In this document: piece after piece, positions 1 to 64,000 of the stretch
How the letters are laid out: every line of letters starts with the position of its first letter
How positions within the stretch are numbered: the stretch's first letter is position 1
Origin: Escherichia coli
GTDB lineage: Bacteria > Pseudomonadota > Gammaproteobacteria > Enterobacterales > Enterobacteriaceae
Assembly: GCF_016026235.1 (NCBI RefSeq)
Contig: NZ_CP065613.1
Length of the DNA stretch: 64,000 nt
Strand: one strand, 5' to 3'
The notes under the pieces: generated by a model
The model's input: only the letters and a program-made list of their open reading frames with translations
Database searches by the model: none
What the model was told of the DNA's origin: nothing
Made by a program: the position numbers and the translations under genes

Positions 1-386
1 ACGACCTGCAACCGGGTATGATCCTCGAAGGCGCTGTCACCAACGTCACCAACTTTGGCGCGTTTGTCGATATCGGCGTGCATCAGGACGGCCTGGTTCA
101 CATCTCTTCATTGTCGAACAAGTTTGTGGAAGATCCGCATACCGTGGTGAAAGCGGGCGACATTGTGAAGGTGAAAGTGCTGGAAGTGGATCTTCAGCGT
201 AAACGTATCGCCCTGACTATGCGTCTGGACGAGCAGCCTGGCGAAACCAACTCTCGTCGCGGCGGCGGTAACGATCGCCCGCAAAACAACCGCCCGGCAG
301 CCAAACCACGCGGTCGTGAAGCGCAGCCTGCCGGTAACAGCGCGATGATGGACGCGCTGGCGGCAGCAATGGGCAAAAAACGTTAA
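1..386 (+). CDS. tex: Tex/YhgF transcription accessory protein, C-terminal end (5' partial, runs off window start)
   Basis: ORF 18..386 reads an S1-type RNA-binding segment ([18 protein letters not shown]...[14 protein letters not shown]) and a basic tail; frame is open to the window edge; position upstream of feoABC matches K-12 synteny. Confidence 0.8.
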
Positions 387-599
387 ACGCCCGGACTGGC
401 CCCTAAACCTGCGCGATAAGGCGTTCACGCCGCATCTGGCAACGAACGCCTTGCCTGACATAAAAGTGCCGGAGAATATCTCCGGCATATTTATTCCACA
501 GCCAAACTCACAATATATTTCGTTAATATTTATCACTTCATTAACAACTGAAACCTTAATTAAACATTAGCCAGTCTTGGTAATTCGCTATTCGAATTA

Positions 600-823
600 T
601 ATTTTCGCTGCGATATAACCTTGAGCCACATCAACATTGAGTCAGATTATTATTCAAACCAACATTCGCACACATTTTAAGTATTGCTGATAGAAACCAT
701 TCTCATTATCATTGTACTGTTGATTATTTAATCTCTCCTTCGTTGGCAAATCATCTGGTCTCATGTCGCTGTCAAACGCCCCATGAGGTAGTTATCCAGT
801 TAATGAGAAACAAGTAGGCACCT
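600..823 (+). promoter_or_regulatory. feoABC promoter region with FNR-like site (TTGAGccacATCAA, about 621..634) and Fur-box-like AT-rich repeat (about 690..716)
   Basis: Read directly: TTGAG-N4-ATCAA matches the FNR half-site consensus; GAAACCATTCTCATTATCATT resembles the Fur box; feo is known to be Fur/FNR regulated. Exact sites not validated. Confidence 0.45.
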
Positions 824-1051
824 ATGCAATACACTCCAGATACTGCGTGGAAAATCACTGGCTTTTCCCGTGAAATCAGCCCGGCATATCGCCAAAAACT
901 GCTTTCTCTTGGCATGTTACCTGGCTCCTCTTTTAATGTGGTGCGCGTCGCTCCACTCGGTGACCCCATTCATATCGAAACCCGTCGTGTGAGCCTGGTA
1001 TTACGCAAAAAAGATCTGGCCTTATTAGAAGTGGAAGCGGTTTCCTGTTAA
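824..1051 (+). CDS. feoA: Ferrous iron transport protein A
   Basis: 75-aa ORF, SH3-like FeoA sequence, immediately upstream of feoB. Confidence 0.95.
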
Positions 1052-1067
1052 TACGGTGATAACAACA

Positions 1068-3389
1068 ATGAAAAAATTAACCATAGGCTTAATTGGTAAT
1101 CCAAATTCTGGCAAGACAACCTTATTTAACCAGCTCACTGGCGCACGTCAGCGTGTAGGTAACTGGGCTGGCGTTACCGTCGAACGTAAAGAAGGGCAAT
1201 TCTCCACCACCGATCATCAGGTCACGCTGGTGGACCTGCCCGGCACCTATTCTCTGACCACCATCTCATCGCAGACCTCGCTCGATGAGCAAATCGCCTG
1301 TCACTACATTTTGAGTGGCGACGCCGACCTGCTGATTAACGTGGTGGATGCGTCTAACCTTGAGCGTAACCTGTACCTGACGCTACAACTGCTGGAACTC
1401 GGCATTCCCTGCATCGTGGCACTGAACATGCTCGACATTGCCGAGAAGCAAAATATTCGTATTGAAATTGATGCTCTGTCGGCGCGTCTTGGCTGCCCGG
1501 TGATCCCGCTGGTTTCAACCCGTGGTCGCGGTATTGAAGCGCTCAAGCTGGCGATTGATCGCTATAAAGCTAACGAGAATGTGGAACTGGTGCATTACGC
1601 ACAGCCGCTGCTCAACGAAGCAGATTCACTGGCAAAAGTGATGCCTTCCGACATCCCGCTGAAACAACGTCGCTGGCTGGGCCTGCAAATGCTGGAAGGC
1701 GATATCTACAGCCGCGCCTACGCCGGTGAAGCGTCGCAGCATCTGGATGCCGCCCTCGCCCGTCTGCGTAATGAGATGGACGATCCGGCGCTGCACATTG
1801 CCGATGCGCGTTACCAGTGCATTGCTGCCATCTGTGATGTGGTAAGCAACACCCTGACGGCAGAACCCAGCCGTTTCACCACTGCGGTAGATAAAATCGT
1901 GCTCAACCGTTTCCTCGGTCTGCCGATTTTCCTCTTTGTGATGTACCTGATGTTCCTGCTGGCTATCAACATCGGCGGGGCGTTACAGCCGCTGTTTGAC
2001 GTCGGCTCCGTGGCGCTATTTGTGCATGGTATTCAATGGATTGGCTACACGCTCCACTTCCCGGACTGGCTGACTATCTTCCTCGCCCAGGGCCTGGGTG
2101 GCGGCATTAACACCGTGCTGCCACTGGTGCCGCAGATTGGCATGATGTACCTGTTCCTCTCCTTCCTTGAGGACTCCGGGTATATGGCGCGTGCGGCGTT
2201 TGTGATGGACCGTCTGATGCAGGCGCTGGGCTTGCCGGGGAAATCCTTTGTGCCGCTGATCGTCGGTTTCGGTTGTAACGTACCGTCGGTAATGGGTGCA
2301 CGTACGCTTGATGCACCGCGTGAACGTCTGATGACCATCATGATGGCACCGTTTATGTCCTGCGGCGCGCGTCTGGCTATCTTCGCAGTATTCGCGGCTG
2401 CCTTCTTCGGGCAGAACGGTGCGCTGGCGGTCTTCTCGCTGTATATGCTGGGTATTGTGATGGCGGTGCTGACTGGCCTGATGCTCAAGTACACCATCAT
2501 GCGCGGTGAAGCGACGCCGTTTGTCATGGAGTTGCCGGTCTATCATGTACCACACGTTAAAAGCCTGATTATCCAGACCTGGCAGCGTCTGAAAGGCTTC
2601 GTTCTGCGTGCTGGTAAAGTGATCATCATCGTCAGCATTTTCCTGAGCGCTTTCAACAGCTTCTCGCTGAGCGGGAAAATCGTCGATAACATCAACGACT
2701 CGGCGCTGGCGTCCGTCAGCCGGGTGATCACCCCGGTCTTCAAGCCAATTGGCGTGCATGAAGATAACTGGCAGGCAACGGTTGGCCTGTTTACAGGTGC
2801 CATGGCGAAAGAAGTGGTAGTGGGTACGCTCAACACCCTCTACACCGCAGAAAATATTCAGGACGAAGAGTTCAATCCGGCAGAGTTTAACCTCGGTGAA
2901 GAGCTGTTCAGTGCGATAGATGAAACCTGGCAGAGCCTGAAAGACACCTTCAGCCTTAGCGTACTGATGAACCCCATTGAAGCCAGCAAAGGCGACGGCG
3001 AAATGGGTACTGGGGCGATGGGCGTGATGGATCAGAAATTCGGTAGCGCAGCAGCAGCTTACAGCTACCTGATTTTCGTCCTGCTGTATGTACCATGTAT
3101 CTCGGTGATGGGAGCCATCGCCCGTGAATCAAGCCGTGGCTGGATGGGCTTCTCCATCCTGTGGGGGCTGAATATCGCTTACTCGCTGGCAACATTGTTC
3201 TATCAGGTCGCCAGCTACAGTCAGCACCCAACTTACAGCCTGGTGTGCATTCTGGCGGTTATCCTGTTTAACATCGTGGTTATCGGTCTGCTGCGCCGCG
3301 CGCGTAGCCGGGTGGATATCGAACTGCTGGCAACCCGCAAGTCGGTAAGCAGTTGCTGCGCAGCCAGCACCACCGGTGATTGCCATTAA
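1068..3389 (+). CDS. feoB: Ferrous iron transporter FeoB (N-terminal GTPase plus membrane permease)
   Basis: ORF 1056..3389; start placed at [18 protein letters not shown] (G1 motif) giving 773 aa; polytopic C-terminal domain. Confidence 0.95.
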
Positions 3390-3625
3390 TGGCTTCACTT
3401 ATTCAGGTGCGCGATTTGCTGGCGTTACGGGGCCGTATGGAAGCGGCCCAGATAAGCCAGACATTGAACACTCCACAGCCAATGATTAACGCCATGCTGC
3501 AACAACTGGAAAGTATGGGCAAAGCCGTGCGGATTCAGGAAGAACCTGACGGCTGCCTCTCTGGCAGTTGTAAAAGCTGCCCGGAAGGAAAAGCCTGTCT
3601 GCGCGAGTGGTGGGCGCTGCGTTAA
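3389..3625 (+). CDS. feoC: FeoC transcriptional regulator-like protein (winged helix, Cys cluster)
   Basis: 78 aa from [11 protein letters not shown]...; [15 protein letters not shown] cluster; ATG overlaps the feoB stop (TAATG). Confidence 0.9.
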
Positions 3626-3642
3626 CCTTACTCCATCGCCTG

Positions 3643-3676
3643 TTTTGGAAAGCCCGGTATGCGTCTGCATCCGGGC
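3643..3676 (+). terminator. Rho-independent terminator of feoABC
   Basis: GC stem AAAGCCCGG...CCGGGCTTT followed by TTTTTT directly after the feoC stop. Confidence 0.7.
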
Positions 3677-3827
3677 TTTTTTGCGTGCGGCTTTCCATAA
3701 AAATGCAACTCTTGCAGCACGGCGTAAGTTCCTTTGAAAGCATCTCGCAGGGATGAAAACTCGCTAATACACAGGTGTGAAGTGGCGCGTAGAGTCGCGG
3801 CATTCAAACAACAGGTGAAGGAACGCC

Positions 3828-4706
3828 ATGAGCAAAAAGCAGAGTTCCACCCCACACGATGCGCTGTTCAAACTCTTTTTACGCCAACCGGACACGGCTC
3901 GTGATTTTCTTGCGTTTCATTTACCGGCACCCATTCACGCGCTTTGTGATATGAAAACCCTCAAGCTGGAGTCGAGCAGCTTTATTGATGACGATCTGCG
4001 TGAAAGCTATTCCGATGTGCTGTGGTCGGTGAAAACGGAACAAGGACCAGGATACATCTATTGTCTGATTGAACATCAAAGCACCTCAAACAAACTGATC
4101 GCATTTCGCATGATGCGTTACGCTATTGCCGCAATGCAAAATCACCTTGATGCTGGATACAAAACGTTGCCGATGGTGGTGCCATTGTTGTTTTACCACG
4201 GTATTGAAAGCCCCTATCCCTATTCGCTGTGTTGGCTGGATTGTTTCGCCGATCCCAAACTGGCAAGGCAGCTTTATGCCTCCGCATTTCCGCTGATTGA
4301 TGTCACCGTCATGCCTGATGATGAAATCATGCAGCACCGACGTATGGCGCTGCTGGAGTTAATTCAAAAACATATTCGTCAACGCGATCTGATGGGGCTG
4401 GTAGAGCAAATGGCCTGCTTATTAAGTAGTGGATACGCTAATGACAGACAAATCAAAGGGCTGTTTAATTACATACTGCAAACCGGCGACGCGGTACGTT
4501 TTAACGATTTTATCGACGGCGTTGCCGAACGTTCACCGAAACACAAGGAGAGTTTAATGACAATTGCGGAAAGATTGCGGCAGGAGGGGGAACAATCCAA
4601 AGCCCTGCATATAGCCAAAATAATGCTTGAATCCGGAGTCCCTCTTACAGACATCATGCGCTTTACCGGGGTGTCAGAAGAAGAGTTGGCTGCGGCGAGC
4701 CAGTAA
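3828..4706 (+). CDS. rpnA: Recombination-promoting nuclease RpnA (YhgA, transposase_31 / PD-(D/E)xK family)
   Basis: 292-aa ORF with the Rpn/YhgA-family N-terminus ([18 protein letters not shown]...); K-12 synteny. Confidence 0.85.
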
Positions 4707-4734
4707 ATTTCTGTCTCGCCATTTCAAAAGTTGC

Positions 4735-5568
<834 letters not shown>

Positions 5569-5569
5569 A

Positions 5570-6226
<657 letters not shown>

Positions 6227-6284
6227 AGCCTCGATGATGGGCGTATTATAACCAACTAAAATAGTCAACTATTAGGCCATTACT

Positions 6285-6860
6285 ATGATCCGTATTTCCG
6301 ATGCTGCACAAGCGCACTTTGCCAAACTGCTGGCAAACCAGGAAGAAGGGACACAAATCCGCGTATTTGTGATTAACCCTGGCACGCCTAACGCTGAATG
6401 TGGTGTTTCTTATTGTCCGCCGGATGCCGTGGAAGCCACCGACACTGCCCTGAAATTTGACCTGCTGACCGCGTATGTTGATGAGTTAAGCGCTCCTTAC
6501 CTGGAAGATGCAGAGATCGATTTTGTTACCGACCAGTTGGGTTCTCAGCTAACACTGAAAGCGCCTAACGCCAAAATGCGTAAAGTGGCAGACGATGCAC
6601 CACTGATGGAGCGCGTGGAGTATATGCTGCAGTCGCAGATCAACCCACAGCTTGCTGGTCACGGTGGCCGCGTTTCACTGATGGAAATCACCGAAGACGG
6701 TTACGCCATTCTGCAATTTGGCGGCGGCTGTAACGGTTGTTCCATGGTCGATGTGACGCTGAAAGAAGGGATCGAGAAGCAGCTGCTAAACGAATTCCCG
6801 GAGCTGAAAGGTGTGCGCGATCTCACCGAACACCAGCGCGGCGAACACTCCTACTACTAA
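6285..6860 (+). CDS. nfuA: Fe-S cluster carrier protein NfuA
   Basis: 191 aa; A-type N-domain plus Nfu C-domain with CNGC...C motif (GGGCNGCSM). Confidence 0.95.
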
Positions 6861-6918
<58 letters not shown>

Positions 6919-7220
6919 GTTGAACATGTGCCAGACGTTGGCGCAGCATTGCTTTGGCAAATCCCTCCCTTCGTTTCTCCGCGATAATATGACCAACCTC
7001 TCATAATTTAAATTTACCCCGCTCTGGTGATTCTCAAACGCCAGATGTTACCCGTATCATTCACATGGGTACCAAACATACTCCTGACATCTGACTACAA
7101 TAATTAGTTTTAGTGGGTATCAGTCGTGGTGCCGCAATATCTCTGTTCCCGATTGGGATAATTAGAGTTTGTCGTCAGAAAATTGACGTTACCCATAACA
7201 AATGAAAGGCCAGGTAAATC

Positions 7221-8537
7221 ATGCCATTAGTCATTGTTGCTATCGGTGTAATCTTGTTGTTGCTCCTGATGATCCGTTTCAAAATGAACGGCTTCATCGC
7301 TCTCGTCCTCGTGGCGCTTGCTGTTGGATTAATGCAAGGGATGCCGCTGGATAAAGTTATTGGCTCCATCAAAGCCGGTGTCGGCGGGACGCTCGGTAGC
7401 CTTGCCCTGATCATGGGTTTTGGCGCGATGCTGGGCAAAATGCTGGCAGACTGCGGTGGCGCACAACGTATCGCCACCACCCTGATTGCCAAATTTGGTA
7501 AAAAACACATCCAGTGGGCGGTGGTACTGACCGGTTTTACCGTTGGTTTTGCCCTGTTCTATGAAGTGGGCTTTGTGCTGATGCTGCCGCTGGTGTTTAC
7601 CATCGCGGCTTCTGCGAATATTCCACTGCTGTATGTTGGTGTACCAATGGCAGCTGCACTGTCTGTGACCCACGGCTTCCTGCCACCGCATCCGGGTCCG
7701 ACTGCGATTGCCACCATTTTCAATGCCGATATGGGTAAAACCTTGCTGTACGGTACTATTCTGGCAATCCCGACCGTGATTCTCGCCGGTCCGGTTTACG
7801 CTCGCGTGTTGAAAGGTATCGATAAGCCAATCCCGGAAGGTCTCTACAGCGCGAAAACCTTCAGCGAAGAAGAGATGCCGAGCTTTGGCGTCAGCGTCTG
7901 GACCTCTCTGGTGCCGGTAGTACTGATGGCGATGCGTGCGATTGCCGAAATGATCCTGCCGAAAGGTCACGCTTTCCTGCCGGTAGCGGAGTTCCTCGGT
8001 GACCCAGTAATGGCTACGCTGATTGCCGTGCTGATTGCCATGTTCACCTTTGGTCTGAACCGTGGTCGTTCAATGGATCAGATTAACGACACGCTGGTTT
8101 CTTCCATCAAAATCATTGCGATGATGCTGTTGATCATCGGTGGTGGCGGTGCGTTCAAGCAGGTGCTGGTAGACAGCGGCGTGGACAAATACATTGCTTC
8201 CATGATGCACGAAACCAACATTTCTCCGCTGCTGATGGCCTGGTCGATTGCTGCCGTACTGCGTATCGCGCTGGGTTCCGCAACCGTTGCGGCAATCACT
8301 GCGGGTGGTATCGCGGCACCGCTGATTGCAACGACGGGTGTTAGCCCGGAGCTGATGGTTATTGCGGTGGGTTCCGGTAGTGTGATTTTCTCTCATGTGA
8401 ACGATCCGGGCTTCTGGCTGTTCAAAGAGTACTTTAACCTGACTATCGGCGAGACCATCAAATCCTGGTCGATGCTGGAAACCATTATCTCGGTGTGCGG
8501 TCTGGTAGGCTGTCTGCTGCTGAATATGGTGATTTGA
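7221..8537 (+). CDS. gntT: High-affinity gluconate:H+ symporter GntT
   Basis: 438-aa polytopic GntP-family permease; close paralog of the gntU product in this window. Confidence 0.95.
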   Translation: MPLVIVAIGVILLLLLMIRFKMNGFIALVLVALAVGLMQGMPLDKVIGSIKAGVGGTLGSLALIMGFGAMLGKMLADCGGAQRIATTLIAKFGKKHIQWAVVLTGFTVGFALFYEVGFVLMLPLVFTIAASANIPLLYVGVPMAAALSVTHGFLPPHPGPTAIATIFNADMGKTLLYGTILAIPTVILAGPVYARVLKGIDKPIPEGLYSAKTFSEEEMPSFGVSVWTSLVPVVLMAMRAIAEMILPKGHAFLPVAEFLGDPVMATLIAVLIAMFTFGLNRGRSMDQINDTLVSSIKIIAMMLLIIGGGGAFKQVLVDSGVDKYIASMMHETNISPLLMAWSIAAVLRIALGSATVAAITAGGIAAPLIATTGVSPELMVIAVGSGSVIFSHVNDPGFWLFKEYFNLTIGETIKSWSMLETIISVCGLVGCLLLNMVI

Positions 8538-8550
8538 TAACACTGACTGC

Positions 8551-8571
8551 CGGATGCATCGCATCCGGCAT
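8551..8571. terminator. Perfect palindrome GCCGGATGCATCGCATCCGGC between convergent gntT and malQ (REP-like bidirectional terminator)
   Basis: Read directly from sequence; lies between the two convergent stop codons. Confidence 0.55.
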
Positions 8572-8581
8572 CAACCGCACT

Positions 8582-10666
8582 CTACTTCTTCTTCGCTGCA
8601 GCTCTGCGCCGTCTGTCCAAATCCTTCAGCAACTTGTTCACGCCATCATCGGCAAACATCGACTCAAGCGTTGCGGAAAGCTTGCGTCGCCAGTTTTTAT
8701 ACTGGTAACTGGTGCCAGGAATATTCACCGGTTCGGCCATATCCAGCCAGTCTTCCGGCTGTAGTCCTAACAGAGCACTGTTACTGTCGGCAATGTAGCG
8801 CTGCAAACCACGGTTCAGCGTCGGCGTCATCGACATCAACGATGCCTTATGCCCGGCACGTTTTGGCAGACAACCATATTTATGCAGTGCATCCAGCAGC
8901 CCTTGCTTCGCCAGTTCGCGATCCTGATACAGACCGCGCAGTACCACTTCATCCGGATACAGCCCCAGGGTTTTGCCCAGCGTTAGATCCCCGCTCTCCC
9001 AGTAACCGCGTAGCGTAGGCAGGTCATGTGTCGCCGCAACCGCCATCGACTGCTCCGGATACGCTTTCGGTGCACGGAACGTCTTCTCGTGGTCGTTTTC
9101 GAAATAGAGCACTTTGTAGGAGTACACACCGCTGCTGCGCAGCTTACCGACAATCTCTACCGGTACGGTACCGAGATCTTCACCAATCACCATACAGCGA
9201 TGACGTTTACTTTCGAGTGCCAGAATCGAGAGCAGATCATCCACCGGATAGTGAACATACGCGCCCTGATCTGCCGTCTCGCCATACGGTATCCACCACA
9301 AACGCAGCATCGACATCACATGGTCAATTCGTAATGCGCCGCAGTTTTGCATATTGGCACGCAACAGCTCGATAAACGGTTCATAGGCACGCGCGGTGAT
9401 GATATGCGGGTCCATTGGCGGTAATCCCCAGTTCTGCCCCAACGGGCCGAGGATATCCGGCGGCGCGCCAACCGACGCTTTCAGGCAATATAGTTCACGG
9501 TCACACCAGGTTTCCGCCCCACCTTCCGCTACGCCAACCGCCAGATCACGATACAAGCCAATCGGCATTTCATAGCCCTGGCTTATCTCCCAGCAGGCGG
9601 CAAACTGGCTGTAAGCCAGCCACTGCAACCAGAGATAAAAATCGACGTCATTACGATGTTCTTCGCAGAACTGACGCACTTCTGGTGAATCCACGTTCTG
9701 ATACATCTCTGGCCATGCAGGCCAGCCCCAGCGCATTTCGTCCTCTTTCACTTGCTGGGCATGTAGCGCATCAAAGGCTGCCTGCCAGAACAGGCTGTCG
9801 CCCTGCTCTGCAACAAACTGGCGAAACGCGGCCATCTGCTCATCATCACGTTGCGCGAAACCTTTCCACGCCATTCGTAATGCTGTCATTTTTAGGGCGG
9901 TAACCGTGGAGTAATCGACCCAGTCGGCATCGCGCGCCTGTTGCAGCGTCTGTTGCGTGGTCGGCAACTGCCACCAGGCCTGAGCCTCTTCGCTAAGATG
10001 GAAATCTTCGACGGCGTTAACGTCGATATAAATCACATTCAGCCAACGGCGAGAAGACGGGCTGTATGGGCTGGCACTCTCCGGATTTGCCGGATAGAGC
10101 GCATGAATCGGGTTCAGGCCGATGAACGCCCCGCCACGTTTTGCCACATCCACCAGCATCGCTTTGAGATCGCCAAAATCCCCAATACCCCAGTTTTTTT
10201 CCGATCGCAGCGTATAAAGCTGAACGCAGGCACCCCACAGCTTTTGTTTATTCAGCAACGCCTGCGGTTCGTAACAGCGTTTCGGGGCGACAATCACCCG
10301 GCAATGCGCGCGCTGGTCGTCCTGGGTGAGTGTCAGCGTGTGATAACCTTCCGGCAGCTTCGTCGGTAGATTGAACGCTTTGCCCCCCGTTACATGGCCT
10401 TTGTACTGTGTTCCTTCTTCGGTGGTCAGCAGCCAGCTATATTCGCCGCTGCCCTCCACCACCATCGGCATTTTTTTGCCGCTGGTATAAACCATGACAT
10501 TCGGGACTGGCGTTACCGCCACTTTCGTGGCGGTACTTTGATGCATCGCGTCAAGCAAACGCCGTTTGGTTTCGGCGCCAATCGACTGCGGTTTTCCGTG
10601 GGCATTAATGTAATTGGGGCTGATCCCCGCCGCCAGTGCGGCTTTGTCCAGACGTTTGCTTTCCAT
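8582..10666 (-). CDS. malQ: 4-alpha-glucanotransferase (amylomaltase)
   Basis: 694 aa, GH77 family; downstream of malP in the malPQ operon. Confidence 0.95.
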   Translation of the reverse strand: MESKRLDKAALAAGISPNYINAHGKPQSIGAETKRRLLDAMHQSTATKVAVTPVPNVMVYTSGKKMPMVVEGSGEYSWLLTTEEGTQYKGHVTGGKAFNLPTKLPEGYHTLTLTQDDQRAHCRVIVAPKRCYEPQALLNKQKLWGACVQLYTLRSEKNWGIGDFGDLKAMLVDVAKRGGAFIGLNPIHALYPANPESASPYSPSSRRWLNVIYIDVNAVEDFHLSEEAQAWWQLPTTQQTLQQARDADWVDYSTVTALKMTALRMAWKGFAQRDDEQMAAFRQFVAEQGDSLFWQAAFDALHAQQVKEDEMRWGWPAWPEMYQNVDSPEVRQFCEEHRNDVDFYLWLQWLAYSQFAACWEISQGYEMPIGLYRDLAVGVAEGGAETWCDRELYCLKASVGAPPDILGPLGQNWGLPPMDPHIITARAYEPFIELLRANMQNCGALRIDHVMSMLRLWWIPYGETADQGAYVHYPVDDLLSILALESKRHRCMVIGEDLGTVPVEIVGKLRSSGVYSYKVLYFENDHEKTFRAPKAYPEQSMAVAATHDLPTLRGYWESGDLTLGKTLGLYPDEVVLRGLYQDRELAKQGLLDALHKYGCLPKRAGHKASLMSMTPTLNRGLQRYIADSNSALLGLQPEDWLDMAEPVNIPGTSYQYKNWRRKLSATLESMFADDGVNKLLKDLDRRRRAAAKKK

Positions 10667-10675
10667 CGCGCTTCC

Positions 10676-16386
<5,711 letters not shown>

Positions 16387-16392
16387 GTTTAG

Positions 16393-16417
16393 CCGGATAA
16401 TGCATTGGATCCGGTTT
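16393..16417 (+). terminator. Hairpin CCGGAT...ATCCGG followed by TTT after malT
   Basis: Short inverted repeat read in the 42-nt gap between convergent malT and rtcA; weak stem. Confidence 0.35.
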
Positions 16418-16428
16418 ACATCTTTACA

Positions 16429-17448
<1,020 letters not shown>

Positions 17449-18675
17449 TTATCCTTTTACGCACACCACCTGACGCAGGGTGTAGATAACTTCCACCAGA
17501 TCGCTTTGTGCCGCCATCACCGCATCAATATCTTTATACGCCATCGGGATTTCGTCGATCACTTCGGCATCTTTACGGCATTCCACATGCGCGGTAGCAC
17601 GAATTTGATCTTCCACGCTGAACAGTTTTTTCGCTTTAGTACGGCTCATTACCCGCCCGGCACCGTGGCTGCACGAACAGAACGACTCTTCATTTCCCAG
17701 CCCACGGACGATAAAGCTTTTTGCTCCCATCGAACCGGGAATAATTCCATATTGACCAGCACGCGCAGACACCGCGCCTTTACGCGTCACGTAGATCTCT
17801 TCACCAAAGTGCTGTTCTTTTTGCACATAGTTGTGGTGACAGTTGATCTCTTCCATCGCCAGCGTTTGTGGCTGTCTGACCGTTTTCTGCGTAATGCTCT
17901 GCAACGCCGTTACCACGTTTTCCATCATCGCATCGCGGTTAAGGCTGGCGAAAAGCTGCGCCCAGGCCACGGCTCTTAGGTAATCATCAAAGTATTCCGT
18001 ACCTTCCATAAAGTACGCCAGGTCGCGCGATGGCAACGTTTCAAGCTGGTCCTGCATCTCTTTTTGTGCCAAATCGATAAAGTAAGTCCCGATGGCGTTA
18101 CCAATTCCGCGTGAACCGGAGTGCAGCATAATCCACACCTGGTCCGACTCATCAAGGCAGATTTCAATAAAGTGGTTACCCGTTCCCAGCGTTCCCAGGT
18201 GTTTATAGTTGTTAGTGTTAAGGAAACGCGGATATTTTTGCGTTAACCACTGATAACCGGCTTCAAGCTCAGCCCATTTCGCATCGACGTTAACAGGCGG
18301 GTTTTCCCATGCGCCTTTATCACGTTTACAACGGCCAGTGGTACGTCCGTGCGGCACCGCAGTTTCAATCGCCTGACGCAGCTCTGCCAGGTTTTCAGGC
18401 AGGTCTGCCGCCGTTAACGCGGTACGCAGCGCGTTCATTCCACAGCCAATATCCACGCCCACCGCCGCCGGAATAATCGCCCCTTTGGTCGGGATCACGC
18501 TACCAATGGTGGAACCTTTACCCAGGTGTACATCAGGCATTACCGCAATATGTTTGAAAATAAACGGCATCTTCGCCGTATTAATAAGTTGCTGACGCGC
18601 ATCGGCTTCTACCGGCACGCCTTTGGTCCACATTTTTACCGGGGCATTTTCAATGGTCAGTAATTCGTAATTCAT
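17449..18675 (-). CDS. rtcB: RNA-splicing ligase RtcB
   Basis: ORF 17449..18717; start placed at MNYELLTIENAPVKMW giving 408 aa; RtcB family. Confidence 0.9.
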   Translation of the reverse strand: MNYELLTIENAPVKMWTKGVPVEADARQQLINTAKMPFIFKHIAVMPDVHLGKGSTIGSVIPTKGAIIPAAVGVDIGCGMNALRTALTAADLPENLAELRQAIETAVPHGRTTGRCKRDKGAWENPPVNVDAKWAELEAGYQWLTQKYPRFLNTNNYKHLGTLGTGNHFIEICLDESDQVWIMLHSGSRGIGNAIGTYFIDLAQKEMQDQLETLPSRDLAYFMEGTEYFDDYLRAVAWAQLFASLNRDAMMENVVTALQSITQKTVRQPQTLAMEEINCHHNYVQKEQHFGEEIYVTRKGAVSARAGQYGIIPGSMGAKSFIVRGLGNEESFCSCSHGAGRVMSRTKAKKLFSVEDQIRATAHVECRKDAEVIDEIPMAYKDIDAVMAAQSDLVEVIYTLRQVVCVKG

Positions 18676-18711
18676 TTTGTTTTTCTCTTTCGTTGTTTGC
18701 TGTCGTGATAA

Positions 18712-18729
18712 TTGCAACCGTCGTGCCAG
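18712..18729 (-). promoter_or_regulatory. Sigma-54 (-24/-12) promoter of rtcBA
   Basis: Minus strand reads CTGGCACGACGGTTGCAA, a near-perfect TGGCAC-N5-TTGCA element about 37 nt upstream of the rtcB start; divergent rtcR encodes the sigma-54 activator. Confidence 0.8.
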
Positions 18730-18862
18730 AAAATTAAATAAGCAGATTAATTTTTTAATTCATTGTTTTTAAATAGGTTAAATCTTTACGTCCGTAAACG
18801 GAGATTTTCCACAAAACCAATTCACCGATAATGAAATATCGTCTTTTATAAGGATATCTAAG

Positions 18863-20461
18863 ATGCGTAAAACAGTGGCTTTTGGCTTTGTCGGAACGGT
18901 GCTGGATTATGCCGGGCGCGGCAGTCAGCGCTGGTCGAAATGGCGTCCGACACTCTGTTTATGCCAGCAAGAATCGTTGGTCATCGATCGACTGGAATTA
19001 TTGCATGACGCCCGCTCGCGCTCGCTATTTGAAACGCTTAAACGCGATATCGCCAGCGTTTCGCCAGAAACAGAAGTGGTGAGCGTTGAGATTGAACTGC
19101 ATAACCCGTGGGATTTCGAAGAGGTTTACGCTTGCCTGCATGATTTCGCCCGTGGTTACGAGTTTCAGCCAGAAAAAGAAGACTATTTAATTCACATTAC
19201 CACCGGCACCCACGTCGCGCAGATTTGCTGGTTTCTGCTGGCGGAAGCGCGTTACCTGCCCGCCCGGCTGATACAATCTTCACCTCCGCGCAAAAAAGAA
19301 CAGCCGCGCGGCGCAGGTGAAGTGACGATTATCGATCTCGATTTAAGCCGTTATAACGCCATCGCCAGCCGCTTTGCCGAGGAACGCCAGCAAACGCTTG
19401 ATTTTCTTAAGTCCGGCATTGCCACGCGTAACCCCCACTTCAACCGCATGATTGAGCAGATCGAAAAAGTGGCGATCAAATCCCGCGCGCCGATTCTGCT
19501 TAACGGTCCAACCGGCGCGGGCAAGTCATTTCTGGCGCGACGCATCTTCGAGTTAAAACAGGCGCGGCATCAGTTTAGCGGCGCGTTTGTGGAAGTGAAC
19601 TGCGCCACCCTGCGCGGCGATACCGCCATGTCGACGCTGTTTGGTCATGTAAAAGGCGCGTTTACCGGGGCGCGGGAATCTCGTGAAGGTTTATTACGCA
19701 GCGCCAACGGCGGAATGTTGTTTCTTGATGAGATTGGCGAACTGGGCGCAGACGAACAGGCAATGCTGCTTAAAGCCATTGAAGAAAAAACCTTTTATCC
19801 GTTTGGCGGCGATCGCCAGGTGAGCAGTGATTTTCAGCTTATCGCCGGAACGGTGCGTGATTTGCGCCAGCTGGTTGCCGAAGGAAAATTTCGCGAAGAC
19901 CTGTACGCGCGGATCAATCTCTGGACCTTCACCCTGCCGGGGCTGCGCCAGCGCCAGGAAGATATTGAACCTAACCTGGATTATGAAGTGGAGCGCCACG
20001 CCTCACTCACTGGCGACAGCGTGCGTTTTAACACCGAAGCGCGGCGTGCCTGGCTGGCCTTTGCGACATCTCCCCAGGCAACATGGCGCGGTAACTTTCG
20101 CGAGCTTTCTGCCAGCGTCACGCGGATGGCTACCTTTGCCACTAGCGGACGCATCACTCTGGACGTGGTTGAAGATGAGATAAACCGTCTGCGCTATAAC
20201 TGGCAGGAGAGTCGCCCCTCCGCGCTTACGCAGCTACTGGGCGCAGAGGCAGAAAACATCGATCTCTTCGACCGTATGCAACTGGAACACGTTATCGCTA
20301 TCTGCCGCCAGGCAAAGTCGCTTTCCGCAGCCGGACGCCAGCTTTTTGACGTTTCGCGCCAGGGCAAAGCCAGCGTCAATGACGCGGATCGGCTACGCAA
20401 ATACCTGGCGCGTTTTGGTCTGACGTGGGAAGCATTGCAGGATCAGCACAGCTCCAGTTGA
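18863..20461 (+). CDS. rtcR: Sigma-54-dependent transcriptional activator RtcR (N-terminal CARF-like sensor, AAA+ domain)
   Basis: 532 aa; AAA+ sigma-54 interaction region with GAFTGA-type loop (VKGAFTGA). Confidence 0.9.
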
Positions 20462-21201
20462 ATATGGTGGTCCGTCAGCACCTGCATCACGCTTACTGGC
20501 GGCGGGGCGTCGGTGTAGACGGCATCTACCATGCTGATGCTGCCCATATTGACCATCGCGTTACGGCCAAATTTCGAGTGATCGACAACCAGCATAACGT
20601 GGCGCGAGTTCTCAATAATGGCGCGTTTGGTGCGAACTTCGTGGTAATCGAACTCCAGCAGCGAGCCGTCGCTATCGATGCCGCTTATCCCCAGAATGCC
20701 GAAATCAAGGCGGAACTGGGAGATAAAATCGAGCGTCGCTTCGCCAATGATCCCGCCATCGCGGCTGCGTAATTCGCCACCGGCGAGAATAATACGGAAA
20801 TCCTATTTTACCATCAGCGTGTTAGCAACGTTAAGATTGTTGGTGACAATGCGCAAATTGCTGTGATTGAGCAGCGCGTGCGCCACCGCTTCCGGCGTGG
20901 TGCCGATATCGATAAACAGCGTCGAGCCATTGGGGATTTGCTCCGCCACTTTGCGGGCGATGCGCTCTTTTTCTTCGGTCTGGGTGGCTTTACGATCGTG
21001 CCACGGCGTGTTAACCGAACTGGAAGGCAGCGCCGCACCGCCATGATGGCGCAGGATCAGGTTTTGCTCCGCCAGCTCATTGAGGTCGCGGCGAATAGTC
21101 TGCGGGCTGACGGAGAAGTGCTCCACCAGCTCCTCGGTACTGACATAACCCTGCTGTTTAACCAGTTCGATAATACCGTTGTGACGTTGTGTTTGTTTCA
21201 T
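20443..21201 (-). pseudogene. glpR: glp regulon repressor GlpR (DeoR family) interrupted by an in-frame TAG at 20803..20805
   Basis: N-terminal 132 codons (MKQTQRHNGIIELVKQQGY...NTLMVK) end at TAG; the same frame continues DFRIILAGGELRSRDGG...HHIQLELC to the natural stop at 20443..20445. Confidence 0.8.
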
Positions 21202-21217
21202 TTCTAAATCCCTGGAA

Positions 21218-22060
<843 letters not shown>

Positions 22061-22092
22061 TTATTCCACACAAAAGGGGACAGTATAAAGCG

Positions 22093-22608
<516 letters not shown>

Positions 22609-24114
22609 ATGGAAACCAAAGATCTGATTGTGATAGGTGGCGGCATCAATGGTGCTGGTATCGCGGCAGACGCCGCTGGACGCGGTTTATCCGTGCTGAT
22701 GCTGGAGGCGCAGGATCTCGCTTGCGCGACCTCTTCCGCCAGTTCAAAACTCATTCACGGTGGCCTGCGCTACCTTGAGCACTATGAATTCCGCCTGGTC
22801 AGCGAGGCGCTGGCTGAACGTGAAGTGCTGCTGAAAATGGCCCCGCATATCGCCTTCCCGATGCGTTTTCGCCTGCCACATCGTCCGCATCTGCGCCCGG
22901 CGTGGATGATTCGCATTGGTCTGTTTATGTACGATCATCTGGGTAAACGCACCAGCCTGCCGGGATCAACTGGTTTGCGTTTTGGCGCAAATTCAGTGTT
23001 AAAACCGGAAATTAAGCGCGGATTCGAATATTCCGACTGTTGGGTAGACGATGCCCGTCTGGTGCTCGCCAACACCCAGATGGTGGTGCGTAAAGGCGGC
23101 GAAGTGCTTACTCGTACTCGTGCTACTTCTGCTCGTCGCGAAAACGGCCTGTGGATTGTGGAAGCGGAAGATATCGATACCGGCAAAAAATATAGCTGGC
23201 AAGCGCGCGGCCTGGTTAACGCCACCGGCCCGTGGGTGAAACAGTTCTTCGACGACGGGATGCATCTGCCTTCGCCTTATGGCATTCGCCTGATCAAAGG
23301 CAGCCATATTGTGGTGCCGCGCGTGCATACCCAGAAGCAAGCCTACATTCTGCAAAACGAAGATAAACGTATTGTGTTCGTGATCCCGTGGATGGACGAG
23401 TTTTCCATCATCGGCACTACCGATGTCGAGTACAAAGGCGATCCGAAAGCGGTGAAGATTGAAGAGAGTGAAATCAATTACCTGCTGAATGTGTATAACA
23501 CGCACTTTAAAAAGCAGTTAAGCCGTGACGATATCGTCTGGACCTACTCCGGTGTGCGTCCGCTGTGTGATGATGAGTCCGACTCGCCGCAGGCTATTAC
23601 CCGTGATTACACCCTTGATATTCATGATGAAAATGGCAAAGCACCGCTGCTGTCGGTATTCGGCGGTAAGCTGACCACCTACCGAAAACTGGCGGAACAT
23701 GCGCTGGAAAAACTAACGCCGTATTATCAGGGTATTGGCCCGGCATGGACGAAAGAGAGCGTGCTACCGGGTGGCGCCATCGAGGGCGACCGCGACGATT
23801 ACGCAGCTCGTCTGCGCCGTCGCTATCCATTCCTGACTGAATCGCTGGCGCGTCATTACGCACGCACTTACGGCAGCAACAGCGAGCTGCTGCTCGGCAA
23901 TGCGGGGGCGATAAGCGACCTCGGGGAGGATTTCGGTCATGAGTTCTACGAAGCGGAACTGAAATACCTGGTGGATCACGAATGGGTCCGCCGCACCGAC
24001 GATGCCCTTTGGCGTCGCACAAAACAAGGCATGTGGCTGAATGCGGATCAACAATCTCGTGTGAGTCAGTGGCTGGTGGAATATACGCAGCAGAAGTTGT
24101 CGCTGGCGTCGTAA
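22609..24114 (+). CDS. glpD: Aerobic glycerol-3-phosphate dehydrogenase (FAD-dependent)
   Basis: ORF 22594..24114; start at METKDLIVIGGGINGAG (FAD-binding GxGxxG) giving 501 aa. Confidence 0.95.
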   Translation: METKDLIVIGGGINGAGIAADAAGRGLSVLMLEAQDLACATSSASSKLIHGGLRYLEHYEFRLVSEALAEREVLLKMAPHIAFPMRFRLPHRPHLRPAWMIRIGLFMYDHLGKRTSLPGSTGLRFGANSVLKPEIKRGFEYSDCWVDDARLVLANTQMVVRKGGEVLTRTRATSARRENGLWIVEAEDIDTGKKYSWQARGLVNATGPWVKQFFDDGMHLPSPYGIRLIKGSHIVVPRVHTQKQAYILQNEDKRIVFVIPWMDEFSIIGTTDVEYKGDPKAVKIEESEINYLLNVYNTHFKKQLSRDDIVWTYSGVRPLCDDESDSPQAITRDYTLDIHDENGKAPLLSVFGGKLTTYRKLAEHALEKLTPYYQGIGPAWTKESVLPGGAIEGDRDDYAARLRRRYPFLTESLARHYARTYGSNSELLLGNAGAISDLGEDFGHEFYEAELKYLVDHEWVRRTDDALWRRTKQGMWLNADQQSRVSQWLVEYTQQKLSLAS

Positions 24115-24121
24115 GGATGAT

Positions 24122-24150
24122 GCCCGGTTGAAGTGCAACCGGGCTATTTG
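24122..24150 (+). terminator. glpD Rho-independent terminator
   Basis: GCCCGGTTG-aagtg-CAACCGGGC stem followed by TATTT. Confidence 0.6.
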
Positions 24151-24165
24151 GATTCCTTAGACTAT

Positions 24166-24771
24166 TCATTGTAAATAATTGAATAACGGCCCCTGAGCTA
24201 AAATCGCCAAACTTAAGCACGTTACCCAATCGCCCCACTTCTTCCTCTGGTTTCTATTTTTTCTGCACCAATGGCAATAATATCCCAATGCAAAACCAAG
24301 CTGTGCACTAATCGGGCCGACAAAATCAGTCCAAGGCTGCGGCCAAAAAGGGGAAAAATTCAGGGGAGGCCAGACAAACGTCAGAAAGAAATTTCGGATA
24401 TTTTCCAGCAACGCTGATTTCTCTGGAGAAATATAAAGAATGAAATTCGAGAGAATTAACCAGAAATAGACCGGCGAAAAGACCAGCCAGCAATGCAGTC
24501 TGTTTTTTAATTCAGGAGGCGTTCTGCGGGAGAATTGCCAACCGATGCCAGCCATTACACTGAAAAAAAGTGCATATTCAACCATTAACTCAAGTTGTAA
24601 TTCCTGAAGAGAAATACGCACAACCAGGAGCGGAAAGGAGAATATTATTTCTGCCAGAAAAGTTAACGTGAATATAAGTACGGCTAAGACAATAACCGTC
24701 GGCCATACCAATAATGGCACGATAACAAAACCGAGAATTACAGGGGGAATATAAAGCCGGAATTTAATCAT
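24166..24771 (-). CDS. Small polytopic membrane protein (about 5 TM helices), unknown function; 4th gene of the accessory operon
   Basis: 201-aa ORF, strongly hydrophobic segments; start 2 nt after the upstream gene's stop. Confidence 0.6.
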   Translation of the reverse strand: MIKFRLYIPPVILGFVIVPLLVWPTVIVLAVLIFTLTFLAEIIFSFPLLVVRISLQELQLELMVEYALFFSVMAGIGWQFSRRTPPELKNRLHCWLVFSPVYFWLILSNFILYISPEKSALLENIRNFFLTFVWPPLNFSPFWPQPWTDFVGPISAQLGFALGYYCHWCRKNRNQRKKWGDWVTCLSLAILAQGPLFNYLQ

Positions 24772-24773
24772 TT

Positions 24774-25541
24774 TTATTTTCCTGGTGATTCGGATGATGC
24801 GTCATACATCGCGCATAAACACTCATCAATTATCCAGTCATCTTCCCAGACCTGATATTCTGTCATTGGTTCGGGCTGTTTTAGCGGGTTCTCAATCGCT
24901 TGCCGCGCTCTTTCTTTCAGTAAAGGATGATTATTTCTAGCCCAGGCATTGATTTGGGTGGTAATGACGTTATCGATATCGTCCTGGTTATCTCTGATAT
25001 AATCCTCACAATATCTGTTCAATAAACAGGCAAGAGAAACGGTCGACCAAAAGCCGGGAACTGAATTAATGGCATCCAGCAATGGCGCAAGAGCGATATC
25101 GGCACGGAAAAACATTTCCAGCATATACTGTAATTCGACAGCTTCATCGCCGGATACCCAATCAGTCATATACTGGCAGGCAAATCGCTGTAAAATTGCC
25201 CGTTCATCCGCACGCCAGTTTTCTTTGTTGGCAAGGTTGATACGGCGCAGAGAAAAAACTACGTGAATATTGTCAAAATGCCCCTGTGCAACAAATTCCA
25301 GTAAACGCGGCAGAAAATAGCGGACCTCATCGCTATTTTGCGGATCAGGCCCTGGGCTACTATTCCAGGCATTGATTAAGGAATACGGGATCGCTCGTAA
25401 CGATGTACTCCGTAATGCCTTTTGTTCCTGCTGACTCAGGCAATATTCACAACAAACCACAAATTTCTGCGGCACCCGATAACGACGAAAGGTGTGATAA
25501 ATCTGCTCAATTAATGCCTGCATGGCGGGGCTGGGTTGCAT
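24774..25541 (-). CDS. Hypothetical soluble Cys-containing protein, unknown function; 3rd gene of the accessory operon
   Basis: 255-aa ORF; no family recognised by eye; CCEYC near the N-terminus and CLC near the C-terminus. Confidence 0.55.
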   Translation of the reverse strand: MQPSPAMQALIEQIYHTFRRYRVPQKFVVCCEYCLSQQEQKALRSTSLRAIPYSLINAWNSSPGPDPQNSDEVRYFLPRLLEFVAQGHFDNIHVVFSLRRINLANKENWRADERAILQRFACQYMTDWVSGDEAVELQYMLEMFFRADIALAPLLDAINSVPGFWSTVSLACLLNRYCEDYIRDNQDDIDNVITTQINAWARNNHPLLKERARQAIENPLKQPEPMTEYQVWEDDWIIDECLCAMYDASSESPGK

Positions 25542-25543
25542 AG

Positions 25544-26254
25544 TTACCCCCTCGCCCGCTGATCGCGTGTAAACGGTTGATAGACAAAACGAGCATTCGC
25601 CGCGTTCAGGCGAATAAGGGCGCTACGCGAAAGGGAAAAGCTGGGGCGAATGCAACTATTGCAGTCTCGACAGCTTTCCTCTGCGCAATTTTCCACTGAG
25701 TAATGACGCGTGTAGAGTTTCAGTTCGGCCTGCTTATCGCGAAATCCGCGTAAACTGTTATTGTTATGAAATTTCCAGGCATCTTTAAAGACCTGAAAGA
25801 TATAGACATCCTCAATCCAGGAGTCACATTTTTTAAGCGGGCGCTTTGCTATTATCACCCGCTCATCCGGATTTAGCATCGCCGTAAATTGTACGGTGAC
25901 GTCATTTGTCGTGTTCAGGTCACATTGAACATCTGGTACATCACTGATATAGGGGTCAAATCCAAAATCAGCACCACAGGCACAAAGACGGCTAATGGTG
26001 GCGGTATCGAGGGAAAATCCCGGCCATACCTTGCTGGAGGTTAAGCCAATATTTAATGTGACATCATATCGAAGCAATCCCTCAAGACCGTCAGCACCGA
26101 CGAACTTTTCCCCTTCATCCAGGGCCTGGTTAATAAGTTGCTGAACAATGCCTTCATCCCAGTATGCCGATTTGCAGTTGGCAATCGTAATATCCACGCC
26201 TGTGAAGGGATCAGTACCGGCAAGGCTTGCAAATAATGTATTAACTAATTCCAT
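25544..26254 (-). CDS. Hypothetical soluble protein with C-terminal Cys cluster CxxxxCxxCxxC; 2nd gene of the accessory operon
   Basis: 236-aa ORF; CAEESCRDCNSC motif; no family recognised by eye. Confidence 0.55.
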   Translation of the reverse strand: MELVNTLFASLAGTDPFTGVDITIANCKSAYWDEGIVQQLINQALDEGEKFVGADGLEGLLRYDVTLNIGLTSSKVWPGFSLDTATISRLCACGADFGFDPYISDVPDVQCDLNTTNDVTVQFTAMLNPDERVIIAKRPLKKCDSWIEDVYIFQVFKDAWKFHNNNSLRGFRDKQAELKLYTRHYSVENCAEESCRDCNSCIRPSFSLSRSALIRLNAANARFVYQPFTRDQRARG

Positions 26255-26269
26255 TTTTATTATCCAGCT

Positions 26270-27787
26270 TTAAGGTAGCGTCTTATACATCGGGACATAA
26301 CCTACATCTTCCACCAAACTCTGTCCCTGCGGCGTTAAAAACCACTCCAACAATTTTTGTGTCTCTGACGTCGTATTTTCCCGCGTTACCATAAAGGCAT
26401 CGACGATATAGGGATATTTGCCGTTGCGAATGTTTTCGGCAGTCGGTGCAATACCGTTAATCGCTAGCAGTTTTATATTTTTATCGGCGTTCATTTGTGT
26501 TGCGTAATAACGGAAGGTGTAACCTATTGCGTTGTTTGTATTACGGTATTCGGCAACGACTTTAATCATTCCCTCCATCATACTTGCCACTTCTGTTTCC
26601 TGCGGCGAGATCATGCGGACATTTTTCATGACCTGGGATTGCATCACCGTCTGGCTGCCAGAGTCTTCCGGGCGCTGCCAGGTCTGGATCTCCTGATCGT
26701 TACCGCCAACAGTACGCCAGTTGGTAATTGCACCACTGAAAATGTCACGCACCTGTTGTTCAGTCAGGGAATTAACCGGATTATCCGCATTGACGATGAA
26801 AACGAATGCTTCACGGGCAAAGGGGGTGTACAGCAAAGTGACACCAGATTCCTTTGCACGTTTTTTTTGCCCACCGGAAGGTTGCGCCACAAAAATAATA
26901 TCAGCATCGCCCTTAACGATTTTGTTATATGCTTCTGGCGTACGAGAGTTTTCCAGATAATCCCAAACGTGAAAATCCTCTGGTATTACACTTAATGCAT
27001 AAAATGCAGAAGCATAAATTGGGTACGCAGCCGTGGCGCCATCGATTCGCGGCCAGTTTTGCCTAAACTGAATTTGCGGTTTGCCACGCAGTGGCGTCAG
27101 TCGATTATTGAGTTTATCGGGTCGCCAGGCCCAGATATCAATATTTTCGCGTACACCGACACCAGGATTTTGCTGCTTATATAAATGGGCCTGATACCCA
27201 GCGACAATACCAAGTAAGAGAAGTAGAAACAGGAGTAAGTTACGGCAACGTAGTCCGGACGTGCCGGATAAAGGATATCTGGTCGGCCAGGCGTATCCCA
27301 GCGAAAAACTGATATGCGCCCCAACGGGAATAATGACCATCCACCAGTACTCACCACCCACTAATGAGACTAAAAAAACGCCCAACCAGGGAAGCATAAG
27401 GTTTGCCAACCAACCAGCTCCCATCTGGCGAAATTGATAATCTGCCAGATGTAGCGTGATTATCCAGCCAACCAGGGTTAATAGCGCGGGTAAGAGAAAA
27501 AAGCATTGCCGCCAGACGGCTATTTCTCTGTTTTCTGGCGCGCTATCACCGGCCCACACGCGACCAGAGAAAAATATTATTACCGCCCCCAGCGTCAGCA
27601 TAAAGACGTTGAGTAGAAGATAAATTGTTGGCGTGATAAGGATATTACAAACTTCAATAATACCGGTAAGCCCGACACCCAGCATGGCAACAACCGCTGC
27701 CAAAAATTGCGCCAGTATGGGGATGCCGAAAAAAGTCATTATCAGCGAGGTCAAAATCCATTTTCTATTTGGCATCATTCTGTCCAT
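26270..27787 (-). CDS. Membrane-anchored PstS-like (phosphate-binding-protein fold) protein; 1st gene of the accessory operon
   Basis: 505-aa ORF; N-terminal about 200 aa with 5-6 hydrophobic helices, C-terminal about 280 aa with PstS-like segments (GATAAYPIY, AIGYTFRYYA, TNWRTVGG); AGGAAG Shine-Dalgarno upstream. Confidence 0.65.
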   Translation of the reverse strand: MDRMMPNRKWILTSLIMTFFGIPILAQFLAAVVAMLGVGLTGIIEVCNILITPTIYLLLNVFMLTLGAVIIFFSGRVWAGDSAPENREIAVWRQCFFLLPALLTLVGWIITLHLADYQFRQMGAGWLANLMLPWLGVFLVSLVGGEYWWMVIIPVGAHISFSLGYAWPTRYPLSGTSGLRCRNLLLFLLLLLGIVAGYQAHLYKQQNPGVGVRENIDIWAWRPDKLNNRLTPLRGKPQIQFRQNWPRIDGATAAYPIYASAFYALSVIPEDFHVWDYLENSRTPEAYNKIVKGDADIIFVAQPSGGQKKRAKESGVTLLYTPFAREAFVFIVNADNPVNSLTEQQVRDIFSGAITNWRTVGGNDQEIQTWQRPEDSGSQTVMQSQVMKNVRMISPQETEVASMMEGMIKVVAEYRNTNNAIGYTFRYYATQMNADKNIKLLAINGIAPTAENIRNGKYPYIVDAFMVTRENTTSETQKLLEWFLTPQGQSLVEDVGYVPMYKTLP

Positions 27788-27870
27788 TCTTCCTGAATGA
27801 CGGAATTATACTCCCCGAGAACCCTCGCCCCCTCTGGACACTTTTCCGAAATGATGGCGAAAAAAAACGG

Positions 27871-27882
27871 GACCCTTTGGCC
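27871..27882. repeat. IS4 target-site duplication, copy 1 (GACCCTTTGGCC)
   Basis: Identical 12-mer directly abuts both IS4 termini. Confidence 0.85.
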
Positions 27883-29308
27883 TAATGCCAGTCAGTTAAG
27901 CAACTGACTGGCTCTTTTTCGGGGCTGTGGGGTATTTCCAGGGCCTCTCCTTTACCACTCTCGGGAAGGCCCTTCCCCTTCTCGTCGGTAATTTCACAAG
28001 TTGTCCCATACTTGCAAGATCGCGCATCAGCTCCGGTATACGTCCCGGTGAAGCGCCCTGCAATGTCATCAGCATTCTCATCACCATTCCGCATGATTCT
28101 GAGAAACTCAGTTGATTCGGCCAGTAACCTTTCAGATGTTCCGCCATTTTAATCATCTGATATCTCACCAGATTATAAGCCAGTAAGACACCCCACAGCT
28201 CTTGCTCCACAAGCTCCGGCTTTTTACTTCTCAGCGTCAGCCTGCTCAGTTGCATCGTCTGTTTTATCTCCCTGTATCCCAGTTCGATTTCCCAGCGATG
28301 ACTGTACAGATCCGCCATTTCTCCTCCGGGGAAGCGCATGGCGTCCGTCATCGACGTCAGCAGATGGCAGACTTTTCCTTTGCGCGTCACGGTCAGCAGG
28401 CGGGCTGTCACTTCATTTCCCAGTCCCGGCCACTTTTTTCGTGCCTGCGGGCTGGTTTTCAGCTTCACCAGATGATCGCCTTTACCCAGTTTTCTGAGCT
28501 CTTCATATTGCGCTCCCTTTCTGAGAGGTATCATCCAGTGGCGGTGTTCTCCCGCCAGGCTCCAGGCATTTAACAGTCCCAGTGAGTAATAACCTTTATC
28601 CATTAACGTCAGAGTGTTATCGCCGGTTTGTTCTATAAGTTGCTCAGCAAGCTCATTTTCGCTGTTCTTCATCGTGCCGAAGGCTGCAGCCGTCAGCAGA
28701 TGGCTGGTCAGTTCCATCTGGCAGACCATTTTGACCTGCGGGTAGAGCGCCGGGTTCCCGGCATGTGTCTGGCGGGGGAAGGCTGCATCGTTCTCTGGTG
28801 TATCCGGTGTGCGCCAGAACACACCATCGATGGCCAGCAGGGTCAGGCCGCACCAGTGCGGATGCGGCGTGGCGTTATGCCAGAGCTGCGCTGTTTTCGT
28901 GAACACGCGGCGGACAGCCTCACTTCCCAGGCGCTGGCGGGCCTGAATAACGGCACTGGGGGCAACGAAGGGGCGATTGCCCGGCAGCATGATGTCCAGG
29001 CGATTCACAATCTGGTGAAGAGGTTCTTTACGCTCAAGCGCCATGCCAACAATACACCAGACCATCATTTCGAGGGGAAGACGGCGCTTGCGTAGCGTTA
29101 CAGTACCTGATTCGGCAAGGCAACGAGAGATGAGTTCGGGGTCGAGGTAATCCCCCAGAGAAGTCAGTGGGTTACGCAGAGAATCGTAACGGGATACCAG
29201 ATCAAGAGCCTGTCCAATGTGCATAAAAAAATCCGGAAACAAGTGAGCGTTTCCGGATTCTTACACAGCCACTGGATCGGTCAACTGATCCTTAACTGAT
29301 CGGCATTA
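27883..29308 (-). mobile_element. IS4 insertion sequence (1426 bp) with imperfect terminal inverted repeats
   Basis: Termini TAATGCCAGTCAGTTAAG (27883) and the reverse complement of TAATGCCGATCAGTTAAGG (29308); single IS4-family DDE transposase ORF inside; flanked by a 12-bp direct repeat. Confidence 0.9.
27896..29224 (-). CDS. insG: IS4 transposase (DDE)
   Basis: ORF 27896..29242; 442 aa from [14 protein letters not shown], matching the IS4 transposase as I recall it. Confidence 0.85.
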
Positions 29309-29320
29309 GACCCTTTGGCC
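29309..29320. repeat. IS4 target-site duplication, copy 2 (GACCCTTTGGCC)
   Basis: Identical to 27871..27882. Confidence 0.85.
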
Positions 29321-29341
29321 CCGTTCTATTTATTGGTGAAA

Positions 29342-31807
<2,466 letters not shown>

Positions 31808-33241
31808 CTATTTCAAGCGATAGTAAAGCTCACGGTACGACTTCGCCGCGACCTGCCAGCTAAAATCCATTGCCATAGCCTGACGTTGCACAAACCGCCA
31901 CAGTGAAGGACGGGACCACAGTACAAAAGCACGTCGAATAGCCCGTAATAGCGACCAGGCATTACTATCTTCAAAGACAAACCCACTGGCGACGCCATCT
32001 GCAAGGTTCTCAAGAGAACAGTCAGAAACCGTATCAGCAAGCCCACCGGTGCGCCGCACTAACGGCAGCGTACCGTACTTCAATCCATAAAGTTGCGTTA
32101 AGCCGCACGGTTCAAAACGGCTGGGCACCAGAATGACGTCCGCGCCGCCCATAATGCGATGCGAAAATGCTTCGTGATAGCCAATCTGAACGCCCACCTG
32201 GCCGGGGTATTCCGCTGCCGCCGCAAGGAAACCTTCCTGCAGCACCGGATCGCCCGCGCCGAGTAGCGCCAGCTGCCCGCCCTGCTCCAGAAGGCCCGGT
32301 AAGGCTTCCAGCACCAGGTCGAGACCTTTCTGGCTGGTCAGACGGCTCACCACTGCAAAAAGCGGCACTTTATCGTCAACCTTAAGCCCCATTGCGATTT
32401 GTAACTGGCGCTTATTTTCCGCTTTATCTTCCAACGTATCGCGGGTGTAACGCGAGGCCAACAGTAAGTCCGTCTCTGGACTCCAGATTTTCTCGTCCAC
32501 GCCGTTCAGTACGCCGGAAAGACGCCCTTCACGGTGACGCTGTTGCAACAGACCTTCCATACCGTAGGCAAACTGCGGTTCGGTGATCTCGCGAGCGTAG
32601 GTTGGACTGACCGCCGTAATGTGATCGGCATAGTACAGACCGGCCTTCAGGAAAGAGATTTGTCCGTTGAATTCCAGCCCATGAATATTAAAGAATGACC
32701 ATGGCAATTGGATGTCATTCATGTGATGTGCATAAAACATGCCTTGATAGGCCAGGTTGTGCACAGTAAACACCGACTTCGCCGGACGCCCGCGCGCCGC
32801 CAGATACGCAGGCGCAAGGCCTGCATGCCAGTCGTGCGCATGCACCACATCAGGACGCCAGAATGGGTCAAGCCCGCTGGCCATTTCTGCCCCAACCCAC
32901 CCCAGCAGCGCAAAACGCAATACGTTGTCGGTATAGGCAAATAAGTTGGTATCGTGATACGGGCTTCCCGGACGATCATAGAGATGCGGCGCGTCAATCA
33001 GGTATATGCCAACCCCGTTGTAATGACCGAACAACAGCGTGATATGTCCGGCGAAGGTATCACGACGGGATACTACCTGCGCATCGGTCACGCCACGGCG
33101 AATATCGGGAAATGCAGGCAACAGTACGCGAGCGTCAACGCCGTCTGCGATTTGTGCTGCGGGTAATGCCCCAATAACATCAGCCAGACCGCCGGTTTTA
33201 AGCAGCGGGAACATCTCTGAACATACATGTAAAACCTGCAT
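31808..33241 (-). CDS. glgA: Glycogen synthase
   Basis: 477 aa; N-terminal KTGGLADV motif. Confidence 0.95.
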
Positions 33242-34536
33242 TATCGCTCCTGTTTATGCCCTAACTTCCGTAGCATTTCGCGCGTTACCAGCACGATGCC
33301 TTCTTCTGAACGATAGAAACGACGTGCATCTTCCTCTGCGTTTTCACCAATCACCATGCCTTCCGGAATAACACAAGCACGATCGATGACGCAGCGGCGC
33401 AGACGGCACGAGCGACCTACCCATACTTCCGGTAACAATACGGCGGAATCAATGTTGCAGAATGAATTCACGCGAACGCGCGAGAACAGAACGGACTGCA
33501 CCACCACCGAACCGGAGATCACACAACCGCCGGAAACCAGTGAGTTAAGGGTCATCCCGTGGCTACCGGAGCGATCCTGCACGAATTTCGCTGGCGGTAA
33601 TGATTCATTGTAGGTGCGAATTGGCCAATTGCGATCGTACATATCCAGTTCCGGCACCACAGAGGCCAGATCGAGGTTCGCTTTCCAGTAAGCTTCCAGC
33701 GTACCCACATCGCGCCAGTACGGCTCGGCATCCGGGTCGGATTGTACGCAAGAGAGCGGGAACGGGTGCGCATAGGCCAGACCGGCTTCGGTGATCTTGG
33801 GAATCAAATCTTTGCCAAAGTCGTGGCTGGAGTTCTCATCGCGATCGTCTTCTTCCAGCAGTTCATACAGATAGTCGGCGTCAAAGACGTAGATACCCAT
33901 ACTCGCCAGAGATTTGCTCGGATCGTTCGGCATTGACGGCGGGTTAGCAGGTTTTTCAACGAATTCGATAATTTTATCGTTCTCATCAACCGCCATAACG
34001 CCAAATGCGGAGGCTTCTTCAATCGGTACTGGCATACAAGCAACGGTGCAACGTGCGCCTTTTTCGACGTGATCGATAAGCATACGCGAGTAATCTTGCT
34101 TGTAGATATGGTCGCCCGCCAGGATCACCACGTATTCCGCTTTATAACGGCGGATAATATCGAGGTTTTGGGTGACCGCATCTGCGGTGCCGCGATACCA
34201 GTTTTCCCCTTTCATTCTCTGCTGCGCTGGCAGCAGATCGACAAACTCGTTCATTTCTTCATTAAAGAATGACCAGCCGCGCTGAATGTGCTGCACCAGA
34301 GTGTGGGACTGGTACTGGGTGATCACGCCCATACGACGGATCCCGGAGTTGATGCAGTTAGACAGCGCAAAGTCGATAATGCGGAACTTACCGCCGAAGT
34401 GTACGGCCGGTTTTGCTCGCTTATTGGTTAAATCCTTCAGGCGGGTACCACGTCCTCCCGCCAGTATCAGGGCAACAGATTTCAATGGCAGCTGGCGCGC
34501 CAACATTAAGTGATCGTTCTTCTCTAAACTAACCAT
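33241..34536 (-). CDS. glgC: Glucose-1-phosphate adenylyltransferase
   Basis: ORF 33241..34572; start at [17 protein letters not shown] giving 431 aa; GGRGTRL motif; stop overlaps the glgA start. Confidence 0.95.
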
Positions 34537-34553
34537 GACTAACTCCTTTTTTA

Positions 34554-36527
34554 TCATCTCTGGAACACACACAATCCGTGTGCAGGTCCCTGCCAGACAG
34601 CCGTAATCACTGGGTTATCCTCTCCAGCGAATGGGGGAATGGCGTGCCACTCCCCAGCAGGTAAAACAATCTCTGTTACCTCAAGCGTGGCGTTAATTGC
34701 GATCAAAAAGCGATCCGAGAGCAGAATTTGCAGCTGTTTCGGCCCGTTTTGCCACTCATCCGTGCTTAAAGGTTGAGCATATCGATTTAGCCAACGGACA
34801 TTGCCGTCGCCTTCTTCCCACCAGCGATTCTCCACCAAAGCGGGAATACGCTTGCGCAGATGGATTAACGCGGCGGTAAATGCGGTTAAACCACTGCTTG
34901 CCTGCGACCAGTCCAACCAGGTTAATTGGTTATCCTGACAGTAGGCATTGTTATTGCCATGCTGGCTGTGACCATGTTCGTCACCGGCCAGTAACATCGG
35001 CGTGCCCTGGGAGAGCAACAACGTTGTTAACAGGGCATGAATGCTGTCGCGCCGCCGTTCAACCAGATCAAGAGTACCGCCTAACCCTTCTTTACCATGA
35101 TTGTTACTGTAATTGTTGTTGGTCCCGTCGCGATTTTCTTCTCCGTTTGCTTCATTGTGTTTATGGTTGAAGCAAACGCAGTCGCGAAGCGTAAAACCGT
35201 CATGTGCGGTGACGAGATTAATCGCGGCACTCGGCAGACGACCATTACGTTTAAAAACATCGCTGGAGGCAGCAAAACGCCCGGCAAACGCCCCCAGAGG
35301 CAAATCATAATGCAGCCAGAAACGACGGGCAGCATCGCGGAAATGATCGTTCCACTCGGCAAACAGCGGCGGGAAATTTCCCACCTGATAACCACCAGGA
35401 GCGATATCCCACGGTTCAGCAATTAACTTCACCTGCGAGAGCACCGGGCAGTTCTGGATAGCGGTAAACAACGGCGCATCCTGACGGAACTCTGGCGTAC
35501 GGCCCATGACTGCCGCCAGATCAAAGCGGAAACCATCGACGTGGCAGGTTTCTACCCAATAACGCAGGCAGGCGCTGGCATAATCCACCACCGCCGGATG
35601 ACTCAAATTGAGCGTGTTGCCACAACCGGTCCAGTTGTGATAATCGCCGTCTTCTCTTATCCAATAATAGCTACGGTTGTCGATCCCACGCAGCGAGAAT
35701 AACGGGCCGTCGAGGTCCAGTTCCGCACTATGGTTGAGCACGATATCAAGAATGACTTCGATACCCGCTTTATGCAGTGCTTTGATTGCATCGCGAAACT
35801 CATCCAGCGCCGTTTCTGGCGAGCAGGCATACGCCGGATGCAGCGCAAACATCGCCACCGGGTTGTAACCCCAGTAGTTACTTAGTCCCATGCGTTGCAG
35901 ACGTGGTTCACTGGCAAACTGCGCCACCGGCAGCAGTTCCAGCGCGGTAATGCCCAACTGTTTCAAATAGTTGATCATCACCGGATGCCCGAGGGCTTTA
36001 TAAGTGCCACGGATCTCGACCGGGATTTCCGGGTGCAGGTACGTTAATCCTTTGACATGGGCTTCATAAATGATGGTGCTGCCCCACGGCGTGCGCGGCG
36101 GGGCATCATCTTCCCAGTCATAGTGATCAACCACCACTACGCATTTCGGCGCAATGGCGGCGTTGTCGCGATAGTCAGGTTCATTATGACCGGCGTGCAG
36201 CAGCGGGTTATCTTTAAACTCCCCGTCAATTTGCCGCGCGCAAGGATCAATCAACAACTTCGCCGGGTTAAAGCGATGCCCCTCGGCGGGTTGCCAGGGG
36301 CCATGAACTCGATAACCATAACACAAACCCGGGCGCGCATCCGGCAGATAACCATGCCAAATGTCGCCACTGTGCCCTGGCAAGTCATAGCGATGTTCCT
36401 GGCCATTAGCGTCAAAGACACACAGCTCTACCCGCTCGGCATGAGCGGAGAAAAGTGTGAAGTTGACGCCCTGACCGTCGTAATGCGCGCCGAGGGGAGA
36501 GGGTTTGCCAATGGCGAGTTGTGTCAT
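34554..36527 (-). CDS. glgX: Glycogen debranching enzyme GlgX
   Basis: 657 aa GH13 isoamylase-type enzyme. Confidence 0.95.
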
Positions 36528-38710
36528 TCTGCCTCCCGAACCAGCCAGATAGTGGCCAGCGGTGGTAGCGTCAGGCTTAGTGAATGCTGACGACCGTGGC
36601 TGGCAATCTCATCGCTGTGTACCGTGCCGCCATTGCCTGCATTACTGCCGTGATAGTGCATGGAATCGGTATTGAGGATCTCACGCCATTTGCCTGGCTG
36701 ATTAATGCCGAAGCGATAATCATGACGCGGCACCGGCGTAAAGTTACTGGCAACGATGATTTCGTTACCCTCTTTATCGCGACGCACAAAGATCAGCACC
36801 GAGCGTTCTTTGTCATCCACCACCAGCCATTCAAAGCCGTACGGGTCAAAATCCAGTTCATGCATCGCTTTATGGTGGCGGTAGGTGAGGTTCAGATCGC
36901 GCACCAGACGCTGGACACCGTGGTGCCAGTTATCGCCGCCTTCCAACAGATGCCAGTCGAGGCTGGCGTCATGGTTCCACTCGCGGCCCTGGGCAAATTC
37001 GTTCCCCATGAACAGCAGTTTCTTGCCCGGAAATGCCCACATCCAGCCATAGTAAGCGCGCAGGTTAGCGAATTTCTGCCATGCGTCGCCCAGCATGCGG
37101 TCGAGAATCGATTTTTTACCGTGGACCACTTCATCATGCGACAACGGCAGGACGAAGTTTTCAGTGTAGTTGTAGAGCATCCCGAAGGTCAGTTTATCGT
37201 GATGATACTGACGATAAATCGGGTCGAGCTTCATGTAGTCCAGGGTGTCATGCATCCAGCCGAGGTTCCACTTGTACCAGAAGCCCAGACCGCCCATATC
37301 CTGCGGACGAGAAACGCCAGGGAAATCGGTAGACTCCTCAGCCATTGTCACCGCACCGGAAACCTGCTCACCAAGAATACGGTTGGTATTACGCAAGAAT
37401 TCAATCGCTTCAAGATTCTCGCGCCCGCCAAATTCATTCGGGATCCACTCCCCCTCTTTACGGCTGTAGTCACGATAAATCATCGACGCCACCGCATCGA
37501 CGCGCAGCGCATCAATACCAAAACGTTCAATCCAGTAAAGCGCGTTACCGACGAGGAAGTTACTGACTTCACGGCGACCATAGTTGTAAATCAGCGTGTT
37601 CCAGTCCTGATGATAGCCTTCGCGCGGATCGCTGTGTTCATACAAGTTCGTACCATCAAATTCGGCAAGCGCAAAGTCATCAGTCGGGAAGTGGCCTGGC
37701 ACCCAGTCGAGAATCACGTTCAGACCAGCTGCGTGTGCAGCATCAATGAAATAACGGAAGTCGTCGCGAGTACCAAAACGGCGGGTTGGTGCATACAGGC
37801 CGGTTGGCTGATAACCCCAACTGCCATCGAAGGGATGCTCGTTAATGGGCAGTAGTTCGAGGTGGGTAAAGCCCATCCATTTAGCATAAGGCACCAGTTG
37901 ATCGGCCAGCTCGCGGTAGCTCAACCAGAAATTGTTGTCGGTGTGGCGACGCCAGGAGCCCAGATGAACTTCATAAATAGAGATTGGCGCATCAAACTGA
38001 TTTGCTTTTTTGCGCTCTTCAGTCTGTACAACCTTTTCCGGCAGCCCGCAAATAAGAGACGCGGTTTCCGGGCGCATTTGCGCTTCGAAGGCATAAGGGT
38101 CGGACTTCAGACGCAAGTTGCCATTGGCATCAATCATCTCGTATTTATAGAGCTGACCGTTATGCGCCCCAGGGATAAACAGTTCCCAGATGCCGCTCTC
38201 TTTACGCAGGCGCATCGGGTGACGGCGACCGTCCCAGTAGTTGAATTGCCCAACCACCGAGACCCGACGGGCGTTTGGAGCCCAGACAGAGAAACGCGTA
38301 CCTGTGACGCCATCCATAGTATCTGCATGCGCGCCTAAGGTTTCATACGGGCGCAGGTGAGTACCTTCAGATAATAGCCAGGCATCCATTTCCTGGATTA
38401 GCGGACCAAAACGGTAAGGATCATCAATCAGGTTTTGCTGACCATGCCAGACAACAGCCAACTGATAGCGGAAAAAATTCTTACGTCGCGGAATGACGCC
38501 ACTAAAGAATCCCCGTGAGTCGAGACACTCCAGTTTTGCGAGTTTGCGCCCGGTTTTCGGTTCAATCACCCACACATCGGTAGCGTCGGGTAAAAGGGCA
38601 CGGACTTCCAGTCCCGCGGTGGTTTTATGCATTCCCAGTACGGAAAAAGGATCCGCAAAATGGCCTGCAATTAGCGCGTTAATCACGTCTCTATCGATAC
38701 GATCGGACAT
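36524..38710 (-). CDS. glgB: 1,4-alpha-glucan branching enzyme
   Basis: 728 aa GH13; 4-nt overlap with glgX. Confidence 0.95.
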
Positions 38711-38982
38711 GCTTGTCTTCCTGTTTTATTGTGTCACCCCATCCAATTGGATTTTTGACTTCTGGTTGTGACATTTTTTTGACCTGAACGGCGCAGCACT
38801 CTGTGCATCCTCTCTGCGTCGTCCTCACTTCAGGTAAGGCTGTGAATACTCATGTATTCCGCCACCCTTAAAGAATAGCCAATGCTCTATTTAACTCCCG
38901 GTAAATCATGAAACATCTGCGCTTACTCCTGTATTACGCACTAACAGGGGCGGCATCGCGCCCCAGATTTAATGAATAAAGA

Positions 38983-40086
38983 TTACGCCAGTTGACGAAG
39001 CATCCGACGCAGCGGCTCCGCGGCCCCCCACAGCAGCTGGTCGCCCACGGTAAAGGCTGACAGGAACTCTGGTCCCATATTCAGCTTACGCAGGCGGCCT
39101 ACCGGCGTGGTCAGCGTGCCGGTAACGGCAGCTGGGGTTAGCTCACGCATAGTGATTTCCCGATCGTTCGGAACGACTTTCGCCCACGGATTGTGCGCAG
39201 CCAGCAGTTCTTCCACGGTCGGAATCGATACATCTTTTTTCAATTTAATAGTGAATGCCTGGCTGTGGCAGCGCAATGCCCCGACACGCACACATAAACC
39301 ATCTACCGGAATTACGGAAGATGTGTTGAGGATCTTGTTGGTTTCCGCCTGCCCTTTCCACTCTTCGCGGCTCTGACCGTTATCGAGCTGTTTGTCGATC
39401 CACGGAATCAGGCTACCCGCCAGCGGCACGCCAAAGTTATCCACCGGCAGCTCACCGCTACGGGTTAAGGTTGTGACTTTGCGTTCGATATCGAGAATAG
39501 CAGAGGACGGGGTCGCGAGTTCATCTGCTACATGGCCATACAGATGGCCCATCTGGGTTAATAACTCACGCATATGTCGCGCACCACCGCCGGAAGCGGC
39601 CTGGTAGGTTGCAACGGACACCCAATCAACAAGATCATTGGCGAATAAACCACCCAACGACATCAACATCAGGCTTACGGTACAGTTACCGCCAACAAAA
39701 GTCCTGATGCCATTATTTAATCCGTCGGTAATGACGTCCTGATTGACGGGGTCAAGAATGATGATGGCGTCATCTTTCATGCGCAGAGAAGATGCTGCGT
39801 CAATCCAGTAACCCTGCCATCCGCTTTCACGAAGCTTTGGATAGATTTCGTTGGTATAATCGCCGCCCTGACAGGTCACAATGATATCGAGGGCCTTTAG
39901 CGCCTCCAGATCAAAGGCATCCTGAAGTGTGCCAGTGGTTCCGCCAAAAGACGGCGCAGCCTGACCAAGCTGAGAAGTAGAAAAAAAGACAGGGCGAATG
40001 GCGTCGAAGTCGCGCTCTTCAACCATGCGTTGCATGAGAACGGAGCCGACCATACCGCGCCAGCCGATAAAACCAACATTTTTCAT
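38983..40086 (-). CDS. asd: Aspartate-semialdehyde dehydrogenase
   Basis: ORF 38983..40146; start at [14 protein letters not shown] giving 367 aa. Confidence 0.95.
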
Positions 40087-40277
40087 AAGCGTTTTTTCCT
40101 GCAAAGATGTGTGCTGTATAAATGTGCCGGTCTCCTCTTGGCACATCTTTCACCATACAAAAAGCAGCCAAAGTCGCAAGTGAAATTAATCAATGATAGC
40201 GAAGCCATCAGTAATGCGACTTATCCTGCTTTGTTAGCACGCAGAAAGTCCGCGGCAATTATCAGGGAATTTGAGTT

Positions 40278-40871
40278 ATGAATGAAATCATTTCTGCAGC
40301 AGTTTTATTGATCCTGATTATGGATCCGCTCGGAAACCTACCTATTTTCATGTCCGTACTGAAACATACTGAACCGAAAAGACGGCGGGCAATCATGGTG
40401 CGAGAGTTGCTTATTGCTCTCCTGGTGATGCTGGTGTTCCTGTTTGCGGGTGAGAAAATTCTGGCATTTCTCAGCCTACGAGCAGAAACCGTCTCCATTT
40501 CTGGCGGCATCATTCTGTTTCTAATTGCCATTAAGATGATTTTCCCCAGCGCTTCAGGAAATAGCAGCGGGCTTCCGGCAGGTGAAGAGCCATTTATCGT
40601 GCCGCTGGCAATTCCGCTGGTCGCCGGGCCAACTATTCTCGCCACGCTGATGTTGTTGTCTCATCAGTACCCGAATCAGATGGGACATCTGGTGATTGCT
40701 CTGCTGCTGGCCTGGGGCGGCACCTTTATCATCCTGCTACAGTCTTCGCTATTTTTACGTCTGCTGGGCGAGAAAGGGGTGAACGCACTTGAACGCCTGA
40801 TGGGATTGATTCTGGTGATGATGGCAACCCAGATGTTCCTCGACGGCATTCGAATGTGGATGAAGGGGTAA
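40278..40871 (+). CDS. yhgN: MarC-family inner membrane protein YhgN
   Basis: 197-aa polytopic membrane protein; synteny. Confidence 0.9.
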   Translation: MNEIISAAVLLILIMDPLGNLPIFMSVLKHTEPKRRRAIMVRELLIALLVMLVFLFAGEKILAFLSLRAETVSISGGIILFLIAIKMIFPSASGNSSGLPAGEEPFIVPLAIPLVAGPTILATLMLLSHQYPNQMGHLVIALLLAWGGTFIILLQSSLFLRLLGEKGVNALERLMGLILVMMATQMFLDGIRMWMKG

Positions 40872-40879
40872 GGTTCAAA

Positions 40880-40915
40880 CAGGTGCTGCACACAACCAGA
40901 CGCGGCACCTGTTTT
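40880..40915. terminator. Bidirectional Rho-independent terminator between yhgN and the DprA-like gene
   Basis: CAGGTGC...GCACCTG stem followed by TTTT on the plus strand; reverse complement gives a stem plus TTTG. Confidence 0.55.
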
Positions 40916-40916
40916 A

Positions 40917-42119
40917 TTACCTGAACTGATAATGACCTTCGCCCAATCGGATAACCCTTCCCTCTTCTTCTGCGCGGTTCAGCCACACACTAATTTGTTC
41001 GATGGTTAAACCAGTACAAGACGCCAGCCTTTCAATACTTATCGATTCCTTTGCAAGGATCGCCAGTTCCGCCACAAAGAGTTGATAAAAATCGACAGGC
41101 GTATACGCGGGCATTACTGCGTAATTTGCGTCATCTTCATGCAGCGAAAACAGTTCTGGTTGAGCGTTACGGAGTGCTCTGTCATACATCAGCCCAGGAA
41201 CGTCTGGCAGTCTGATCGTCACATTCTCAGCCTGTTCAGCACTCCATGACGCCCCATTTTCTACTAATCGTGAATTGGCTGATTGCATATCCTGATTTGG
41301 TTTAACCTGCACAGGCAGCCACTGATGTTTTAATGCCTCCATCGCCCCGGTTATCGTTCCACCGGTCATTCCCGCACGTACAACCATTGCGCTTTCAGCA
41401 AGGCAATAAATATATTTATTTCGCGCCATCGCATTGCCGACGGTGAAACGTACCTCTGGGTAAAACGGCGAAATCAACACCAGGTTGCCTGCTATAAGCC
41501 CTTCACGCCATTTCACTAACGTACTCGTTTTTAACAAGCTATCAGCTAATACGCCAACGGCTGTTCCCCCGGTCTCCAGTGCCGACGCCATTGCACATTC
41601 ATCAATACCTCGCGCACCACCAGAGATAACGCAAATCCCCTGTTGGGCCAGTTTCGCGGCCAGTTGTTGGGTATAGCGCAAATCGTCAGTCGGAGCATCT
41701 CGCGAGCCAACAATCGCCATACCTTCCGCTTGCAGTAATGCTTTATTCCCGCAGCCAAATAAAACGGGAGGTGCATCCGTTCGCAATCGGTTTTTCAAGC
41801 GAACGGGATAATCAGCATCTCCGCGGGTTAAGATCCATAAACCGGCGCGTTGCCACTTATCTACCGCCAACGCCAGACTATGACCACGCGCCAGCAAGCC
41901 AAGAATACGCTCCTGAGAAATACGCGGATCGCTCCAGCCTGTAAGTTTCTCTTGCGGTTGCGGCACCAGAAGCTCGGCGGGACTGATACGTTGGTGCTTC
42001 AGCCATAATGCAAACTTCCCCCATTCACTATTACTAAGAGGTTTATACTCACTCGCCGCCGCGCGAGAAAAATCGCTGGTTAGCAGGAGAGTTGCTTGTG
42101 CATTGGCTGAAAGATTCAT
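40917..42119 (-). CDS. DprA/Smf-like (SLOG-fold) protein with C-terminal winged-helix-like tail; 2nd gene of the helicase island
   Basis: ORF 40917..42212; start placed at MNLSANAQ (42119), whose ATG overlaps the upstream stop (TGATG); DprA-type motifs GSRDAPTDDLRY and ISGGARGIDE. Confidence 0.7.
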   Translation of the reverse strand: MNLSANAQATLLLTSDFSRAAASEYKPLSNSEWGKFALWLKHQRISPAELLVPQPQEKLTGWSDPRISQERILGLLARGHSLALAVDKWQRAGLWILTRGDADYPVRLKNRLRTDAPPVLFGCGNKALLQAEGMAIVGSRDAPTDDLRYTQQLAAKLAQQGICVISGGARGIDECAMASALETGGTAVGVLADSLLKTSTLVKWREGLIAGNLVLISPFYPEVRFTVGNAMARNKYIYCLAESAMVVRAGMTGGTITGAMEALKHQWLPVQVKPNQDMQSANSRLVENGASWSAEQAENVTIRLPDVPGLMYDRALRNAQPELFSLHEDDANYAVMPAYTPVDFYQLFVAELAILAKESISIERLASCTGLTIEQISVWLNRAEEEGRVIRLGEGHYQFR

Positions 42120-44215
42120 CAATTTTTTACCGAGGTAGAAGCAAGGGCAAGAGGATAAACCGTCGGGCAACCTGCCTGGCGTAACAGTGCTGTCAGAACT
42201 GTCAGCGTCCATGCAGAATCCACGATATCGTCAACCAGCAACGCCGGACCAGGCATCAAAGGAGGGGTAATCACAAACGCCCCATCGAGATTTTGACACT
42301 GGTGGAAACGGTTTTGCTGCATTTTCTGCGGTGGATTGTCCACGACTTTTTCAATGGCATCAATAAAAGGTAAGCCAAGTTTCGCCGCCAGTCGCCGGGC
42401 AAAATCAGGAACCAGGTCGAGGTGCTTTAATGAAGGAACGCAGCATACCCAGGTTGGTTCAGGATGCGGATTCCAGCGTTGGCGAACCATTTCCGCACAT
42501 GCCTCCACCAGTTCATCACTGAATCGCCCCGTTTTTTTCTCCTGTGCTACCTGCTTTCCCCACCCGGAATCTCCCCAACGAGAAAGGATTCGCCCCGTAG
42601 ATCCTTGTAAACTCGCAGGCAAGTTCCCTTTAAATCCGTATTGCGTAAAAGCCCCAGCTGCCACCTGTTTATTGAGATTTAATGGCAGGTCAGCGTGTTT
42701 AATAAATAAGTTTGCCGCATGGAGTAAGCCGCTATCAATGTCGGGCGACAACAACGGATACTGAAGACAACTGCTACATTTACCACAATGTTCGGCACCT
42801 GGCTCATCGAGTGCGCGGCGCAGAAATTGCATTTTGCACTCCTTGGTCGTGATATAGCTTTCAACGTCTGCCAGCTCACTTTTTCTCTGATTCATCAAAT
42901 GGTTAATTCGTTCATGGTCAGGAGAAAAACTGACAATTGTTCTGCGCCATAATTTCTCGGTATACACCACAGGCGATGGATTTTCAGCTACCAATAATTT
43001 CAGTGCTTTTTCTATTTGCCCGTAACGGAGATTCGTCCGTTGTTCAATGCCTCGTAAGGTAAGACCGTCATTCACGCTAAGTACGTTGAGTATTTCATGA
43101 ATTTGCGCCTCCGCAGGAAAGGCGCTTTCACGGAAGAATTTATGAATAGCACGGTCTTCACTGCCGCAAAGCAGTATGCCAACAGCAGAATCGATACCGC
43201 GACCGGCACGCCCCACCTGTTGGTAGTAACCAACTATCGAACCTGGCATCTGGTAATGAATAACAAACCCCAAATCCGGTTTGTCAAAGCCCATTCCCAG
43301 CGCAGTTGTCGCAACCAGCACTTTAATTTTATTTGCCAGCAACGCCTGCTCCAGATATTCCCTGGCAGTATTAGAATCTTCCGCGCCTTCACAAGTCACG
43401 CCGCTGTAGTAAGCAAATGCACTGATACCATTTTTCCTTAACCACTCGGCGACAAGTTCGGCATCGCGAGTAGTCAGGGTATAAACAATTCCCGATTTGG
43501 AAAACTGAGGGATAACCGTTGCTAACCATGCCAGACGGGATGACTGTTCACCTAAGACTAAGGCATCAAGCGCCAAACTTTCGCGAGCCAGCGTTCCACG
43601 CTGAATCACAATGTCACCCAATTGCTGACGGATATCCTCAACGACACGGTTATTCGCTGTCGCGGTTGTACCCAGAACAGGGGTATTCGCAGGTAGTTGG
43701 CGCAAAATATCTAATATACGTCGGTAATCCGGGCGAAAATCGTGGCCCCAATCAGAGATGCAGTGCGCCTCGTCGACCACAAGCAAGCCAATACGATCGG
43801 CTATAGGATATAAAACCGTTTCGATAAAGTCCTGGTTTGCCAAACGTTCCGGGGAAACCAGCAAGCAATCGACCTCACCTTGCAGCAACTTATCGCTAAT
43901 GCGCTGCCATTCTTCTCTGTTTGTAGAATTCAACGTTTCAGCCGTAATACCTAACCGTTCAGCGGCGGCAACCTGGTTACGCATCAGGGCAAGCAAAGGA
44001 GAGATGATAATTGTCAGGCCAGCGCCGCGATCGCGGAAGATTTTACTGGCGATGAAGTACACAGCACTTTTCCCCCAGCCAGTGCGTTGGACAACCAGCA
44101 GTTTTCGCCGTTGGTTCACCACCGCGTCTATGGCTTCCCATTGCCCTTCCCTGAAAGTAGCGGTGGTATTTCCTAACATCCGCTGTAAAAGCAATTCAGC
44201 TGCGTGCTTTTCCAT
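42119..44215 (-). CDS. RecQ-family SF2 helicase fused to a C-terminal ComF-type phosphoribosyltransferase-like domain; 1st gene of the helicase island
   Basis: 698 aa; Walker A TGWGKS, DEAH box VVDEAHCISDWGHDFRPDY, motif VI QQVGRAGRG, Cys cluster CGKCSSC, C-terminal PRTase-like LLVDDIVDSAWTL; AGGAG Shine-Dalgarno 5 nt upstream of the ATG. Confidence 0.7.
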   Translation of the reverse strand: MEKHAAELLLQRMLGNTTATFREGQWEAIDAVVNQRRKLLVVQRTGWGKSAVYFIASKIFRDRGAGLTIIISPLLALMRNQVAAAERLGITAETLNSTNREEWQRISDKLLQGEVDCLLVSPERLANQDFIETVLYPIADRIGLLVVDEAHCISDWGHDFRPDYRRILDILRQLPANTPVLGTTATANNRVVEDIRQQLGDIVIQRGTLARESLALDALVLGEQSSRLAWLATVIPQFSKSGIVYTLTTRDAELVAEWLRKNGISAFAYYSGVTCEGAEDSNTAREYLEQALLANKIKVLVATTALGMGFDKPDLGFVIHYQMPGSIVGYYQQVGRAGRGIDSAVGILLCGSEDRAIHKFFRESAFPAEAQIHEILNVLSVNDGLTLRGIEQRTNLRYGQIEKALKLLVAENPSPVVYTEKLWRRTIVSFSPDHERINHLMNQRKSELADVESYITTKECKMQFLRRALDEPGAEHCGKCSSCLQYPLLSPDIDSGLLHAANLFIKHADLPLNLNKQVAAGAFTQYGFKGNLPASLQGSTGRILSRWGDSGWGKQVAQEKKTGRFSDELVEACAEMVRQRWNPHPEPTWVCCVPSLKHLDLVPDFARRLAAKLGLPFIDAIEKVVDNPPQKMQQNRFHQCQNLDGAFVITPPLMPGPALLVDDIVDSAWTLTVLTALLRQAGCPTVYPLALASTSVKN

Positions 44216-44319
44216 CTTTATCTCCTGCGATCTTTAGGCAGTGATTAGAACGGATTATTTGCAGGTAAATTTGCGAGAGAGATCAAAAAGATGAAGAGAG
44301 GAGAAAAGAGAAATGAATT

Positions 44320-44343
44320 ACTGCGAGCAAGCTCGCAGTAATT
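44320..44343 (-). terminator. gntU terminator hairpin (TACTGCGAGC-A-GCTCGCAGTA)
   Basis: Perfect 10-bp inverted repeat immediately downstream of the gntU stop on the minus strand. Confidence 0.55.
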
Positions 44344-44354
44344 TGTCGCAGTAA

Positions 44355-45695
44355 TTAACTCAACAGCTGGAACGCAATCATCCCCACGATGGCACCAACA
44401 GTGCCGAGGATGGTTTCCATCATGGTCCAGGTTTTCAGCGTTTCGGCTTCGGTCGCGCCGGTAAATTTACCGAACAACCAGAAACCGGCGTCGTTAACGT
44501 GGCTGACAACAATCGAACCACCGGCGATACAAATCGACAGCGCCGCCATTTGCGCACCGGAATAGTTCAGTTGTTCAATGACCGGCATCACCAGCCCCAC
44601 CGCCGTTAAACAGGCAACGGTGGCAGACCCCTGAATGATGCGCACTGCAGCTGCCAGCACGAAGCAGGTGATGGCTATCGGCAGGCCCATGCCAGTTAAC
44701 GCTTCGCCCAGTGCCGGACCTACGCCAGAGTCAACCAGCACCTGTTTGAACACGCCGCCTGCACCAATCACCAGCAGAATGATCCCCGCCGGTTGCAGCG
44801 CGTGACCGCAAATCTCCATCACTTTGTCTTTTGGCATGCCCTGACGCATTGCCAGGCCATAAATCGCTACCAGACAAGCAACCAGAATCGCGGTAAACGG
44901 ATGACCAATAAACTCGAACCATTCGTAAGCGGTAGAGCCTTCTGGCACAAAACGCGCGGCAATGGTTTTCAGCCCCACCAGCACCAGCGGCAACAGGATC
45001 AGCGACAGGCTGAATCCGAAAGATGGCATTTTGCCTTCGCCGAGATGCGGTTCGCTGATGTCGTCAGGAATATGCAACTCCACGTAGCGGCTGATGAAAT
45101 TACCCCACAGCGGCCCGGCAATAATCATTCCCGGAATTGCCGCACACAGGCCAATCAGGATCATCCAGCCAAAATCGGCGTTCATCTGCGATGCGAGGAG
45201 CATTGGCGCTGGCCCAGGCACCAGGAACGCAGCCGCGGCCGCCACGCCTGCGAATAATGGGATTACCAGCTTCACCAGGTTCGTACCGGTGTGGCGCGCC
45301 ATTGAGAAAGCAACGCTAATCAGCAGAACAATCGCCACTTCAAAGAACAGCGGTAGCGCACAGACCAGCCCCGCAAGGCCGATGGCATAATGCGCGCGGC
45401 TGTGACCGAAGGATTTGAGCATTTTGACGGCAATCTGATCGACTGCGCCGGTTTCATGTAAGATCTTGCCAAACATAGCTCCCAGGGCGACAACCACCGC
45501 CAGGAAGCCGAGGGTGCCTCCCATCCCTTTTTCCATCGTCGCTGCGATTTTATCGAGCGGCATACCGGAAAAAAGGCCAGCCCCCATGGACACCACCATC
45601 AAAGCCAGGAAAGCGTGCATACGCGCCTTCATGACTAAAAACAGCAGCAGTAAAACAGACCCTACTGCTGTTAAAACAAGCGTTAATGTAGTCAC
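44355..45695 (-). CDS. gntU: Low-affinity gluconate transporter GntU
   Basis: 446-aa GntP-family permease; paralog of the gntT product. Confidence 0.95.
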   Translation of the reverse strand: MTTLTLVLTAVGSVLLLLFLVMKARMHAFLALMVVSMGAGLFSGMPLDKIAATMEKGMGGTLGFLAVVVALGAMFGKILHETGAVDQIAVKMLKSFGHSRAHYAIGLAGLVCALPLFFEVAIVLLISVAFSMARHTGTNLVKLVIPLFAGVAAAAAFLVPGPAPMLLASQMNADFGWMILIGLCAAIPGMIIAGPLWGNFISRYVELHIPDDISEPHLGEGKMPSFGFSLSLILLPLVLVGLKTIAARFVPEGSTAYEWFEFIGHPFTAILVACLVAIYGLAMRQGMPKDKVMEICGHALQPAGIILLVIGAGGVFKQVLVDSGVGPALGEALTGMGLPIAITCFVLAAAVRIIQGSATVACLTAVGLVMPVIEQLNYSGAQMAALSICIAGGSIVVSHVNDAGFWLFGKFTGATEAETLKTWTMMETILGTVGAIVGMIAFQLLS

Positions 45696-45698
45696 TAC

Positions 45699-46226
45699 TT
45701 ATTTGCCTTTTTTAATAACCTCAATGGTGCTTGCCACAACACCTTCCAGCGGTTGATCGATATCCACCACCAGTACATCGGTTTCGTCCGCACCCGGCTC
45801 CTGCAGCGTTTCAAACTGCGTCACCAACATTTGGGTTTTAAAGAAATGGCCTTTGCGCGCTTTCAGGCGGCTTTCAATCACATCAAAATCGCCTTTCAGG
45901 TAGATGAAAGAGAGATTCGGATTACCTTCACGCAGCAAGTCGCGATAGTGTTTTTTCAATGCAGAACAGACGATCAGTGACACTTTATTAGTGCGCTGCA
46001 TAGCAAACGCGGCGTCGTTCAGCGCCTGCAACCACGGTTTGCGATCGTCGTCATTCAGCGGTTCGCCAGACGCCATTTTTTCGATATTGCGCCGTGGATG
46101 GAGGAAATCGCCATCAAGAAACGCGGCATGAAGTTGATGCGCCACTTCACTGGCGACCGCAGATTTGCCGCTGCCCGATACGCCCATCAAGACGTAAACG
46201 TGGTGATCATGGTTAGTCGTGCTCAA
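45699..46226 (-). CDS. gntK: Gluconokinase (thermoresistant)
   Basis: ORF 45699..46247; likely TTG start giving 175 aa beginning STTNHDHH; P-loop GVSGSGKS. Confidence 0.9.
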   Translation of the reverse strand: MSTTNHDHHVYVLMGVSGSGKSAVASEVAHQLHAAFLDGDFLHPRRNIEKMASGEPLNDDDRKPWLQALNDAAFAMQRTNKVSLIVCSALKKHYRDLLREGNPNLSFIYLKGDFDVIESRLKARKGHFFKTQMLVTQFETLQEPGADETDVLVVDIDQPLEGVVASTIEVIKKGK

Positions 46227-46364
46227 AGTGGTGCCCCCACAATACAAGAATTAAAAATGTTACGGGTAACTGTTATCGGTAACATTGTCCAGCCGGACAA
46301 TATCAGAAGCAATATCCATCCGTGCCTTAAGTGTATAAGTGTGAGCTACTTCAAATTTGTGGGC

Positions 46365-47360
46365 TTAAATAGATCCGCCCGGTGACAAGGTGAAACCTAA
46401 ATCTAACATTTTCGGTGTCACAGATTCGCCACGAATACGCGCCAGAAGGCGTTCAGCGCCAATACTGCCCATCCGCTCACGCGGCGTCAGCACGCTCGCA
46501 AGTCGTGGCTCCATCACCTGACCAATGTCATGACCGTGGAAACCGGCAATCGCCATATCGTCAGGAACTTTTAACCCCAGACGCTGACATTCAAACGCCG
46601 CGCCGACCGCCAGATCATCATTAGTACAGAACACGCCATCCAGCTGCGGATATTCCCGCCGCGCCTGGCGAATCAGTTCAATACCGGAAGAGTAAGAAGA
46701 AGATTGCTCAACCATCACGCTATACGGCACCAGGCCTGCATCCCGCATCGCCTGTTCGTATCCCTTCTGTTTGATGATAGTACGTTCGTCGAGACGTGCG
46801 CCGAGATAGGCAATATGGCGATGCCCACGAGCAATAATGGCGGCGGTCATCTGGCGTGCCGCTTCAAAGTTATCAAAACCGACGGCAATATCGAGGCATG
46901 GCGACTTGCTGTCCATCAGTTCCACCACGGGAATCCCCGCCACTTCAATCATCTTTAAGGTGCGCGGCGTGTGGGTACGTTCGGTGAGGATAAGTCCGTC
47001 GATATTCCATGAGAGCATTGATTCGAGACGTTCTTGCTCCATTTCCGGTTTATAACCGTAGTGGGCCAGCATGGTCTGATAACCGTGCGCGTCGGTGACG
47101 CTTTCGATTCCGCGTAATACTTCCGCGAAAACCTGGTTGGTGAGAGAAGGTAACAGGACGCCAATCGCCCGGCTGGTGGCGTTAGAGAGGATATCGGGCG
47201 CACGATTGGGAATATAGCCCAGTTCATCAAGAGCCGCGGCAATCTTGCCGCGTAGAGCGACGGAAACCTGCTCCGGGTTGCGTAAAAAACGGCTGACCGT
47301 CATTTTGGTCACGCCTACACGGTCAGCCACATCCTGAAGTACGGGTCTTTTCTTTTTCAT
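46365..47360 (-). CDS. gntR: Gluconate repressor GntR (LacI family)
   Basis: 331 aa; N-terminal HTH (LQDVADRVGVTKMTVSRFL). Confidence 0.95.
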   Translation of the reverse strand: MKKKRPVLQDVADRVGVTKMTVSRFLRNPEQVSVALRGKIAAALDELGYIPNRAPDILSNATSRAIGVLLPSLTNQVFAEVLRGIESVTDAHGYQTMLAHYGYKPEMEQERLESMLSWNIDGLILTERTHTPRTLKMIEVAGIPVVELMDSKSPCLDIAVGFDNFEAARQMTAAIIARGHRHIAYLGARLDERTIIKQKGYEQAMRDAGLVPYSVMVEQSSSYSSGIELIRQARREYPQLDGVFCTNDDLAVGAAFECQRLGLKVPDDMAIAGFHGHDIGQVMEPRLASVLTPRERMGSIGAERLLARIRGESVTPKMLDLGFTLSPGGSI

Positions 47361-47583
47361 CGTCCTGAAGGTACAAAAGAGATAGATTCTCTTAGTTTAA
47401 CACGGACGCATCAGAACCTTCCCGGGGAAAACAGTGCTTGTTTACAATTATTAGATATACACTAAATCAATTGCATCGCATTGTGCTAACGACGCGGCAA
47501 AACCCCGGAAGCGTGCATCAGCACGCGACCGGAGCGAGCGAGGAAGCCTGCAAAAAGGCAGGCTTCAAAGATGCCGTTGAGTT

Positions 47584-48279
47584 TTAAACCGGCGGCAGAT
47601 CGAACAGTAACACTTCGCTGTCGCTATCCGCATGGATGGAGATTGCCTGCTCATCCCAGATTGCCAGACCATCGCTGGTCGAGGCTTTCACGCCGTTAAT
47701 GGTGACATTGCCTTTCACCACCTGGATCCAGACGCGGCGTTCAGCGGCAATCTGATGCACCGACTGCTCATCTTTCAGCAACGCCCAGCGGTACAGTTCC
47801 ATATCCTGATGCACTTTCAATGAACCATCTCGCGCATCCGGCGAGAGCACCAGCTGTTTGCCCTGTACGGCATCGAAGCGACGCTGTTCATAACGCGGCG
47901 TAATACCGTTTTCTTCAGGCATGATCCAGATCTGATACAGATGCAGACGCTCGGTGCTGCTTGGGTTGTACTCTGAGTGACGAATACCCGTACCCGCACT
48001 CATAATCTGGAACTCACCCGCCGGAACCTGCTCTTTATTGCCCATGCTGTCCTGATGCTCAACAGTACCTTCCAGCACGTAGGTCAAAATTTCCATATCT
48101 TTATGCGGGTGAGTGCCGAAGCCCTGCCCTGCTTCAATCACGTCGTCGTTAATCACGCGCAGCGCGGAGAAGCCCATAAAGTTCGGATCGTAATAGTTGG
48201 CAAAAGAGAAAGTATGCCAGGAGTCCAGCCAGCCATGATTTGCATGACCACGTTCATTTGCTTTGCGTAAGTAGATCAT
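47584..48279 (-). CDS. yhhW: Pirin-like quercetin 2,3-dioxygenase YhhW
   Basis: 231-aa cupin/pirin family protein (HPHKDMEILTYVLEG); synteny. Confidence 0.9.
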   Translation of the reverse strand: MIYLRKANERGHANHGWLDSWHTFSFANYYDPNFMGFSALRVINDDVIEAGQGFGTHPHKDMEILTYVLEGTVEHQDSMGNKEQVPAGEFQIMSAGTGIRHSEYNPSSTERLHLYQIWIMPEENGITPRYEQRRFDAVQGKQLVLSPDARDGSLKVHQDMELYRWALLKDEQSVHQIAAERRVWIQVVKGNVTINGVKASTSDGLAIWDEQAISIHADSDSEVLLFDLPPV

Positions 48280-48401
48280 TTGTATTCGCCCCCTGAATGA
48301 TTTCGATGGGCTTAGTGTGGACCCGATCTGCCTGGGATGATAGAGGGTGAAAATTGACCCCTCTGTTCAAAAAAATTGAACTATTCGAGGGGCCATCAAA
48401 C

Positions 48402-49439
48402 TTACTTAGCGAGAGTTACTGTGGAGGGAGAGGCTTGCTCAAATCCGCGTTCAAGGATTTCCAGATTGGTAAGAACTTCAGATTCCTTGACGTAATTTGG
48501 CGCACCGTTGGTGAGGGTTTGATACAACGCATCATAAACGCGCCCGTAATCGCCCATCTCTGGCTTCATCTCTTCTCTGACCGTTACGCCCTCGTCATTG
48601 ACATACTCCAGCACACCGACAGAATCATCCGCTGCGAATCCCGGTTCGCCCGGCATAATATTAGCCTTCAGGCTGGTTTCCTGCTGGTCGATACCGTATT
48701 TAATAAACGAACCTTTCTTACCGTGAACGATAAATTTCGGATAATCGATTTTCACCAGATGGCTGGTTTTGACGATGGCTTTTAGATCGCCATAAAACAG
48801 TTGCGCTTCGAAAGTATCGTCAGGATTGGCTTTATTGCGCAGGCTGCGGATGTCATAAGCGACGTGATCCGGGCGACCGAACAGAGAAATAATCTGGTCC
48901 ATCGTATGCACACCAAGGCCATAGAACGCGCCATCCTGCGGCAACCCAGGTTTGGTTTCTGCCACCGGGCGGTAATAGTCAAAATGGCTTTCCACTTCAA
49001 CAATCTCTCCCAGCTTGCCGCTTTCAATCGCTTTTTTCGCCGTCAGGAAGCAGGAATCAAAGCGACGATTCTGATATGGCGTGACGGTCAGCCCTTTGCT
49101 TTTCGCCAGTGCAAACAGCTCTTTCGCCTGCGCAAGTGTCGGAGTGAACGGTTTTTCGACCAGCACATTTTTCCCGGCTTCCAGCGCGCGCTTCGCGTAC
49201 TCGAAGTGGCTGTCCGCATGGGTGCAGACAACAACCAGCTTAACATCGGGATCGTTTAGCACTTCGTTGAGATCGCTGGTGAAATGGATATGGGAATAAA
49301 TGGGAGCCTGTTCTTCCGGCTTCGCATGGCGGCGAAAAATATGCGCGACATGCCAGCTATCCTTGCGGTTAAGTACATACGGCAGATGGTAACGGGTGGT
49401 GCTTTTGCCGAAGCCAATAAAGGCGCAGTTGATGACCAT
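48402..49439 (-). CDS. yhhX: Gfo/Idh/MocA-family NAD(P)-dependent oxidoreductase YhhX
   Basis: 345 aa; N-terminal Rossmann fold. Confidence 0.9.
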   Translation of the reverse strand: MVINCAFIGFGKSTTRYHLPYVLNRKDSWHVAHIFRRHAKPEEQAPIYSHIHFTSDLNEVLNDPDVKLVVVCTHADSHFEYAKRALEAGKNVLVEKPFTPTLAQAKELFALAKSKGLTVTPYQNRRFDSCFLTAKKAIESGKLGEIVEVESHFDYYRPVAETKPGLPQDGAFYGLGVHTMDQIISLFGRPDHVAYDIRSLRNKANPDDTFEAQLFYGDLKAIVKTSHLVKIDYPKFIVHGKKGSFIKYGIDQQETSLKANIMPGEPGFAADDSVGVLEYVNDEGVTVREEMKPEMGDYGRVYDALYQTLTNGAPNYVKESEVLTNLEILERGFEQASPSTVTLAK

Positions 49440-49555
49440 GATTTCGTCCTTTTTAAGGTGGTTATTTACACCTTAGCGCAAAGCGGACGTGGTTCCTACT
49501 GGAGTGCGCATAACGAACACAAGCACTCCCGTGGATAAATTGAGAACGAAAGATC

Positions 49556-49649
49556 AAAAAAAAAGCCAGCACCCGGCTGGCTAAGTAATACTGGAAGCAA
49601 TGTGAGCAATGTCGTGCTTTCAGGTTCTCCGCGAGGGTCTTCCTGATCA
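49556..49649 (-). ncRNA. ryhB: RyhB iron-responsive small RNA
   Basis: Minus strand reads GTGATCAGGAAGACCCTCGCGGAGAACCTGAAAGCACGACATTGCTCACATTGCTTCCAGTATTACTTAGCCAGCCGGGTGCTGGCTTTTTTTTT, matching RyhB as I recall it apart from one base near the 5' end; terminator hairpin plus U-tract. Confidence 0.9.
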
Positions 49650-49672
49650 CGAGACAATAATAATCATTCTCA
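49650..49672 (-). promoter_or_regulatory. Fur box overlapping the ryhB promoter
   Basis: Minus strand GAGAATGATTATTATTGTCT immediately upstream of the RyhB 5' end. Confidence 0.6.
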
Positions 49673-49771
49673 TTCGCACTTGTCCAACACTTTTTGCAAA
49701 AAAATGCATTTGACTCGCATTTGAAAGTCAATGATGTTGAAAGGGACATTTACCCCAAAGAGGACAAAGGA

Positions 49772-50260
49772 ATGAGTGAGATAGTAATACGCCACGCAGA
49801 AACACGGGATTACGAGGCCATCAGGCAGATTCACGCCCAGCCGGAGGTGTATTGCAACACACTACAGGTGCCTCATCCTTCCGATCATATGTGGCAGGAG
49901 CGACTCGCCGATCGTCCCGGCATCAAGCAACTCGTCGCCTGTATTGATGGAGACGTCGTGGGCCATCTCACCATTGACGTGCAACAGCGCCCACGCCGCA
50001 GTCATGTTGCCGATTTTGGTATCTGTGTCGACTCTCGTTGGAAGAACCGCGGCGTCGCCAGCGCCCTGATGCGAGAGATGATTGAAATGTGCGACAACTG
50101 GTTGCGGGTAGATCGCATTGAACTAACCGTGTTTGTCGATAACGCCCCGGCAATTAAGGTCTATAAAAAATACGGCTTTGAAATTGAAGGGACTGGTAAG
50201 AAGTACGCATTGCGTAATGGTGAATATGTCGATGCATATTATATGGCGCGGGTGAAGTAA
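49772..50260 (+). CDS. yhhY: GNAT-family N-acetyltransferase YhhY
   Basis: ORF 49694..50260; start at MSEIVIRHAETRDYEAIRQIH giving 162 aa. Confidence 0.9.
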   Translation: MSEIVIRHAETRDYEAIRQIHAQPEVYCNTLQVPHPSDHMWQERLADRPGIKQLVACIDGDVVGHLTIDVQQRPRRSHVADFGICVDSRWKNRGVASALMREMIEMCDNWLRVDRIELTVFVDNAPAIKVYKKYGFEIEGTGKKYALRNGEYVDAYYMARVK

Positions 50261-50496
50261 GATAGTGCCCTTTTTCTGAGATGGAAAAAGGGTGTCATTC
50301 AAAATCGACATACCTTCCTTTAAGGTATTTATTTGCCCAATACATATATTGAGATTTAACTCATAATTACTTCCTAAAGTGTAATATTTTATTTTTTAAT
50401 ATATACGCCTACAATTTCCTGGAGTAAATAAATAACAATTAACAAGCATAATATTGCCATTGATAAAATAGCATGCCATAAAAGGACTTTTCAGGG

Positions 50497-51675
50497 ATGA
50501 GTAATATTGTTTACCTGACAGTAACGGGAGAACAACAAGGAAGCATCTCCGCAGGTTGTGGGACTTCTGAGTCTACAGGTAATCGTTGGCAGAGCGGGCA
50601 TGAGGATGAAATATTTACATTCTCACTCTTAAATAATATTAATAATACGGGGCTTGGTTCACAGTTCCATGGTATAACATTTTGTAAATTAATTGATAAA
50701 AGCACTCCATTATTTATTAATTCCATTAACAATAATGAACAATTATTTATGGGATTTGACTTCTATCGAATAAATAGATTTGGTAGATGGGAAAAGTATT
50801 ATTATATACAACTAAGAGGCGCTTTTTTATCGGCTATTCATCACCAGATCATTGAAAACCAACTGGATACAGAAACAATAACTATTAGTTATGAATTTAT
50901 CCTCTGTCAACATCTTATCGCAAATACCGAGTTCAGCTATTTGGCACTCCCTGAAAATTATAACCGTTTGTTTTTACCAAATTCAAAAAACCAAACAAAT
51001 AATCGTTTCAAAACGTTAAACAGCAAAGCTATTGGCAGGCTACTTGCTGCTGGTGGCGTATACAATGGGAACATTGAAGGATTCAGAGATACTGCGGAAA
51101 AACTGGGTGGAGATGCAATAAAAGGCTATGATCAAATACTAAATGAAAAAACAGCGGGCATAGCGATAGCAACAGCATCTATTCTTTTAACAAAGCGTTC
51201 TAATGTTGATACATATACAGAAATAAATAGTTACTTAGGCAAACTTAGAGGTCAACAAAAACTTCTTGATGGTATAGACATAATAGAAATAATATACATT
51301 AAGAGACCTTCAAAAGACTTAGCTAACTTACGAAAGAAGTTTAATAAAACTGTAAGAAAAAATTTTCTTATCAAACTTGCAAAAACCTCCGAAGCATCTG
51401 GAAGATTCAACGCCGAAGACCTTTTAAGAATGAGAAAGGGCAATGTTCCTCTAAATTATAATGTTCACCATAAACTATCTCTAGATGATGGTGGTACTAA
51501 TGATTTCGAAAATTTAGTATTAATCGAAAACGAACCATATCATAAAGTTTTTACTAACATGCAATCACGAATAGCTAAGGGAATATTAGTAGGTGAAAGC
51601 AAAATCACTCCCTGGGCCATTCCATCTGGCTCAATTTATCCTCCCATGAAAAATATTATGGACCACACAAAATGA
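50497..51675 (+). CDS. yhhZ: Hcp-domain / HNH-type nuclease polymorphic toxin YhhZ
   Basis: 392 aa; N-terminal Hcp-like domain, C-terminal HNH-like segment (NYNVHHKLSLDDGGTNDFENLVLIENEPYHK); AT-rich gene. Confidence 0.8.
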   Translation: MSNIVYLTVTGEQQGSISAGCGTSESTGNRWQSGHEDEIFTFSLLNNINNTGLGSQFHGITFCKLIDKSTPLFINSINNNEQLFMGFDFYRINRFGRWEKYYYIQLRGAFLSAIHHQIIENQLDTETITISYEFILCQHLIANTEFSYLALPENYNRLFLPNSKNQTNNRFKTLNSKAIGRLLAAGGVYNGNIEGFRDTAEKLGGDAIKGYDQILNEKTAGIAIATASILLTKRSNVDTYTEINSYLGKLRGQQKLLDGIDIIEIIYIKRPSKDLANLRKKFNKTVRKNFLIKLAKTSEASGRFNAEDLLRMRKGNVPLNYNVHHKLSLDDGGTNDFENLVLIENEPYHKVFTNMQSRIAKGILVGESKITPWAIPSGSIYPPMKNIMDHTK

Positions 51676-52166
51676 TGACTAAAACCCAAATAAATAAATT
51701 AATAAAAATGATGAATGATTTAGACTATCCATTTGAAGCACCGCTCAAGGAATCATTTATTGAAAGTATAATCCAAATAGAATTTAATTCTAATTCAACT
51801 AATTGCCTGGAGAAGTTATGTAATGAAGTTAGTATTCTTTTTAAGAATCAACCTGATTATCTTACTTTTTTAAGAGCAATGGATGGATTCGAAGTTAATG
51901 GATTACGATTATTTAGCCTCTCGATTCCAGAACCTTCAGTTAAAAACCTTTTTGCCGTAAATGAATTTTATAGAAATAATGATGATTTCATAAACCCTGA
52001 TCTACAAGAACGGTTAGTGATCGGGGATGATAGCATTTCAATATTTACTTATGACATTAAAAGTAACTTTTTTGAAATTAGAGATAATATTGGCACAGAA
52101 AATATATTCAGTTCGTTTAGTGATTTCTCTTCATTCTTAAACGAAATCATGGACAGTTGTTCATAA
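51672..52166 (+). CDS. yrhA: Putative cognate immunity protein YrhA, apparently full length
   Basis: 164-aa ORF whose ATG overlaps the yhhZ stop (ATGA); AT-rich. Confidence 0.65.
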   Translation: MMTKTQINKLIKMMNDLDYPFEAPLKESFIESIIQIEFNSNSTNCLEKLCNEVSILFKNQPDYLTFLRAMDGFEVNGLRLFSLSIPEPSVKNLFAVNEFYRNNDDFINPDLQERLVIGDDSISIFTYDIKSNFFEIRDNIGTENIFSSFSDFSSFLNEIMDSCS

Positions 52167-52249
52167 TAATCAAAAGGAAACAAAAATCATTGTAAACCAT
52201 GCCATCTTTTTAGAGATTACCACCAGAAAATTCCTTGTTCGAAATTTAG

Positions 52250-52414
52250 CAATGCAAGCTATGGAAAAACTTACAACGGAACTACACTCCTTAAGTGAGA
52301 TGGACCGAAGACATGTAGTCTCTATTTTAGCCGAAATAGCTAATGGCTATGATGATTTTAGTGACATGTTGATTTATTTAGAATTTTACCCGAATCATAA
52401 GATTCTGATATCTT
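52250..52414 (+). CDS. Small 54-aa ORF in the AT-rich yrhA-yrhB spacer, possible orphan immunity remnant
   Basis: Uninterrupted frame MQAMEKLTTELHSLSEMDRRHVVSILAEIANGYDDFSDMLIYLEFYPNHKILIS; below the 60-aa ORF-track cutoff; no ribosome-binding site checked. Confidence 0.3.
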
Positions 52415-52615
52415 AAATAAGAAAATCCCGTTCGACGTTCTGAAAAAGAAATCACAAAATATTAGCAGATACTTATTTCGTGACTATATCTTATCCGATG
52501 AACTTTTTTCAAAACCAGCATTTAATAATATCTTTGACGAAGATGAACGCGCCTTTGCTCAATGTATCACACAGGAATAATAATATAACACTCAACAATA
52601 ATATTTATTATAATT

Positions 52616-52900
52616 ATGATTACTTATCACGACGCATTCGCGAAAGCGAACCATTACCTTGATGATGCAGATCTCCCGGTCGTCATTACTCTACATGGAC
52701 GCTTTAGCCAGGGCTGGTATTTCTGTTTCGAAGCACGAGAATTTCTCGAAACTGGAGATGAGGCCGCGCGCTTAGCTGGTAACGCACCTTTTATTATTGA
52801 TAAAGACAGTGGTGAAATTCATTCTCTGGGAACGGCAAAGCCGCTGGAAGAATATCTACAGGATTACGAAATAAAAAAGACTACCTTCGGCTTGCCCTGA
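52616..52900 (+). CDS. yrhB: YrhB (stable heat-induced chaperone-like protein)
   Basis: 94 aa, MITYHDAFAKANHYLDDADLPVVITLHGRF...; synteny. Confidence 0.85.
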   Translation: MITYHDAFAKANHYLDDADLPVVITLHGRFSQGWYFCFEAREFLETGDEAARLAGNAPFIIDKDSGEIHSLGTAKPLEEYLQDYEIKKTTFGLP

Positions 52901-52937
52901 CAAAACAGCCCTCTTCCCACGAAGAGGGCCACTAACC

Positions 52938-54683
52938 TTAGTACCCCGCCGTTAAATCATCCACCGAGCGCGGGTCGGATGCACCATACAGCTCACCGTC
53001 CGGCCCAACCATAATGCTTTGTGTACTGCCCATCGCCTCTTTCAGCGCCACTTTCTGACCTTTTGCTTCCAGCAGCTTGAGCGTATCCGGGCTAAACCCT
53101 TTTTCGACACGCAGCTCGTCCGGCAACCACTGATGGTGGAAACGCGGCGCATTGGTCGCTTCGGCGACGTTCATGCCATAATCGATGCTATTCACCACCA
53201 TTTGAAGCACGGTGGTAATGATCCGGCTCCCGCCAGGGCTACCGGTAACCAGCCAGGTTTTACCGTCTTTCACCACAATGGTTGGTGACATCGACGACAG
53301 CGGGCGTTTATTCGGCCCGACCGCGTTGGCATCACCGCCCACCAGCCCGTAAACGTTCGGTACGCCTGGTTTGGCGGAGAAATCATCCATCTGGTTATTA
53401 AGCAGAATACCGCTCTCGCCCGCGACAATACCCGTACCGAAGGTGGTGTTCAGCGTATAGGTCACCGCCACGGCGTTACCGTCTTTATCCACCACTGAGT
53501 AATGGGTAGTTTGATTACTCTCATAAGGCGCAAGCTTGCCAGGGCGAATCTCGCTGGACGGTTTCGCTTTATTGATATCGATTTGCTCGGCAATAGATTT
53601 GGCATAGGCTTTATTGGTCAGCGCCTGCCACGGGACTTTCACAAAATCCGGGTCGCCAAGATATTCCGAGCGGTCGGCGTAGGCGTATTTCTCAGCCTCT
53701 GCCATGATTTGCATCGCATCGGCACTGCCAAAGCCGTATTTCTTCATATCGAAGTTTTCCAGAATATTGAGGATCTGCACGATATGAATCCCACCGGAAG
53801 ATGGCGGTGGCATAGAGTAAACCTGATACCCGCGATAATCGCCGCTTATCGGTGTGCGTTCGACCGCTTTATACGCCGCTAAATCTTCTTTAGTGATCAG
53901 GCCACCGTTTTTCTGCATCTCCTGGGCAATCTGTTCCGCTATCGTGCCTTTGTAGAATTCGGCCGGGCCGTTTTCGGCAATCATCTCCAGGCTCTTTGCC
54001 AGGTTCGCCTGCACCAGCTTGTCGCCCTTTTTCAGCGGCTCGCCCTCTTTCCAGAAGATAGCCTTGCTGTTTTCGTGATTCGGCAGCACTTCGCTCCCGT
54101 AGGTTTTGAGATCGTCAGCCAGCGCGTCGTTAACGATAAAACCATCGCGTGCCAGTTTAAACGCTGGCTGCACCACTTTGTTCAACGGCATTGTGCCGTA
54201 TTTATCCAACGCCAGCGAGAAACCAGCGACCGTACCGGGCGTGCCGGAAGCCAGATGCGAAGTGAGTGATTTTTTGCTGTCCGGGTTGCCCTGGTCATCA
54301 AGGAACAAATCGCGGGTCGCTTTGGCGGGTGCCATTTCGCGGAAATCGATAGCGGTGGTATTGCCATTTTTCGAGCGGATCAGCATAAAACCACCACCGC
54401 CCAGATTCCCTGCCTGCGGATGCGTTACCGCCAGCGCGTAGCCCACAGCCACGGCGGCATCAACGGCATTCCCGCCCTCCTTGAGGATATCCACCCCCAC
54501 CTGAGTGGCAGTAGCATCTACAGATGCCACCATCCCCTGTTTCGCGCGTACCGGATGAAAGACATCTTCCTCCACGCCGTAAGAAACAGGAGACGGCGCA
54601 GGTGGCGCGGCTACCGTACTAAAACAACTTCCTGTGAGCAGAGCAGCAATGGCCACCCGGCGTAAAAACGTCGGTTTTATCAT
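52938..54683 (-). CDS. ggt: Gamma-glutamyltranspeptidase
   Basis: ORF 52938..54710; start at MIKPTFLRR (signal peptide); Ntn-hydrolase with catalytic Thr in QTTHYSVVD. Confidence 0.95.
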   Translation of the reverse strand: MIKPTFLRRVAIAALLTGSCFSTVAAPPAPSPVSYGVEEDVFHPVRAKQGMVASVDATATQVGVDILKEGGNAVDAAVAVGYALAVTHPQAGNLGGGGFMLIRSKNGNTTAIDFREMAPAKATRDLFLDDQGNPDSKKSLTSHLASGTPGTVAGFSLALDKYGTMPLNKVVQPAFKLARDGFIVNDALADDLKTYGSEVLPNHENSKAIFWKEGEPLKKGDKLVQANLAKSLEMIAENGPAEFYKGTIAEQIAQEMQKNGGLITKEDLAAYKAVERTPISGDYRGYQVYSMPPPSSGGIHIVQILNILENFDMKKYGFGSADAMQIMAEAEKYAYADRSEYLGDPDFVKVPWQALTNKAYAKSIAEQIDINKAKPSSEIRPGKLAPYESNQTTHYSVVDKDGNAVAVTYTLNTTFGTGIVAGESGILLNNQMDDFSAKPGVPNVYGLVGGDANAVGPNKRPLSSMSPTIVVKDGKTWLVTGSPGGSRIITTVLQMVVNSIDYGMNVAEATNAPRFHHQWLPDELRVEKGFSPDTLKLLEAKGQKVALKEAMGSTQSIMVGPDGELYGASDPRSVDDLTAGY

Positions 54684-54802
54684 CGTTATTCTCCAGAGAT
54701 TAAGGGGCAACCCCAGCTAAGCCTGGTATATAACTCTGAATTAATCCTGATGATTGCAGGAAAGGAGTAAACTTAAAGAATATCTTCAGAGGAGGATACG
54801 CG

Positions 54803-55243
54803 ATGAAACGACTTCTGATTCTTACGGCACTCCTGCCGTTTGTCGGCTTTGCACAGCCCATTAATACTCTGAACAACCCTAACCAGCCGGGGTATCAGAT
54901 CCCCAGTCAGCAGCGGATGCAAACCCAGATGCAGACGCAGCAAATCCAGCAAAAAGGGATGCTGAATCAGCAACTGAAAACGCAAACTCAGTTGCAACAA
55001 CAGCATTTAGAAAACCAGATAAACAATAATTCTCAGCGGGTGTTGCAGTCACCGCCGGGGGAGCGAAATCCCGCCCGGCAGCAAATGCTGCCCAACACCA
55101 ATGGCGGGATGTTAAACAGCAACCGTAATCCGGATAGTTCGTTGAATCAGCAGCATATGTTGCCGGAGAGGAGAAACGGCGACATGCTGAATCAGCCCGG
55201 CACGCCGCAGCCTGATATACCGTTGAAAACTATTGGGCCGTAA
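54803..55243 (+). CDS. yhhA: Gln/Asn-rich secreted protein YhhA
   Basis: 146 aa; signal peptide then Q/N-rich low-complexity sequence. Confidence 0.85.
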
Positions 55244-55973
55244 AGTTCGGACCAATCACATCAATCGCATCGGTACAGATGCAATCCACGCCCCAGCGCA
55301 GCAACTCTGCCGCGCGCTGGGGTTTATTGACGGTATAAACCAGAATCCGTAATCCGGCGTCTTTCAACTGCATCACTCGCGCTTTATCGAGCAACTTATG
55401 ATTGAGATGAATAGAGACGCAGCCCAGCCGCGCGGTCAGTTCTCGCCAGTCGTCGCGCCACTCATCCAGCAACAAACCGCGCGGCAGTTCTGGTACTGCC
55501 TGTTGTGCGGCTTCTAAAGCATCAATCTCAAACGATGACAGTAGCGGCGGCATCATACCGGCCCACAGCTCGCGTGCCGCCAGCGCCACCATTTTGCCCG
55601 TTAATGGCCCAGTGCCAGTGGTGGGTTTGATTTCGATATTCGCCATCATCCCATGTTCGCGACAGCGTTCCGCCACCTGCGAAAGCAACGGCAGCGGCTC
55701 ACCTTTAAACGCTTTGCCGTACCAACTGCCTGCATCCACACGTAGTAAATCCTGCCAGTTCAGTTCACCCGCGACGCCCCAGCCGTTGCTGGTACGTTCG
55801 AGATTGTCGTCATGGAGCAGGAAGATTTCGCCATCTTTCGACAACTTCGCGTCAAATTCGATCATCTTATGACCGTATTTTGCCCCGACGTCGATTGCCG
55901 CCAGGGTGTTTTCCGGGGCCAGCTTACCGCCGCCACGATGAGCGACGATGCGGGGATAAGGCCAGTTACTCAT
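55230..55973 (-). CDS. ugpQ: Cytoplasmic glycerophosphodiester phosphodiesterase
   Basis: 247 aa GDPD family; last gene of the ugp operon. Confidence 0.95.
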
Positions 55974-57040
55974 ACTCGTTGTCCTGTTTCACCATCAAAA
56001 AGATGCAGCTGATTTTCCGCCAGATGCAGCCACAGCGTGCTGCCTGCCGTCGGGCGCTCCTGATGCGCCAGTCGCACCACCAGCTTCTGTTCGCCCCAGC
56101 GTCCGTGCGCCAGGTTATCTGCGCCGAGGATCTCTAGCGTGTCCATCACCAGCGGTACGCCGCCTTCTGCCTGCGAGCTTAGCGCAATATGTTCCGGGCG
56201 AATGCCGAGAGTCATTTTACGCCCGGCATACTGACGGTAGCCACCGTTTAGCGGTAGCACGATACCGCCGTCCAGTTCGAAATGCGTGCCTTCGTTATTC
56301 ACGCGGCCTGTCAGCAGATTCATCGCCGGGCTGCCAATAAAACTCGCCACAAACAGGCTGGCGGGCTTTTCGTAGACTTCTACTGGTGTGCCAATCTGTT
56401 CGGCAACGCCGCCGTTCATCACCATTACTCGCTGGGCGAGGGTCATCGCCTCAACCTGATCGTGAGTAACGTAGAGTGATGTCGTTTTCAGGCGACGGTG
56501 CAGCTGTTGCAGTTCAAGACGCATCTGTACGCGCAGCTTGGCATCGAGGTTAGAGAGTGGCTCATCAAACAGGAACACCGCCGGATCGCGCACAATCGCG
56601 CGGCCCATCGCCACACGCTGGCGCTGACCGCCGGAAAGCTCGCGTGGGCGACGTTTGAGCAGGCCGTCCAGCTCCAGAATGCGCGCCGCTTCTTTAACGC
56701 GCTCGGCAATTTGCTGCTTGCCCATGCCGCGAATTTTCAGCCCCCACGCCATGTTTTCTTCGACGCTCATATGCGGATAAAGCGCGTAGTTCTGGAACAC
56801 CATCGCAATCCCGCGATCTTTCGGCTCCATTTCGGTCACCCGCTGGTCGTTGATCCAGATATCGCCTTCCGTCACCCGCTCCAGCCCGGCAACCATGCGC
56901 AGCAGCGTCGATTTCCCGCAGCCAGACGGCCCGACCATCACGATAAATTCGCCATCCGCCACATCAAGGGTCAGCGGTTTAATGACCTGGGTTTTACCAT
57001 CCCAGCTTTTGGTTACTGCCTGTAATTTCAGTCCTGCCAT
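55970..57040 (-). CDS. ugpC: sn-glycerol-3-phosphate ABC transporter ATP-binding protein
   Basis: ORF 55970..57079; start at MAGLKLQAV giving 356 aa; Walker [10 protein letters not shown], signature LSGGQRQR. Confidence 0.95.
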
Positions 57041-57041
57041 C

Positions 57042-57887
57042 TTATTTCTCACTATCGACCAGGCCGCGCACGAAGGCACGCTGCATCACTAAAACAATCA
57101 CCACCGGAGGGATAAGCGTTAACAACATCGCCGCCATCACTGAGTTCCATTCCGTGGTGCCTTCGCCTGTAGCGATCATCCCTTTGATCCCTGCCACGGT
57201 GGTGCCGAGATCCACATCGGTAATAATCAACAACGGCCACAAATACTGGTTCCAGCCGTAAATAAAGGTGATCACAAACAGCGCCGCCAGATTGGTTTTG
57301 GAGAGCGGAAAAACGATGTCGCAAAAGAAACGCATTGGTGACGCGCCGTCGATCCGCGCCGCTTCCACCAGTTCATCCGGCAGCGTCATAAAGAACTGGC
57401 GAAACAGAAACGTGGCGGTCGCCGAGGCCATCAGCGGCAGCGTTAAACCGGCGTAGCTGTCGAGCATCTTCAGGTTGGCGATGACTTCCACCGTCGGGAA
57501 GATACGTACTTCAATCGGCAGCATCAGGGTGATAAAAATCATCCAGAAGAAGAGGTTACGTAGCGGAAAACGAAACCAGACAATGGCAAATGCCGAGAGC
57601 ATCGAGACGGTAATTTTGCCGAGCGTAATGCTGAACGCCATCACAAAGCTGTTAAGCAACATCTGCCAGAACGGCGCGCTATTCGTGCCTACCCCGTTTA
57701 CCCAGATGTTGTGGATGTTTTCCAGCAGATGCGTGCCGGGGATTAGCGTCATCGGCGCGGCGTAGACGGCTTGTTTATCCAGCGTCGCCGCGACAAACGC
57801 CACGTACAGCGGGAAGAGGATCACCGCGATCCCGAGGATCAGCATGGTATGGCTGAATATTGTCAGCCACGGACGGTTTTCAATCAT
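57042..57887 (-). CDS. ugpE: sn-glycerol-3-phosphate ABC transporter permease
   Basis: 281-aa polytopic permease. Confidence 0.95.
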
Positions 57888-58771
57888 TGGTAACGCACCT
57901 TGCTTTCAACATAGCGGAACTGCACCACCGTCAGCACGATGACGAGGAACATCAACACCACCGACTGTGCGGCAGACGAAGCCAGATCCAGTCCGGTAAA
58001 GCCTTCGCGGTAGATCTTATAAATCAGCGTCGTGGTGGCCTGAACCGGCCCGCCGGACGTGGCGGCGTCGATCACCGGGAAGGTGTCGAAGAAGGCATAC
58101 ACCAGGTTCACTACCAGCAGGAAGAAACTCACCGGGGCGATAAGCGGCAGCGCAATCTTAAAGAAGCGGCGAATCGGCCCTGCACCGTCGATGGCTGCGG
58201 CTTCGATCAACGAACGGGGAATGGATTGCAGCGCGGCATAGAAGAACAGGAAGTTGTAGCTGATTTGCTTCCATACTGAGGCAAACACCACCAGAAACAT
58301 TGCCTGACCGCTGTTTTGCGCGTGGTTCCAGTCGTAGCCGAACTCAGCGAGAAAATGGGTGATCAGCCCGCGACCGGGGTTAAACAGGAAGATCCACAAT
58401 ACGGCGGCAACGGCGGGAGCCACGGCATACGGCAGCAGCATCAAGGTTTGATAGAAACGACTGCCGCGCACGATGTACTCCACCAGCGCCGCAAAGAACA
58501 GCGATACCAGCAAACCGCTGACGGTGACAAAGGTGCTGAATTTTATCGTCGTCCAGAAGGAGTCGATATAGTAGCTGTCATGAAACAGCGCGACGAAGTT
58601 ATCCAGGCCGACAAACTGGCTGGAGAAACCAAACGGATCGACGCTTTGCAGCGAGTACCACAACGCTTCGCCCGCAGGCCAGATAAAAAAGATAACGGTG
58701 ATGATGAGCTGCGGCGCGACCAGCAGATAAGGCAGCCAGCGCGAGCGGAACACCGGACGGGATGATGACAT
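57884..58771 (-). CDS. ugpA: sn-glycerol-3-phosphate ABC transporter permease
   Basis: 295-aa polytopic permease; 4-nt overlap with ugpE. Confidence 0.95.
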
Positions 58772-58868
58772 TACGGTTAATTCCTGAACTGTGCCGAATG
58801 CGCTTCGCTTATCCGGCCTACACGCGATGCCAGGTCAGATAAGCGAAACGCATCCGACATTACACTGA

Positions 58869-60186
58869 TTAAGACTTCGTCGATTTCTCAAAGCGGCGCA
58901 GCAACTGATTTCCACGCTCAACGGCGGTATCCAGTGCCTGCTGTGGTGTCTTCTTACCGGTCCACACGCTCTCCAGCTCTTCATCCACAATCACGCGGAT
59001 CTGCGGCATGTTGCCCAGACGCAGTCCTTTGGTGAACGGCAACGGCGGCTTATTCAGCATCTGACGCGTCGCGGTATCCGCCCCTGGGTTTTTCTCATAA
59101 AAGCCCTGCTCACGGGTCAGGTCATACGCTGCTTTGGTGATTGGCAGATAACCGGTTTTCTGATGCCACTCGGCAGCGTTTTCTGGCTTCGCGAGGAAGT
59201 CGAGGAACTTCGCCACGCCGGTATACGTTTCTTTATCTTTGCCCTGCATCACCCACAGGCTGGCCCCGCCGATAATGGCGTTTTGCGGTGCATCTTTCGC
59301 ATCGGCGTCGTAAGGCATCATGCCTACGCCATAGTTAAATTTGGCGTACTCACGAATATTAGCGAGAGAACCGGAAGAGGCGGTGGTCATCGCGCAATCA
59401 CCGTTATAGAACTTCTCGGTGGATTCATCCTTACGCCCGACGTAGCTGAAATCGCCCTTCTTGTTCATCTCTTCGAGCATGGCGATGTGTTTCACCTGCT
59501 CCGGCTTGTTGAACTCCAGCACCGCATCCGTGCCGTCAAAGCCGTTGTTTTTGCTGGCAAACGGCAGACCGTTCCAGGCGCTAAAGTTTTCCAGTTGGAT
59601 CCAGCCCTGCCAGCCGCTGGCGTAGCCGCACTTCATACCGGAGGCTTTCAGTTTTGCAGAATAGTCCGCCAGATCCTGCCAGGTTTTCGGCGGCTGTTCC
59701 GGGTCTAATCCTGCTTTCTTGAAGGCGTCTTTGTTGTAATAGAGAACGGGGGTCGAGCTGTTGAATGGCTGGGAGAGTAAGTGGCCCGTTTTGCTGTCGG
59801 AGTAGTAACCGGAAACCGTCGGCACAAACTGCGACTCATCGAATTGAATCCCCGCCTCTTTAAACACGTCATATACCGGTTTAATGGCTTTCGACGCCAT
59901 CATGGTGGCGGTGCCAACTTCATAAACCTGCAAAATAGCCGGAGCATTGCCGGTACGAAATGCGGCAATCCCCGCGCTTAAATTCTGTTCGTAGTTGCCT
60001 TTATAGGTCGGTACAATTTTGTAATCCGGGTTTTCGGCGTTAAAACGTTGGGCCAGAGAATCCACCTCTTTACCCAGTTCCCCTTCCATAGAATGCCAGA
60101 ACGGAATGGTCGTCACTGCCTGTGCATTCCCCATTAACGCCAGTCCGAGCGCCAGTGCTGAAGCTGTATAATGTATACGGTTTCAT
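58869..60186 (-). pseudogene. ugpB: sn-glycerol-3-phosphate periplasmic binding protein UgpB with apparent +1 frameshift in codons 4-5 (signal-peptide region)
   Basis: Mature-protein ORF (58869..60134) begins [14 protein letters not shown]; the native-type ATG at 60186..60184 (MKP...) is 52 nt upstream, not a multiple of 3; signal-peptide residues (I)[13 protein letters not shown] are encoded in the mature frame but preceded by TGA; the ATG frame ends after about 37 codons. Confidence 0.75.
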
Positions 60187-60279
60187 CGTTTATCTCTCTT
60201 GTTGTACCGAATGCGCGAATTCACGCGTTTTATGCTCGCGGGGTAACATGACATGCTCGAATTACAGAAAAATAACTTT

Positions 60280-60330
60280 TTTGTTACATTTGTAAGATAG
60301 TAAGGTGTCAGAAAGATGACAAGGCGGTGA
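60280..60330 (-). promoter_or_regulatory. ugp promoter region with Pho-box-like repeat (TTGTCATCTTTCTGACAC)
   Basis: Minus-strand 7-4-7 motif close to the PhoB box consensus CTGTCAT-N4-CTGTCAC upstream of ugpB. Confidence 0.5.
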
Positions 60331-60545
60331 CGGTACGGGTGAGGGAAAATGGGAGATGGGGCACGGATATCCCGAGAATGCACTGAAAAGAGGCGATTAA
60401 CGGCCAGCTAATCGCCAGAACTCCTTACCATGAAGAGCAAAAATGGCAGCAAATTCTGCGTCCAGTTTTGCTGCCCGATGAGAGCTACATTTTTCAATTT
60501 TAACAAAAGATTGCCGCGACACTGGTCTAACGGCAAAGAAGATTT

Positions 60546-61292
60546 TCATTGCACCACACTCTGCTTCAGCCGTTCATTGGCGGTCTTAATCCATTCCCGG
60601 TGGTGTTTTCTATAATGAGGTCTTGAGCGTTTAGCCGTATCAACTACAGCAACATACTGCTCGTTGGCTTCACGTAACCGACTCATTTTCGCCAACATTT
60701 CCGCATAGTAAATACGCGCCTGCGGGCCGGGGTAATAAGAAATCAATACTTCAAACTCGCTTTCCGCATCAGCGTATTTTTCTTGTGCGGCTAACGTTCT
60801 GGCAAATAACAAATGCCCGTCTGCCGACTGAAAATCAGGGTTATAACGCATCACATCTTCCAGCGTCTGCTGACAGGCGGCGAACTCCTGAATAGCAAAC
60901 TGTGCCTGCGCCAGGCTTAGCATCATTGCCGCTTCATGGGCGAATATCCCGCTTAACGCCTGCTGATAATGGGGAACAGCTTCGTGATAACGCCCCAGAC
61001 GCGCCAGTTCATTAGCCAACGCATAATGGTTTTGATTCGTCTCGGCAATCGCCAGTTCTTCGGTTAATTTGCGCAGGTGGCGCTCAGGGTTGAGTTTGTC
61101 CTGCAGGCGCATCAGCAAAGTATGCCCGTGACGGTCAGCGCCCGTTTCAGGCAGCATCACTATGACGAAATACGCCACGCAGCCAATCACCGGAAAACAG
61201 AAAATGATAAAAATCCAGTACCGCTCTTGTCCGGTACGGTAAGCGTGAATACAGCAAAGCAGTTCAAGCATGACAACAACGGCATAATGCAT
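60546..61292 (-). CDS. Hypothetical protein: N-terminal two-helix membrane anchor followed by TPR-like helical repeats
   Basis: 248-aa ORF; hydrophobic N-terminus (VVVMLELLCC...IFIIFCFPVIGCVAYFVIVML), then helical repeat region (YHEAVPHYQQAL, YADAESEFEVLISYY, AEMLAKMS); typical E. coli codon usage. Confidence 0.5.
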   Translation of the reverse strand: MHYAVVVMLELLCCIHAYRTGQERYWIFIIFCFPVIGCVAYFVIVMLPETGADRHGHTLLMRLQDKLNPERHLRKLTEELAIAETNQNHYALANELARLGRYHEAVPHYQQALSGIFAHEAAMMLSLAQAQFAIQEFAACQQTLEDVMRYNPDFQSADGHLLFARTLAAQEKYADAESEFEVLISYYPGPQARIYYAEMLAKMSRLREANEQYVAVVDTAKRSRPHYRKHHREWIKTANERLKQSVVQ

Positions 61293-61410
61293 GGGAGGGA
61301 ACCTTTCCGTGGCAAATAAGTGGTCTGGTTTTAATCCTCCCGGTCAGTTGAAACAAGTCTGTATACGGACGAATACCCCGGCAGAACTTAGCTGCTGGGT
61401 TATCGATAAT

Positions 61411-62124
61411 TTACCCGCCTAAATACGCACTTCTCACTGCTTCGTTCGCCAGCAGCGCATCACCAGTATCGGAGAGCACAACATGGCCGTTTTCCAGCAC
61501 GTAGCCGCGATCAGCGAGCTTCAGCGCCTGGTTGGCGTTCTGCTCGACGAGGAAGATAGTCATCCCCTGCTCGCGCAGCTGCTCGATGGTGTCGAAAATT
61601 TGCTGGATGATAATCGGCGCAAGACCGAGCGATGGCTCATCAAGCAACAACAAACGCGGATTGCTCATCAGCGCGCGACCAATCGCCAGCATCTGCTGTT
61701 CACCGCCGGACATGGTGCCTGCCCGCTGAACACGACGCTCATGAAGACGTGGAAACAGCTCATACACCCACTTTATGCGCTCCTGAAACTGATCACGTTC
61801 GGCAAAAAAGCCGCCCATCGCCAGGTTCTCTTCCACCGTCATCCGCGAGAAGACGCGACGCCCTTCCGGGACAATCGCTACCGCTTCGCGCATGATTCTC
61901 GCCGTCTGCCAGTCGGTAATGTCTTTATCATCAAACACAATTCGCCCGCTGGTGGCGCGCGGATCGCCGCATAACGTGCCGAGCAAGGTGGTTTTCCCCG
62001 CCCCGTTCGCGCCAATCAGCGTGACAATCTCGCCCTGATTGATATGCAGGCTCACCTCATGCAGCGCCTGGATTTTGCCGTAGTGGGCGCTGACTTTGTC
62101 AAAGGACAACATGACTTTTTCCAT
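61411..62124 (-). CDS. livF: Branched-chain amino acid ABC transporter ATP-binding protein
   Basis: ORF 61411..62136; start at MEKVMLSFDKV giving 237 aa; Walker A GANGAGKTT. Confidence 0.95.
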   Translation of the reverse strand: MEKVMLSFDKVSAHYGKIQALHEVSLHINQGEIVTLIGANGAGKTTLLGTLCGDPRATSGRIVFDDKDITDWQTARIMREAVAIVPEGRRVFSRMTVEENLAMGGFFAERDQFQERIKWVYELFPRLHERRVQRAGTMSGGEQQMLAIGRALMSNPRLLLLDEPSLGLAPIIIQQIFDTIEQLREQGMTIFLVEQNANQALKLADRGYVLENGHVVLSDTGDALLANEAVRSAYLGG

Positions 62125-62125
62125 C

Positions 62126-62893
62126 TTATGCTTCACCTAAATAGGCACGGATCACGTCCGGGTTATTACGGATTTGCTCCGGCGTACCGTTTGCCAGCGG
62201 CGTCCCCTGATTGACCACGTAAATTCGGTCCGAAATTCCCATCACCAGCTTCATATCGTGTTCAATCAACAAGATAGTGGTGTTGTGATGATTGCGCAGT
62301 TCGGCAATCAGCTCATCCAGCTCTTTCGTTTCTTTCGGGTTAAGACCTGCCGCAGGTTCGTCGAGCATTAAAATCTCCGGCTGCGTCACCATGCAGCGGG
62401 CGATCTCCAGACGGCGCTGGTCACCGTAGGCCAGGTTGCTCGCCTGGCGGTTGGCGTGTTCCAGCAAACCAATGCGCTCAAGCCAGGTGGCGGCGCGGTC
62501 GAGCGCTTCACTTTGGGCGCGACGGAAAGACGGCGTTTTCAACAGGCCTGAGAACAGCCCGGTTTTCAGTTGCTGATGCTGCGCCACCAGCAGGTTTTCA
62601 ATTACCGTCATTTCACGGAACAGACGCACATGCTGGAAGGTACGCACCACGCCCATGCGGGCGATTTGCTGCCCCGGCAAACCCTCCAGATGCTGATCGC
62701 GCAGTAAAATAGTGCCGCCGGTGGGTTTGTAGAATCCGGTCAGGCAGTTGAAGACCGTCGTTTTTCCGGCACCGTTAGGGCCGATTAACGAGACGATCTC
62801 CTGCGGGTACAGTTCGAGATTGACGTTGTTCACCGCCAGCAGGCCGCCGAAGCGCATCATCAGGCCGTTAACAGATAATAATGGCTGACTCAT
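62126..62893 (-). CDS. livG: Branched-chain amino acid ABC transporter ATP-binding protein
   Basis: 255 aa; Walker [10 protein letters not shown]. Confidence 0.95.
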
Positions 62894-64000
62894 GCCTGCT
62901 CTCCTTTCGCTGCGCCGTTTTTCAGCTTCAGTTGCGGGCGCGTCATGGGCAGCAAGCCCTGCGGACGCCAGATCATCATCAGCACCATCAAACCACCGAG
63001 CATTAACATGCTGTATTCGTTGAAATCACGCATCAATTCGCGCGATACCACCAGCAAAATTGCCGCCAGAATCACCGCAAACTGCGATCCCATACCGCCG
63101 AGCACCACTATCGCCAGTACAAAGGCTGATTCGGCAAAGGTGAAGGATTCCGGGCTGACAAAGCCCTGGCGCGCAGCAAACAGCGTTCCGGCAAAACCGG
63201 CAAACGCGGCACTGATGGTAAAAGCGGTCAGCTTGATACGACGCGGGCTTAAGCCCAGCGAACGGCAGGCGATCTCATCTTCACGCAACGCTTCCCACGC
63301 ACGCCCCAGCGGCATCCGCAGCAGGCGGTTAATGACAAACAGGCTTAGTACCACCAGCAGCAACGCCACCAGATACAGGAAGATGACGCGATCGGAGGGA
63401 TCGTATTTCAGGCCAAAGAAATTACTGAACGTGTCCCAACCGCCTTCACGGGCGGTACGGCTGAACTCAAGGCCGAAGAAAGTCGGTTTCGGGATCTGAC
63501 TGATTCCGTTCGGGCCGCCGGTAATTTCGGTGTTATTGAGCAGCAATATGCGCACAATCTCGCCGAAGCCGAGGGTAACGATCGCCAGATAATCACCACG
63601 CAGACGCAGCACCGGAAAGCCGAGCAGGAAGCCCGCCGCCGCTGCCATTAACCCGGCAATCGGCAGACAAGTCCAGAAGCCCAAGCCGTAATAGTGATTG
63701 AGCAGCGCAAAGGTGTAAGCGCCGATGGCGTAAAAACCGCCGTACCCCAGCACCAGCAGACCAGAAAGACCAACAACCACATTCAGCCCGAGACCGAGGA
63801 TAATGTAGATCATGGTCAGAGTGGCGATATCCACCGTCCCACGTGACACCATAAACGGCCACGCCACCGCAAGCACCAGCAGCGCCACGAGGAACAGTTT
63901 CTGCTTCACCGTGGACCCATCAATCGCAGGCAGAATAAACTTCGGCCTGGAAACGCTTTTTAGCCCTTTCTGGAAAGCAGGTCGCAAAAGCTGGAAGAAA
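62890..64000 (-). CDS. livM: Branched-chain amino acid ABC transporter permease (5' end beyond window)
   Basis: Polytopic permease frame open to the window edge; 4-nt overlap with livG. Confidence 0.9.

What the first reader, a model, noticed from the sequence alone, without database searches (positions are those of the whole stretch)
18676..18862. rtcBA sigma-54 promoter with divergent CARF-type activator RtcR
Read from the sequence: a near-consensus -24/-12 element (CTGGCACGACGGTTGCAA on the minus strand) lies upstream of rtcB, and the 14-codon N-terminal extension of the six-frame rtcB ORF would overlap it, supporting the shorter start. This is the known RtcR-controlled RNA repair module; it is noted because RNA repair loci of this kind are often co-opted in stress and phage responses and it lies about 20 kb from the accessory islands.
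Basis: partly seen in the sequence, partly recalled or inferred. Interest (0 to 1): 0.25.

Follow-up and report, generated by a model that had tools for sequence, protein, structure and literature searches.

The report
Known sigma-54 promoter of rtcBA
This is the already characterised sigma-54 promoter of the E. coli RNA-repair operon rtcBA, sitting next to the gene for its activator RtcR, so it is real and intact but ordinary.

Summary
Window 18676-18862 is exactly the rtcB/rtcR intergenic region. An exact TGGCAC-N5-TTGCA element lies at 18728..18713 on the minus strand. The six-frame rtcB ORF begins at a TTG (18717) inside the -12 box. The same 17-mer is a sigma-54 ChIP-seq site in E. coli K-12 and is listed there as an experimentally confirmed promoter. 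A 32-nt core is identical in at least 4,048 complete E. coli genomes. A divergent -24/-12 element sits 142-176 bp from the rtcR start in 16 of 18 RtcR loci from other bacteria. RtcR here is a full-length CARF / AAA+ (GAFTGA) / HTH activator, and RtcB and RtcA are intact. The shorter rtcB start is right: the TTG is in frame only in this allele, because of a 1-nt deletion in the leader. I added a predicted start at C18702, a conserved IHF-type site centred at -60, and a candidate RtcR enhancer at 18826-18841 (CGATA-N6-TATCG) next to the rtcR start codon. The enhancer is inferred from comparison only. I found no link to the accessory islands or to phages. Verdict: supported, already known, low interest.

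The parts
16429..17445 (-). rtcA, RNA 3'-terminal phosphate cyclase (338 aa), second gene of the operon
   Evidence: Pfam RTC 270.5 bits. NCBIfam equivalog NF003247 783 bits against a cut-off of 333. PGAP annotation of a 99.94%-identical genome. His308 is present.
17449..18675 (-). rtcB, RNA ligase (408 aa), first gene. The rtcB stop codon is followed directly by the rtcA start (TAAATGATG).
   Evidence: Pfam RtcB 445.7 bits. PGAP uses the start at 18675. His337 and the gene junction were checked. The Klebsiella orthologue starts with the same MNYEL.
18676..18702 (-). Predicted 27-nt rtcB leader. The predicted transcription start is C18702 (A18703 = -1).
   Evidence: Numbering follows from C18714 = -12. 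The same position comes from the ChIP-seq paper's rule of 19 bp downstream of the motif centre (PMC4591121). The ApC primer and ATP used for the native promoter fit the sequence A-C-A here (PMC9650030). The start was not mapped in this strain.
18713..18717 (-). -12 element TTGCA (G18715 and C18714 are -13 and -12). TTG 18717-18715 is the false start of the 422-aa six-frame ORF.
18723..18728 (-). -24 element TGGCAC (G18727 and G18726 are -25 and -24)
   Evidence: The 17-mer is identical to K-12 sigma-54 ChIP-seq site OS35.
18707..18738 (-). 32-nt promoter core TTTAATTTTCTGGCACGACGGTTGCAATTATC
   Evidence: Invariant in 8 diverse E. coli alleles. Identical in 4,048 complete genomes, one copy each.
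18756..18768 (-). Candidate IHF site AAACAATGAATTA, centred at -60 (one mismatch to WATCAANNNNTTR)
   Evidence: Exact consensus matches lie on the same strand at -50 to -62 in Superficieibacter, Iodobacter, Accumulibacter and three Pseudomonas loci. PMC9650030 refers to an rtc IHF site without giving its sequence.
18826..18841 (.). Candidate RtcR enhancer (UAS): palindrome CGATA-N6-TATCG, spanning -124 to -139 and ending 21 bp before the rtcR ATG. This is inferred, not demonstrated.
   Evidence: It is the conserved block across Enterobacteriaceae genera. GATA/TATC is the most enriched 4-mer. Pairs 10 nt apart occur in 9 of 13 loci against 0.20 expected. The pattern occurs once in the window. 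Hold-out loci L033 and L034 carry TATC-N6-GATA in the same place.
18853..18858 (.). A further GATATC palindrome between the rtcR ribosome-binding site (AAGGA 18850-18854) and the ATG. It may be a second enhancer half-site pair.
   Evidence: It is invariant in E. coli but absent in Klebsiella and Intestinirhabdus.
18863..20461 (+). rtcR, sigma-54 activator (532 aa): CARF 1-186, AAA+ 187-354 with Walker A at 215, GAFTGA at 265 and Walker B at 285, then a C-terminal DNA-binding region

Best explanation
The region is the divergent control region of the E. coli RNA-repair operon. RNA polymerase carrying sigma-54 binds the -24/-12 element (GG at 18727/18726, GC at 18715/18714) as a closed complex. 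RtcR is made from the divergent gene. It is held inactive by its N-terminal CARF domain until an RNA-damage signal is sensed; published candidates are tRNA fragments ending in a 2',3'-cyclic phosphate, with RtcA and RtcB also contributing. Active RtcR then oligomerises on an upstream enhancer. DNA bending at an IHF site near -60 brings RtcR to the polymerase. ATP hydrolysis, acting through the GAFTGA loop, opens the promoter. Transcription starts at about C18702 and produces a 27-nt leader followed by rtcB and rtcA. The 14-codon TTG extension is not translated, because its first codon lies in the promoter upstream of the transcription start. Shown here or in published K-12 and Salmonella work: the motif, sigma-54 occupancy of this exact sequence, dependence on RtcR and rpoN, and the gene identities. 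Inferred here: the exact start in this strain, the IHF site, and the enhancer. I place the enhancer at the GATA/TATC palindrome 18826-18841; because it overlaps the rtcR 5' region, it might also autoregulate rtcR.
For: The consensus match is exact and unique in the window. The identical 17-mer CTGGCACGACGGTTGCA is K-12 sigma-54 ChIP-seq site OS35, on the rtcB strand, and is marked experimentally confirmed in EcoCyc (PMC4591121). The Salmonella counterpart TGGCACGCTGGTTGCAAT is sigma-54-bound and drives sigma-54-dependent expression (PMC3844500). Dependence on RtcR and sigma-54, and repression by the CARF domain, are reported in PMC5175333 and PMC9650030. The 32-nt core is invariant in 8 alleles and identical in 4,048 genomes, although the 341-bp segment spanning the intergenic region (18600-18940) is at least 99% identical to the window in only 150 genomes. 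In 16 of 18 RtcR loci from Gamma- and Betaproteobacteria and Desulfobacterota, a divergent -24/-12 motif has its -12 C 142-176 bp from the rtcR start (149 bp here). This holds whether the first gene is rtcB, rsr, an SPFH gene or rtcA. RtcR domains, GAFTGA motif and CARF fold. The in-frame TTG is allele-specific. IHF and enhancer comparisons.
Against: Nothing contradicts the core reading. There are limits. The transcription start and sigma-54 occupancy were not measured in this strain. The original mapping paper (Genschik et al. 1998, J Biol Chem 273:25516) could not be read here. The native promoter is reported to be very weak in vitro despite its consensus match (PMC9650030). RtcB is not fully abolished without rtcR (PMC5175333), so some other transcription exists. 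The enhancer assignment rests on comparison only. The loci compared are phylogenetically related. The orientation of the half-sites differs between clades, and the four Desulfobacterota loci lack the exact 10-nt spacing.
Confidence: 0.95

Rival explanations
1. The motif is a sigma-54 binding site that is transcriptionally inert or merely a chance match, and rtcBA is driven from another promoter.
For: An exact match turns up by chance in about 11% of shuffled windows. Many E. coli sigma-54 sites are inactive under laboratory conditions (PMC4591121). The native promoter is weak in vitro. Residual RtcB is seen without rtcR.
Against: The site is listed as an experimentally confirmed promoter. RtcR-dependent reporters built from 175 nt upstream of rtcB work. 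The motif is conserved in position and orientation in 16 of 18 distant RtcR loci. No sigma-70-like promoter was found in 18500-19000.
Confidence: 0.02
2. The longer 422-aa ORF starting at TTG 18717 is the real rtcB, and transcription starts further upstream.
For: The extension is open and in frame in this window.
Against: The in-frame relation exists only because of a 1-nt deletion in an A-run of the leader. In 7 of 8 E. coli alleles the TTG is 43 nt from the ATG and so out of frame. The TTG is part of the invariant -12 box. PGAP and the orthologues start at MNYEL. The Pfam match needs none of the extension.
Confidence: 0.01
3. The conserved GATA/TATC block next to the rtcR ATG is not the RtcR enhancer. 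It would instead be the rtcR sigma-70 promoter or leader, or the site of another regulator, and the true enhancer lies elsewhere, for example at the TTTACG-N2-CGTAAA palindrome 18785-18798.
For: GATAAT (18827-18832) resembles a -10 hexamer on the rtcR strand. The block overlaps the rtcR 5' region. The orientation of the half-sites varies between clades. The TTTACG palindrome is perfect and lies at about -90.
Against: Exact 10-nt phasing occurs in 9 of 13 loci against 0.20 expected, with 0-3 loci at every other spacing from 4 to 15 nt. The palindromic form is typical of dimer binding. The TTTACG palindrome loses its right arm in E. albertii, E. whittamii and Escherichia sp. MOD1, and it is absent in other genera although RtcR is 81-97% identical there.
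Confidence: 0.4

Closest known systems
E. coli K-12 rtcBA promoter with divergent rtcR (Genschik et al. 1998; sigma-54 ChIP-seq site OS35 in PMC4591121)
   Same: Same locus and same gene order (malT-rtcA-rtcB / rtcR-glpR). The 17-mer -24/-12 element is identical, and so is the 32-nt core. The predicted start falls at the same place relative to the motif.
   Different: The 4.1-kb locus is about 97% identical to K-12. This allele has C instead of G at -3 and a 1-nt shorter leader, 27 nt against 28 nt. That deletion accidentally puts the -12 TTG in frame with rtcB.
Salmonella Typhimurium rsr-yrlBA-rtcBA promoter (Prsr) with divergent rtcR
   Same: The sigma-54 element is homologous: TGGCACGCTGGTTGCAAT against TGGCACGACGGTTGCAAT, 16 of 18 positions. 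The activator and its divergent arrangement are the same.
   Different: In Salmonella the promoter is followed by rsr (a Ro60 homologue) and two Y RNAs before rtcBA. E. coli goes straight into rtcB, and Rfam finds no RNA family in this locus. The rsr-first arrangement is seen here in Superficieibacter and Calditrichia loci.
pspF / pspABCDE divergent sigma-54 system of E. coli
   Same: The layout is the same: an activator gene divergent from its target operon, an IHF site between enhancer and promoter, and an activator controlled by inhibition of its AAA+ domain. This analogy rests on established knowledge and on PMC9650030.
   Different: PspF has no sensory domain and is inhibited in trans by PspA. 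RtcR carries a cis-acting CARF domain. Overlap of the RtcR enhancer with the rtcR promoter, and autoregulation, are only inferred here.
CARF-domain effectors of type III CRISPR systems (Csm6, Card1, Can2, Csa3)
   Same: The predicted RtcR N-terminal domain has the same fold. The top 49 PDB matches are all CARF proteins, with Foldseek E-values down to 3e-7.
   Different: The domain is fused to a sigma-54 AAA+ activator rather than to a nuclease. No CRISPR-cas genes are annotated in the window. Published work found no activation by cyclic oligoadenylates.

Membership tests
sigma-54 (-24/-12) promoter | GG and GC doublets exactly 10 nt apart within TGGCAC-N5-TTGCW | tested here: met
   Exact match at 18728..18713 on the minus strand, the only one in 64 kb.
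sigma-54 (-24/-12) promoter | Oriented towards, and close upstream of, the regulated gene, with the transcription start about 12 nt downstream of the GC | tested here: inconclusive
   Orientation and distance fit: -12 C at 18714, predicted +1 at 18702, ATG at 18675. The ApC primer and the ChIP-seq prediction agree. The start was not mapped in this strain, and the original mapping paper was not readable.
sigma-54 (-24/-12) promoter | Occupied by sigma-54 holoenzyme and dependent on rpoN | not testable with these tools
   Published for the identical K-12 sequence (ChIP-seq site OS35) and for the Salmonella homologue.
sigma-54 (-24/-12) promoter | Cognate enhancer-binding AAA+ activator with a GAFTGA loop | tested here: met
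   RtcR has Sigma54_activat at 172.8 bits, GAFTGA at 265-270, Walker A at 215 and Walker B at 285.
sigma-54 (-24/-12) promoter | Upstream enhancer (UAS) bound by the activator | tested here: inconclusive
   The candidate CGATA-N6-TATCG at 18826-18841 is supported by conservation, enrichment and 10-nt phasing. There are no binding data.
sigma-54 (-24/-12) promoter | IHF site between enhancer and promoter (common, but not obligatory) | tested here: inconclusive
   A one-mismatch site at 18768..18756 is centred at -60. Exact consensus sites occupy the same position in six loci from four other genera. An rtc IHF site is mentioned in the literature without its sequence.
RtcR (CARF-AAA+-HTH activator) | Passes the curated equivalog model over its full length | tested here: met
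   NCBIfam NF038308 scores 850.5 bits against a cut-off of 650, covering residues 1-527. PADLOC RtcR--CARF_AAA_HTH scores 883.7 bits, covering 2-526.
RtcR (CARF-AAA+-HTH activator) | N-terminal domain with a CARF (Rossmann-like) fold | tested here: met
   Pfam RtcR domain scores 287 bits. The AlphaFold model of residues 1-186 has mean pLDDT 85.6. Its top 49 PDB matches are CARF proteins.
RtcR (CARF-AAA+-HTH activator) | C-terminal helix-turn-helix DNA-binding domain | tested here: inconclusive
   The full-length models cover the C-terminus. No separate HTH family was reported by Pfam at E <= 0.001.
rtcBA RNA repair operon | RtcB ligase with its catalytic histidine and RtcA cyclase with its catalytic histidine, co-oriented and tightly linked | tested here: met
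   Pfam and NCBIfam hits. His337 in RtcB and His308 in RtcA are present, and the rtcB stop abuts the rtcA start. The residue numbers are those of the catalytic mutants in PMC5175333.
rtcBA RNA repair operon | Divergent rtcR next to the operon | tested here: met
   The same arrangement is seen in 14 of 18 related loci, in which rtcB and/or rtcA lie on the opposite strand upstream of rtcR.

The most novel reading that the evidence does not exclude
The RtcR enhancer, which none of the papers I could read defines at nucleotide level, is a set of helically phased GATA/TATC (GATAAT-like) half-sites 10 nt apart. They lie 125-170 bp upstream of the sigma-54 start, directly in front of the rtcR start codon. 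RtcR bound there would activate rtcBA and, at the same time, sit on its own promoter or leader and autoregulate. The whole layout (enhancer, IHF site at about -60, -24/-12 element, and a fixed spacing of about 150 bp to rtcR) would be conserved from Gamma- and Betaproteobacteria, and partly into Desulfobacterota.
Probability: 0.45. Interest if true: 0.25.

Novelty: already known. Interest (0 to 1): 0.07.

Why it matters
It matters little as a discovery. The promoter, its sigma-54 and RtcR dependence, and the CARF-type sensor are published for E. coli K-12 and Salmonella. The check is still useful for annotation. It fixes the rtcB start at 18675. It shows that the in-frame upstream TTG is an allele-specific accident. 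It shows that the locus is intact in this strain, whereas about one in nine complete E. coli genomes have lost it. The comparative layout gives a concrete and cheap target for defining where RtcR binds DNA, which is a missing piece in models of Rtc regulation.

Tried and rejected
1. The perfect palindrome TTTACG-N2-CGTAAA (18785-18798, about -90) was my first enhancer candidate. I rejected it because the right arm is lost in E. albertii, E. whittamii and Escherichia sp. MOD1, and the palindrome is absent in Klebsiella, Intestinirhabdus and Superficieibacter.

2. A sigma-70 promoter scan of 18500-19000 found nothing, so neither the rtcR promoter nor any back-up rtcB promoter could be placed.

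3. Rfam at gathering thresholds found no RNA family in the locus. There are no Y RNAs as in Salmonella; the only hit in the window is RyhB, about 31 kb away.

4. The original paper, Genschik et al. 1998, is not held. The main text and supplements of PMC9650030 mention a UAS and an IHF site but give no sequences. PMC7790460 and PMC9879122 give no enhancer sequence either. A literature search for an RtcR binding motif found nothing relevant.

5. A sequence search of the PDB matched only the AAA+ part of RtcR, so I tested the CARF fold by structure prediction instead.

6. The phage and defence angle gave little. RtcB and RtcA have no PADLOC match. Only two viral contigs encode an RtcR-type CARF domain, both at contig ends.

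7. I first assumed the window was FDAARGOS_943. It is only 99.94% identical to that genome and differs by IS elements.

Full report
WHAT IS IN THE SEQUENCE

Window 18676-18862 is exactly the 187-bp gap between two divergent genes. On the minus strand a 408-aa ORF starts at ATG 18675 and is followed by a 338-aa ORF. On the plus strand a 532-aa ORF starts at ATG 18863. The minus strand at 18729..18712 reads CTGGCACGACGGTTGCAA. TGGCAC (18728-18723) and TTGCA (18717-18713) match the sigma-54 consensus TGGCAC-N5-TTGCW exactly.

This is the only exact match in the 64 kb. The chance expectation is 0.13, and 11 of 100 shuffles gave at least one match. With one mismatch allowed, the count of 3 is what chance gives. 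The motif alone is therefore weak evidence. Its place and orientation inside a 187-bp gap next to a sigma-54 activator gene carry the argument.

The six-frame ORF list gives rtcB as 422 aa from TTG 18717. That TTG is the first three bases of the -12 TTGCA.

THE GENES

- The first minus-strand gene is RtcB (Pfam 445.7 bits). The second is RtcA (Pfam RTC 270.5 bits; NCBIfam equivalog 783 bits against a cut-off of 333).
- The catalytic histidines used for the published mutants, RtcB His337 and RtcA His308, are present. The rtcB stop codon abuts the rtcA start (PMC5175333).
- The plus-strand gene is RtcR. It scores 850.5 bits on the NCBIfam equivalog (cut-off 650) and matches the PADLOC model RtcR--CARF_AAA_HTH over its full length. 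It has the Pfam RtcR N-terminal domain and the Sigma54_activat domain, with Walker A at 215, GAFTGA at 265 and Walker B at 285.
- The PDB holds no RtcR sensor domain detectable by sequence. I therefore predicted residues 1-186 from a 17-sequence alignment (mean pLDDT 85.6). The top 49 PDB fold matches are all CARF proteins, including Csm6, Card1, Can2, Cam1, Cad1, ring nucleases and Csa3. The label "CARF-type activator" holds.

GENOMIC CONTEXT

The window is E. coli chromosome with the gene order feoABC ... malPQ, malT, rtcA, rtcB / rtcR, glpR, glpG, glpE, glpD ... glg ... gnt ... ugp ... liv. This comes from the annotation of a 99.94%-identical genome, FDAARGOS_943. The rtc locus is core genome with conserved synteny. 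It is not part of an island.

EVIDENCE THAT THE MOTIF IS THE WORKING PROMOTER

1. The identical 17-mer CTGGCACGACGGTTGCA is sigma-54 ChIP-seq site OS35 in K-12. It is assigned to rtcB and marked experimentally confirmed in EcoCyc (PMC4591121).
2. The Salmonella counterpart TGGCACGCTGGTTGCAAT matches at 16 of 18 positions. It is sigma-54-bound and sigma-54-dependent (PMC3844500).
3. Reporter work shows RtcR- and sigma-54-dependent activation from 175 nt upstream of rtcB. The CARF domain acts as the repressive module (PMC5175333 and PMC9650030).
4. From my own recollection of its abstract, Genschik et al. 1998 mapped the transcription start and named the TGGCA and TTGCA boxes. I could not read that paper here.
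5. Within E. coli, TTTAATTTTCTGGCACGACGGTTGCAATTATC is invariant in eight alleles that differ elsewhere in the gap. The 32-mer is identical in 4,048 complete genomes, one copy each. By contrast, only 150 genomes are at least 99% identical to the window over the 341-bp segment spanning the gap (18600-18940).
6. I scanned one genome per species with RtcR and obtained 18 true RtcR loci. In 16 of them a divergent -24/-12 motif, with both GG and GC and at most 2 mismatches, has its -12 C 142-176 bp from the rtcR start. The distance here is 149 bp. A seventeenth locus (Calditrichia) has a TGGCAC-N5-TTGAT variant about 210 bp away. One GC-rich Desulfovibrio locus has none.
7. The first gene after the promoter differs between loci: rtcB, a Ro60/rsr homologue, an SPFH-domain gene, or rtcA. 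The promoter therefore travels with rtcR, not with a particular first gene.

START SITE AND THE rtcB START CODON

With C18714 as -12, the doublets fall at -25/-24 and -13/-12, and +1 is C18702. The ChIP-seq paper's rule of 19 bp downstream of the motif centre (18721) gives the same base. Its leader of 28 nt for K-12 becomes 27 nt here. The dinucleotide ApC plus ATP, used to prime the native promoter at -1/+1, fits A18703-C18702-A18701 (PMC9650030).

The TTG of the long ORF lies 15 nt upstream of this start. The eight-allele alignment also shows that the window carries a 1-nt deletion in an A-run of the leader (CGAAAGAG instead of CGAAAAGAG). Only in this allele is the TTG 42 nt from the ATG and therefore in frame. 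In the other seven alleles it is 43 nt away. PGAP and the Klebsiella orthologue start at MNYEL. The shorter start is right, and the extension is an accident of this allele.

THE REST OF THE CONTROL REGION (INFERRED)

My first enhancer candidate was the perfect palindrome TTTACG-N2-CGTAAA at about -90. It is not conserved even in E. albertii, so I dropped it.

Two blocks are conserved across Enterobacteriaceae genera. One is the -24/-12 element. The other lies next to the rtcR ATG and contains CGATA-N6-TATCG (18826-18841; -124 to -139).

The evidence for this second block comes from 13 non-redundant intergenic regions:
- GATA/TATC is the most enriched 4-mer: 42 observed against 20 expected, z = 5.2, present in all 13.
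- 37 of the 42 copies lie within 70 nt of the rtcR ATG.
- Pairs exactly 10 nt apart occur in 9 of 13 loci against 0.20 expected. None of 2,000 shuffles reached this, and every other spacing from 4 to 15 nt gave 0-3 loci.
- The pattern occurs only once in the 64-kb window.
- Two viral-collection contigs that were not used to form the idea carry TATC-N6-GATA in the same place, together with a TGGCAC-N5-CTGCT promoter and an rsr-like first gene.

An IHF-consensus site lies on the same strand, centred at -50 to -62, in all Gamma- and Betaproteobacterial loci except Intestinirhabdus. It is exact in six loci from four genera and has one mismatch here (AAACAATGAATTA, 18768..18756).

This gives the classical layout of enhancer, IHF bend and -24/-12 element. 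Because the candidate enhancer ends 21 bp before the rtcR ATG, RtcR bound there may also regulate its own gene. This part rests on comparison of related sequences. The half-site orientation varies between clades, and the Desulfobacterota loci do not show the 10-nt spacing. I put it at roughly even odds.

THE ISLAND AND PHAGE REMARK

Accessory segments do exist in the window. Hypothetical genes and a PstS-like gene lie at about 24.2-29.3 kb. A DprA-like gene and a RecQ-family gene lie at about 40.9-44.2 kb. An Hcp-like cluster lies at about 50.5-52.9 kb. Nothing ties any of them to rtc. RtcB and RtcA match no defence-system model. An RtcR-type CARF domain was found in only 2 of 2.9 million viral contigs, both at contig ends.

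VERDICT

The feature is the already known rtcBA sigma-54 promoter with its divergent activator. Interest is low. The only new material is comparative: the allele-specific frame of the upstream TTG, the fixed spacing between promoter and rtcR across phyla, and a testable proposal for the RtcR enhancer and the IHF site.

Noticed in passing
window about 16846-20077, compared with L032 (NZ_CP051615.1) and L003: About 570-590 of 5,426 complete E. coli genomes lack the promoter. In the example I examined, an O25b:H4-ST131 strain, a deletion of about 3.2 kb fuses the 3' end of rtcA to the 3' end of rtcR. It removes rtcB, the promoter and most of rtcR. Five other low-ranking genomes show the same 21% coverage. 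One other genome lost the promoter through an IS1 insertion and deletion.
   Followed up: partly
window 16408-16761: 44 plasmid records in the E. coli collection carry a fragment similar to rtcA. One example is an ETEC plasmid, 89% identical over about 350 bp.
   Followed up: no
window 18694-18697 (A-run of the rtcB leader) and 18705: This allele has a 1-nt deletion in the leader and C instead of G at -3, relative to the other seven E. coli alleles compared (one of which shares the C at -3). The deletion creates the in-frame 14-codon TTG extension.
   Followed up: yes
window 27013-29309 and about 52.9 kb: The window is 99.94% identical to FDAARGOS_943 but not the same strain. That genome has an IS2 at 27013 and an IS5 near 52.9 kb which the window lacks. 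The window has about 1.4 kb of other sequence at 27882-29309. glpG (21218-22048) is intact here but is annotated as a pseudogene there.
   Followed up: partly
window about 40.9-44.2 kb: A DprA-like gene and a frameshifted RecQ-family helicase gene lie between yhgN and gntU, according to the FDAARGOS_943 annotation.
   Followed up: no
window 49557-49621 (minus strand): RyhB small RNA (Rfam 83.1 bits), the only Rfam family found in the window.
   Followed up: no
window 20443-20461: The 3' ends of the convergent genes rtcR and glpR (DeoR/GlpR-family regulator) overlap by 19 bp.
   Followed up: no
L017-L019 (Pseudomonas), L026, L020, L021-L022: The gene placed directly behind the RtcR-linked sigma-54 promoter varies. 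It is an SPFH/Band 7 protein in Pseudomonas sp. GD03944, a Ro60/rsr homologue in Superficieibacter and a Calditrichia MAG, and rtcA ahead of rtcB in Desulfobulbus and Desulfovibrio.
   Followed up: partly
window 16391-16417: A short hairpin (CCGGAT ... ATCCGG followed by TTT) lies in the 42-bp gap between the convergent malT and rtcA genes. It may be a shared terminator, but the terminator scan did not call it.
   Followed up: no

Follow-up and report, generated by a model that had tools for sequence, protein, structure and literature searches.

A recent IS4 insertion in the probable glgP terminator of Escherichia coli, at a recurrently used site and with predicted terminator-like hairpins inside the element

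If an insertion sequence lies in the probable terminator of one operon and directly upstream of the next, what happens to transcription across the junctions? This question is raised by a locus of Escherichia coli in which an IS4 element is located between glgP and an operon of four genes (24166..27787), the first of which is PstS-like. The transposase gene, glgP, and the four-gene operon are all on the minus strand and are co-directional. The initial annotation of the window, as we call the whole 64-kb stretch of DNA that was analyzed, stated that the element splits the probable terminator of glgP. It also suggested that transcripts of the glg operon may read into the transposase gene, and that expression of the downstream operon may be altered by read-through or by promoter activity of the element. 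In the present study, we analyzed the element, its target site, and the hairpins and promoters in and around it, and compared the locus with other genomes. The features are summarized in Table 1.

Table 1. Positions of the features at the glgP-IS4-operon junctions (numbering of the window)
Feature	Position	Strand	Basis or remarks
First gene of the four-gene operon, C-terminal half PstS-family-like	26270..27787	minus	ORF, NCBIfam
TATAAT hexamer	27805..27810	minus	17 nt upstream of the ATG at 27787; untouched by the insertion
3' remnant of the probable glgP terminator: duplication copy (inner stem, loop), then CCG and U8	27860..27882	minus	Sequence, folding
Left copy of the 12-bp target-site duplication GACCCTTTGGCC	27871..27882		Direct-repeat search
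Complete IS4 element, 1426 bp	27883..29308	minus	Boundaries read from the sequence
Left terminal inverted repeat (IRL) TAATGCCAGTCAGTTAAG	27883..27900	plus	Terminal-repeat motif search
Predicted inward-facing hairpin (11 bp) and TCTTTTT, left end of IS4	27887..27919	plus	Terminator scan, folding
IS4 transposase (InsG-type), 442 aa, intact	27896..29224	minus	ORF translation and NCBIfam profile
Predicted IS4 5' hairpin AAUCCGGAAAC/GUUUCCGGAUU, 8-nt loop, and U7	29225..29259	minus	Inverted-repeat search, folding
Candidate transposase promoter TTGACC-16-AAGAAT, TG upstream	29257..29284 (29284->29257)	minus	Promoter consensus scan only
Right terminal inverted repeat (IRR) TAATGCCGATCAGTTAAG	29291..29308	minus	Terminal-repeat motif search
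Right copy of the 12-bp target-site duplication GACCCTTTGGCC	29309..29320		Direct-repeat search
5' remnant of the probable glgP terminator: GAACGG, then duplication copy (inner stem, loop)	29309..29326	minus	Sequence, folding
glgP, encoding glycogen phosphorylase (815 aa); final gene of the glg cluster	29342..31789	minus	ORF; homologous loci annotated

The description of a 1426-bp element with IS4-type inverted repeats and a perfect 12-bp direct repeat was confirmed to the base, with respect to the boundaries, the ends, and the repeat. The element is identical to the IS4 of K-12 MG1655 at 1420 of 1426 positions (6 mismatches) and shows 100% identity to copies on large plasmids of Shigella flexneri/EIEC and E. 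coli. Because of these values, we regard it as IS4 itself rather than a relative. Its two terminal inverted repeats (18 bp each) match at 16 of 18 positions. A search of the 64-kb window with the terminal-repeat motif gave two matches only, both of which were the ends of IS4, with a chance expectation of 0.03.

The transposase ORF is uninterrupted from the ATG at 29224 to the stop codon at 27896-27898 on the minus strand. The 442-aa product carries the YREK motif, Y-x2-R-x3-E-x6-K (the Y(2)R(3)E(6)K signature), and scored 303.8 bits against the NCBIfam profile NF033592, 'IS4 family transposase' (cutoff, 115). In the subgroup IS4 of the IS4 family, the end signature is -AATR--------WTW---- (PMC2266710, Table 1), and the ranges are 1400-1650 bp for the size of the element and 10-13 bp for the target duplication (PMC2266710). 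The left repeat TAATGCCAGTCAGTTAAG fits the signature, with AATG at positions 2-5 and TTA at positions 14-16, and the window copy, with its 1426 bp and perfect 12-bp duplication, is within both ranges. The K-12 copy (insG, b4278), the founding member of the IS4 family, shares the 18-bp inverted repeats, the 442-aa transposase, and a 12-bp duplication with the copy studied here.

When IS4 and one copy of the repeat are removed, the original target site is rebuilt. With its context, this site reads TAA-N15-GAACGGGGCC-AAAG-GGTCCCGTTT-TTTTT on the minus strand. The hairpin itself, GAACGGGGCC-AAAG-GGUCCCGUUU, has a folding energy of -16.0 kcal/mol and precedes a U-run; the stem has 10 bp, and the first three of the eight T residues in the DNA are paired within the stem. 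The 71-nt context of the rebuilt hairpin gave a z value of -4.3 versus shuffled sequences. With a GC-rich stem-loop and a U-run after the stop codon, the rebuilt site is a probable intrinsic (Rho-independent) terminator of glgP. The hairpin had been placed 20-30 nt after the glgP stop codon, which is right for its centre (about 27 nt 3' of the stop codon) but not for the stem, which begins at 15 nt. Natural alleles of the segment that is duplicated (GACCCTTTGGCC, GACCTTTTGGCC, and GACCTTGTGGCC) vary at loop positions only, as expected of a functional stem.

The duplicated segment comprises the inner 4 bp of both arms and the loop; thus, IS4 entered at the tip of the hairpin. The remnant on the glgP side folds with -7.5 kcal/mol and is without a U-run, and the remnant on the operon side has a 4-bp stem (-5.0 kcal/mol) that is not adjacent to the U8. 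The probable terminator is split, as had been proposed, and, as judged by folding, neither junction retains a usable hairpin beside a U-run. Our literature search found nothing on the glgP terminator, and an Rfam scan of positions 27000-30000 (E <= 1) gave no RNA family.

The reconstructed empty site corresponds to a real allele. Deletion of IS4 and one repeat gave a 600-nt sequence that is 100.0% identical to that of E. coli FDAARGOS_943. The 12-bp sequence, which abuts the inverted repeats exactly in the window, is single-copy in the empty-site allele. FDAARGOS_943 and the window were aligned in three blocks (about 39 kb in total, 99.89-99.95% identical) and differ in arrangement at two points only, namely the IS4 of the window and an IS2 in the PstS-like gene of FDAARGOS_943. 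Together with the intact ORF and ends of the element, the empty site of this relative is indirect evidence that the element can transpose. Among 5426 complete E. coli genomes, the site was contiguous and unoccupied in 4589; thus, the arrangement is not shared by all relatives. The flank haplotype of the window was not found together with this insertion in any complete E. coli genome, and occupied sites in the orientation of the window matched the query of IS4 plus flanks at only 96.8-97.8%. Since the relative with the empty site is about 99.9% identical and no complete genome with the haplotype of the window is occupied, the insertion is, judging from these alignments, recent and lineage-specific. 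Copies identical to the IS4 of the window were found on a plasmid presumably derived from the same strain (adjacent accession number). The lineage is rich in insertion sequences and, as the plasmid matches suggest, probably enteroinvasive (EIEC or Shigella-like).

It has been known since about 1980 that IS4 selects palindrome-flanked targets. Mayaux and co-workers reportedly found IS4 in the attenuator of pheS,T in 1984, and the consensus of its targets is said to be AAA-N20-TTT. We observed similar sites in strain IAI39, in which IS4 is present in the bamD terminator (AAAACGG-CAGCCTTGAGCTG-CCGTTTT, with a 13-bp duplication) and in the adhE terminator (AAACGG-TCCCTTCTGGGG-CCGTTTT, with a 12-bp duplication); the 3' flank is CCGTTTTTTT in both cases. 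When species-representative genomes were searched with the left end of IS4, 67 loci were obtained in Enterobacterales species; the full-length IS4-like elements at these loci share 75-82% identity with IS4.

Flank statistics were obtained from 59 unique IS4-like flanks of the Enterobacterales species representatives. The residue A is found at positions -20 to -17 in 71-86% of these flanks, and the A-run is followed by a C-rich arm, an AT-rich loop, and G at positions -4 and -1. The sequence AAAA is present in 78% of the flanks versus 8% of the control positions. In 68% of the flanks, versus 16% of the controls, the two ends of the presumed duplication can form at least three of four possible Watson-Crick pairs. 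These results indicate that IS4-like elements generally integrate at the tips of GC hairpins between an A-run and a T-run and duplicate 11-13 bp. In contrast to the window copy in the glgP terminator, the resident IS4 of K-12, between yjgZ and nanX, is at a site that fits AAA-N20-TTT but has no strong hairpin. As the K-12 site lacks the hairpin, the target rule, as deduced from these flanks, is a spacing of A-tract and T-tract combined with a preference for palindromes, with no absolute requirement for a terminator.

The glgP site is like known IS4 targets in that an A-run and a T-run bracket the duplication, in its terminator-type hairpin, and in the 11-13 bp length of the duplication. It differs in that the consensus fits as AAA-N18-TT or AAA-N20-TTC and not exactly. 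The choice of this site is known behavior of IS4. The target preference of IS4 has also been treated by De Palmenaer et al. in 2008 (PMC2266710). Other elements use palindromic sequences as well; IS1397 and ISKpn1 target REP/BIME sequences, and ISRm22 of the IS4 family targets REPs (PMC1525189). IS4 resembles these elements in having a palindromic extragenic target, which keeps insertions out of genes. Unlike them, it uses individual terminators with A/T tracts and a variable stem, and not a repeated REP family.

The same 11-12 bp were occupied by IS4 in 38 of the 5426 complete E. coli genomes, 19 in the orientation of the window and 19 in the opposite orientation. In the background with the PstS-like operon, the duplication is GACCCTTTGGCC (12 bp) in the window, GACCTTTTGGCC (12 bp) in CMZE120, with the same orientation as the window, and GACCTTGTGGCC (12 bp) and GACCCTTTGGC (11 bp) in NCTC10444 and S21, respectively, both with the opposite orientation. 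In the background with the yzgL remnant, it is GACCCTTTGGCC (12 bp) in both FDAARGOS_1249 (same orientation as the window) and N25 (opposite orientation). Because the sequence or length of the duplication, the orientation, and the gene background differ between lineages, we count at least six independent IS4 events, including that of the window, at the nucleotides of the glgP terminator. The possibility that the 19 genomes with the same orientation represent one clone was rejected, as their duplications and gene backgrounds differ. A strict orientation specificity was also rejected, given the 19 further genomes with the opposite orientation.

In strain S21, the only copy of IS4 is the one at this site, and its transposase gene has an internal stop codon. 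The insertion has outlived its transposase and has thus been tolerated for a long time. Ten further isolates (from beef, lettuce, pig, chicken, cattle, and sludge) have a single IS4 copy at this site, with identical match statistics. In the literature that we searched, we found no mention of this recurrence of IS4 at the glgP locus (38 of 5426 genomes). Both the habitual target type of IS4 and the recurrent use of the site had been overlooked in the initial annotation.

Inside IS4, 49 nt from the right end, the glgP sense strand contains a predicted hairpin that reads AAUCCGGAAAC-GCUCACUU-GUUUCCGGAUU (arms, 29259->29249 and 29240->29230). With -15.5 kcal/mol, this 5' hairpin is as strong as the lost terminator (-16.0 kcal/mol). 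The first two residues of its U7 (29231->29225) are within the 3' arm, and the run ends at the transposase ATG. The z value of the 76-nt context was -5.1 in folding versus shuffled sequences. The stem was found in seven diverged IS4-like elements (75-82% identical), in which 98.6% of the alignment cells are paired; when one partner of the stem was slid by one column, pairing fell to 55-61%. Two pairs show compensatory changes (G-C to A-U and C-G to U-A), and in this sample of 7 sequences with 2 variable pairs, the observed covariation score was reached in 15 of 500 column shuffles. We consider the covariation to be supportive of the stem but not conclusive. The hairpin was not listed in the consensus terminator scan of the minus strand, and it was retained on the basis of folding and covariation. 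In the full fold, upstream A-rich bases pair with part of its U-run. The predicted structure has the form of a terminator, that is, a stable stem-loop with a U-run.

In read-through RNA, the 5' hairpin would also sequester a GGA triplet that resembles a Shine-Dalgarno sequence. From the position of the candidate transposase promoter, we infer that transcription starts near 29250, where the 5' arm of the hairpin ends. As the transposase transcript would start inside this arm, only RNA that enters from outside could form the hairpin. In IS10 and IS50, fold-backs are said to hide the ribosome-binding site of the transposase from external transcription, reportedly according to Davis, Simons and Kleckner in 1985 and Schulz and Reznikoff in 1991. 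The predicted hairpin of IS4 is like these in that it covers the translation start of the transposase and could be formed in read-through RNA only. It is unlike them in that it also has a U7 tail and resembles a full intrinsic terminator. To our knowledge, no test of such protection has been published for IS4.

The left end of IS4 also has an inward-facing hairpin, which lies on the plus strand. It folds with -18.7 kcal/mol and was listed as terminator-like in the scan. A comparison of 27 sequence variants from IS4-like elements showed its T-run in 26, although the encoded C-terminal residues change; part of this conservation may reflect coding, as the T-run overlaps a lysine-rich coding sequence. 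The hairpin is predicted to be terminator-like for transcripts that enter from the opposite side. On the minus strand, neither the scan nor folding predicted a terminator at the left end.

Downstream of IS4, the PstS-like protein scored 123.5 bits against TIGR02136, below the cutoff of 206.6, and PGAP names a homologue of the gene a PstS family protein. The reported distance of 95 bp between IS4 and the start of this gene is correct for the ATG of the longest ORF (27787). However, annotations of other genomes make the homologous gene three codons shorter (1509 versus 1518 bp), which fits the ATG at 27778, and the distance to this start is 104 nt. The TATAAT hexamer noted on the minus strand is indeed present but lacks a -35 partner; there is no -35-like hexamer at 16-18 nt from it (27810->27805), and it was not among the promoters called in the scan. 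No Pho box was seen by eye upstream of the hexamer. Since the insertion is 72 nt upstream of this -10 hexamer, the putative core promoter of the operon is intact. The promoter scan found no sigma-70-like promoter that reads out of the left end of IS4 toward the operon. Low-level read-out of transcripts from the transposase promoter toward the operon is possible.

We consider it very probable that IS4 has recently transposed, in its ordinary way, into a target of the type that it prefers, that the element brings terminator-like hairpins of its own, and that the effect is nearly neutral. The course of events would be as follows. IS4 inserted at the tip of the hairpin with U8 behind glgP and split the probable terminator. 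Transcripts of glgCAP would now enter the element through its right inverted repeat and end at the hairpin with U7 that precedes the transposase ATG, so that their 3' ends would be shifted by about 100 nt from those at the old terminator. In RNA that continues past this point, the ribosome-binding site of the transposase would be locked in the hairpin, as in IS10 and IS50. The PstS-like operon keeps a 95-nt upstream region with its -10 hexamer, and its expression would probably be little changed. The termination step itself, within IS4, is the less secure part, and we regard it as somewhat more probable than its contrary. Termination or occlusion of the ribosome-binding site, taken together, is more likely than productive read-through, and the insertion is likely to be close to neutral.

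The loss of the native terminator could also mean that glgCAP transcripts pass through the transposase gene, so that more transposase is made and the PstS-like operon becomes coupled to the glycogen operon. The native hairpin is destroyed, its remnants are weak or apart from a U-run, glgP, the transposase gene, and the operon are co-directional, and no terminator was predicted on the minus strand at the left end of IS4. However, transcripts that have crossed the right inverted repeat would meet the conserved hairpin with U7 before they reach the transposase ATG, and this argues against the proposal that glg transcripts read into the transposase gene; it would also bury the GGA triplet in any read-through RNA. 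The repeated hits in both orientations, as well as the S21 insertion that outlasts its transposase, fit a low impact. We therefore consider this explanation unlikely, and the alteration of the downstream operon by read-through is a weak functional proposal, with the same hairpin standing inside IS4.

Insertion sequences such as IS1, IS2, IS5, and IS10 supply outward or hybrid promoters, and the end of IS4 is only 95 nt from the start of the PstS-like gene, so that the left end might activate this operon. Against this, the scan found no outward sigma-70-like site, inspection of the junction revealed no -35-like hexamer in the end of the element with proper spacing from a -10 sequence in the flank, and the operon retains its own untouched TATAAT. 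The suggestion of an IS-borne promoter acting on the operon is thus not borne out, and we regard it as very improbable. Least credible of all is an ancestral arrangement, a chance repeat, or an assembly artefact, for which we found no point in favor. The empty alleles, including the 100% identical one of the closest relative, refute it, the duplication joins the inverted repeats exactly, the flank haplotype of the window is never occupied among complete E. coli genomes, and the same junction geometry occurs in independent assemblies. The preferred reading is thus an ordinary and nearly neutral transposition of IS4.

The element and its class of target are already known. The additions made here are modest, namely the recurrent use of one exact site and the symmetrical, inward-facing terminators, which are predicted. 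A more general idea, which we offer tentatively and hold to be rather less probable than not, is that IS4-type elements act as 'terminator-swap' cassettes, which seek the tips of terminators made up of an A-run, a hairpin, and a T-run, and which bring with them two intrinsic terminators, one at either end and both facing inward. If this is true, the gene upstream of the insertion would again be followed by a terminator within about 40-100 nt in either orientation, and the transposase gene would be insulated. Terminators would then be reusable safe havens for the element, and the idea would explain the hits, at least six in number, in both orientations and an insertion that outlasts its transposase.

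The finding has little weight for biology at large. For annotation, the glgP terminator can be noted as a recurrent landing pad of IS4, with 38 occupied sites among 5426 complete E. coli genomes. Being strain-specific and recent, the insertion in the window is useful as a marker of its lineage, and coupling between the glycogen genes and the PstS-like operon should not be assumed. The idea of most worth is that the two inward-facing terminators predicted in IS4 may replace the terminator that the element destroys.

The gene content between glpD and glgP differs across E. coli, as was seen when the window was compared with L001, L002, L003 (E. coli FDAARGOS_943), L076 (E. coli AR_0006) and L077; the arrangements are listed in the table together with the other features treated here. 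In FDAARGOS_943, a near-identical relative, the annotation marks glpG (12300-13130) as a pseudogene interrupted by an internal stop, and the window carries a 276-aa open reading frame at the matching place (about 21218..22048). The RecQ-family helicase gene is intact in the window but frameshifted in FDAARGOS_943. K-12 is not known to carry genes at the corresponding position between yhgN and gntU, and so the DprA-like gene and the RecQ-family helicase gene may constitute a small two-gene island.

Features of the window and of the compared genomes
Genome	Location	Position or length	Strand	Content
Window	yhgN-gntU	40917..44215	minus	Two genes: DprA-like, 431 aa; RecQ-family helicase, 698 aa
Window	glpD-glgP	24166..27787	minus	PstS-like operon, four genes
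CMZE120	glpD-glgP			PstS-like operon with three genes; 236-aa gene absent
K-12-type strains	glpD-glgP			yzgL remnant only
SF-468	glpD-glgP			Fimbrial operon; a different hairpin 3' of glgP
FDAARGOS_943	glpD-glgP			PstS-like gene interrupted by IS2
Salmonella enterica subsp. arizonae (L025)		about 594 bp		IS4-like element, internal deletion
Pantoea agglomerans (L071)		about 452 bp		IS4-like element, internal deletion
Erwinia endophytica (L007)		about 565 bp		IS4-like element, internal deletion

The short IS4-like derivatives found in L025, L071 and L007 have retained their two ends along with the 5' hairpin region and have lost most of the transposase gene; thus, they are MITE-like.

In AR_0006 (NZ_CP024851.1, about 1780-2500), IS200C directly adjoins the A-run of the glgP terminator, and therefore the neighbourhood of the terminator occupied by IS4 in the window is used by a second insertion sequence, unrelated to IS4. 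The terminator hairpin itself is unbroken in AR_0006. The PstS-like gene of this strain contains an internal stop.

In E. coli S21 (L074), the glgP terminator copy, which lies in the orientation opposite to that in the window, is the single IS4 of the genome, and its transposase gene contains an internal stop. Ten more isolates of food, animal and environmental origin (H99-H108) likewise carry their sole IS4 copy in the glgP terminator. In S21 and these isolates, the insertion looks like an old one that has been inherited vertically and is decaying, the internal stop being that of the S21 transposase.

What the first reader, a model, noticed from the sequence alone, without database searches (positions are those of the whole stretch)
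40917..44215. Two-gene island: RecQ helicase fused to a ComF-type PRTase-like domain, coupled to a DprA/Smf-like protein, between yhgN and gntU
Read from the sequence: the 698-aa protein has a complete RecQ-type helicase core (TGWGKS, DEAH box, QQVGRAGRG, CGKCSSC) and a C-terminal about 150-aa domain ending in LLVDDIVDSAWTL, the position of the PRPP-binding loop in ComF/PRTase proteins but with the usual TTG(S/A)T loop replaced by DSAWT. The downstream 400-aa protein has DprA/SLOG motifs (GSRDAPTDD, SGGARGIDE) and its ATG overlaps the helicase stop. The pair sits between the yhgN and gntU terminators, where I recall K-12 having only an intergenic spacer. Established knowledge: DprA, a ComF-type PRTase and a helicase cooperate in ssDNA processing during natural transformation, and DprA-PRTase gene pairs have been reported as antiphage systems. 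Inference: this is a fused variant of that logic, either a defence system or an ssDNA-processing module; I do not recognise this exact architecture as described. The housekeeping ComF homolog gntX lies in the same window, so this is an additional, divergent copy.
Basis: partly seen in the sequence, partly recalled or inferred. Interest (0 to 1): 0.85.

Follow-up and report, generated by a model that had tools for sequence, protein, structure and literature searches.

The report
Known PsyrTA (RqlHI) toxin–antitoxin pair
The two genes are real and intact, but they are the already published E. coli RqlH–RqlI pair (also called the PsyrTA toxin–antitoxin/defence system), not a new architecture, and a near-identical copy of this exact locus has already been tested against phages with no protection seen.

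Summary
A 698-aa RecQ-like helicase with a C-terminal PRTase domain (42119-44215, minus strand) overlaps by one base (TGATG) a 400-aa DprA-like protein (40917-42119). They lie in a 3483-bp segment that replaces the 56-bp yhgN-gntU spacer of K-12.

The claim of novelty is wrong. PADLOC matches both proteins end to end to PsyrT (E=0, 1063 bits) and PsyrA (E=2.6e-202). This is the rqlHI operon of ExPEC strain F11 (Russell & Mulvey 2015). Residue numbering is identical (DIVD663; RqlI 1-400). RqlH was toxic through its PRTase domain, and RqlI bound and neutralised it.

Millman et al. 2022 renamed the family PsyrTA and showed phage defence for a Bacillus homolog. Their construct SG127 is this same E. 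coli segment (PsyrT 98.5% identical over its first 399 residues, PsyrA 97.8%) and is scored "observed defense: x". A second study of an E. coli PsyrTA (strain NILS69) also saw no defence.

The site has two states: 1650 of 5426 complete E. coli genomes carry the pair and 3774 have the empty spacer. No mobile-element hallmarks flank it.

Verdict: already known. What remains open is the PRTase substrate and the natural role of the E. coli allele.

The parts
40872..44354 (-). Strain-specific 3483-bp segment that replaces the 56-bp yhgN-gntU spacer of K-12. It carries the rqlHI (psyrTA) operon.
   Evidence: Megablast of the window against K-12 and junction alignment. Millman construct SG127 (3485 bp) maps to window 44355..40871.
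44216..44354 (-). 5' non-coding region of rqlH. It contains the gntU terminator hairpin (44316-44343) and about 100 nt that must hold the native promoter. An AGGAG ribosome-binding site lies 8 nt before the ATG.
   Evidence: No consensus sigma-70 site was found by the scan. Transcription of the operon was shown by RT-PCR in strain F11 (PMC4670107).
42119..44215 (-). rqlH / psyrT: 698-aa toxin, a RecQ-like SF2 helicase fused to a PRTase domain.
   Evidence: PADLOC PsyrT E=0, 1062.7 bits, residues 3-697 against model 5-687/689. TIGR00614 recQ_fam 257.2 bits, above its cutoff of 219.8. The exact sequence was seen on 122 public contigs.
43145..44158 (-). Helicase core (residues about 20-357), with motif I TGWGKS, motif II DEAH and motif VI QQVGRAGRG.
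   Evidence: Pfam DEAD 4.1e-25 and Helicase_C 9.5e-13. Motif positions.
42764..42889 (-). RecQ zinc-binding-like region (residues 443-484, including CGKCSSC).
   Evidence: Pfam RecQ_Zn_bind E=0.0031, a weak match.
42122..42691 (-). PRTase domain (residues about 509-698), the part responsible for toxicity in the F11 ortholog.
   Evidence: Pribosyltran matches 23 of 24 family members. AlphaFold2 model pLDDT 86.4. Foldseek top PDB hits are APRT, PurF and HGPRT, with ComF and ShosT also listed. Deleting residues 509-690 abolished toxicity (PMC4670107).
42203..42241 (-). PRPP-binding loop LLVDDIVDSAWTL (residues 659-671).
   Evidence: D663A and DIVD663EVME abolish toxicity in F11 RqlH.
40917..42119 (-). 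rqlI / psyrA: 400-aa DprA-like antitoxin, translationally coupled to rqlH by a TGATG overlap. An alternative in-frame start at 42212 gives the 431-aa form annotated by RefSeq.
   Evidence: PADLOC PsyrA 2.6e-202, residues 1-400 against model 1-397/398. RqlI is used as residues 1-400 in PMC4670107 and as 400 aa in Millman Table S2.
41244..41855 (-). DprA/SLOG Rossmann-type domain of RqlI (residues 89-292).
   Evidence: Pfam DNA_processg_A 6.3e-51 and LDcluster4 9.4e-11. PDB DprA chains at about 2e-11 and ShosA 9vzo at 3.8e-7.
40877..40914 (.). 13-bp-stem hairpin between the convergent yhgN and rqlI genes, a likely bidirectional terminator.
   Evidence: Inverted repeat I7; sequence.

Best explanation
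This is the chromosomal rqlHI operon of E. coli, a member of the PsyrTA toxin-antitoxin/defence family. RqlH (PsyrT) is a RecQ-like 3'-5' helicase fused to a PRTase domain. RqlI (PsyrA) is a DprA-like protein made from the same transcript by translational coupling.

Shown for the F11 ortholog: without RqlI, RqlH causes SOS induction, filamentation, mutagenesis and growth arrest. This toxicity needs the PRTase domain and its PRPP-loop aspartate D663. RqlI physically binds RqlH and neutralises it through its N-terminal and DprA regions.

Inferred: in the resting cell the RqlH-RqlI complex is inert. The complex is released or re-targeted by a perturbation. That could be RqlI being titrated by foreign ssDNA or replication intermediates, or RqlI being lost after host shut-off, as reported for the sister antitoxin ShosA. 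The PRTase then uses PRPP to disturb nucleotide or DNA metabolism, stops replication, and aborts the infection.

Defence has been shown only for a distant Bacillus homolog. For this E. coli allele no protected phage has been found, so I put the defence role in E. coli at only about 0.4-0.5. Identity as RqlHI/PsyrTA and toxin-antitoxin behaviour I put at 0.95 or higher.
For: Full-length PADLOC matches to PsyrT and PsyrA. Domain architecture confirmed by NCBIfam, Pfam, family profile and fold search. Gene order and the 1-nt overlap match the family rule that rqlH lies upstream of rqlI, close or overlapping. Residue numbering is identical to F11 RqlH and RqlI: DIVD663, RqlI 1-400. Genetics and co-immunoprecipitation are in PMC4670107. 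Millman et al. equate PsyrTA with RqlHI and report defence for the Bacillus sp. FJAT-29814 system. The ShosTA mechanism papers supply the analogy: PRPP binding is needed for toxicity, the antitoxin binds ssDNA and RecA, and the antitoxin is unstable and triggered by T7 Gp0.7. The pair is variably present: 1650 of 5426 genomes.
Against: The same E. coli segment from STEC 1299 (PsyrT 98.5% identical over its first 399 residues, PsyrA 97.8%) gave no observed defence under its native promoter. PsyrTA of E. coli NILS69 gave no defence in the native host or in K-12 and caused a growth defect. The rqlHI double deletion had no detectable fitness cost. The PRTase substrate and product are unknown. ShosA does not bind ShosT whereas RqlI does bind RqlH, so the ShosTA analogy may not carry over. 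The segment sits alone between housekeeping genes, with no neighbouring defence genes or mobile-element hallmarks.
Confidence: 0.9

Rival explanations
1. A selfish or addictive chromosomal toxin-antitoxin module with no defence role in E. coli. It persists because losing rqlI alone is harmful, and it is inherited vertically or moved by flanking homologous recombination.
For: Two independent negative phage tests of E. coli alleles. The rqlI deletion is attenuated only because of RqlH, and the double deletion is neutral. The toxin gene is sometimes inactivated: frameshifted in FDAARGOS_943 and interrupted by IS1 in NZ_OZ040267.1, as in Shigella sonnei 53G. There is no defence-island context.
Against: A Bacillus homolog does defend. 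1642 of 1650 carrier genomes keep at least 80% of the segment, at 95-100% identity, which suggests purifying selection on both genes. The phage panels used were small.
Confidence: 0.3
2. A DNA-maintenance or DNA-modification pair, as in the Russell & Mulvey model. The RqlH PRTase modifies a nucleotide in DNA that has been unwound by its helicase, and RqlI helps resolve the adduct, giving a beneficial but unidentified genome function.
For: Model in Fig 10 of PMC4670107. The helicase is physically fused to the PRTase. RqlI is DprA-like, so it probably binds ssDNA. The phenotypes are all DNA-damage phenotypes.
Against: No phenotype for the double deletion. Seventy percent of E. coli genomes lack the pair. 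No DNA adduct has been shown. The related ShosT acts on purine metabolism rather than on DNA.
Confidence: 0.1
3. An accessory ssDNA-uptake or natural-transformation module, a fused ComFA/ComFC analogue plus a second DprA.
For: Domain analogy only: a ComF-like PRTase fold (7p0h at rank 18) and DprA homology.
Against: The authors detected no transformation in their ExPEC isolates. RqlI falls below the DprA equivalog cutoff (101.9 against 191.15 bits). The pair behaves as toxin and antitoxin. The canonical gntX/comF homolog is present separately.
Confidence: 0.03
4. A previously undescribed fused architecture.
For: Against. The family is in PADLOC and is listed for DefenseFinder's RefSeq database. 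This locus was published in 2015 and cloned in 2022.
Confidence: 0.01

Closest known systems
RqlH-RqlI of ExPEC E. coli F11 (Russell & Mulvey 2015), the same as the PsyrTA family (Sberro 2013; Millman 2022)
   Same: Same species and same two-gene operon. Same protein lengths (698 and 400 aa) and residue numbering (DIVD663). Same domain order, with full-length HMM matches.
   Different: Only allelic differences. The window's proteins are about 98% identical to the STEC 1299 allele, and the segment is 95.8% identical in nucleotides to that of a urine isolate.
PsyrTA of Bacillus sp. FJAT-29814, the experimentally defending homolog
   Same: Same architecture and gene order.
   Different: PsyrT is only 53% identical over its first 400 or so residues, and PsyrA only 32%. 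That system scored positive for defence, and the E. coli allele did not.
ShosTA (DprA-like ShosA plus PRTase ShosT)
   Same: A PRTase toxin paired with a DprA-like antitoxin. Toxicity depends on PRPP binding, and the phenotype is filamentation and DNA damage. RqlI hits the ShosA models at 3.9e-27 and chain 9vzo.
   Different: ShosT has no helicase. The gene order is the reverse (shosA is listed first). ShosA does not bind ShosT, whereas RqlI binds RqlH. The RqlH PRTase resembles ShosT only at fold level (8zvc, E=9e-3).
Mycobacterium smegmatis RqlH (solo RecQ-like helicase with PRTase)
   Same: The founding member of the helicase-PRTase clade. Its PRTase domain is dispensable for ATPase and helicase activity (as cited).
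   Different: It has no RqlI partner, and almost no Gram-positive carrier of RqlH has one.
ComFA/ComFC plus DprA of naturally competent bacteria; E. coli GntX/YhgH
   Same: A helicase, a PRTase-fold protein and DprA acting together on ssDNA. The ComF fold is among the PRTase fold hits.
   Different: Those are separate proteins that support DNA uptake, and they are not toxic. GntX in this window has the canonical VDDVVTTGST loop. There is no evidence that rqlHI acts in transformation.
DpdF helicase of the Dpd (7-deazaguanine DNA modification) system
   Same: The RecQ-like helicase core gives strong partial hits (6.8e-93).
   Different: Most DpdF hits cover the helicase half only (two small DpdF sub-models match the C-terminal part). 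NCBIfam DpdF scores 152.8 against a cutoff of 550. No other dpd genes lie nearby.

Membership tests
PsyrTA / RqlHI | Toxin matches the PsyrT profile over its full length. | tested here: met
   PDLC03928, E=0, 1062.7 bits, residues 3-697 against model 5-687/689.
PsyrTA / RqlHI | Antitoxin matches the PsyrA profile over its full length. | tested here: met
   PDLC03927, E=2.6e-202, residues 1-400 against model 1-397/398.
PsyrTA / RqlHI | Toxin has an N-terminal RecQ-like SF2 helicase and a C-terminal PRTase domain. | tested here: met
   recQ_fam above cutoff. DEAD and Helicase_C. Pribosyltran in 23 of 24 family members. PRTase fold by AlphaFold2 and Foldseek.
PsyrTA / RqlHI | Antitoxin has a DprA-like (DNA_processg_A / SLOG) domain. 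| tested here: met
   PF02481 at 6.3e-51. DprA structures at about 2e-11.
PsyrTA / RqlHI | Toxin gene lies immediately upstream of the antitoxin gene on the same strand, close or overlapping. | tested here: met
   1-nt TGATG overlap. The family rule is stated in PMC4670107.
PsyrTA / RqlHI | Toxin alone is toxic, and co-expressed antitoxin neutralises it. | not testable with these tools
   Shown for the F11 ortholog. Not tested for this allele.
PsyrTA / RqlHI as an anti-phage defence system | Confers resistance to phage. | not testable with these tools
   In the literature, the Bacillus homolog is positive, while the E. coli STEC 1299 allele (about 98% identical) and the NILS69 allele are negative.
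ShosTA | Stand-alone PRTase toxin (ShosT, no helicase) with a ShosA antitoxin. | tested here: not met
   The toxin carries a helicase and no ShosT model is among the 25 best hits shown. ShosA models match only residues 85-266 at 3.9e-27, far below PsyrA. ShosT is similar only at fold level.
Canonical RecQ (TIGR01389 / PRK11057 equivalogs) | Score above the equivalog cutoff. | tested here: not met
   300.5 bits against a cutoff of 640.2, and 229.7 against 1015. Only the subfamily model passes.
Canonical DprA/Smf (TIGR00732 / PRK10736) | Score above the equivalog cutoff. | tested here: not met
   101.9 bits against 191.15, and 79.5 against 495. The RefSeq product name 'DNA-processing protein DprA' is therefore more specific than the evidence allows.
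ComF/ComFC (GntX) | ComF-type PRTase with the canonical VDDVxTTGxT loop, as a stand-alone protein. | tested here: not met
   The loop is DSAWT and the domain is fused to a helicase. ComF 7p0h is only rank 18 among generic PRTase fold hits. The true GntX is elsewhere in the window.
Mobile genomic island | Integrase or transposase, flanking direct or inverted repeats, a tRNA target, or atypical composition. | tested here: not met
   No flanking repeats. GC 0.46-0.54, similar to the flanks. Only two genes. No near-identical copy on plasmids or phages.

The most novel reading that the evidence does not exclude
The chromosomal E. coli allele may not be a phage-defence system at all. Its helicase-tethered PRTase could act directly on DNA or on nucleobases in unwound DNA, for example by phosphoribosylation, with RqlI reversing or channelling the product. 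That would be an unrecognised DNA-modification or repair chemistry, or a system aimed at something other than lytic phages, such as plasmids, satellites or incoming ssDNA. The two negative phage screens and the unknown PRTase substrate leave this open.
Probability: 0.1. Interest if true: 0.6.

Novelty: already known. Interest (0 to 1): 0.12.

Why it matters
As a discovery it does not matter, because the locus, its architecture, its toxin-antitoxin behaviour and its family name are all published. What this check adds:

- The site is strictly two-state across 5426 complete E. coli genomes: 30% carry rqlHI, 70% have the empty spacer, and nothing else occupies it.
- The segment has no mobility hallmarks and appears to move, if it moves at all, by recombination of its flanks.

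The questions that remain open are biochemical: the PRTase substrate, the trigger, and why the E. coli allele shows no defence. They cannot be advanced from sequence alone.

Tried and rejected
- Single-sequence searches for the PRTase domain were only marginal (Pfam E=0.0087; PDB phmmer E about 0.13). I did not rely on them and used a 24-sequence family alignment, a family-wide Pfam scan, an AlphaFold2 model and Foldseek instead. The family profile against PDB sequences reached only PRPP synthetases, at 4e-4, over the PRPP loop.
- I looked for mobile-element signatures (direct and inverted repeats; composition; copies on plasmids or phages). I found none and rejected the 'mobile island' reading.
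- I looked for a sigma-70 promoter upstream of rqlH. The consensus scan found none in 40700-44500, so the promoter remains unmapped.
- I first took the E. fergusonii copy at the same site as evidence that the pair is ancestral. I rejected that after finding a mosaic identity profile: left flank 87%, segment 96.6%, gnt flank 95.3%, which points to import from E. coli.
- My first junction alignment read the wrong locus record from the file. I redid it.
- Sberro et al. 2013 (PMC3644417) is not held in the library, so the original PsyrTA description is cited only through later papers.
- A paper search for PsyrTA together with FJAT-29814 found nothing. The information came from the supplementary table of the Millman preprint instead.
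- The Rfam scan found no RNA family in the segment.
Full report
**1. Observation**

The window has two co-directional minus-strand ORFs exactly where the finding says. One runs 42119..44215 and encodes 698 aa. The other ends at 40917; its longest form starts at 42212 (431 aa) and its internal ATG at 42119 gives 400 aa.

All quoted motifs are present: TGWGKS at 45, DEAH at 148, QQVGRAGRG at 332, CGKCSSC at 477 and LLVDDIVDSAWTL at 659 in the helicase, and GSRDAPTDD at 138 and SGGARGIDE at 166 in the second protein. The 400-aa start overlaps the helicase stop by one base, TGATG.

K-12 MG1655 has a 56-bp spacer between yhgN and gntU. In the window that spacer is wholly replaced by 3483 bp (40872-44354), and similarity to K-12 ends exactly at the two stop codons. 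Hairpins at 40877-40914 and 44316-44343 act as terminators at the two edges. The housekeeping ComF homolog gntX/yhgH is at 5579-6226 with the canonical VDDVVTTGST loop.

**2. What the proteins are**

PADLOC-DB matches the 698-aa protein to PsyrT (E=0, 1062.7 bits, residues 3-697 on model positions 5-687 of 689). It matches the 400-aa protein to PsyrA (E=2.6e-202, residues 1-400 on 1-397 of 398).

NCBIfam places the helicase in the RecQ family subfamily (257.2 bits, cutoff 219.8) but below the RecQ equivalog cutoffs. The second protein falls well below the DprA equivalog cutoff, 101.9 against 191.15 bits.

Pfam gives DEAD, Helicase_C, a weak RecQ_Zn_bind and a weak Pribosyltran for the helicase. 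For the partner it gives DNA_processg_A at 6.3e-51 plus a SLOG family.

Because the PRTase call was weak for the single sequence, I gathered homologs of residues 496-698. There were 570 hits, most already carrying PF00156. I aligned 23 of them with the query.
- Pribosyltran then matched 23 of 24 members at E<=0.001, best 3.6e-9.
- An AlphaFold2 model of the domain had mean pLDDT 86.4.
- Foldseek against the PDB returned type-I PRTases at the top (APRT, PurF, HGPRT). H. pylori ComF was at rank 18 and ShosT at rank 24.

The PRPP loop of the family is VDD-x-x-D-S-x-W-T, with D, S, W and T invariant. Most members have DSGWT, and the E. coli protein has DSAWT.

**3. The locus is already published**

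Russell & Mulvey (PLoS Pathog 2015, PMC4670107) characterised this operon in ExPEC strain F11 as rqlH-rqlI.
- RqlH is a RecQ-like helicase with a C-terminal PRTase domain (residues 509-690).
- Expressed without RqlI, it induces SOS, filamentation, mutagenesis and growth arrest.
- Deleting the PRTase domain, or the mutations D663A or DIVD663EVME, abolish this.
- RqlI (residues 1-400) co-precipitates with RqlH and neutralises it through its N-terminal and DprA regions.
- The two genes are co-transcribed.

In the window's protein DIVD is at residue 663 and the partner is 400 aa long, so the numbering is identical. The paper also reports that rqlH always lies upstream of rqlI, usually close or overlapping, and that Gram-positive bacteria mostly carry RqlH alone. 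It already discusses the ComF/DprA transformation analogy, reports no detectable transformation, and reports no phenotype for the double deletion.

Millman et al. [quoted passage not shown] They note the DprA-like antitoxin and the PRTase toxin. Rousset et al. 2022 make the same link for ShosTA. The exact protein sequences are in public databases, with the helicase seen on 122 contigs.

**4. The proposed experiment has been done on this locus**

Table S2 of the Millman preprint has a column headed 'observed defense'. [quoted passage not shown] Construct SG128 reads 'PsyrTA, v, Bacillus sp. FJAT-29814'.

The SG127 insert begins at the position equivalent to window 44355 and, at 3485 bp, would end at 40871. 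That is the whole strain-specific segment with its native upstream region. Its first 399 nt are 392/399 identical to the window. Its PsyrT is 98.5% identical over the first 399 residues, which is all the table shows. Its PsyrA is 97.8% identical over all 400 residues. The defending Bacillus proteins are only 53% and 32% identical to the window's proteins.

A later preprint deleted PsyrTA in E. coli NILS69 and expressed it in K-12. It saw no protective activity and a growth defect.

So membership of the PsyrTA family is secure, but a defence function for the E. coli allele has not been shown.

**5. Distribution and mobility**

- The segment is in 1650 of 5426 complete E. coli genomes. It is always chromosomal, the median is one copy per genome, and identity is 95-100%.
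- The K-12-type contiguous junction is in 3774 genomes.
- The two counts sum to all 5424 genomes that matched, so the site has two states and no other cargo.
- Carriers include O157:H7, ST131 (O25b:H4) and IAI39. This agrees with the reported enrichment in phylogroup E2.

There are no flanking repeats, integrase or compositional anomaly, and no close copy on plasmids or phages. One E. coli plasmid, NZ_OX030731.1, carries a divergent pair at 66.8% nucleotide identity.

Against a distant E. coli genome the segment is 95.8% identical and its flanks 98.1% and 97.4%. That fits long residence with somewhat faster divergence. An E. fergusonii genome has the pair at the same site. There, however, the segment (96.6%) and the gnt flank (95.3%) are E. 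coli-like while the left flank is 87.0%. This suggests import by homologous recombination rather than common ancestry.

**6. Mechanism**

Shown, for orthologs: helicase activity of the clade (M. smegmatis, as cited), PRTase-dependent genotoxicity, and physical neutralisation by RqlI.

Inferred: the RqlH-RqlI complex is inert until RqlI is titrated or lost. The PRTase then uses PRPP to disturb nucleotide or DNA metabolism and stops replication, aborting the infection. The inference draws on ShosTA, where PRPP binding is needed for toxicity. ShosT disrupts purine metabolism. ShosA binds ssDNA and RecA and is intrinsically unstable, and T7 Gp0.7 triggers the system through host shut-off. One caveat is that ShosA does not bind ShosT, unlike RqlI and RqlH.

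Rivals are a purely addictive toxin-antitoxin module, the DNA-modification and resolution model of Russell & Mulvey, and a transformation module. The last has essentially no support.

**7. Verdict**

The finding is a correct reading of the sequence and a correct domain-level interpretation, but it rediscovers a named, experimentally studied system. Novelty: already known. Interest is low. What remains of interest is the unresolved PRTase chemistry and the lack of any known target for the E. coli allele.

Noticed in passing
window 24115-27552: A second K-12-absent segment lies between glpD and yzgL/glgP. It holds four tightly packed minus-strand ORFs: a 201-aa membrane protein, a 255-aa protein, a 236-aa protein, and a 505-aa protein with N-terminal transmembrane segments and a PstS-family phosphate-binding domain (TIGR02136 9e-36, below cutoff). 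None has a PADLOC hit. It is probably an operon of unknown function.
   Followed up: partly
window 27883-29308: An IS4-family insertion sequence absent from K-12 at this position. Its 448-aa transposase (27896-29242) matches NF033592 at 1.5e-90. It sits right beside the four-gene segment.
   Followed up: partly
window 60370-61410: A 1041-bp K-12-absent stretch between ugpB and livF. It encodes a 248-aa protein (60546-61292, minus strand) with an N-terminal hydrophobic region and only weak TPR-type hits.
   Followed up: partly
window 52053-52061: The IS1E that interrupts yrhA in K-12 (3583428-3584195) is absent here. The window aligns straight across the K-12 insertion site.
   Followed up: no
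L005 (E. fergusonii GCA_041950025.1) 1-12097: This E. fergusonii genome has rqlHI at the same gntU-yhgN site, but with a mosaic identity profile relative to the window: glgB-asd-yhgN flank 87.0%, rqlHI segment 96.6%, gntUKR flank 95.3%. This suggests that an E. coli gnt-rqlHI block was imported by homologous recombination.
   Followed up: partly
window 42119-44215 and its counterparts in other genomes: The toxin gene is occasionally inactivated in carriers. It is frameshifted in the best-matching genome FDAARGOS_943 and split by IS1 in NZ_OZ040267.1. NZ_OZ501598.1 retains only 54% of the segment, with the remnant annotated 'ComF family protein'. Russell & Mulvey note a similar interruption in Shigella sonnei 53G.
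   Followed up: no
window 40917-42212: There is an annotation discrepancy. RefSeq/PGAP calls the second gene as 431 aa, overlapping rqlH by 94 nt, and names it 'DNA-processing protein DprA'. The PsyrA profile, IMG and the experimental paper all use the 400-aa form, and the protein scores below the DprA equivalog cutoff.
   Followed up: yes
plasmid NZ_OX030731.1 37412-40265 (hit H28): A 100-kb E. coli plasmid carries a divergent RecQ-family helicase plus DprA-like pair, 66.8% nucleotide identity over 58% of the segment. PsyrTA-type pairs therefore also occur on plasmids in E. coli, although the chromosomal allele does not.
   Followed up: no
window 49557-49621: The RyhB sRNA (Rfam RF00057, 83.1 bits) is the only Rfam family found in the 64-kb window. 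It is ordinary and in its expected place next to yhhX/yhhY.
   Followed up: yes

What the first reader, a model, noticed from the sequence alone, without database searches (positions are those of the whole stretch)
49556..49672. RyhB sRNA with Fur box, one base different near the 5' end from the sequence as recalled
Read from the sequence: the minus-strand transcript begins GTGATCAGG..., whereas I recall GCGATCAGG... for K-12; the seed and terminator regions look unchanged. Probably a neutral polymorphism.
Basis: partly seen in the sequence, partly recalled or inferred. Interest (0 to 1): 0.2.

Follow-up and report, generated by a model that had tools for sequence, protein, structure and literature searches.

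The report
RyhB iron sRNA with rare SNP
This is the ordinary, well-known iron-starvation small RNA RyhB of E. coli with its Fur-repressed promoter, carrying a real but rare single-base change (C to U at the second nucleotide) that is most likely harmless.

Summary
Window 49650→49556 (minus strand) is ryhB: Rfam RF00057 scores 83.1 bits against a threshold of 55. It lies between yhhX and yhhY, as in K-12, with a σ70 promoter, two overlapping Fur boxes and an intrinsic terminator.

Over 278 aligned bases it differs from K-12 MG1655 at one base, RNA nucleotide +2 (window 49649), which is U here and C in K-12.

- **Rare:** an allele-specific search of 5,426 complete E. coli genomes finds U in 3 and C in 5,359.
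- **Derived:** the closest genome (FDAARGOS_943, 99.9% over 24 kb) has C.
- **Recurrent:** the U allele sits on three different flanking haplotypes.
- **Seen elsewhere:** among 120 species-representative RyhB loci, about 114 start GC and 5 start GU.

The base lies 3 bp outside the Fur boxes, outside the seed and terminator, and in the short unpaired 5' leader before stem-loop 1. That leader is unpaired in 95 of 102 ortholog folds. C and U are both non-preferred pyrimidines for RppH at nucleotide 2.

The best reading is a neutral or nearly neutral polymorphism. One caveat: full-length in-silico folding predicts that U2 lets the 5' end pair with the AU-rich linker. This is untested and I give it little weight.

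The suggested Rfam check could not have settled the question, because the model omits the first 29 nt.

The parts
49556..49650 (-). ryhB small RNA gene. +1 = G at 49650. The classical 90-nt RNA ends at 49561; the RefSeq MG1655 annotation (95 nt) corresponds to 49556.
   Evidence: Rfam RF00057 at 83.1 bits over 49621..49557. One mismatch to the K-12 ncRNA ryhB b4451. Located between yhhX (48402..49439, -) and yhhY (49772..50260, +).
49649..49649 (-). The variant: RNA nucleotide 2 is U (T on the minus strand, A on the plus strand), whereas K-12 has C.
   Evidence: T allele in 3 and C allele in 5,359 of 5,426 complete E. coli genomes. The nearest genome, FDAARGOS_943, has C.
49620..49646 (-). Stem-loop 1 (nt 5-31): outer stem UCAGG:CCUGA with an inner CC:GG helix. 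Nucleotides 1-4 (49650-49647) form an unpaired 5' leader.
   Evidence: The 33-nt 5' domain has the same MFE structure and energy (-6.6 kcal/mol) for both alleles. An SL1-like hairpin closing at nt 4-6 is predicted in 91 of 101 unique ortholog 5' domains, with 27 different stem-arm pairs. SL1 is described in PMC4231740.
49591..49619 (-). 29-nt invariant core (nt 32-60, AAGCACGACAUUGCUCACAUUGCUUCCAG), which contains the target-pairing seed.
   Evidence: Identical to K-12. The exact 29-mer was found in at least 120 species-representative genomes of Enterobacterales and relatives.
49556..49582 (-). Rho-independent terminator: a 7-bp GC-rich hairpin (49582..49564) followed by a U run (49563..49556).
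   Evidence: Terminator scan. Paired in the Rfam alignment. Identical to K-12.
49657..49686 (-). σ70 promoter: -35 TGGACA (49686..49681), 18-bp spacer, -10 TATTAT (49662..49657). The start site lies 7 bp downstream.
   Evidence: Promoter scan, 10 of 12 consensus matches. Identical to K-12.
49652..49672 (.). Two overlapping Fur boxes (7-1-7 motif TGATAATNATTATCA) covering the -10 element: 49658-49672 (2 mismatches) and 49652-49666 (3 mismatches), that is, -2 to -22.
   Evidence: 12 matches in the window against 2.4 expected by chance, and none of 100 shuffles reached 12. The variant at +2 is 3 bp outside the proximal motif.

Best explanation
The locus is the canonical Fur-repressed, Hfq-dependent small RNA RyhB of E. 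coli. When iron is scarce, Fur leaves the boxes that overlap the -10 element. The roughly 90-nt RNA is then made, and its conserved core pairs with mRNAs of non-essential iron proteins such as sodB and sdhCDAB. This mechanism is established knowledge and was not tested here. The single difference from K-12, C to U at RNA nucleotide 2, is a real, rare, recently derived transition. It sits in the short unpaired 5' leader ahead of stem-loop 1 and most likely has no meaningful effect on regulation, folding or target pairing. It is therefore a neutral or nearly neutral polymorphism. What is shown: identity, rarity, derived state, multiple backgrounds, and position relative to the motifs. What is inferred: neutrality.
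For: - **Identity:** RF00057 scores 83.1 bits against a gathering score of 55. Synteny is yhhX-ryhB-yhhY. Promoter, Fur boxes and terminator are present. There is a single mismatch to K-12 in 278 aligned bases.
- **Rarity:** the T allele is in 3 and the C allele in 5,359 of 5,426 genomes.
- **Derived state:** FDAARGOS_943 is 99.9% identical over 24 kb, differs at 6 sites in the 5.3 kb downstream, and has C.
- **Location:** the variant is 3 bp outside the proximal Fur motif, 30 nt upstream of the invariant core, and outside the SL1 stem.
- **Folding:** the isolated 5' domain has the same MFE structure and energy for both alleles. Nucleotide 2 is unpaired in the MFE of 95 of 102 unique ortholog 5' domains, with a median pairing probability of 0.003.
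- **Tolerated elsewhere:** five of about 119 species-representative RyhB loci naturally start GU, namely two Budvicia species, Candidatus Pantoea persica and two further loci (L089, L096).
- **Mutational scan:** PMC4231740 reports that deleterious single mutations in RyhB concentrate in the stems of SL1 and SL3 and in the pairing regions.
- **5'-end processing:** RppH needs 2-3 unpaired 5' nucleotides and prefers a purine at nucleotide 2. C and U are both pyrimidines (PMC7144940).
Against: - C at +2 is strongly conserved: about 114 of 119 species and about 99% of E. coli genomes. That is more conserved than positions -5..-1 or +3/+4, which hints at some constraint, perhaps on transcription initiation or 5'-end biology.
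- Full-length in-silico ensembles differ between the alleles. In K-12 the 5' end pairs locally (2:19, P = 0.92). With U2 it pairs with A65 in the AU-rich linker (P = 0.78), and the mean unpaired probability of the linker falls from 0.74 to 0.40.
- These folds have non-significant z-scores (-0.4 to -0.7). They give the probing-supported SL1 only 7-12% probability for either allele, so they are weak evidence.
- Recurrence on three haplotypes could in principle reflect selection.
Confidence: 0.85

Rival explanations
1. The U2 allele is a functional, possibly adaptive variant that tunes RyhB output. It could change initiation (second initiating nucleotide CTP to UTP) or Fur occupancy at the promoter edge. 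It could change 5'-end accessibility to RppH and RNase E. It could also create a 5'-end to AU-linker pairing that competes with Hfq binding.
For: +2 C is highly conserved across genera and within E. coli. The T allele is found on three unrelated flanking haplotypes. The in-silico ensemble shifts from 2:19 (P = 0.92) to 2:65 (P = 0.78) and linker accessibility falls from 0.74 to 0.40. RppH reads the base of nucleotide 2 (PMC7144940).
Against: The allele has not spread: only 3 of 5,426 genomes carry it, and the largest group of related carriers is two genomes. The full-length folds are not better than shuffles and contradict the experimentally supported SL1. The local SL1 would form co-transcriptionally before nt 60-66 exist (inference). 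C to U keeps a pyrimidine for RppH. The variant is outside both Fur 7-1-7 motifs. Orthologs starting GU exist.
Confidence: 0.08
2. The T is a sequencing or assembly error in the genome that the window comes from, and the strain really carries C.
For: It is a single base. The only close relative in the complete-genome set (FDAARGOS_943) has C. The window's own genome is not among the 5,426 complete genomes, so it may be a draft.
Against: The same base change is present in three independently sequenced complete genomes from two unrelated backgrounds. The site is not in a homopolymer. The window differs from FDAARGOS_943 at about a dozen other scattered sites in 24 kb, as expected for real divergence.
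Confidence: 0.05
3. The recurrence reflects a local mutational hotspot rather than selection. The non-template-strand C at +2 lies in the open-complex bubble of a strongly induced promoter and is prone to deamination, giving repeated neutral C-to-T changes. This explains the recurrence and is compatible with the neutral reading.
For: The change is a C-to-T transition on the sense (non-template) strand at +2. It has three backgrounds despite very low frequency. The surrounding ~970 bp is otherwise identical in the six genomes compared.
Against: No rate comparison was made. With more than 5,000 genomes, some homoplasy is expected at any site. Small-patch recombination cannot be excluded, because the surrounding ~970 bp carries no other markers.
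Confidence: 0.2

Closest known systems
RyhB of Escherichia coli K-12 (b4451; Rfam RF00057)
   Same: Same locus (yhhX-ryhB-yhhY), same promoter, Fur boxes, SL1, core/seed and terminator. 277 of 278 aligned bases are identical.
   Different: RNA nucleotide 2 is U instead of C (window 49649). This allele is seen in only 3 of 5,426 complete E. coli genomes.
RyhB orthologs that naturally start GU (Budvicia diplopodorum L046, Budvicia aquatica L055, Candidatus Pantoea persica L054, and loci L089 and L096)
   Same: Exact 29-nt core, a Fur box overlapping the -10 element, a 3-4 nt unpaired leader followed by an SL1-like hairpin, and U at nucleotide 2.
   Different: The SL1 sequences are different, and their flanking genes were not examined. 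They show that U2 is compatible with a conserved RyhB, not that it is equivalent in E. coli.
Functional analogues: Salmonella RyhB-2/IsrE paralog and Pseudomonas PrrF1/2 (from established knowledge, not examined here)
   Same: Fur-repressed, Hfq-dependent sRNAs that spare iron by repressing mRNAs of iron-containing proteins.
   Different: Different loci, and for PrrF an unrelated sequence. The window holds only the single canonical ryhB copy.

Membership tests
RyhB (Rfam RF00057) | Covariance-model score at or above the curated gathering score | tested here: met
   83.1 bits against 55, E = 3.6e-14, full model 1-67 matched at 49621..49557. The model does not include the first 29 nt.
RyhB (Rfam RF00057) | Conserved single-stranded core/seed sequence (AAGCACGACAUUGCUCACAUUGCUUCCAG) | tested here: met
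   Identical to K-12. The same 29-mer was found in at least 120 species representatives.
RyhB (Rfam RF00057) | Fur box overlapping a σ70 promoter (iron-responsive repression) | tested here: met
   Promoter TGGACA-18-TATTAT. Fur 7-1-7 motifs at 49658-49672 and 49652-49666 cover the -10 element. Actual Fur binding was not tested.
RyhB (Rfam RF00057) | Rho-independent terminator with a 3' U tract (Hfq-binding module) | tested here: met
   A 7-bp stem with 5 GC pairs followed by a U run (49582..49556).
RyhB (Rfam RF00057) | Conserved genomic position in Escherichia, between yhhX and yhhY | tested here: met
   ORFs and the K-12 annotation. Same arrangement in four other E. coli genomes.
RyhB (Rfam RF00057) | 5' stem-loop SL1 preceded by a short unpaired leader | tested here: met
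   The predicted MFE is the same for both alleles. An SL1-like hairpin is predicted in 91 of 101 ortholog 5' domains. This is prediction only; no probing was done.
RyhB (Rfam RF00057) | Induced on iron limitation; Hfq-dependent repression of sodB, sdhCDAB and other targets | not testable with these tools
   Requires expression and reporter experiments.

The most novel reading that the evidence does not exclude
C2U is a recurrently arising regulatory allele of RyhB. It changes how much active sRNA a cell makes under iron stress, either by altering initiation or 5'-end-dependent decay, or by letting the 5' end pair with the AU-rich Hfq-binding linker. It would then be a natural fine-tuning variant of the iron-sparing response rather than a neutral change.
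Probability: 0.06. Interest if true: 0.3.

Novelty: already known. Interest (0 to 1): 0.08.

Why it matters
It matters little. RyhB and its Fur control are textbook knowledge, and the variant is a rare single-base polymorphism outside every element known to be needed for function. Three by-products have modest value. First, RyhB is 100% identical to the K-12 RNA in about 98.8% of complete E. coli genomes (at most 5,360 of 5,424). Second, G1C2 and a 3-4 nt unpaired leader are conserved across Enterobacterales, although no known function requires C2. Third, RF00057 cannot be used to judge variation in the first 29 nt. If the U2 allele did alter RyhB output, it would be a small natural example of 5'-leader tuning of an sRNA.

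Tried and rejected
it confirms RyhB, but the model starts at nt 30, so it says nothing about position 2.
- **RNAalifold on a mixed 89-sequence MAFFT alignment of 5' domains:** it gave no consensus structure, because the Pantoea, Photorhabdus and Budvicia sequences misalign. I replaced it with per-sequence folding.
- **A conserved pairing between the 5' GCGA and the UCGC in the SL1 loop (C2:G19):** rejected. In most orthologs the aligned loop reads UACGG or UGCGG, so the register is not conserved, and nucleotide 2 is unpaired in 95 of 102 folds.
- **Full-length MFE and ensemble differences between the alleles:** recorded but not trusted. The z-scores are -0.4 to -0.7, and the experimentally supported SL1 receives only 7-12% probability.
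- **Per-position mutational data for nucleotide 2 in PMC4231740:** the main text and the held supplement give no value for that position. Their numbering appears offset by one from the genomic +1, and their sRNA was expressed from Ptet.
- **Technical problem:** loci fetched in one parallel batch (L002-L004) were at first missing from the Python sandbox. They became available later.
- **Not done:** I did not catalogue the other ~64 E. coli genomes with variant RyhB.

Full report
**What is there.** The minus strand of window 49400-49850 reads ...TTGGACAAGTGCGAATGAGAATGATTATTATTGTCTC|GTGATCAGGAAGACCCTCGCGGAGAACCTGAAAGCACGACATTGCTCACATTGCTTCCAGTATTACTTAGCCAGCCGGGTGCTGGCTTTTTTTTTGA.

- A scan of the whole window against Rfam at gathering thresholds gives one hit: RF00057 RyhB at 49621..49557 (-), 83.1 bits against a gathering score of 55, E = 3.6e-14.
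- The flanking ORFs are yhhW, yhhX (48402..49439, -), yhhY (49772..50260, +) and yhhZ. This is the same order as around ryhB (b4451) in K-12 MG1655.
- A consensus scan finds one σ70 promoter on the minus strand: TGGACA at 49686-49681, an 18-bp spacer, and TATTAT at 49662-49657. This places +1 at G 49650. The scan also finds the terminator hairpin at 49582..49564 followed by a U run.
- The Fur 7-1-7 motif TGATAATNATTATCA matches at 49658-49672 (2 mismatches) and 49652-49666 (3 mismatches), covering the -10 element. The window holds 12 such matches against 2.4 expected by chance.
- The finding's coordinates, 49556-49672, therefore run exactly from the annotated 3' end of the RNA to the outer edge of the Fur site.

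**The variant.** Alignment with MG1655 gives a single difference in 278 aligned bases. RNA nucleotide 2 (window 49649) is T here and C in K-12.

**How common it is.** I used two 34-mers that differ only at this base, placed so that every 28-base megablast seed must contain it.

- The T version matches 3 of 5,426 complete E. coli genomes: CFSAN064036, TUM9868 and O111:H8 strain 8E.
- The C version matches 5,359 genomes.
- The full 90-nt K-12 RyhB is at least 99% identical in 5,360 of the 5,424 genomes that have the gene. End mismatches may be trimmed by BLAST, so this count includes the three T-allele genomes. Only 64 genomes show any internal variant. RyhB is thus almost invariant in the species, and this allele is one of the rare exceptions.

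**Ancestry.**

- The window's genome is not in the complete-genome set. Its nearest relative there is FDAARGOS_943, at 99.9% over 24 kb; the next best is 98.8%.
- Listing every difference between the two shows about a dozen scattered SNPs and indels. One of them is 49649, where FDAARGOS_943 has C. The T is therefore derived and recent in the window's lineage.
- Over the 5.3 kb downstream of ryhB, the window differs from FDAARGOS_943 at 6 sites, from CFSAN064036 and TUM9868 at 76-77 sites, and from O111:H8 8E at 83 sites.
- CFSAN064036 and TUM9868 differ from each other at 1 site, and from 8E at 64-65 sites (alignment).
- The T allele therefore sits on three unrelated backgrounds. Either the same C-to-T transition happened at least three times, or a very small patch was transferred. 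The ~970 bp around ryhB carry no other differences among the six genomes compared, so these two possibilities cannot be told apart locally.

**Conservation across species.**

- I anchored on the Fur box and corrected an obvious offset in the Photorhabdus loci and in L111. The RNA then starts GC in about 114 loci and GU in 5. The five are Budvicia diplopodorum, Budvicia aquatica, Candidatus Pantoea persica, and loci L089 and L096.
- C2 is thus strongly but not absolutely conserved. It is more conserved than positions -5..-1 or +3/+4. U2 occurs in otherwise intact orthologs. For example, Candidatus Pantoea persica starts GUGUUCUCGG where Pantoea septica starts GCGUUCUCGG.

**Structure.**

- Folding the 5' domain alone gives the same MFE structure and energy (-6.6 kcal/mol) for both alleles. 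Nucleotides 1-4 are unpaired, followed by SL1 (U5-G9 paired with C27-A31, plus an inner C14C15:G21G22 helix).
- The K-12 allele has a competing GCGA:UCGC hairpin. Its probability is about 0.35 in the isolated domain and falls to about 0.03 with U2.
- Across 102 unique ortholog 5' domains, nucleotide 2 is unpaired in the MFE of 95, with a median pairing probability of 0.003.
- In 91 of 101 domains the MFE is a single hairpin domain that closes at nt 4-6 and at the last 3 nt before the core. There are 27 different pairs of stem arms.
- The conserved architecture is therefore a 3-4 nt unpaired leader followed by SL1.
- This agrees with the three-stem-loop structure used by Peterman et al. (PMC4231740). 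Their mutational scan found deleterious single mutations concentrated in the stems of SL1 and SL3 and in the target-pairing regions. Compensatory pairs confirmed SL1 in vivo.
- Their text gives no value for the leader positions, and their numbering appears shifted by one from the genomic +1.

**A caveat.** Full-length partition-function folding gives a different picture.

| Quantity | K-12 (C2) | Window (U2) |
|---|---|---|
| Dominant partner of nucleotide 2 | G19, P = 0.92 | A65, P = 0.78 |
| Mean unpaired probability of the AU-rich linker (nt 57-67) | 0.74 | 0.40 |
| Ensemble free energy (kcal/mol) | -25.8 | -25.3 |

- With U2, the model pairs the 5' end with the AU-rich linker between SL2 and the terminator: G1:C66, U2:A65, G3:U64, A4:U63, U5:A62 and C6:G60.
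- I give this little weight. The folds are no better than shuffled sequences (z = -0.4 and -0.7).
- The same model gives the experimentally supported SL1 only 7-12% probability for either allele.
- By inference, the local SL1 forms during transcription before nt 60-66 exist, and Hfq occupies the linker in vivo.
- It remains the one concrete, testable way in which the variant might not be neutral.

**Other possible effects, all inferred.**

- The variant is 3 bp beyond the proximal Fur motif, so a direct effect on Fur recognition is unlikely. A footprint was not available to confirm this.
- At +2 the variant changes the second initiating nucleotide from CTP to UTP. Any effect on initiation is unknown.
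[quoted passage not shown] C and U are both pyrimidines and the leader stays unpaired, so 5'-end-dependent decay should be similar.

**Verdict.** This is textbook RyhB with its Fur-controlled promoter, carrying a genuine, rare, derived and apparently recurrent C2U polymorphism. The variant is most probably neutral or nearly so (confidence 0.85). The rivals are a functional tuning allele (about 0.08) and a base-calling error in the source assembly (about 0.05). A mutational hotspot at the promoter bubble could explain the recurrence and is compatible with neutrality. Nothing here is new in kind, and the interest is low.

Noticed in passing
window 40917-44215 (-): A RecQ-family helicase ORF (42119..44215, 698 aa) and a DprA-like ORF (40917..42212, 431 aa) lie between gntU and yhgN. 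The pair is also present in FDAARGOS_943, where the helicase is annotated as frameshifted. The window has one extra C at 42695, and here the ORF is intact. The pair is absent from CFSAN064036, TUM9868 and O111:H8 8E, where gntU is directly followed by yhgN.
   Followed up: partly
window 52599-52622 (+): Three overlapping Fur-box-like 7-1-7 matches (3 mismatches each) lie in an AT-rich stretch at the start of yrhB. They may simply reflect AT-richness.
   Followed up: no
window 47750-51550 versus 44350-49650: Diversity changes sharply across ryhB. The 1.9 kb on the yhhY/yhhZ side differs by only 1-5 SNPs between unrelated E. coli lineages, whereas the 5.3 kb on the yhhX-gntU side differs by 64-87 SNPs. 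In the six-genome alignment the boundary lies about 100 bp inside yhhX. This suggests a recombination boundary or a sweep.
   Followed up: partly
window 52925-52941 and 56320-56450: Relative to the window, the nearest genome FDAARGOS_943 has an IS5 insertion between ggt and yrhB. It also has a ~123-bp internal duplication in ugpC: window 56320-56450 aligns twice, and ugpC is annotated as 1,194 nt instead of 1,071 nt.
   Followed up: no
ryhB across the E. coli genome collection: Two of 5,426 complete E. coli genomes have no RyhB match, and some have up to 3 copies of the region. One genome (strain 23AR0151, H108) carries a RyhB that is 90.9% identical with about 9 extra bases. ryhB is not annotated in most PGAP RefSeq records: 'none' is listed under every match.
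   Followed up: no
RyhB +1/+2 in loci L006-L125: G1C2 and a 3-4 nt unpaired leader are conserved in RyhB across Enterobacterales, more so than the -5..-1 promoter bases or nt 3-4. No known RyhB function is assigned to these nucleotides.
   Followed up: partly

Follow-up and report, generated by a model that had tools for sequence, protein, structure and literature searches.

Whether a frameshifted gene in a genome sequence represents a true mutation, an error, or a gene that is still expressed by some unusual route is a recurrent problem of annotation, and it is posed by the ugpB locus of the Escherichia coli DNA studied here (contig NZ_CP065613.1; the window, i.e., the whole 64,000-nucleotide stretch that was analysed). 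UgpB is the periplasmic binding protein for sn-glycerol-3-phosphate (G3P) and is reported to have chaperone activity, and K-12 ugpB mutants are sensitive to bile (PMC8144458). A previous sequence-only reading of the locus attributed the break in the ugpB reading frame to one extra nucleotide among the signal-peptide codons, but held a sequencing or assembly error to be equally possible. We conclude, with a probability of about 0.88, that a +1 frameshift caused by an A inserted at codon 4 is real, recent and inherited, and that in a rare lineage of E. coli it has turned ugpB into a pseudogene.

Materials and Methods

The whole window was compared gene by gene with the annotations of outgroup genomes. 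The distribution of the ugpB allele was assessed in 5,426 complete RefSeq E. coli genomes, a set that does not include the window's own genome. Logan run-level assemblies were used as an indirect proxy for raw reads.

Results

With a score of 941 bits (cut-off, 411), the gene matched the UgpB equivalog profile NCBIfam NF008211, query residues 1–434 being aligned to profile positions 6–439 of 439, and it also matched both structures solved for E. coli UgpB, 4AQ4 and 6X84; because the mature chain in these structures starts with VTTIPF, signal-peptide cleavage can be placed after ...NAQA. The gene order (livG, livF, a TPR gene, ugpB, ugpA, ugpE, ugpC, ugpQ, yhhA, ggt) is that annotated in K-12, FDAARGOS_943, A30 and ES5, with ugpB downstream of livF as the first gene of ugpBAECQ. 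By synteny this is the locus of K-12 ugpB (UniProt P0AG80; PDB 4AQ4), which likewise heads the Pho-regulated ugpBAECQ operon, and the mature part of the protein differs from that of K-12 by one A-to-S substitution, which is common to the frequent allele WP_000803204.1. The four downstream genes, ugpA, ugpE, ugpC and ugpQ, are all full length, in agreement with the earlier description of them as intact (Table 1).

At the 5′ end of ugpB the gene strand, which is the minus strand, reads ...GAGAGATAAACG ATG AAA CCG TAT ACA TTA TAC AGC TTC AGC... Alignment with the closest genome, K-12 and outgroups showed that CCGTTACATTATAC has become CCGTATACATTATAC through a single extra base at 60176, which changes CCG TTA CAT TAT to CCG TAT ACA TTA T from codon 4 onward; the proposal that one additional nucleotide within CCGTATACATTATAC accounts for both reading frames was thereby borne out. 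K-12, FDAARGOS_943, A30, ES5, NCTC10444 and SCU-316 all have one base fewer at this point and an unshifted gene; without the extra base the site would read CCGTTACATT, and the wild-type sequence is TTACATTATACAG. The position of the insertion is unambiguous, since removal of any other base of GTATAC fails to give GTTAC, and the site is not a homopolymer. Apart from the gap, there is no difference from K-12 in the 161 bp that begin 74 bp 5′ of the ATG and reach to codon 29, which means that neither the Shine-Dalgarno region nor the proximal promoter has changed.

Compared with K-12 ugpB, the extra A parts the start codon and first three codons from the remainder of the gene. Translation of both frames confirmed that the ATG of MKP... 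(60186..60184) is out of frame with the mature UgpB open reading frame (ORF), reproduced exactly the 38 residues and stop reported for the ATG frame (60186..60070), and, when begun at 60185, recovered the signal-peptide residues in the mature frame behind a TGA. This TGA overlaps the ATG and closes the UgpB frame on its 5′ side, and no ATG, GTG or TTG precedes Met18 in that frame, which is otherwise open (60185..58869) as far as the normal C-terminus, RRFEKSTKS, whose stop codon ends at 58869. By tblastn, residues 4–438 are intact in a single frame with 99.5% identity to reference UgpB. As codons 1–3 and codons 4–438 lie in different frames, the locus does not encode a precursor in which an N-terminal Sec signal peptide precedes the mature domain. 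Because the start codon is out of frame and the UgpB frame is closed by the TGA, the locus is a ugpB pseudogene and not a functional member of the family; because the remaining 435 codons carry no second lesion, the insertion appears to be recent.

Table 1. Coordinates of features discussed in the text (positions in the window)
Feature	Position	Strand	Basis or remark
Native ugpB start codon, ATG	60184..60186	-	Shine-Dalgarno region just upstream; 74 bp upstream as in K-12
Inserted base, codon 4	60176..60176	-	A on gene strand, T on + strand
Out-of-frame 38-codon ORF from native start (MKPYTLYSF...GTG, then stop)	60070..60186	-	Translation; stop at 60072..60070
Rest of ugpB, codons 4–438 and stop, in the other frame	58869..60176	-	No second lesion; matches NF008211 and PDB 4AQ4
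Signal-peptide codons H5–A23, severed from start codon	60117..60173	-	Translation; cleavage site between 60117 and 60116
Met18 ATG, first canonical in-frame start	60132..60134	-	Gene callers: 421-aa product without export signal
ugpA, 295 aa, intact	57884..58771	-	tblastn and translation; without gaps or stops
ugpE, 281 aa, intact	57042..57887	-	tblastn; without gaps or stops
ugpC, 356 aa, intact	55970..57040	-	tblastn; without gaps or stops
ugpQ, 247 aa, intact	55230..55973	-	tblastn; without gaps or stops
glpR with nonsense codon 133 of 252 (GAG to TAG at 20803–20805)	20443..21201	-	Window-specific; intact in FDAARGOS_943

The inserted A was present in none of the 5,426 complete RefSeq genomes, the best matches to a 161-bp query being 160/161 with one gap. 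In a sample spread down the whole match ranking, every match spanning a longer, 1,392-base query had 1,391 bases, and the ugpB frame is unshifted in all 5,422 complete genomes that have the gene. An exact-pattern scan for the mutant allele gave no match in GTDB species representatives or JGI metagenome contigs, and the 38-aa out-of-frame peptide was not on record in a protein look-up. The closest complete genome, with 99.9% identity, is FDAARGOS_943 (NZ_CP065615.1), whose ugpB (WP_000803204.1) is intact. Over ∼62 kb, the differences between the window and FDAARGOS_943 comprise 33 SNPs, three insertion sequences (an IS4, an IS2 and one of the IS5 family), a duplication of 123 bp and two 1-bp indels; of the latter, only the one in ugpB is derived in the window. 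As judged from these alignments, the ugpB insertion is derived and lineage-specific.

The 421-aa product that would start at Met18 is recorded on 25 public contigs among NCBI and Logan assemblies, the longest of 5.07 Mb; it is indexed in 37 blocks of a protein collection, and its NCBI protein records include EFK2886764.1, EFK6632532.1, EFK6688786.1 and EGK2810765.1. One independent contig, DABDTE010000005.1 (GCA_012807895.1), is 100% identical to window positions 55869–63134 (7,266 bp), insertion included, and also shares the window-specific SNPs at 61396 and 62132. The same lesion is found, in other words, in independent assemblies of related isolates, as it would be in an inherited pseudogene.

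Besides ugpB, just two disruptive changes were found in the window, a stop at codon 9 of gntX and a nonsense codon in glpR. The glpR change (E133stop) is corroborated by an independent Logan contig (run ERR3372598), which matches window positions 17803–24201 (6.4 kb) with 100% identity. In other, unrelated public contigs, codon 133 of glpR is TAA, so that a nonsense change recurs there; this TAA allele was absent from every complete RefSeq genome.

A second contig, AAWOED010000002.1 (GCA_014942585.1), has the same inserted A in ugpB and, over 7,266 positions, 122 differences from the window. When it was compared with NCTC10444 and SCU-316, in which ugpB is intact, only the inserted A and two private ugpA SNPs differed. 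Because this contig matches its own lineage save for those changes, the same insertion probably arose twice, independently, on two E. coli backgrounds. Recombination as the source of the base in AAWOED010000002.1 is disfavoured by the 122 differences from the window and the near-identity to its own lineage; the two backgrounds are identical across window positions 59800–61079, so a conversion tract of <1.28 kb is possible.

Discussion

Several readings of this locus other than a recent, inherited pseudogene have to be weighed. If the extra base were an artefact, the true genome would have an intact ugpB, and the absence of the allele from the complete genomes, the GTDB representatives and the JGI metagenome contigs is what such an error would predict. 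However, an identical allele is present in 25 contigs, in at least 4 NCBI protein records and in Logan run-level assemblies, one independent contig agrees with the window at every position over 7.3 kb and confirms its SNPs at 61396 and 62132, the site has no homopolymer run, and comparison with the closest relative over ∼62 kb reveals no further private indel of the window. The insertion is thus very unlikely to be a sequencing or assembly error, and the even odds given to error by the sequence-only reading can no longer be maintained.

A real insertion might nonetheless leave some function. Near-cognate start codons are generally of very low efficiency, and in ABC importers a binding protein located in the cytoplasm cannot serve the transporter. 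One way to retain low-level function would be +1 ribosomal frameshifting near codons 3–5, or initiation at a near-cognate codon of the UgpB frame (the ATA at 60178..60176, or a CTG), either of which would yield some exportable precursor; the pristine state of the remaining ORF and the presence of the ATA in the correct frame 8 nt 3′ of the native ATG are in its favour. However, a recent mutation equally predicts an intact downstream ORF, no known +1 recoding signal is present, the inefficiency of near-cognate starts applies here as well, the n-region of the signal peptide would be without its Lys in a product begun at the ATA, and the sister strain and all other genomes have the normal frame, so that we regard such residual expression as highly improbable. 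A programmed +1 frameshift of the prfB kind was considered and rejected: the gene is unshifted in all 5,422 genomes that have it, and neither an internal Shine-Dalgarno sequence nor an in-frame stop occurs at the shift site.

There is similarly only a slight chance that internal initiation at Met18 or Met32 provides a UgpB without signal that stays in the cytoplasm and there retains some role or has gained a new one, even though the ORF is intact and the 421-aa product is called UgpB by gene callers as well as by PGAP. As had been anticipated, internal initiation would give a product without an export signal, for the Met18 product retains only MGNAQA of the 23-residue signal peptide, and from the Met32 product (60089) the beginning of the mature protein is missing as well. 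By a crude measure, the same for all sites, the duplex energy with the anti-Shine-Dalgarno sequence is −4.1 kcal/mol for Met18 and −1.5 kcal/mol for Met32 (native site, −4.7 kcal/mol), which is weak complementarity; Met18 and Met32 both lie inside the 38-codon ORF and would be passed over by ribosomes coming from the native start; and a binding protein confined to the cytoplasm would be useless to an importer of established ABC mechanism.

With ugpB taken as an inherited pseudogene, the consequences for the Ugp system can be predicted. Ribosomes from the native ATG would translate 38 out-of-frame codons before terminating, no precursor with a functional signal peptide would be made, and any Met18 or Met32 product would be expected to stay in the cytoplasm. 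As no exportable precursor is expected, the UgpAEC importer would be left without its binding protein, and the Pho-regulated uptake of G3P and glycerophosphodiesters that depends on it is predicted to be lost, presumably together with the periplasmic, bile-responsive chaperone activity of UgpB. In addition, ribosomes would be largely absent from about 1.2 kb of the ugpB mRNA, and on the basis of what is known from K-12 the resulting Rho-dependent polarity would probably lower the expression of ugpAECQ.

The glpR lesion bears on how such a loss would be seen. In K-12, GlpR represses glpTQ, glpD, glpFKX and glpABC. Loss of the C-terminal half of the repressor would be expected to lift the repression of the antiporter GlpT and of GlpQ, a diesterase of the periplasm, whose genes are located outside the window, and glpR E133stop therefore probably turns on the GlpT/GlpQ route. 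This route would be an alternative entry for the same substrates, which could make Ugp dispensable and possibly mask the phenotype of its loss. Neither the glpR nonsense mutation nor the likely polarity on ugpAEC was part of the sequence-only reading, the interpretation of which is to this extent incomplete, and because of both the growth test it proposed, on G3P as sole phosphate source in a strain without glpT activity, would show something different.

The insertion resembles the single-base-frameshift pseudogenes of E. coli and Shigella lineages, which are due to a derived 1-nt indel found in one clade only, the ORF being otherwise intact, as are the neighbouring genes. When it is set against ordinary lineage-specific pseudogenes, its sole oddity is that the identical insertion is found once on an unrelated background. 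We found no paper on a ugpB pseudogene in E. coli, nor on this allele; in a clinical ST648 isolate from cystic fibrosis, the whole ugpBAEC operon is reported to be deleted. General understanding is unchanged by the present case, which is typical recent gene decay in one lineage and falls into an ordinary class of pseudogenes. For annotation, the locus should be labelled a ugpB pseudogene, and the 421-aa "UgpB" entries in public records (e.g., EFK2886764.1) are signal-less truncations and not functional binding proteins.

The apparent recurrence raises the possibility of a site prone to templated mutation, at which loss of Ugp is selected, and not merely tolerated, in strains with a derepressed Glp route. 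The insertion turns the imperfect tandem repeat TTACAT/TATACAG into the nearly perfect TATACAT/TATACAG, and such a repeat correction is the pattern expected of templated (transient) misalignment. The occurrence of the inserted A on two unrelated backgrounds and the combination of the ugpB frameshift with glpR E133stop in the window strain are consistent with the idea, as are two lesions that FDAARGOS_943 acquired independently, the ugpC duplication and a glpG amber codon. The combined proposal is nevertheless unlikely in our estimation, and one recurrence among hundreds of thousands of public E. coli assemblies is by itself no proof of a hot spot. A look-up of Met18-truncated products for the K-12/O157 UgpB allele yielded mutated start codons, a nonsense mutation, a deletion of 11 bp and some contig artefacts, with no inserted A at this site, and the more divergent allele WP_000803587.1 (strain R14) has a different inserted A, further 3′, before TTTAATG. 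In these look-ups the A at codon 4 was confined to the two backgrounds, and they are therefore all that the hot-spot idea has to draw on. The other natural lesions at the ugpB 5′ end, which occur in many unrelated E. coli assemblies (ATG to CTG, AGG or ATT; TTA to TAA at codon 17; the 11-bp deletion; the A before TTTAATG), share with the present one the calling of a 421-aa "UgpB" from Met18 and the predicted loss of the signal peptide.

The closest relative shows decay of its own. In FDAARGOS_943, ugpC (28888–30081 of the compared segment) contains a 123-bp in-frame tandem duplication, corresponding to about window positions 56320–56450, in which the 41 aa MTLAQRV...FIGSPA are repeated (397 vs. 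356 aa), a probable independent lesion in the same operon. In this strain the amber codon of glpG, a gene that precedes glpR within their common operon, arose from a C to T change at a Dcm site (CCAGG to CTAGG), whereas the window allele is intact at 21919; amber codons formed by C to T changes at Dcm sites are of the classic 5-methylcytosine hot-spot type. In a post hoc comparison of few events, the parallel lesions in the Ugp and Glp systems suggest that selection on G3P scavenging may have been relaxed, or directional, in this lineage. Other decay events in FDAARGOS_943 are frameshifts in a RecQ-family gene and in livJ and, unlike in the window, an IS2 inside a PstS-family gene; this strain also has an IS5-family element between yrhB and ggt. 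Between glgP and the PstS-family gene the window has an IS4 (27883–29308), whose 12-bp overlap is a target duplication and which is absent from FDAARGOS_943. The gntX stop (gene on the + strand, 5543–6226; stop codon at 5567–5569) is common to the window and FDAARGOS_943, while strain E2863 has Trp at this codon, and PGAP annotates a shorter gntX protein from a downstream start at 5579.

Finally, 29 of the 33 SNPs between the window and FDAARGOS_943 are C:G/T:A transitions (e.g., at window positions 577, 3011, 5796, 8006, 30064, 37092 and 61396), with T alleles on both branches. In eleven of these 29 the changed base is the second C of a CCNGG motif (CCSGG in most cases), against an expectation of ∼2% (binomial p ∼4 × 10−12). 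This pattern suggests that the lineage may possess a CCNGG- or CCGG-specific methyltransferase, creating hot spots of 5-methylcytosine deamination at sites outside Vsr repair.

What the first reader, a model, noticed from the sequence alone, without database searches (positions are those of the whole stretch)
60546..61292. Additional membrane-anchored TPR-like ORF between ugpB and livF
Read from the sequence: a 248-aa minus-strand ORF with a hydrophobic two-helix N-terminus and helical repeat-like C-terminal region occupies a spacer that, as I recall, is short and gene-free in K-12. Its codon usage looks native rather than foreign. It lies between the Pho-regulated ugp promoter and the liv operon terminus, so it may be a lineage-variable core gene or one simply missing from my recollection of K-12.
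Basis: partly seen in the sequence, partly recalled or inferred. Interest (0 to 1): 0.45.

Follow-up and report, generated by a model that had tools for sequence, protein, structure and literature searches.

The report
Membrane-anchored TPR gene missing from K-12
The ORF is a real, already annotated E. coli gene of untested function (ECs_4300 in O157:H7 Sakai) that encodes a small membrane-anchored TPR protein; it is ancestral to Escherichia but missing from K-12 and about 88% of E. coli genomes.

Summary
Window 60546..61292 (-) is a 248-aa ORF with an N-terminal hydrophobic helical hairpin and a C-terminal TPR domain.

- **Identity:** it is RefSeq WP_000558842.1, "tetratricopeptide repeat protein", and ECs_4300 in O157:H7 Sakai.
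- **Distribution in E. coli:** K-12 MG1655 has only a 398-bp gene-free ugpB-livF spacer. That spacer carries a livF terminator and REP-like palindromes. The gene is found in 659 of 5426 complete E. coli genomes, always on the chromosome.
- **Ancestry:** syntenic orthologues lie between livF and ugpB in E. albertii, E. whittamii, two unnamed Escherichia species, Citrobacter and Pseudocitrobacter. E. fergusonii has a 94%-identical protein, but its locus was not examined. The gene is therefore ancestral and was lost in most E. coli; it is not an acquired island.
- **Selection:** dN/dS within Escherichia is 0.07-0.2.
- **Family:** at least 677 clusters (50% identity) of about 245-aa full-length relatives exist. 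The named ones are Gammaproteobacteria. All are stand-alone genes, and none has a name beyond generic labels.
- **Fold:** generic TPR.

The most likely role is an inner-membrane-tethered protein-binding scaffold. Its partner and membrane topology are unknown. This is an ordinary, already annotated gene of low interest. In passing, ugpB in the window carries a private 1-bp insertion at codon 4.

The parts
60546..61292 (-). Coding sequence of the 248-aa TPR protein (stop codon 60546-60548). It equals WP_000558842.1 / ECs_4300.
   Evidence: ORF. The O157:H7 RefSeq CDS is identical in protein sequence. dN/dS is 0.07-0.2. The family alignment runs from residue 1.
61149..61292 (-). Residues 1-48: N-terminal hydrophobic helical hairpin (helices 2-20 and 23-50, kinked at P34) with the conserved positions H16, G21, W26, P34, G37, Y41 and P48. 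It resembles PLDc_N and is the presumed membrane anchor.
   Evidence: Hydropathy. AF2 helices. PLDc_N scores 20.0 bits against a 23.3 cut-off at residues 26-44, and 10 of 31 relatives match it at E<=0.01. These positions are conserved in 86-99% of 175 sequences.
60549..61043 (-). Residues 84-248: TPR domain of four helix pairs (86-112, 121-150, 157-186, 190-222) plus C-terminal capping helices. Family-specific motifs are NPDFxSADGHLLYAR (residues 151-165) and YYPGP (186-190).
61293..61373 (-). Upstream block that travels with the gene. It holds a Shine-Dalgarno-like GGAAAGG (61302-61308, 9 nt before the ATG) and a weak promoter-like TTGTTT-17 nt-TAAAAC.
   Evidence: The block is nearly identical in all Escherichia loci, including E. 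whittamii and E. albertii, where extra DNA separates it from livF. ACAGACTTGTTTCA is also conserved in C. freundii. The hexamers were read from the sequence. The consensus scan found no strong sigma-70 site here, so a promoter is inferred, not shown.
61377..61399 (-). Imperfect hairpin CCCAGCAG-N7-CTGCCGGG, 11 nt after the livF stop. It may be a weak liv terminator.
60397..60507 (-). Relic of the C-terminal third of a Phd/YefM-type antitoxin gene. It lies inside a 50-aa ORF (60397..60549) whose ATG overlaps the TPR stop codon (ATGA).
   Evidence: BLASTP against the C. freundii Phd antitoxin, which sits next to a Fic/Doc gene between the TPR gene and ugpB: 14 identities in 36 residues, E=9e-09 for the single comparison. 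The ORF has no Pfam hit of its own. The segment is absent in E. whittamii and Escherichia sp. E1V33.
60382..60416 (-). Terminator-like hairpin GGCGATTAGC-TGGCC-GTTAATCGCC followed by TCTTTTCAGT. It probably ends the TPR transcript upstream of the ugp promoter.
   Evidence: Terminator scan.
60370..61410 (.). The 1041-bp allele-specific segment. In K-12-like and ST131 genomes it is replaced by about 215 bp that hold a livF terminator hairpin and two REP-like palindromes.
   Evidence: Four-way alignment: divergence starts at the base after the livF stop codon and ends at TATCCGTGCCCC. blastn confirms that the shared sequence resumes at window 60369. There are no flanking direct or inverted repeats.

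Best explanation
The ORF is a genuine protein-coding gene inherited vertically in Escherichia. It encodes a small protein with two parts. The N-terminal hydrophobic hairpin resembles the PLDc_N hairpin at the start of cardiolipin synthases and most likely tethers the protein to the inner membrane. The C-terminal domain of four TPR helix pairs most likely acts as a protein-binding scaffold at the membrane surface. By charge distribution, and by analogy with PLDc_N proteins, that surface is more likely the cytoplasmic face (about 60:40). The gene is ancestral to Escherichia and its close relatives at the livF-ugpB position. It is dispensable. K-12 and most other E. coli carry an allele in which the gene, its upstream block and a downstream antitoxin relic are replaced by a short spacer with REP-like palindromes. 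Shown here: gene reality, distribution, synteny, purifying selection, the TPR fold and the absence from K-12. Inferred: membrane insertion, topology, the scaffold role and an independent promoter. The binding partner is unknown.
Against: No experiment or paper addresses this protein. The charge bias is weak, because both the loop and the post-hairpin segment are net positive, so topology is unresolved. PLDc_N scores below its gathering threshold. No conserved neighbouring gene points to a partner. Loss in about 88% of E. coli and a frameshift in the E. albertii genome sampled here (strain NBRC 107761) show that the function is dispensable. No strong promoter was detected.
Confidence: 0.8

Rival explanations
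1. The topology is reversed. The inter-helix loop is cytoplasmic, the second helix acts as a signal anchor, and the TPR domain is periplasmic. The protein would then work like YfgM or CpoB/YbgF as an envelope chaperone or adaptor.
Confidence: 0.3
2. The gene is a horizontally acquired island, an 'O-island' of the O157:H7 type, inserted between livF and ugpB in some E. coli lineages.
For: It is absent from K-12 and most E. coli. Its GC3 of 0.53 is lower than the flanking genes at 0.65-0.74. The spot is a hotspot that carries a toxin-antitoxin pair, a SUKH gene and an IS200-like transposase in other species.
Against: The same position is occupied in every Escherichia species locus examined and in Citrobacter and Pseudocitrobacter, and divergence rises with taxonomic distance: 93-96% identity within Escherichia, 75% and 69% outside. 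There are no flanking repeats. No integrase or tRNA lies in the spacer. The gene is never on a plasmid. The K-12 allele carries REP-like palindromes in its place.
Confidence: 0.07
3. The ORF is a decaying or non-functional remnant that is annotated but not expressed as a working protein.
For: It has been lost from about 88% of E. coli genomes and is frameshifted in E. albertii NBRC 107761. No strong promoter was found, and there is no literature.
Against: dN/dS is 0.07-0.2. The gene is annotated as an intact CDS in all 60 sampled records spread over 94-100% identity. Length and motifs are conserved across at least 677 clusters. The upstream block is conserved.
Confidence: 0.05
4. The protein is an accessory component of the neighbouring Liv (branched-chain amino acid) or Ugp (glycerol-3-phosphate) ABC transporters.
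For: Its position between the two operons is conserved on the same strand in Enterobacteriaceae. Only a weak hairpin separates it from livF in E. coli.
Against: Relatives in Pseudomonas, Cellvibrionales and metagenomes sit in eight different, unrelated contexts with no liv or ugp genes. In the Pseudocitrobacter-type loci, REP-like palindromes followed by a GC-rich hairpin with a T-run lie between livF and the gene. K-12 has both transporter operons but not this gene; from general knowledge, both transporters are functional in K-12.
Confidence: 0.05

Closest known systems
ECs_4300 of E. coli O157:H7 Sakai / RefSeq WP_000558842.1 'tetratricopeptide repeat protein'
   Same: The protein sequence is identical and the position between livF and ugpB is the same.
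   Different: Nothing differs. This is the same gene, annotated but uncharacterised.
PLDc_N hairpin (PF13396), the N-terminal two-helix membrane segment of cardiolipin synthases such as ClsA
   Same: Residues 26-44 align to positions 22-40 of the 42-position profile. The W-x7-P-x2-G-x3-Y pattern is conserved in 94-99% of relatives. Residues 22-46 also align to the N-terminus of the cardiolipin synthase model TIGR04265.
   Different: The score of 20.0 bits is below the 23.3 gathering threshold. The hairpin is followed by a TPR domain, not by PLD catalytic domains.
LapB/YciM (general knowledge: an inner-membrane-anchored cytoplasmic TPR adaptor that couples LpxC to FtsH)
   Same: The overall design is the same: an N-terminal membrane anchor followed by a TPR scaffold at the membrane surface.
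   Different: There is no LapB match among the NCBIfam hits at E<=1. The protein is 248 aa, against about 389 aa for LapB. It has a two-helix hairpin where LapB has one helix. It has no C-terminal rubredoxin-type Cys cluster, since C140 is the only Cys outside the hairpin (read from the sequence).
CpoB/YbgF (TIGR02795) and YfgM, small envelope TPR proteins
   Different: The score of 31.6 bits is far below the 90.1 cut-off. The protein has no cleavable signal peptide and no N-terminal coiled coil. The similarity is no better than to many unrelated TPR proteins.
MamA, consensus TPR proteins and APC/C subunit Cdc16
   Different: Sequence identity is only 9-18%. The matches show generic fold similarity and carry no functional implication.

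Membership tests
TPR repeat proteins (Pfam clan TPR) | Sequence match to TPR profiles above the curated threshold | tested here: met
   TPR_19 scores 38.7 bits (cut-off 25) and TPR_2 scores 29.8 bits (cut-off 27). All 31 relatives match TPR_19, TPR_14, TPR_16 and TPR_6.
TPR repeat proteins (Pfam clan TPR) | Right-handed superhelix of antiparallel helix pairs | tested here: met
PLDc_N (PF13396) membrane hairpin | Profile match above the gathering threshold | tested here: inconclusive
   The score is 20.0 bits against 23.3, with E=6.9e-4. Ten of 31 relatives match at E<=0.01, the best at 2.7e-5. The profile's core positions are conserved in the family.
CpoB/YbgF (TIGR02795) | Equivalog score of at least 90.1 bits | tested here: not met
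   The score is 31.6 bits, and it covers the TPR part only, residues 87-157.
HemY (TIGR00540) | Score of at least 142 bits | tested here: not met
   The score is 16.8 bits.
LapB/YciM | Profile match and a C-terminal rubredoxin-like metal site | tested here: not met
   No LapB model appears among the NCBIfam matches at E<=1. The soluble domain has a single Cys, C140 (sequence).
Anti-phage defence proteins (PADLOC-DB) | Match to any defence-system model | tested here: not met
   There are no hits at E<=0.01.
Mobile genomic island | Flanking repeats, an integrase or tRNA target, or presence on mobile replicons | tested here: not met
   There are no direct or inverted repeats. All 660 matched places are chromosomal. 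The gene is syntenic across genera.
Known structured RNA in the spacer (Rfam 15) | Covariance-model match | tested here: not met
   There are no matches at E<=0.1 in 59900-61700.

The most novel reading that the evidence does not exclude
The roughly 245-aa architecture, a PLDc_N-like hairpin followed by four TPR pairs, defines a widespread and wholly uncharacterised protein family of at least 677 clusters at 50% identity; the named members are Gammaproteobacteria. It has strictly conserved membrane residues (H16, W26, P34, G37, Y41, P48) and a family-specific SADGHLLYAR motif. It could be a dedicated membrane-tethered adaptor, for example one that recruits a client to a protease or to a lipid-metabolism enzyme in the way LapB does. 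E. coli lineages such as O157:H7 would then retain a regulatory function that K-12 lacks.
Probability: 0.12. Interest if true: 0.45.

Novelty: already known. Interest (0 to 1): 0.18.

Why it matters
The importance is modest. The finding shows a blind spot that comes from using K-12 as the reference: a gene ancestral to the genus, kept in O157:H7 and other lineages, is missing from the laboratory strain and so has never been studied. The family is broad and conserved but has no function assigned, which makes it a reasonable low-priority target for functional genomics. The livF-ugpB spacer is also a small hotspot of gene gain and loss: REP-like elements, a toxin-antitoxin pair, a SUKH gene and an IS200-like transposase occupy it in different species. 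Nothing here challenges current understanding.

Tried and rejected
- **Solved structures by sequence:** only weak consensus-TPR matches, with E>=0.0036.
- **Gene neighbourhood:** eight distant relatives showed no conserved neighbour.
- **Names of relatives:** cluster look-ups gave only "hypothetical protein".
- **Other searches:** PADLOC, Rfam and repeat searches were all empty.
- **Topology:** the positive-inside count over 175 sequences was not decisive.
- **Rejected readings:** an acquired island, a Liv or Ugp accessory subunit, a pseudogene, a defence gene, and membership of the CpoB, HemY or LapB families.

Full report
**Observation.** The ORF listing returns a 248-aa ORF with an ATG start at window 60546..61292 on the minus strand, exactly as described. 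Its N-terminus is strongly hydrophobic: Kyte-Doolittle 15-residue means are 2.07 for residues 1-18 and 2.4-2.5 for residues 25-45. The rest matches TPR profiles above Pfam's curated cut-offs, with TPR_19 at 38.7 bits against 25 and TPR_2 at 29.8 bits against 27. The ORF lies between livF (stop codon 61411-61413) and the ugpB start (60186). The spacer is about 1224 bp here and in O157:H7. In K-12 MG1655 it is 398 bp with no annotated gene.

**Already annotated.** The gene is a RefSeq CDS, WP_000558842.1 "tetratricopeptide repeat protein", in O157:H7 genomes. In the Sakai reference it is ECs_4300, "hypothetical protein". Its protein sequence is identical to the window's.

**Distribution in E. 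coli.** A megablast of the ORF against 5426 complete E. coli genomes finds it in 659 of them. All 660 matched places are chromosomal. All 60 records sampled across 94-100% identity annotate it as an intact CDS. The carriers include O157:H7, O145:H28 and SMS-3-5. From general knowledge these are phylogroups E and F.

**What K-12 has instead.** A four-way alignment shows that K-12-like and ST131 genomes differ from the window from the first base after the livF stop codon down to TATCCGTGCCCC.
- Shared sequence resumes at window 60369.
- The 1041-bp segment 60370-61410 is replaced by about 215 bp. These hold a hairpin with a T-run (GGAGTC-AAAA-GACTCC-TTT) and two palindromes that I recognise from general knowledge as REP elements.
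- No direct or inverted repeats flank the window segment, and Rfam finds nothing there.

**Ancestral, not acquired.** A scan of one genome per species found the gene in E. albertii, E. whittamii, two unnamed Escherichia species, Citrobacter sp. NCU1 and a Pseudocitrobacter MAG.
- The protein search added E. fergusonii (94% identity) and C. freundii (75%).
- tblastn shows livF immediately upstream in every one of these loci, and ugpB downstream in all but one.
- Identity falls with taxonomic distance: 93-96% within Escherichia, then 75% and 69% outside it.
- The simplest history is an ancestral enterobacterial gene that most E. coli lost. K-12-like and ST131 share the same junctions, which suggests a single event whose allele later spread.

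**A real coding gene.** Nei-Gojobori dN/dS between Escherichia alleles is 0.07-0.2. Against Citrobacter, synonymous sites are saturated while dN is 0.16. An upstream block of about 80 bp (61293-61373) is nearly invariant across Escherichia. This block includes a GGAAAGG Shine-Dalgarno-like element 9 nt before the ATG. It is kept even where extra DNA separates it from livF in E. whittamii and E. albertii. A terminator-like hairpin follows at 60392-60416. The consensus scan found no strong sigma-70 promoter. An independent promoter is therefore inferred, and read-through from livF past a weak hairpin (61377-61399) remains possible.

**The family.** A profile of 31 relatives searched against 1.84 billion representative proteins gives 677 clusters at E<=1e-30 and 2056 at E<=1e-10. 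Nearly all of the top 150 are 240-256 aa and match from end to end.
- Named members are Pseudomonas and Exilibacterium as well as Enterobacteriaceae. The others are "hypothetical protein" from metagenomes.
- H16, W26, G37, Y41 and P48 in the hydrophobic hairpin, and A164 and A176 in the TPR domain, are at least 97% conserved over 175 sequences. P34, P69, L161 and G189 are 94-95% conserved.
- The motifs NPDFxSADGHLLYAR and YYPGP stand out in the 31-sequence alignment.
- In eight distant genomes the gene stands alone in eight different neighbourhoods. Context therefore gives no partner, and it argues against a link to Liv or Ugp.

**Structure.** AlphaFold2 run on the family alignment gives mean pLDDT 87 and pTM 0.69.
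- Helices 2-20, 23-32 and 34-50 form the hairpin, which is kinked at P34.
- Residues 51-60 form a low-confidence linker.
- Two helices follow at 54-82, then four TPR-like pairs at 86-222, then capping helices.
- Sequence search of the PDB gives nothing better than E=0.0036.

**The membrane segment.** Residues 26-44 align to PLDc_N (PF13396) at 20.0 bits, just under the 23.3 threshold. Ten of 31 relatives match it at E<=0.01. Residues 22-46 also align weakly to the N-terminus of the cardiolipin synthase model TIGR04265. Membership is therefore plausible but formally inconclusive.

**Topology.** Across 175 sequences, three regions were compared.

| Region | Charge |
|---|---|
| N-terminus | uncharged |
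| 7-residue loop between the helices | net +1.65 |
| 15 residues after the second helix | net +2.0 (3.1 K+R) |

This weakly favours both termini, and so the TPR domain, being in the cytoplasm. From general knowledge, that is the arrangement usually assumed for PLDc_N-anchored cardiolipin synthases. I put this at about 60:40 over a periplasmic TPR domain.

**Mechanism.** The best-supported reading is a small inner-membrane-tethered TPR scaffold that binds an unknown protein partner at the membrane surface. It resembles LapB/YciM or YfgM in design but belongs to neither family. The CpoB, HemY and LapB tests failed, and PADLOC found nothing. The function is dispensable: about 88% of E. coli genomes lack the gene, and the copy in E. 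albertii NBRC 107761 is frameshifted near residue 185.

**Verdict.** The feature is an ordinary, already annotated, uncharacterised gene. Interest is low. The only open question is what this broad family does.

**Side observations.**
1. ugpB in the window has an extra A at 60176 (minus-strand reading), just after codon 4. This shifts the signal-peptide frame. None of 5424 E. coli genomes shares it; the best matches listed are all 140 of 141 bases.
2. The 50-aa ORF at 60397..60549, which overlaps the TPR stop codon, ends in a relic of a Phd/YefM antitoxin.
3. The spacer is a hotspot with different contents in different species.

Noticed in passing
window 60176 (ugpB, minus strand; native start ATG at 60186-60184): ugpB has a 1-bp insertion after codon 4: ATGAAACCGTATACATT against ATGAAACCGT-TACATT in all compared genomes. 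The native start is therefore out of frame, and the longest ORF (421 aa, from the ATG at 60134) lacks the signal peptide. The eight best matches listed from 5424 E. coli genomes are all 140 of 141 bases, so none shares the extra base. It is either a private frameshift that makes ugpB a pseudogene or a sequencing error.
   Followed up: partly
window 60397-60549 (minus strand): A 50-aa ORF starts at an ATGA overlap with the TPR stop codon. Its last 36 residues are 39% identical (E=9e-09 for the single comparison) to the C-terminus of a Phd/YefM antitoxin. In C. freundii that antitoxin sits next to a Fic/Doc toxin gene between the TPR gene and ugpB. The ORF is most likely a toxin-antitoxin relic. 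The segment is absent in E. whittamii and Escherichia sp. E1V33.
   Followed up: partly
L002 1587-1984, L003 2587-2982 and L028 127-524 (K-12-type ugpB-livF spacer): In place of the TPR gene, K-12-like and ST131 genomes carry a livF terminator hairpin and two REP-like palindromes: GCCTGATGCGCTGCGCTTATCAGGCCTAC and GTAGGCCTGATAAGGCGTTTACGCCGCATCCGGCA. Both lineages have the same junctions. Similar REP-like palindromes lie between livF and the TPR gene in Pseudocitrobacter and in the metagenomic enterobacterium L013.
   Followed up: partly
L019 3744-4943 (Escherichia sp. MOD1-EC7003): Downstream of the TPR gene, starting at the same ATGA overlap, lies a 231-aa SMI1/KNR4 (SUKH-1) family gene followed by an IS200-like Y1 transposase. 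No ugpB lies within 3 kb. The locus is a hotspot for variable cargo.
   Followed up: partly
L022 2477-2910 (E. whittamii) and L023 (E. albertii): About 410 bp of extra DNA lies between livF and the TPR gene's conserved upstream block. In the E. whittamii sequence that was read, it appears to encode a small hydrophobic protein; the ORF was read by eye and was not analysed.
   Followed up: no
L023 3001-3750 (E. albertii NBRC 107761): The TPR orthologue is frameshifted near residue 185 (YYPGP becomes ITQARRR, then a stop). It is a pseudogene in that strain or an assembly error.
   Followed up: no
L005 6850-8324 (C. freundii): Four extra genes lie between the TPR gene and ugpB: a 93-aa and a 135-aa ORF with no Pfam match, then a PhdYeFM antitoxin and a Fic-domain toxin.
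   Followed up: partly
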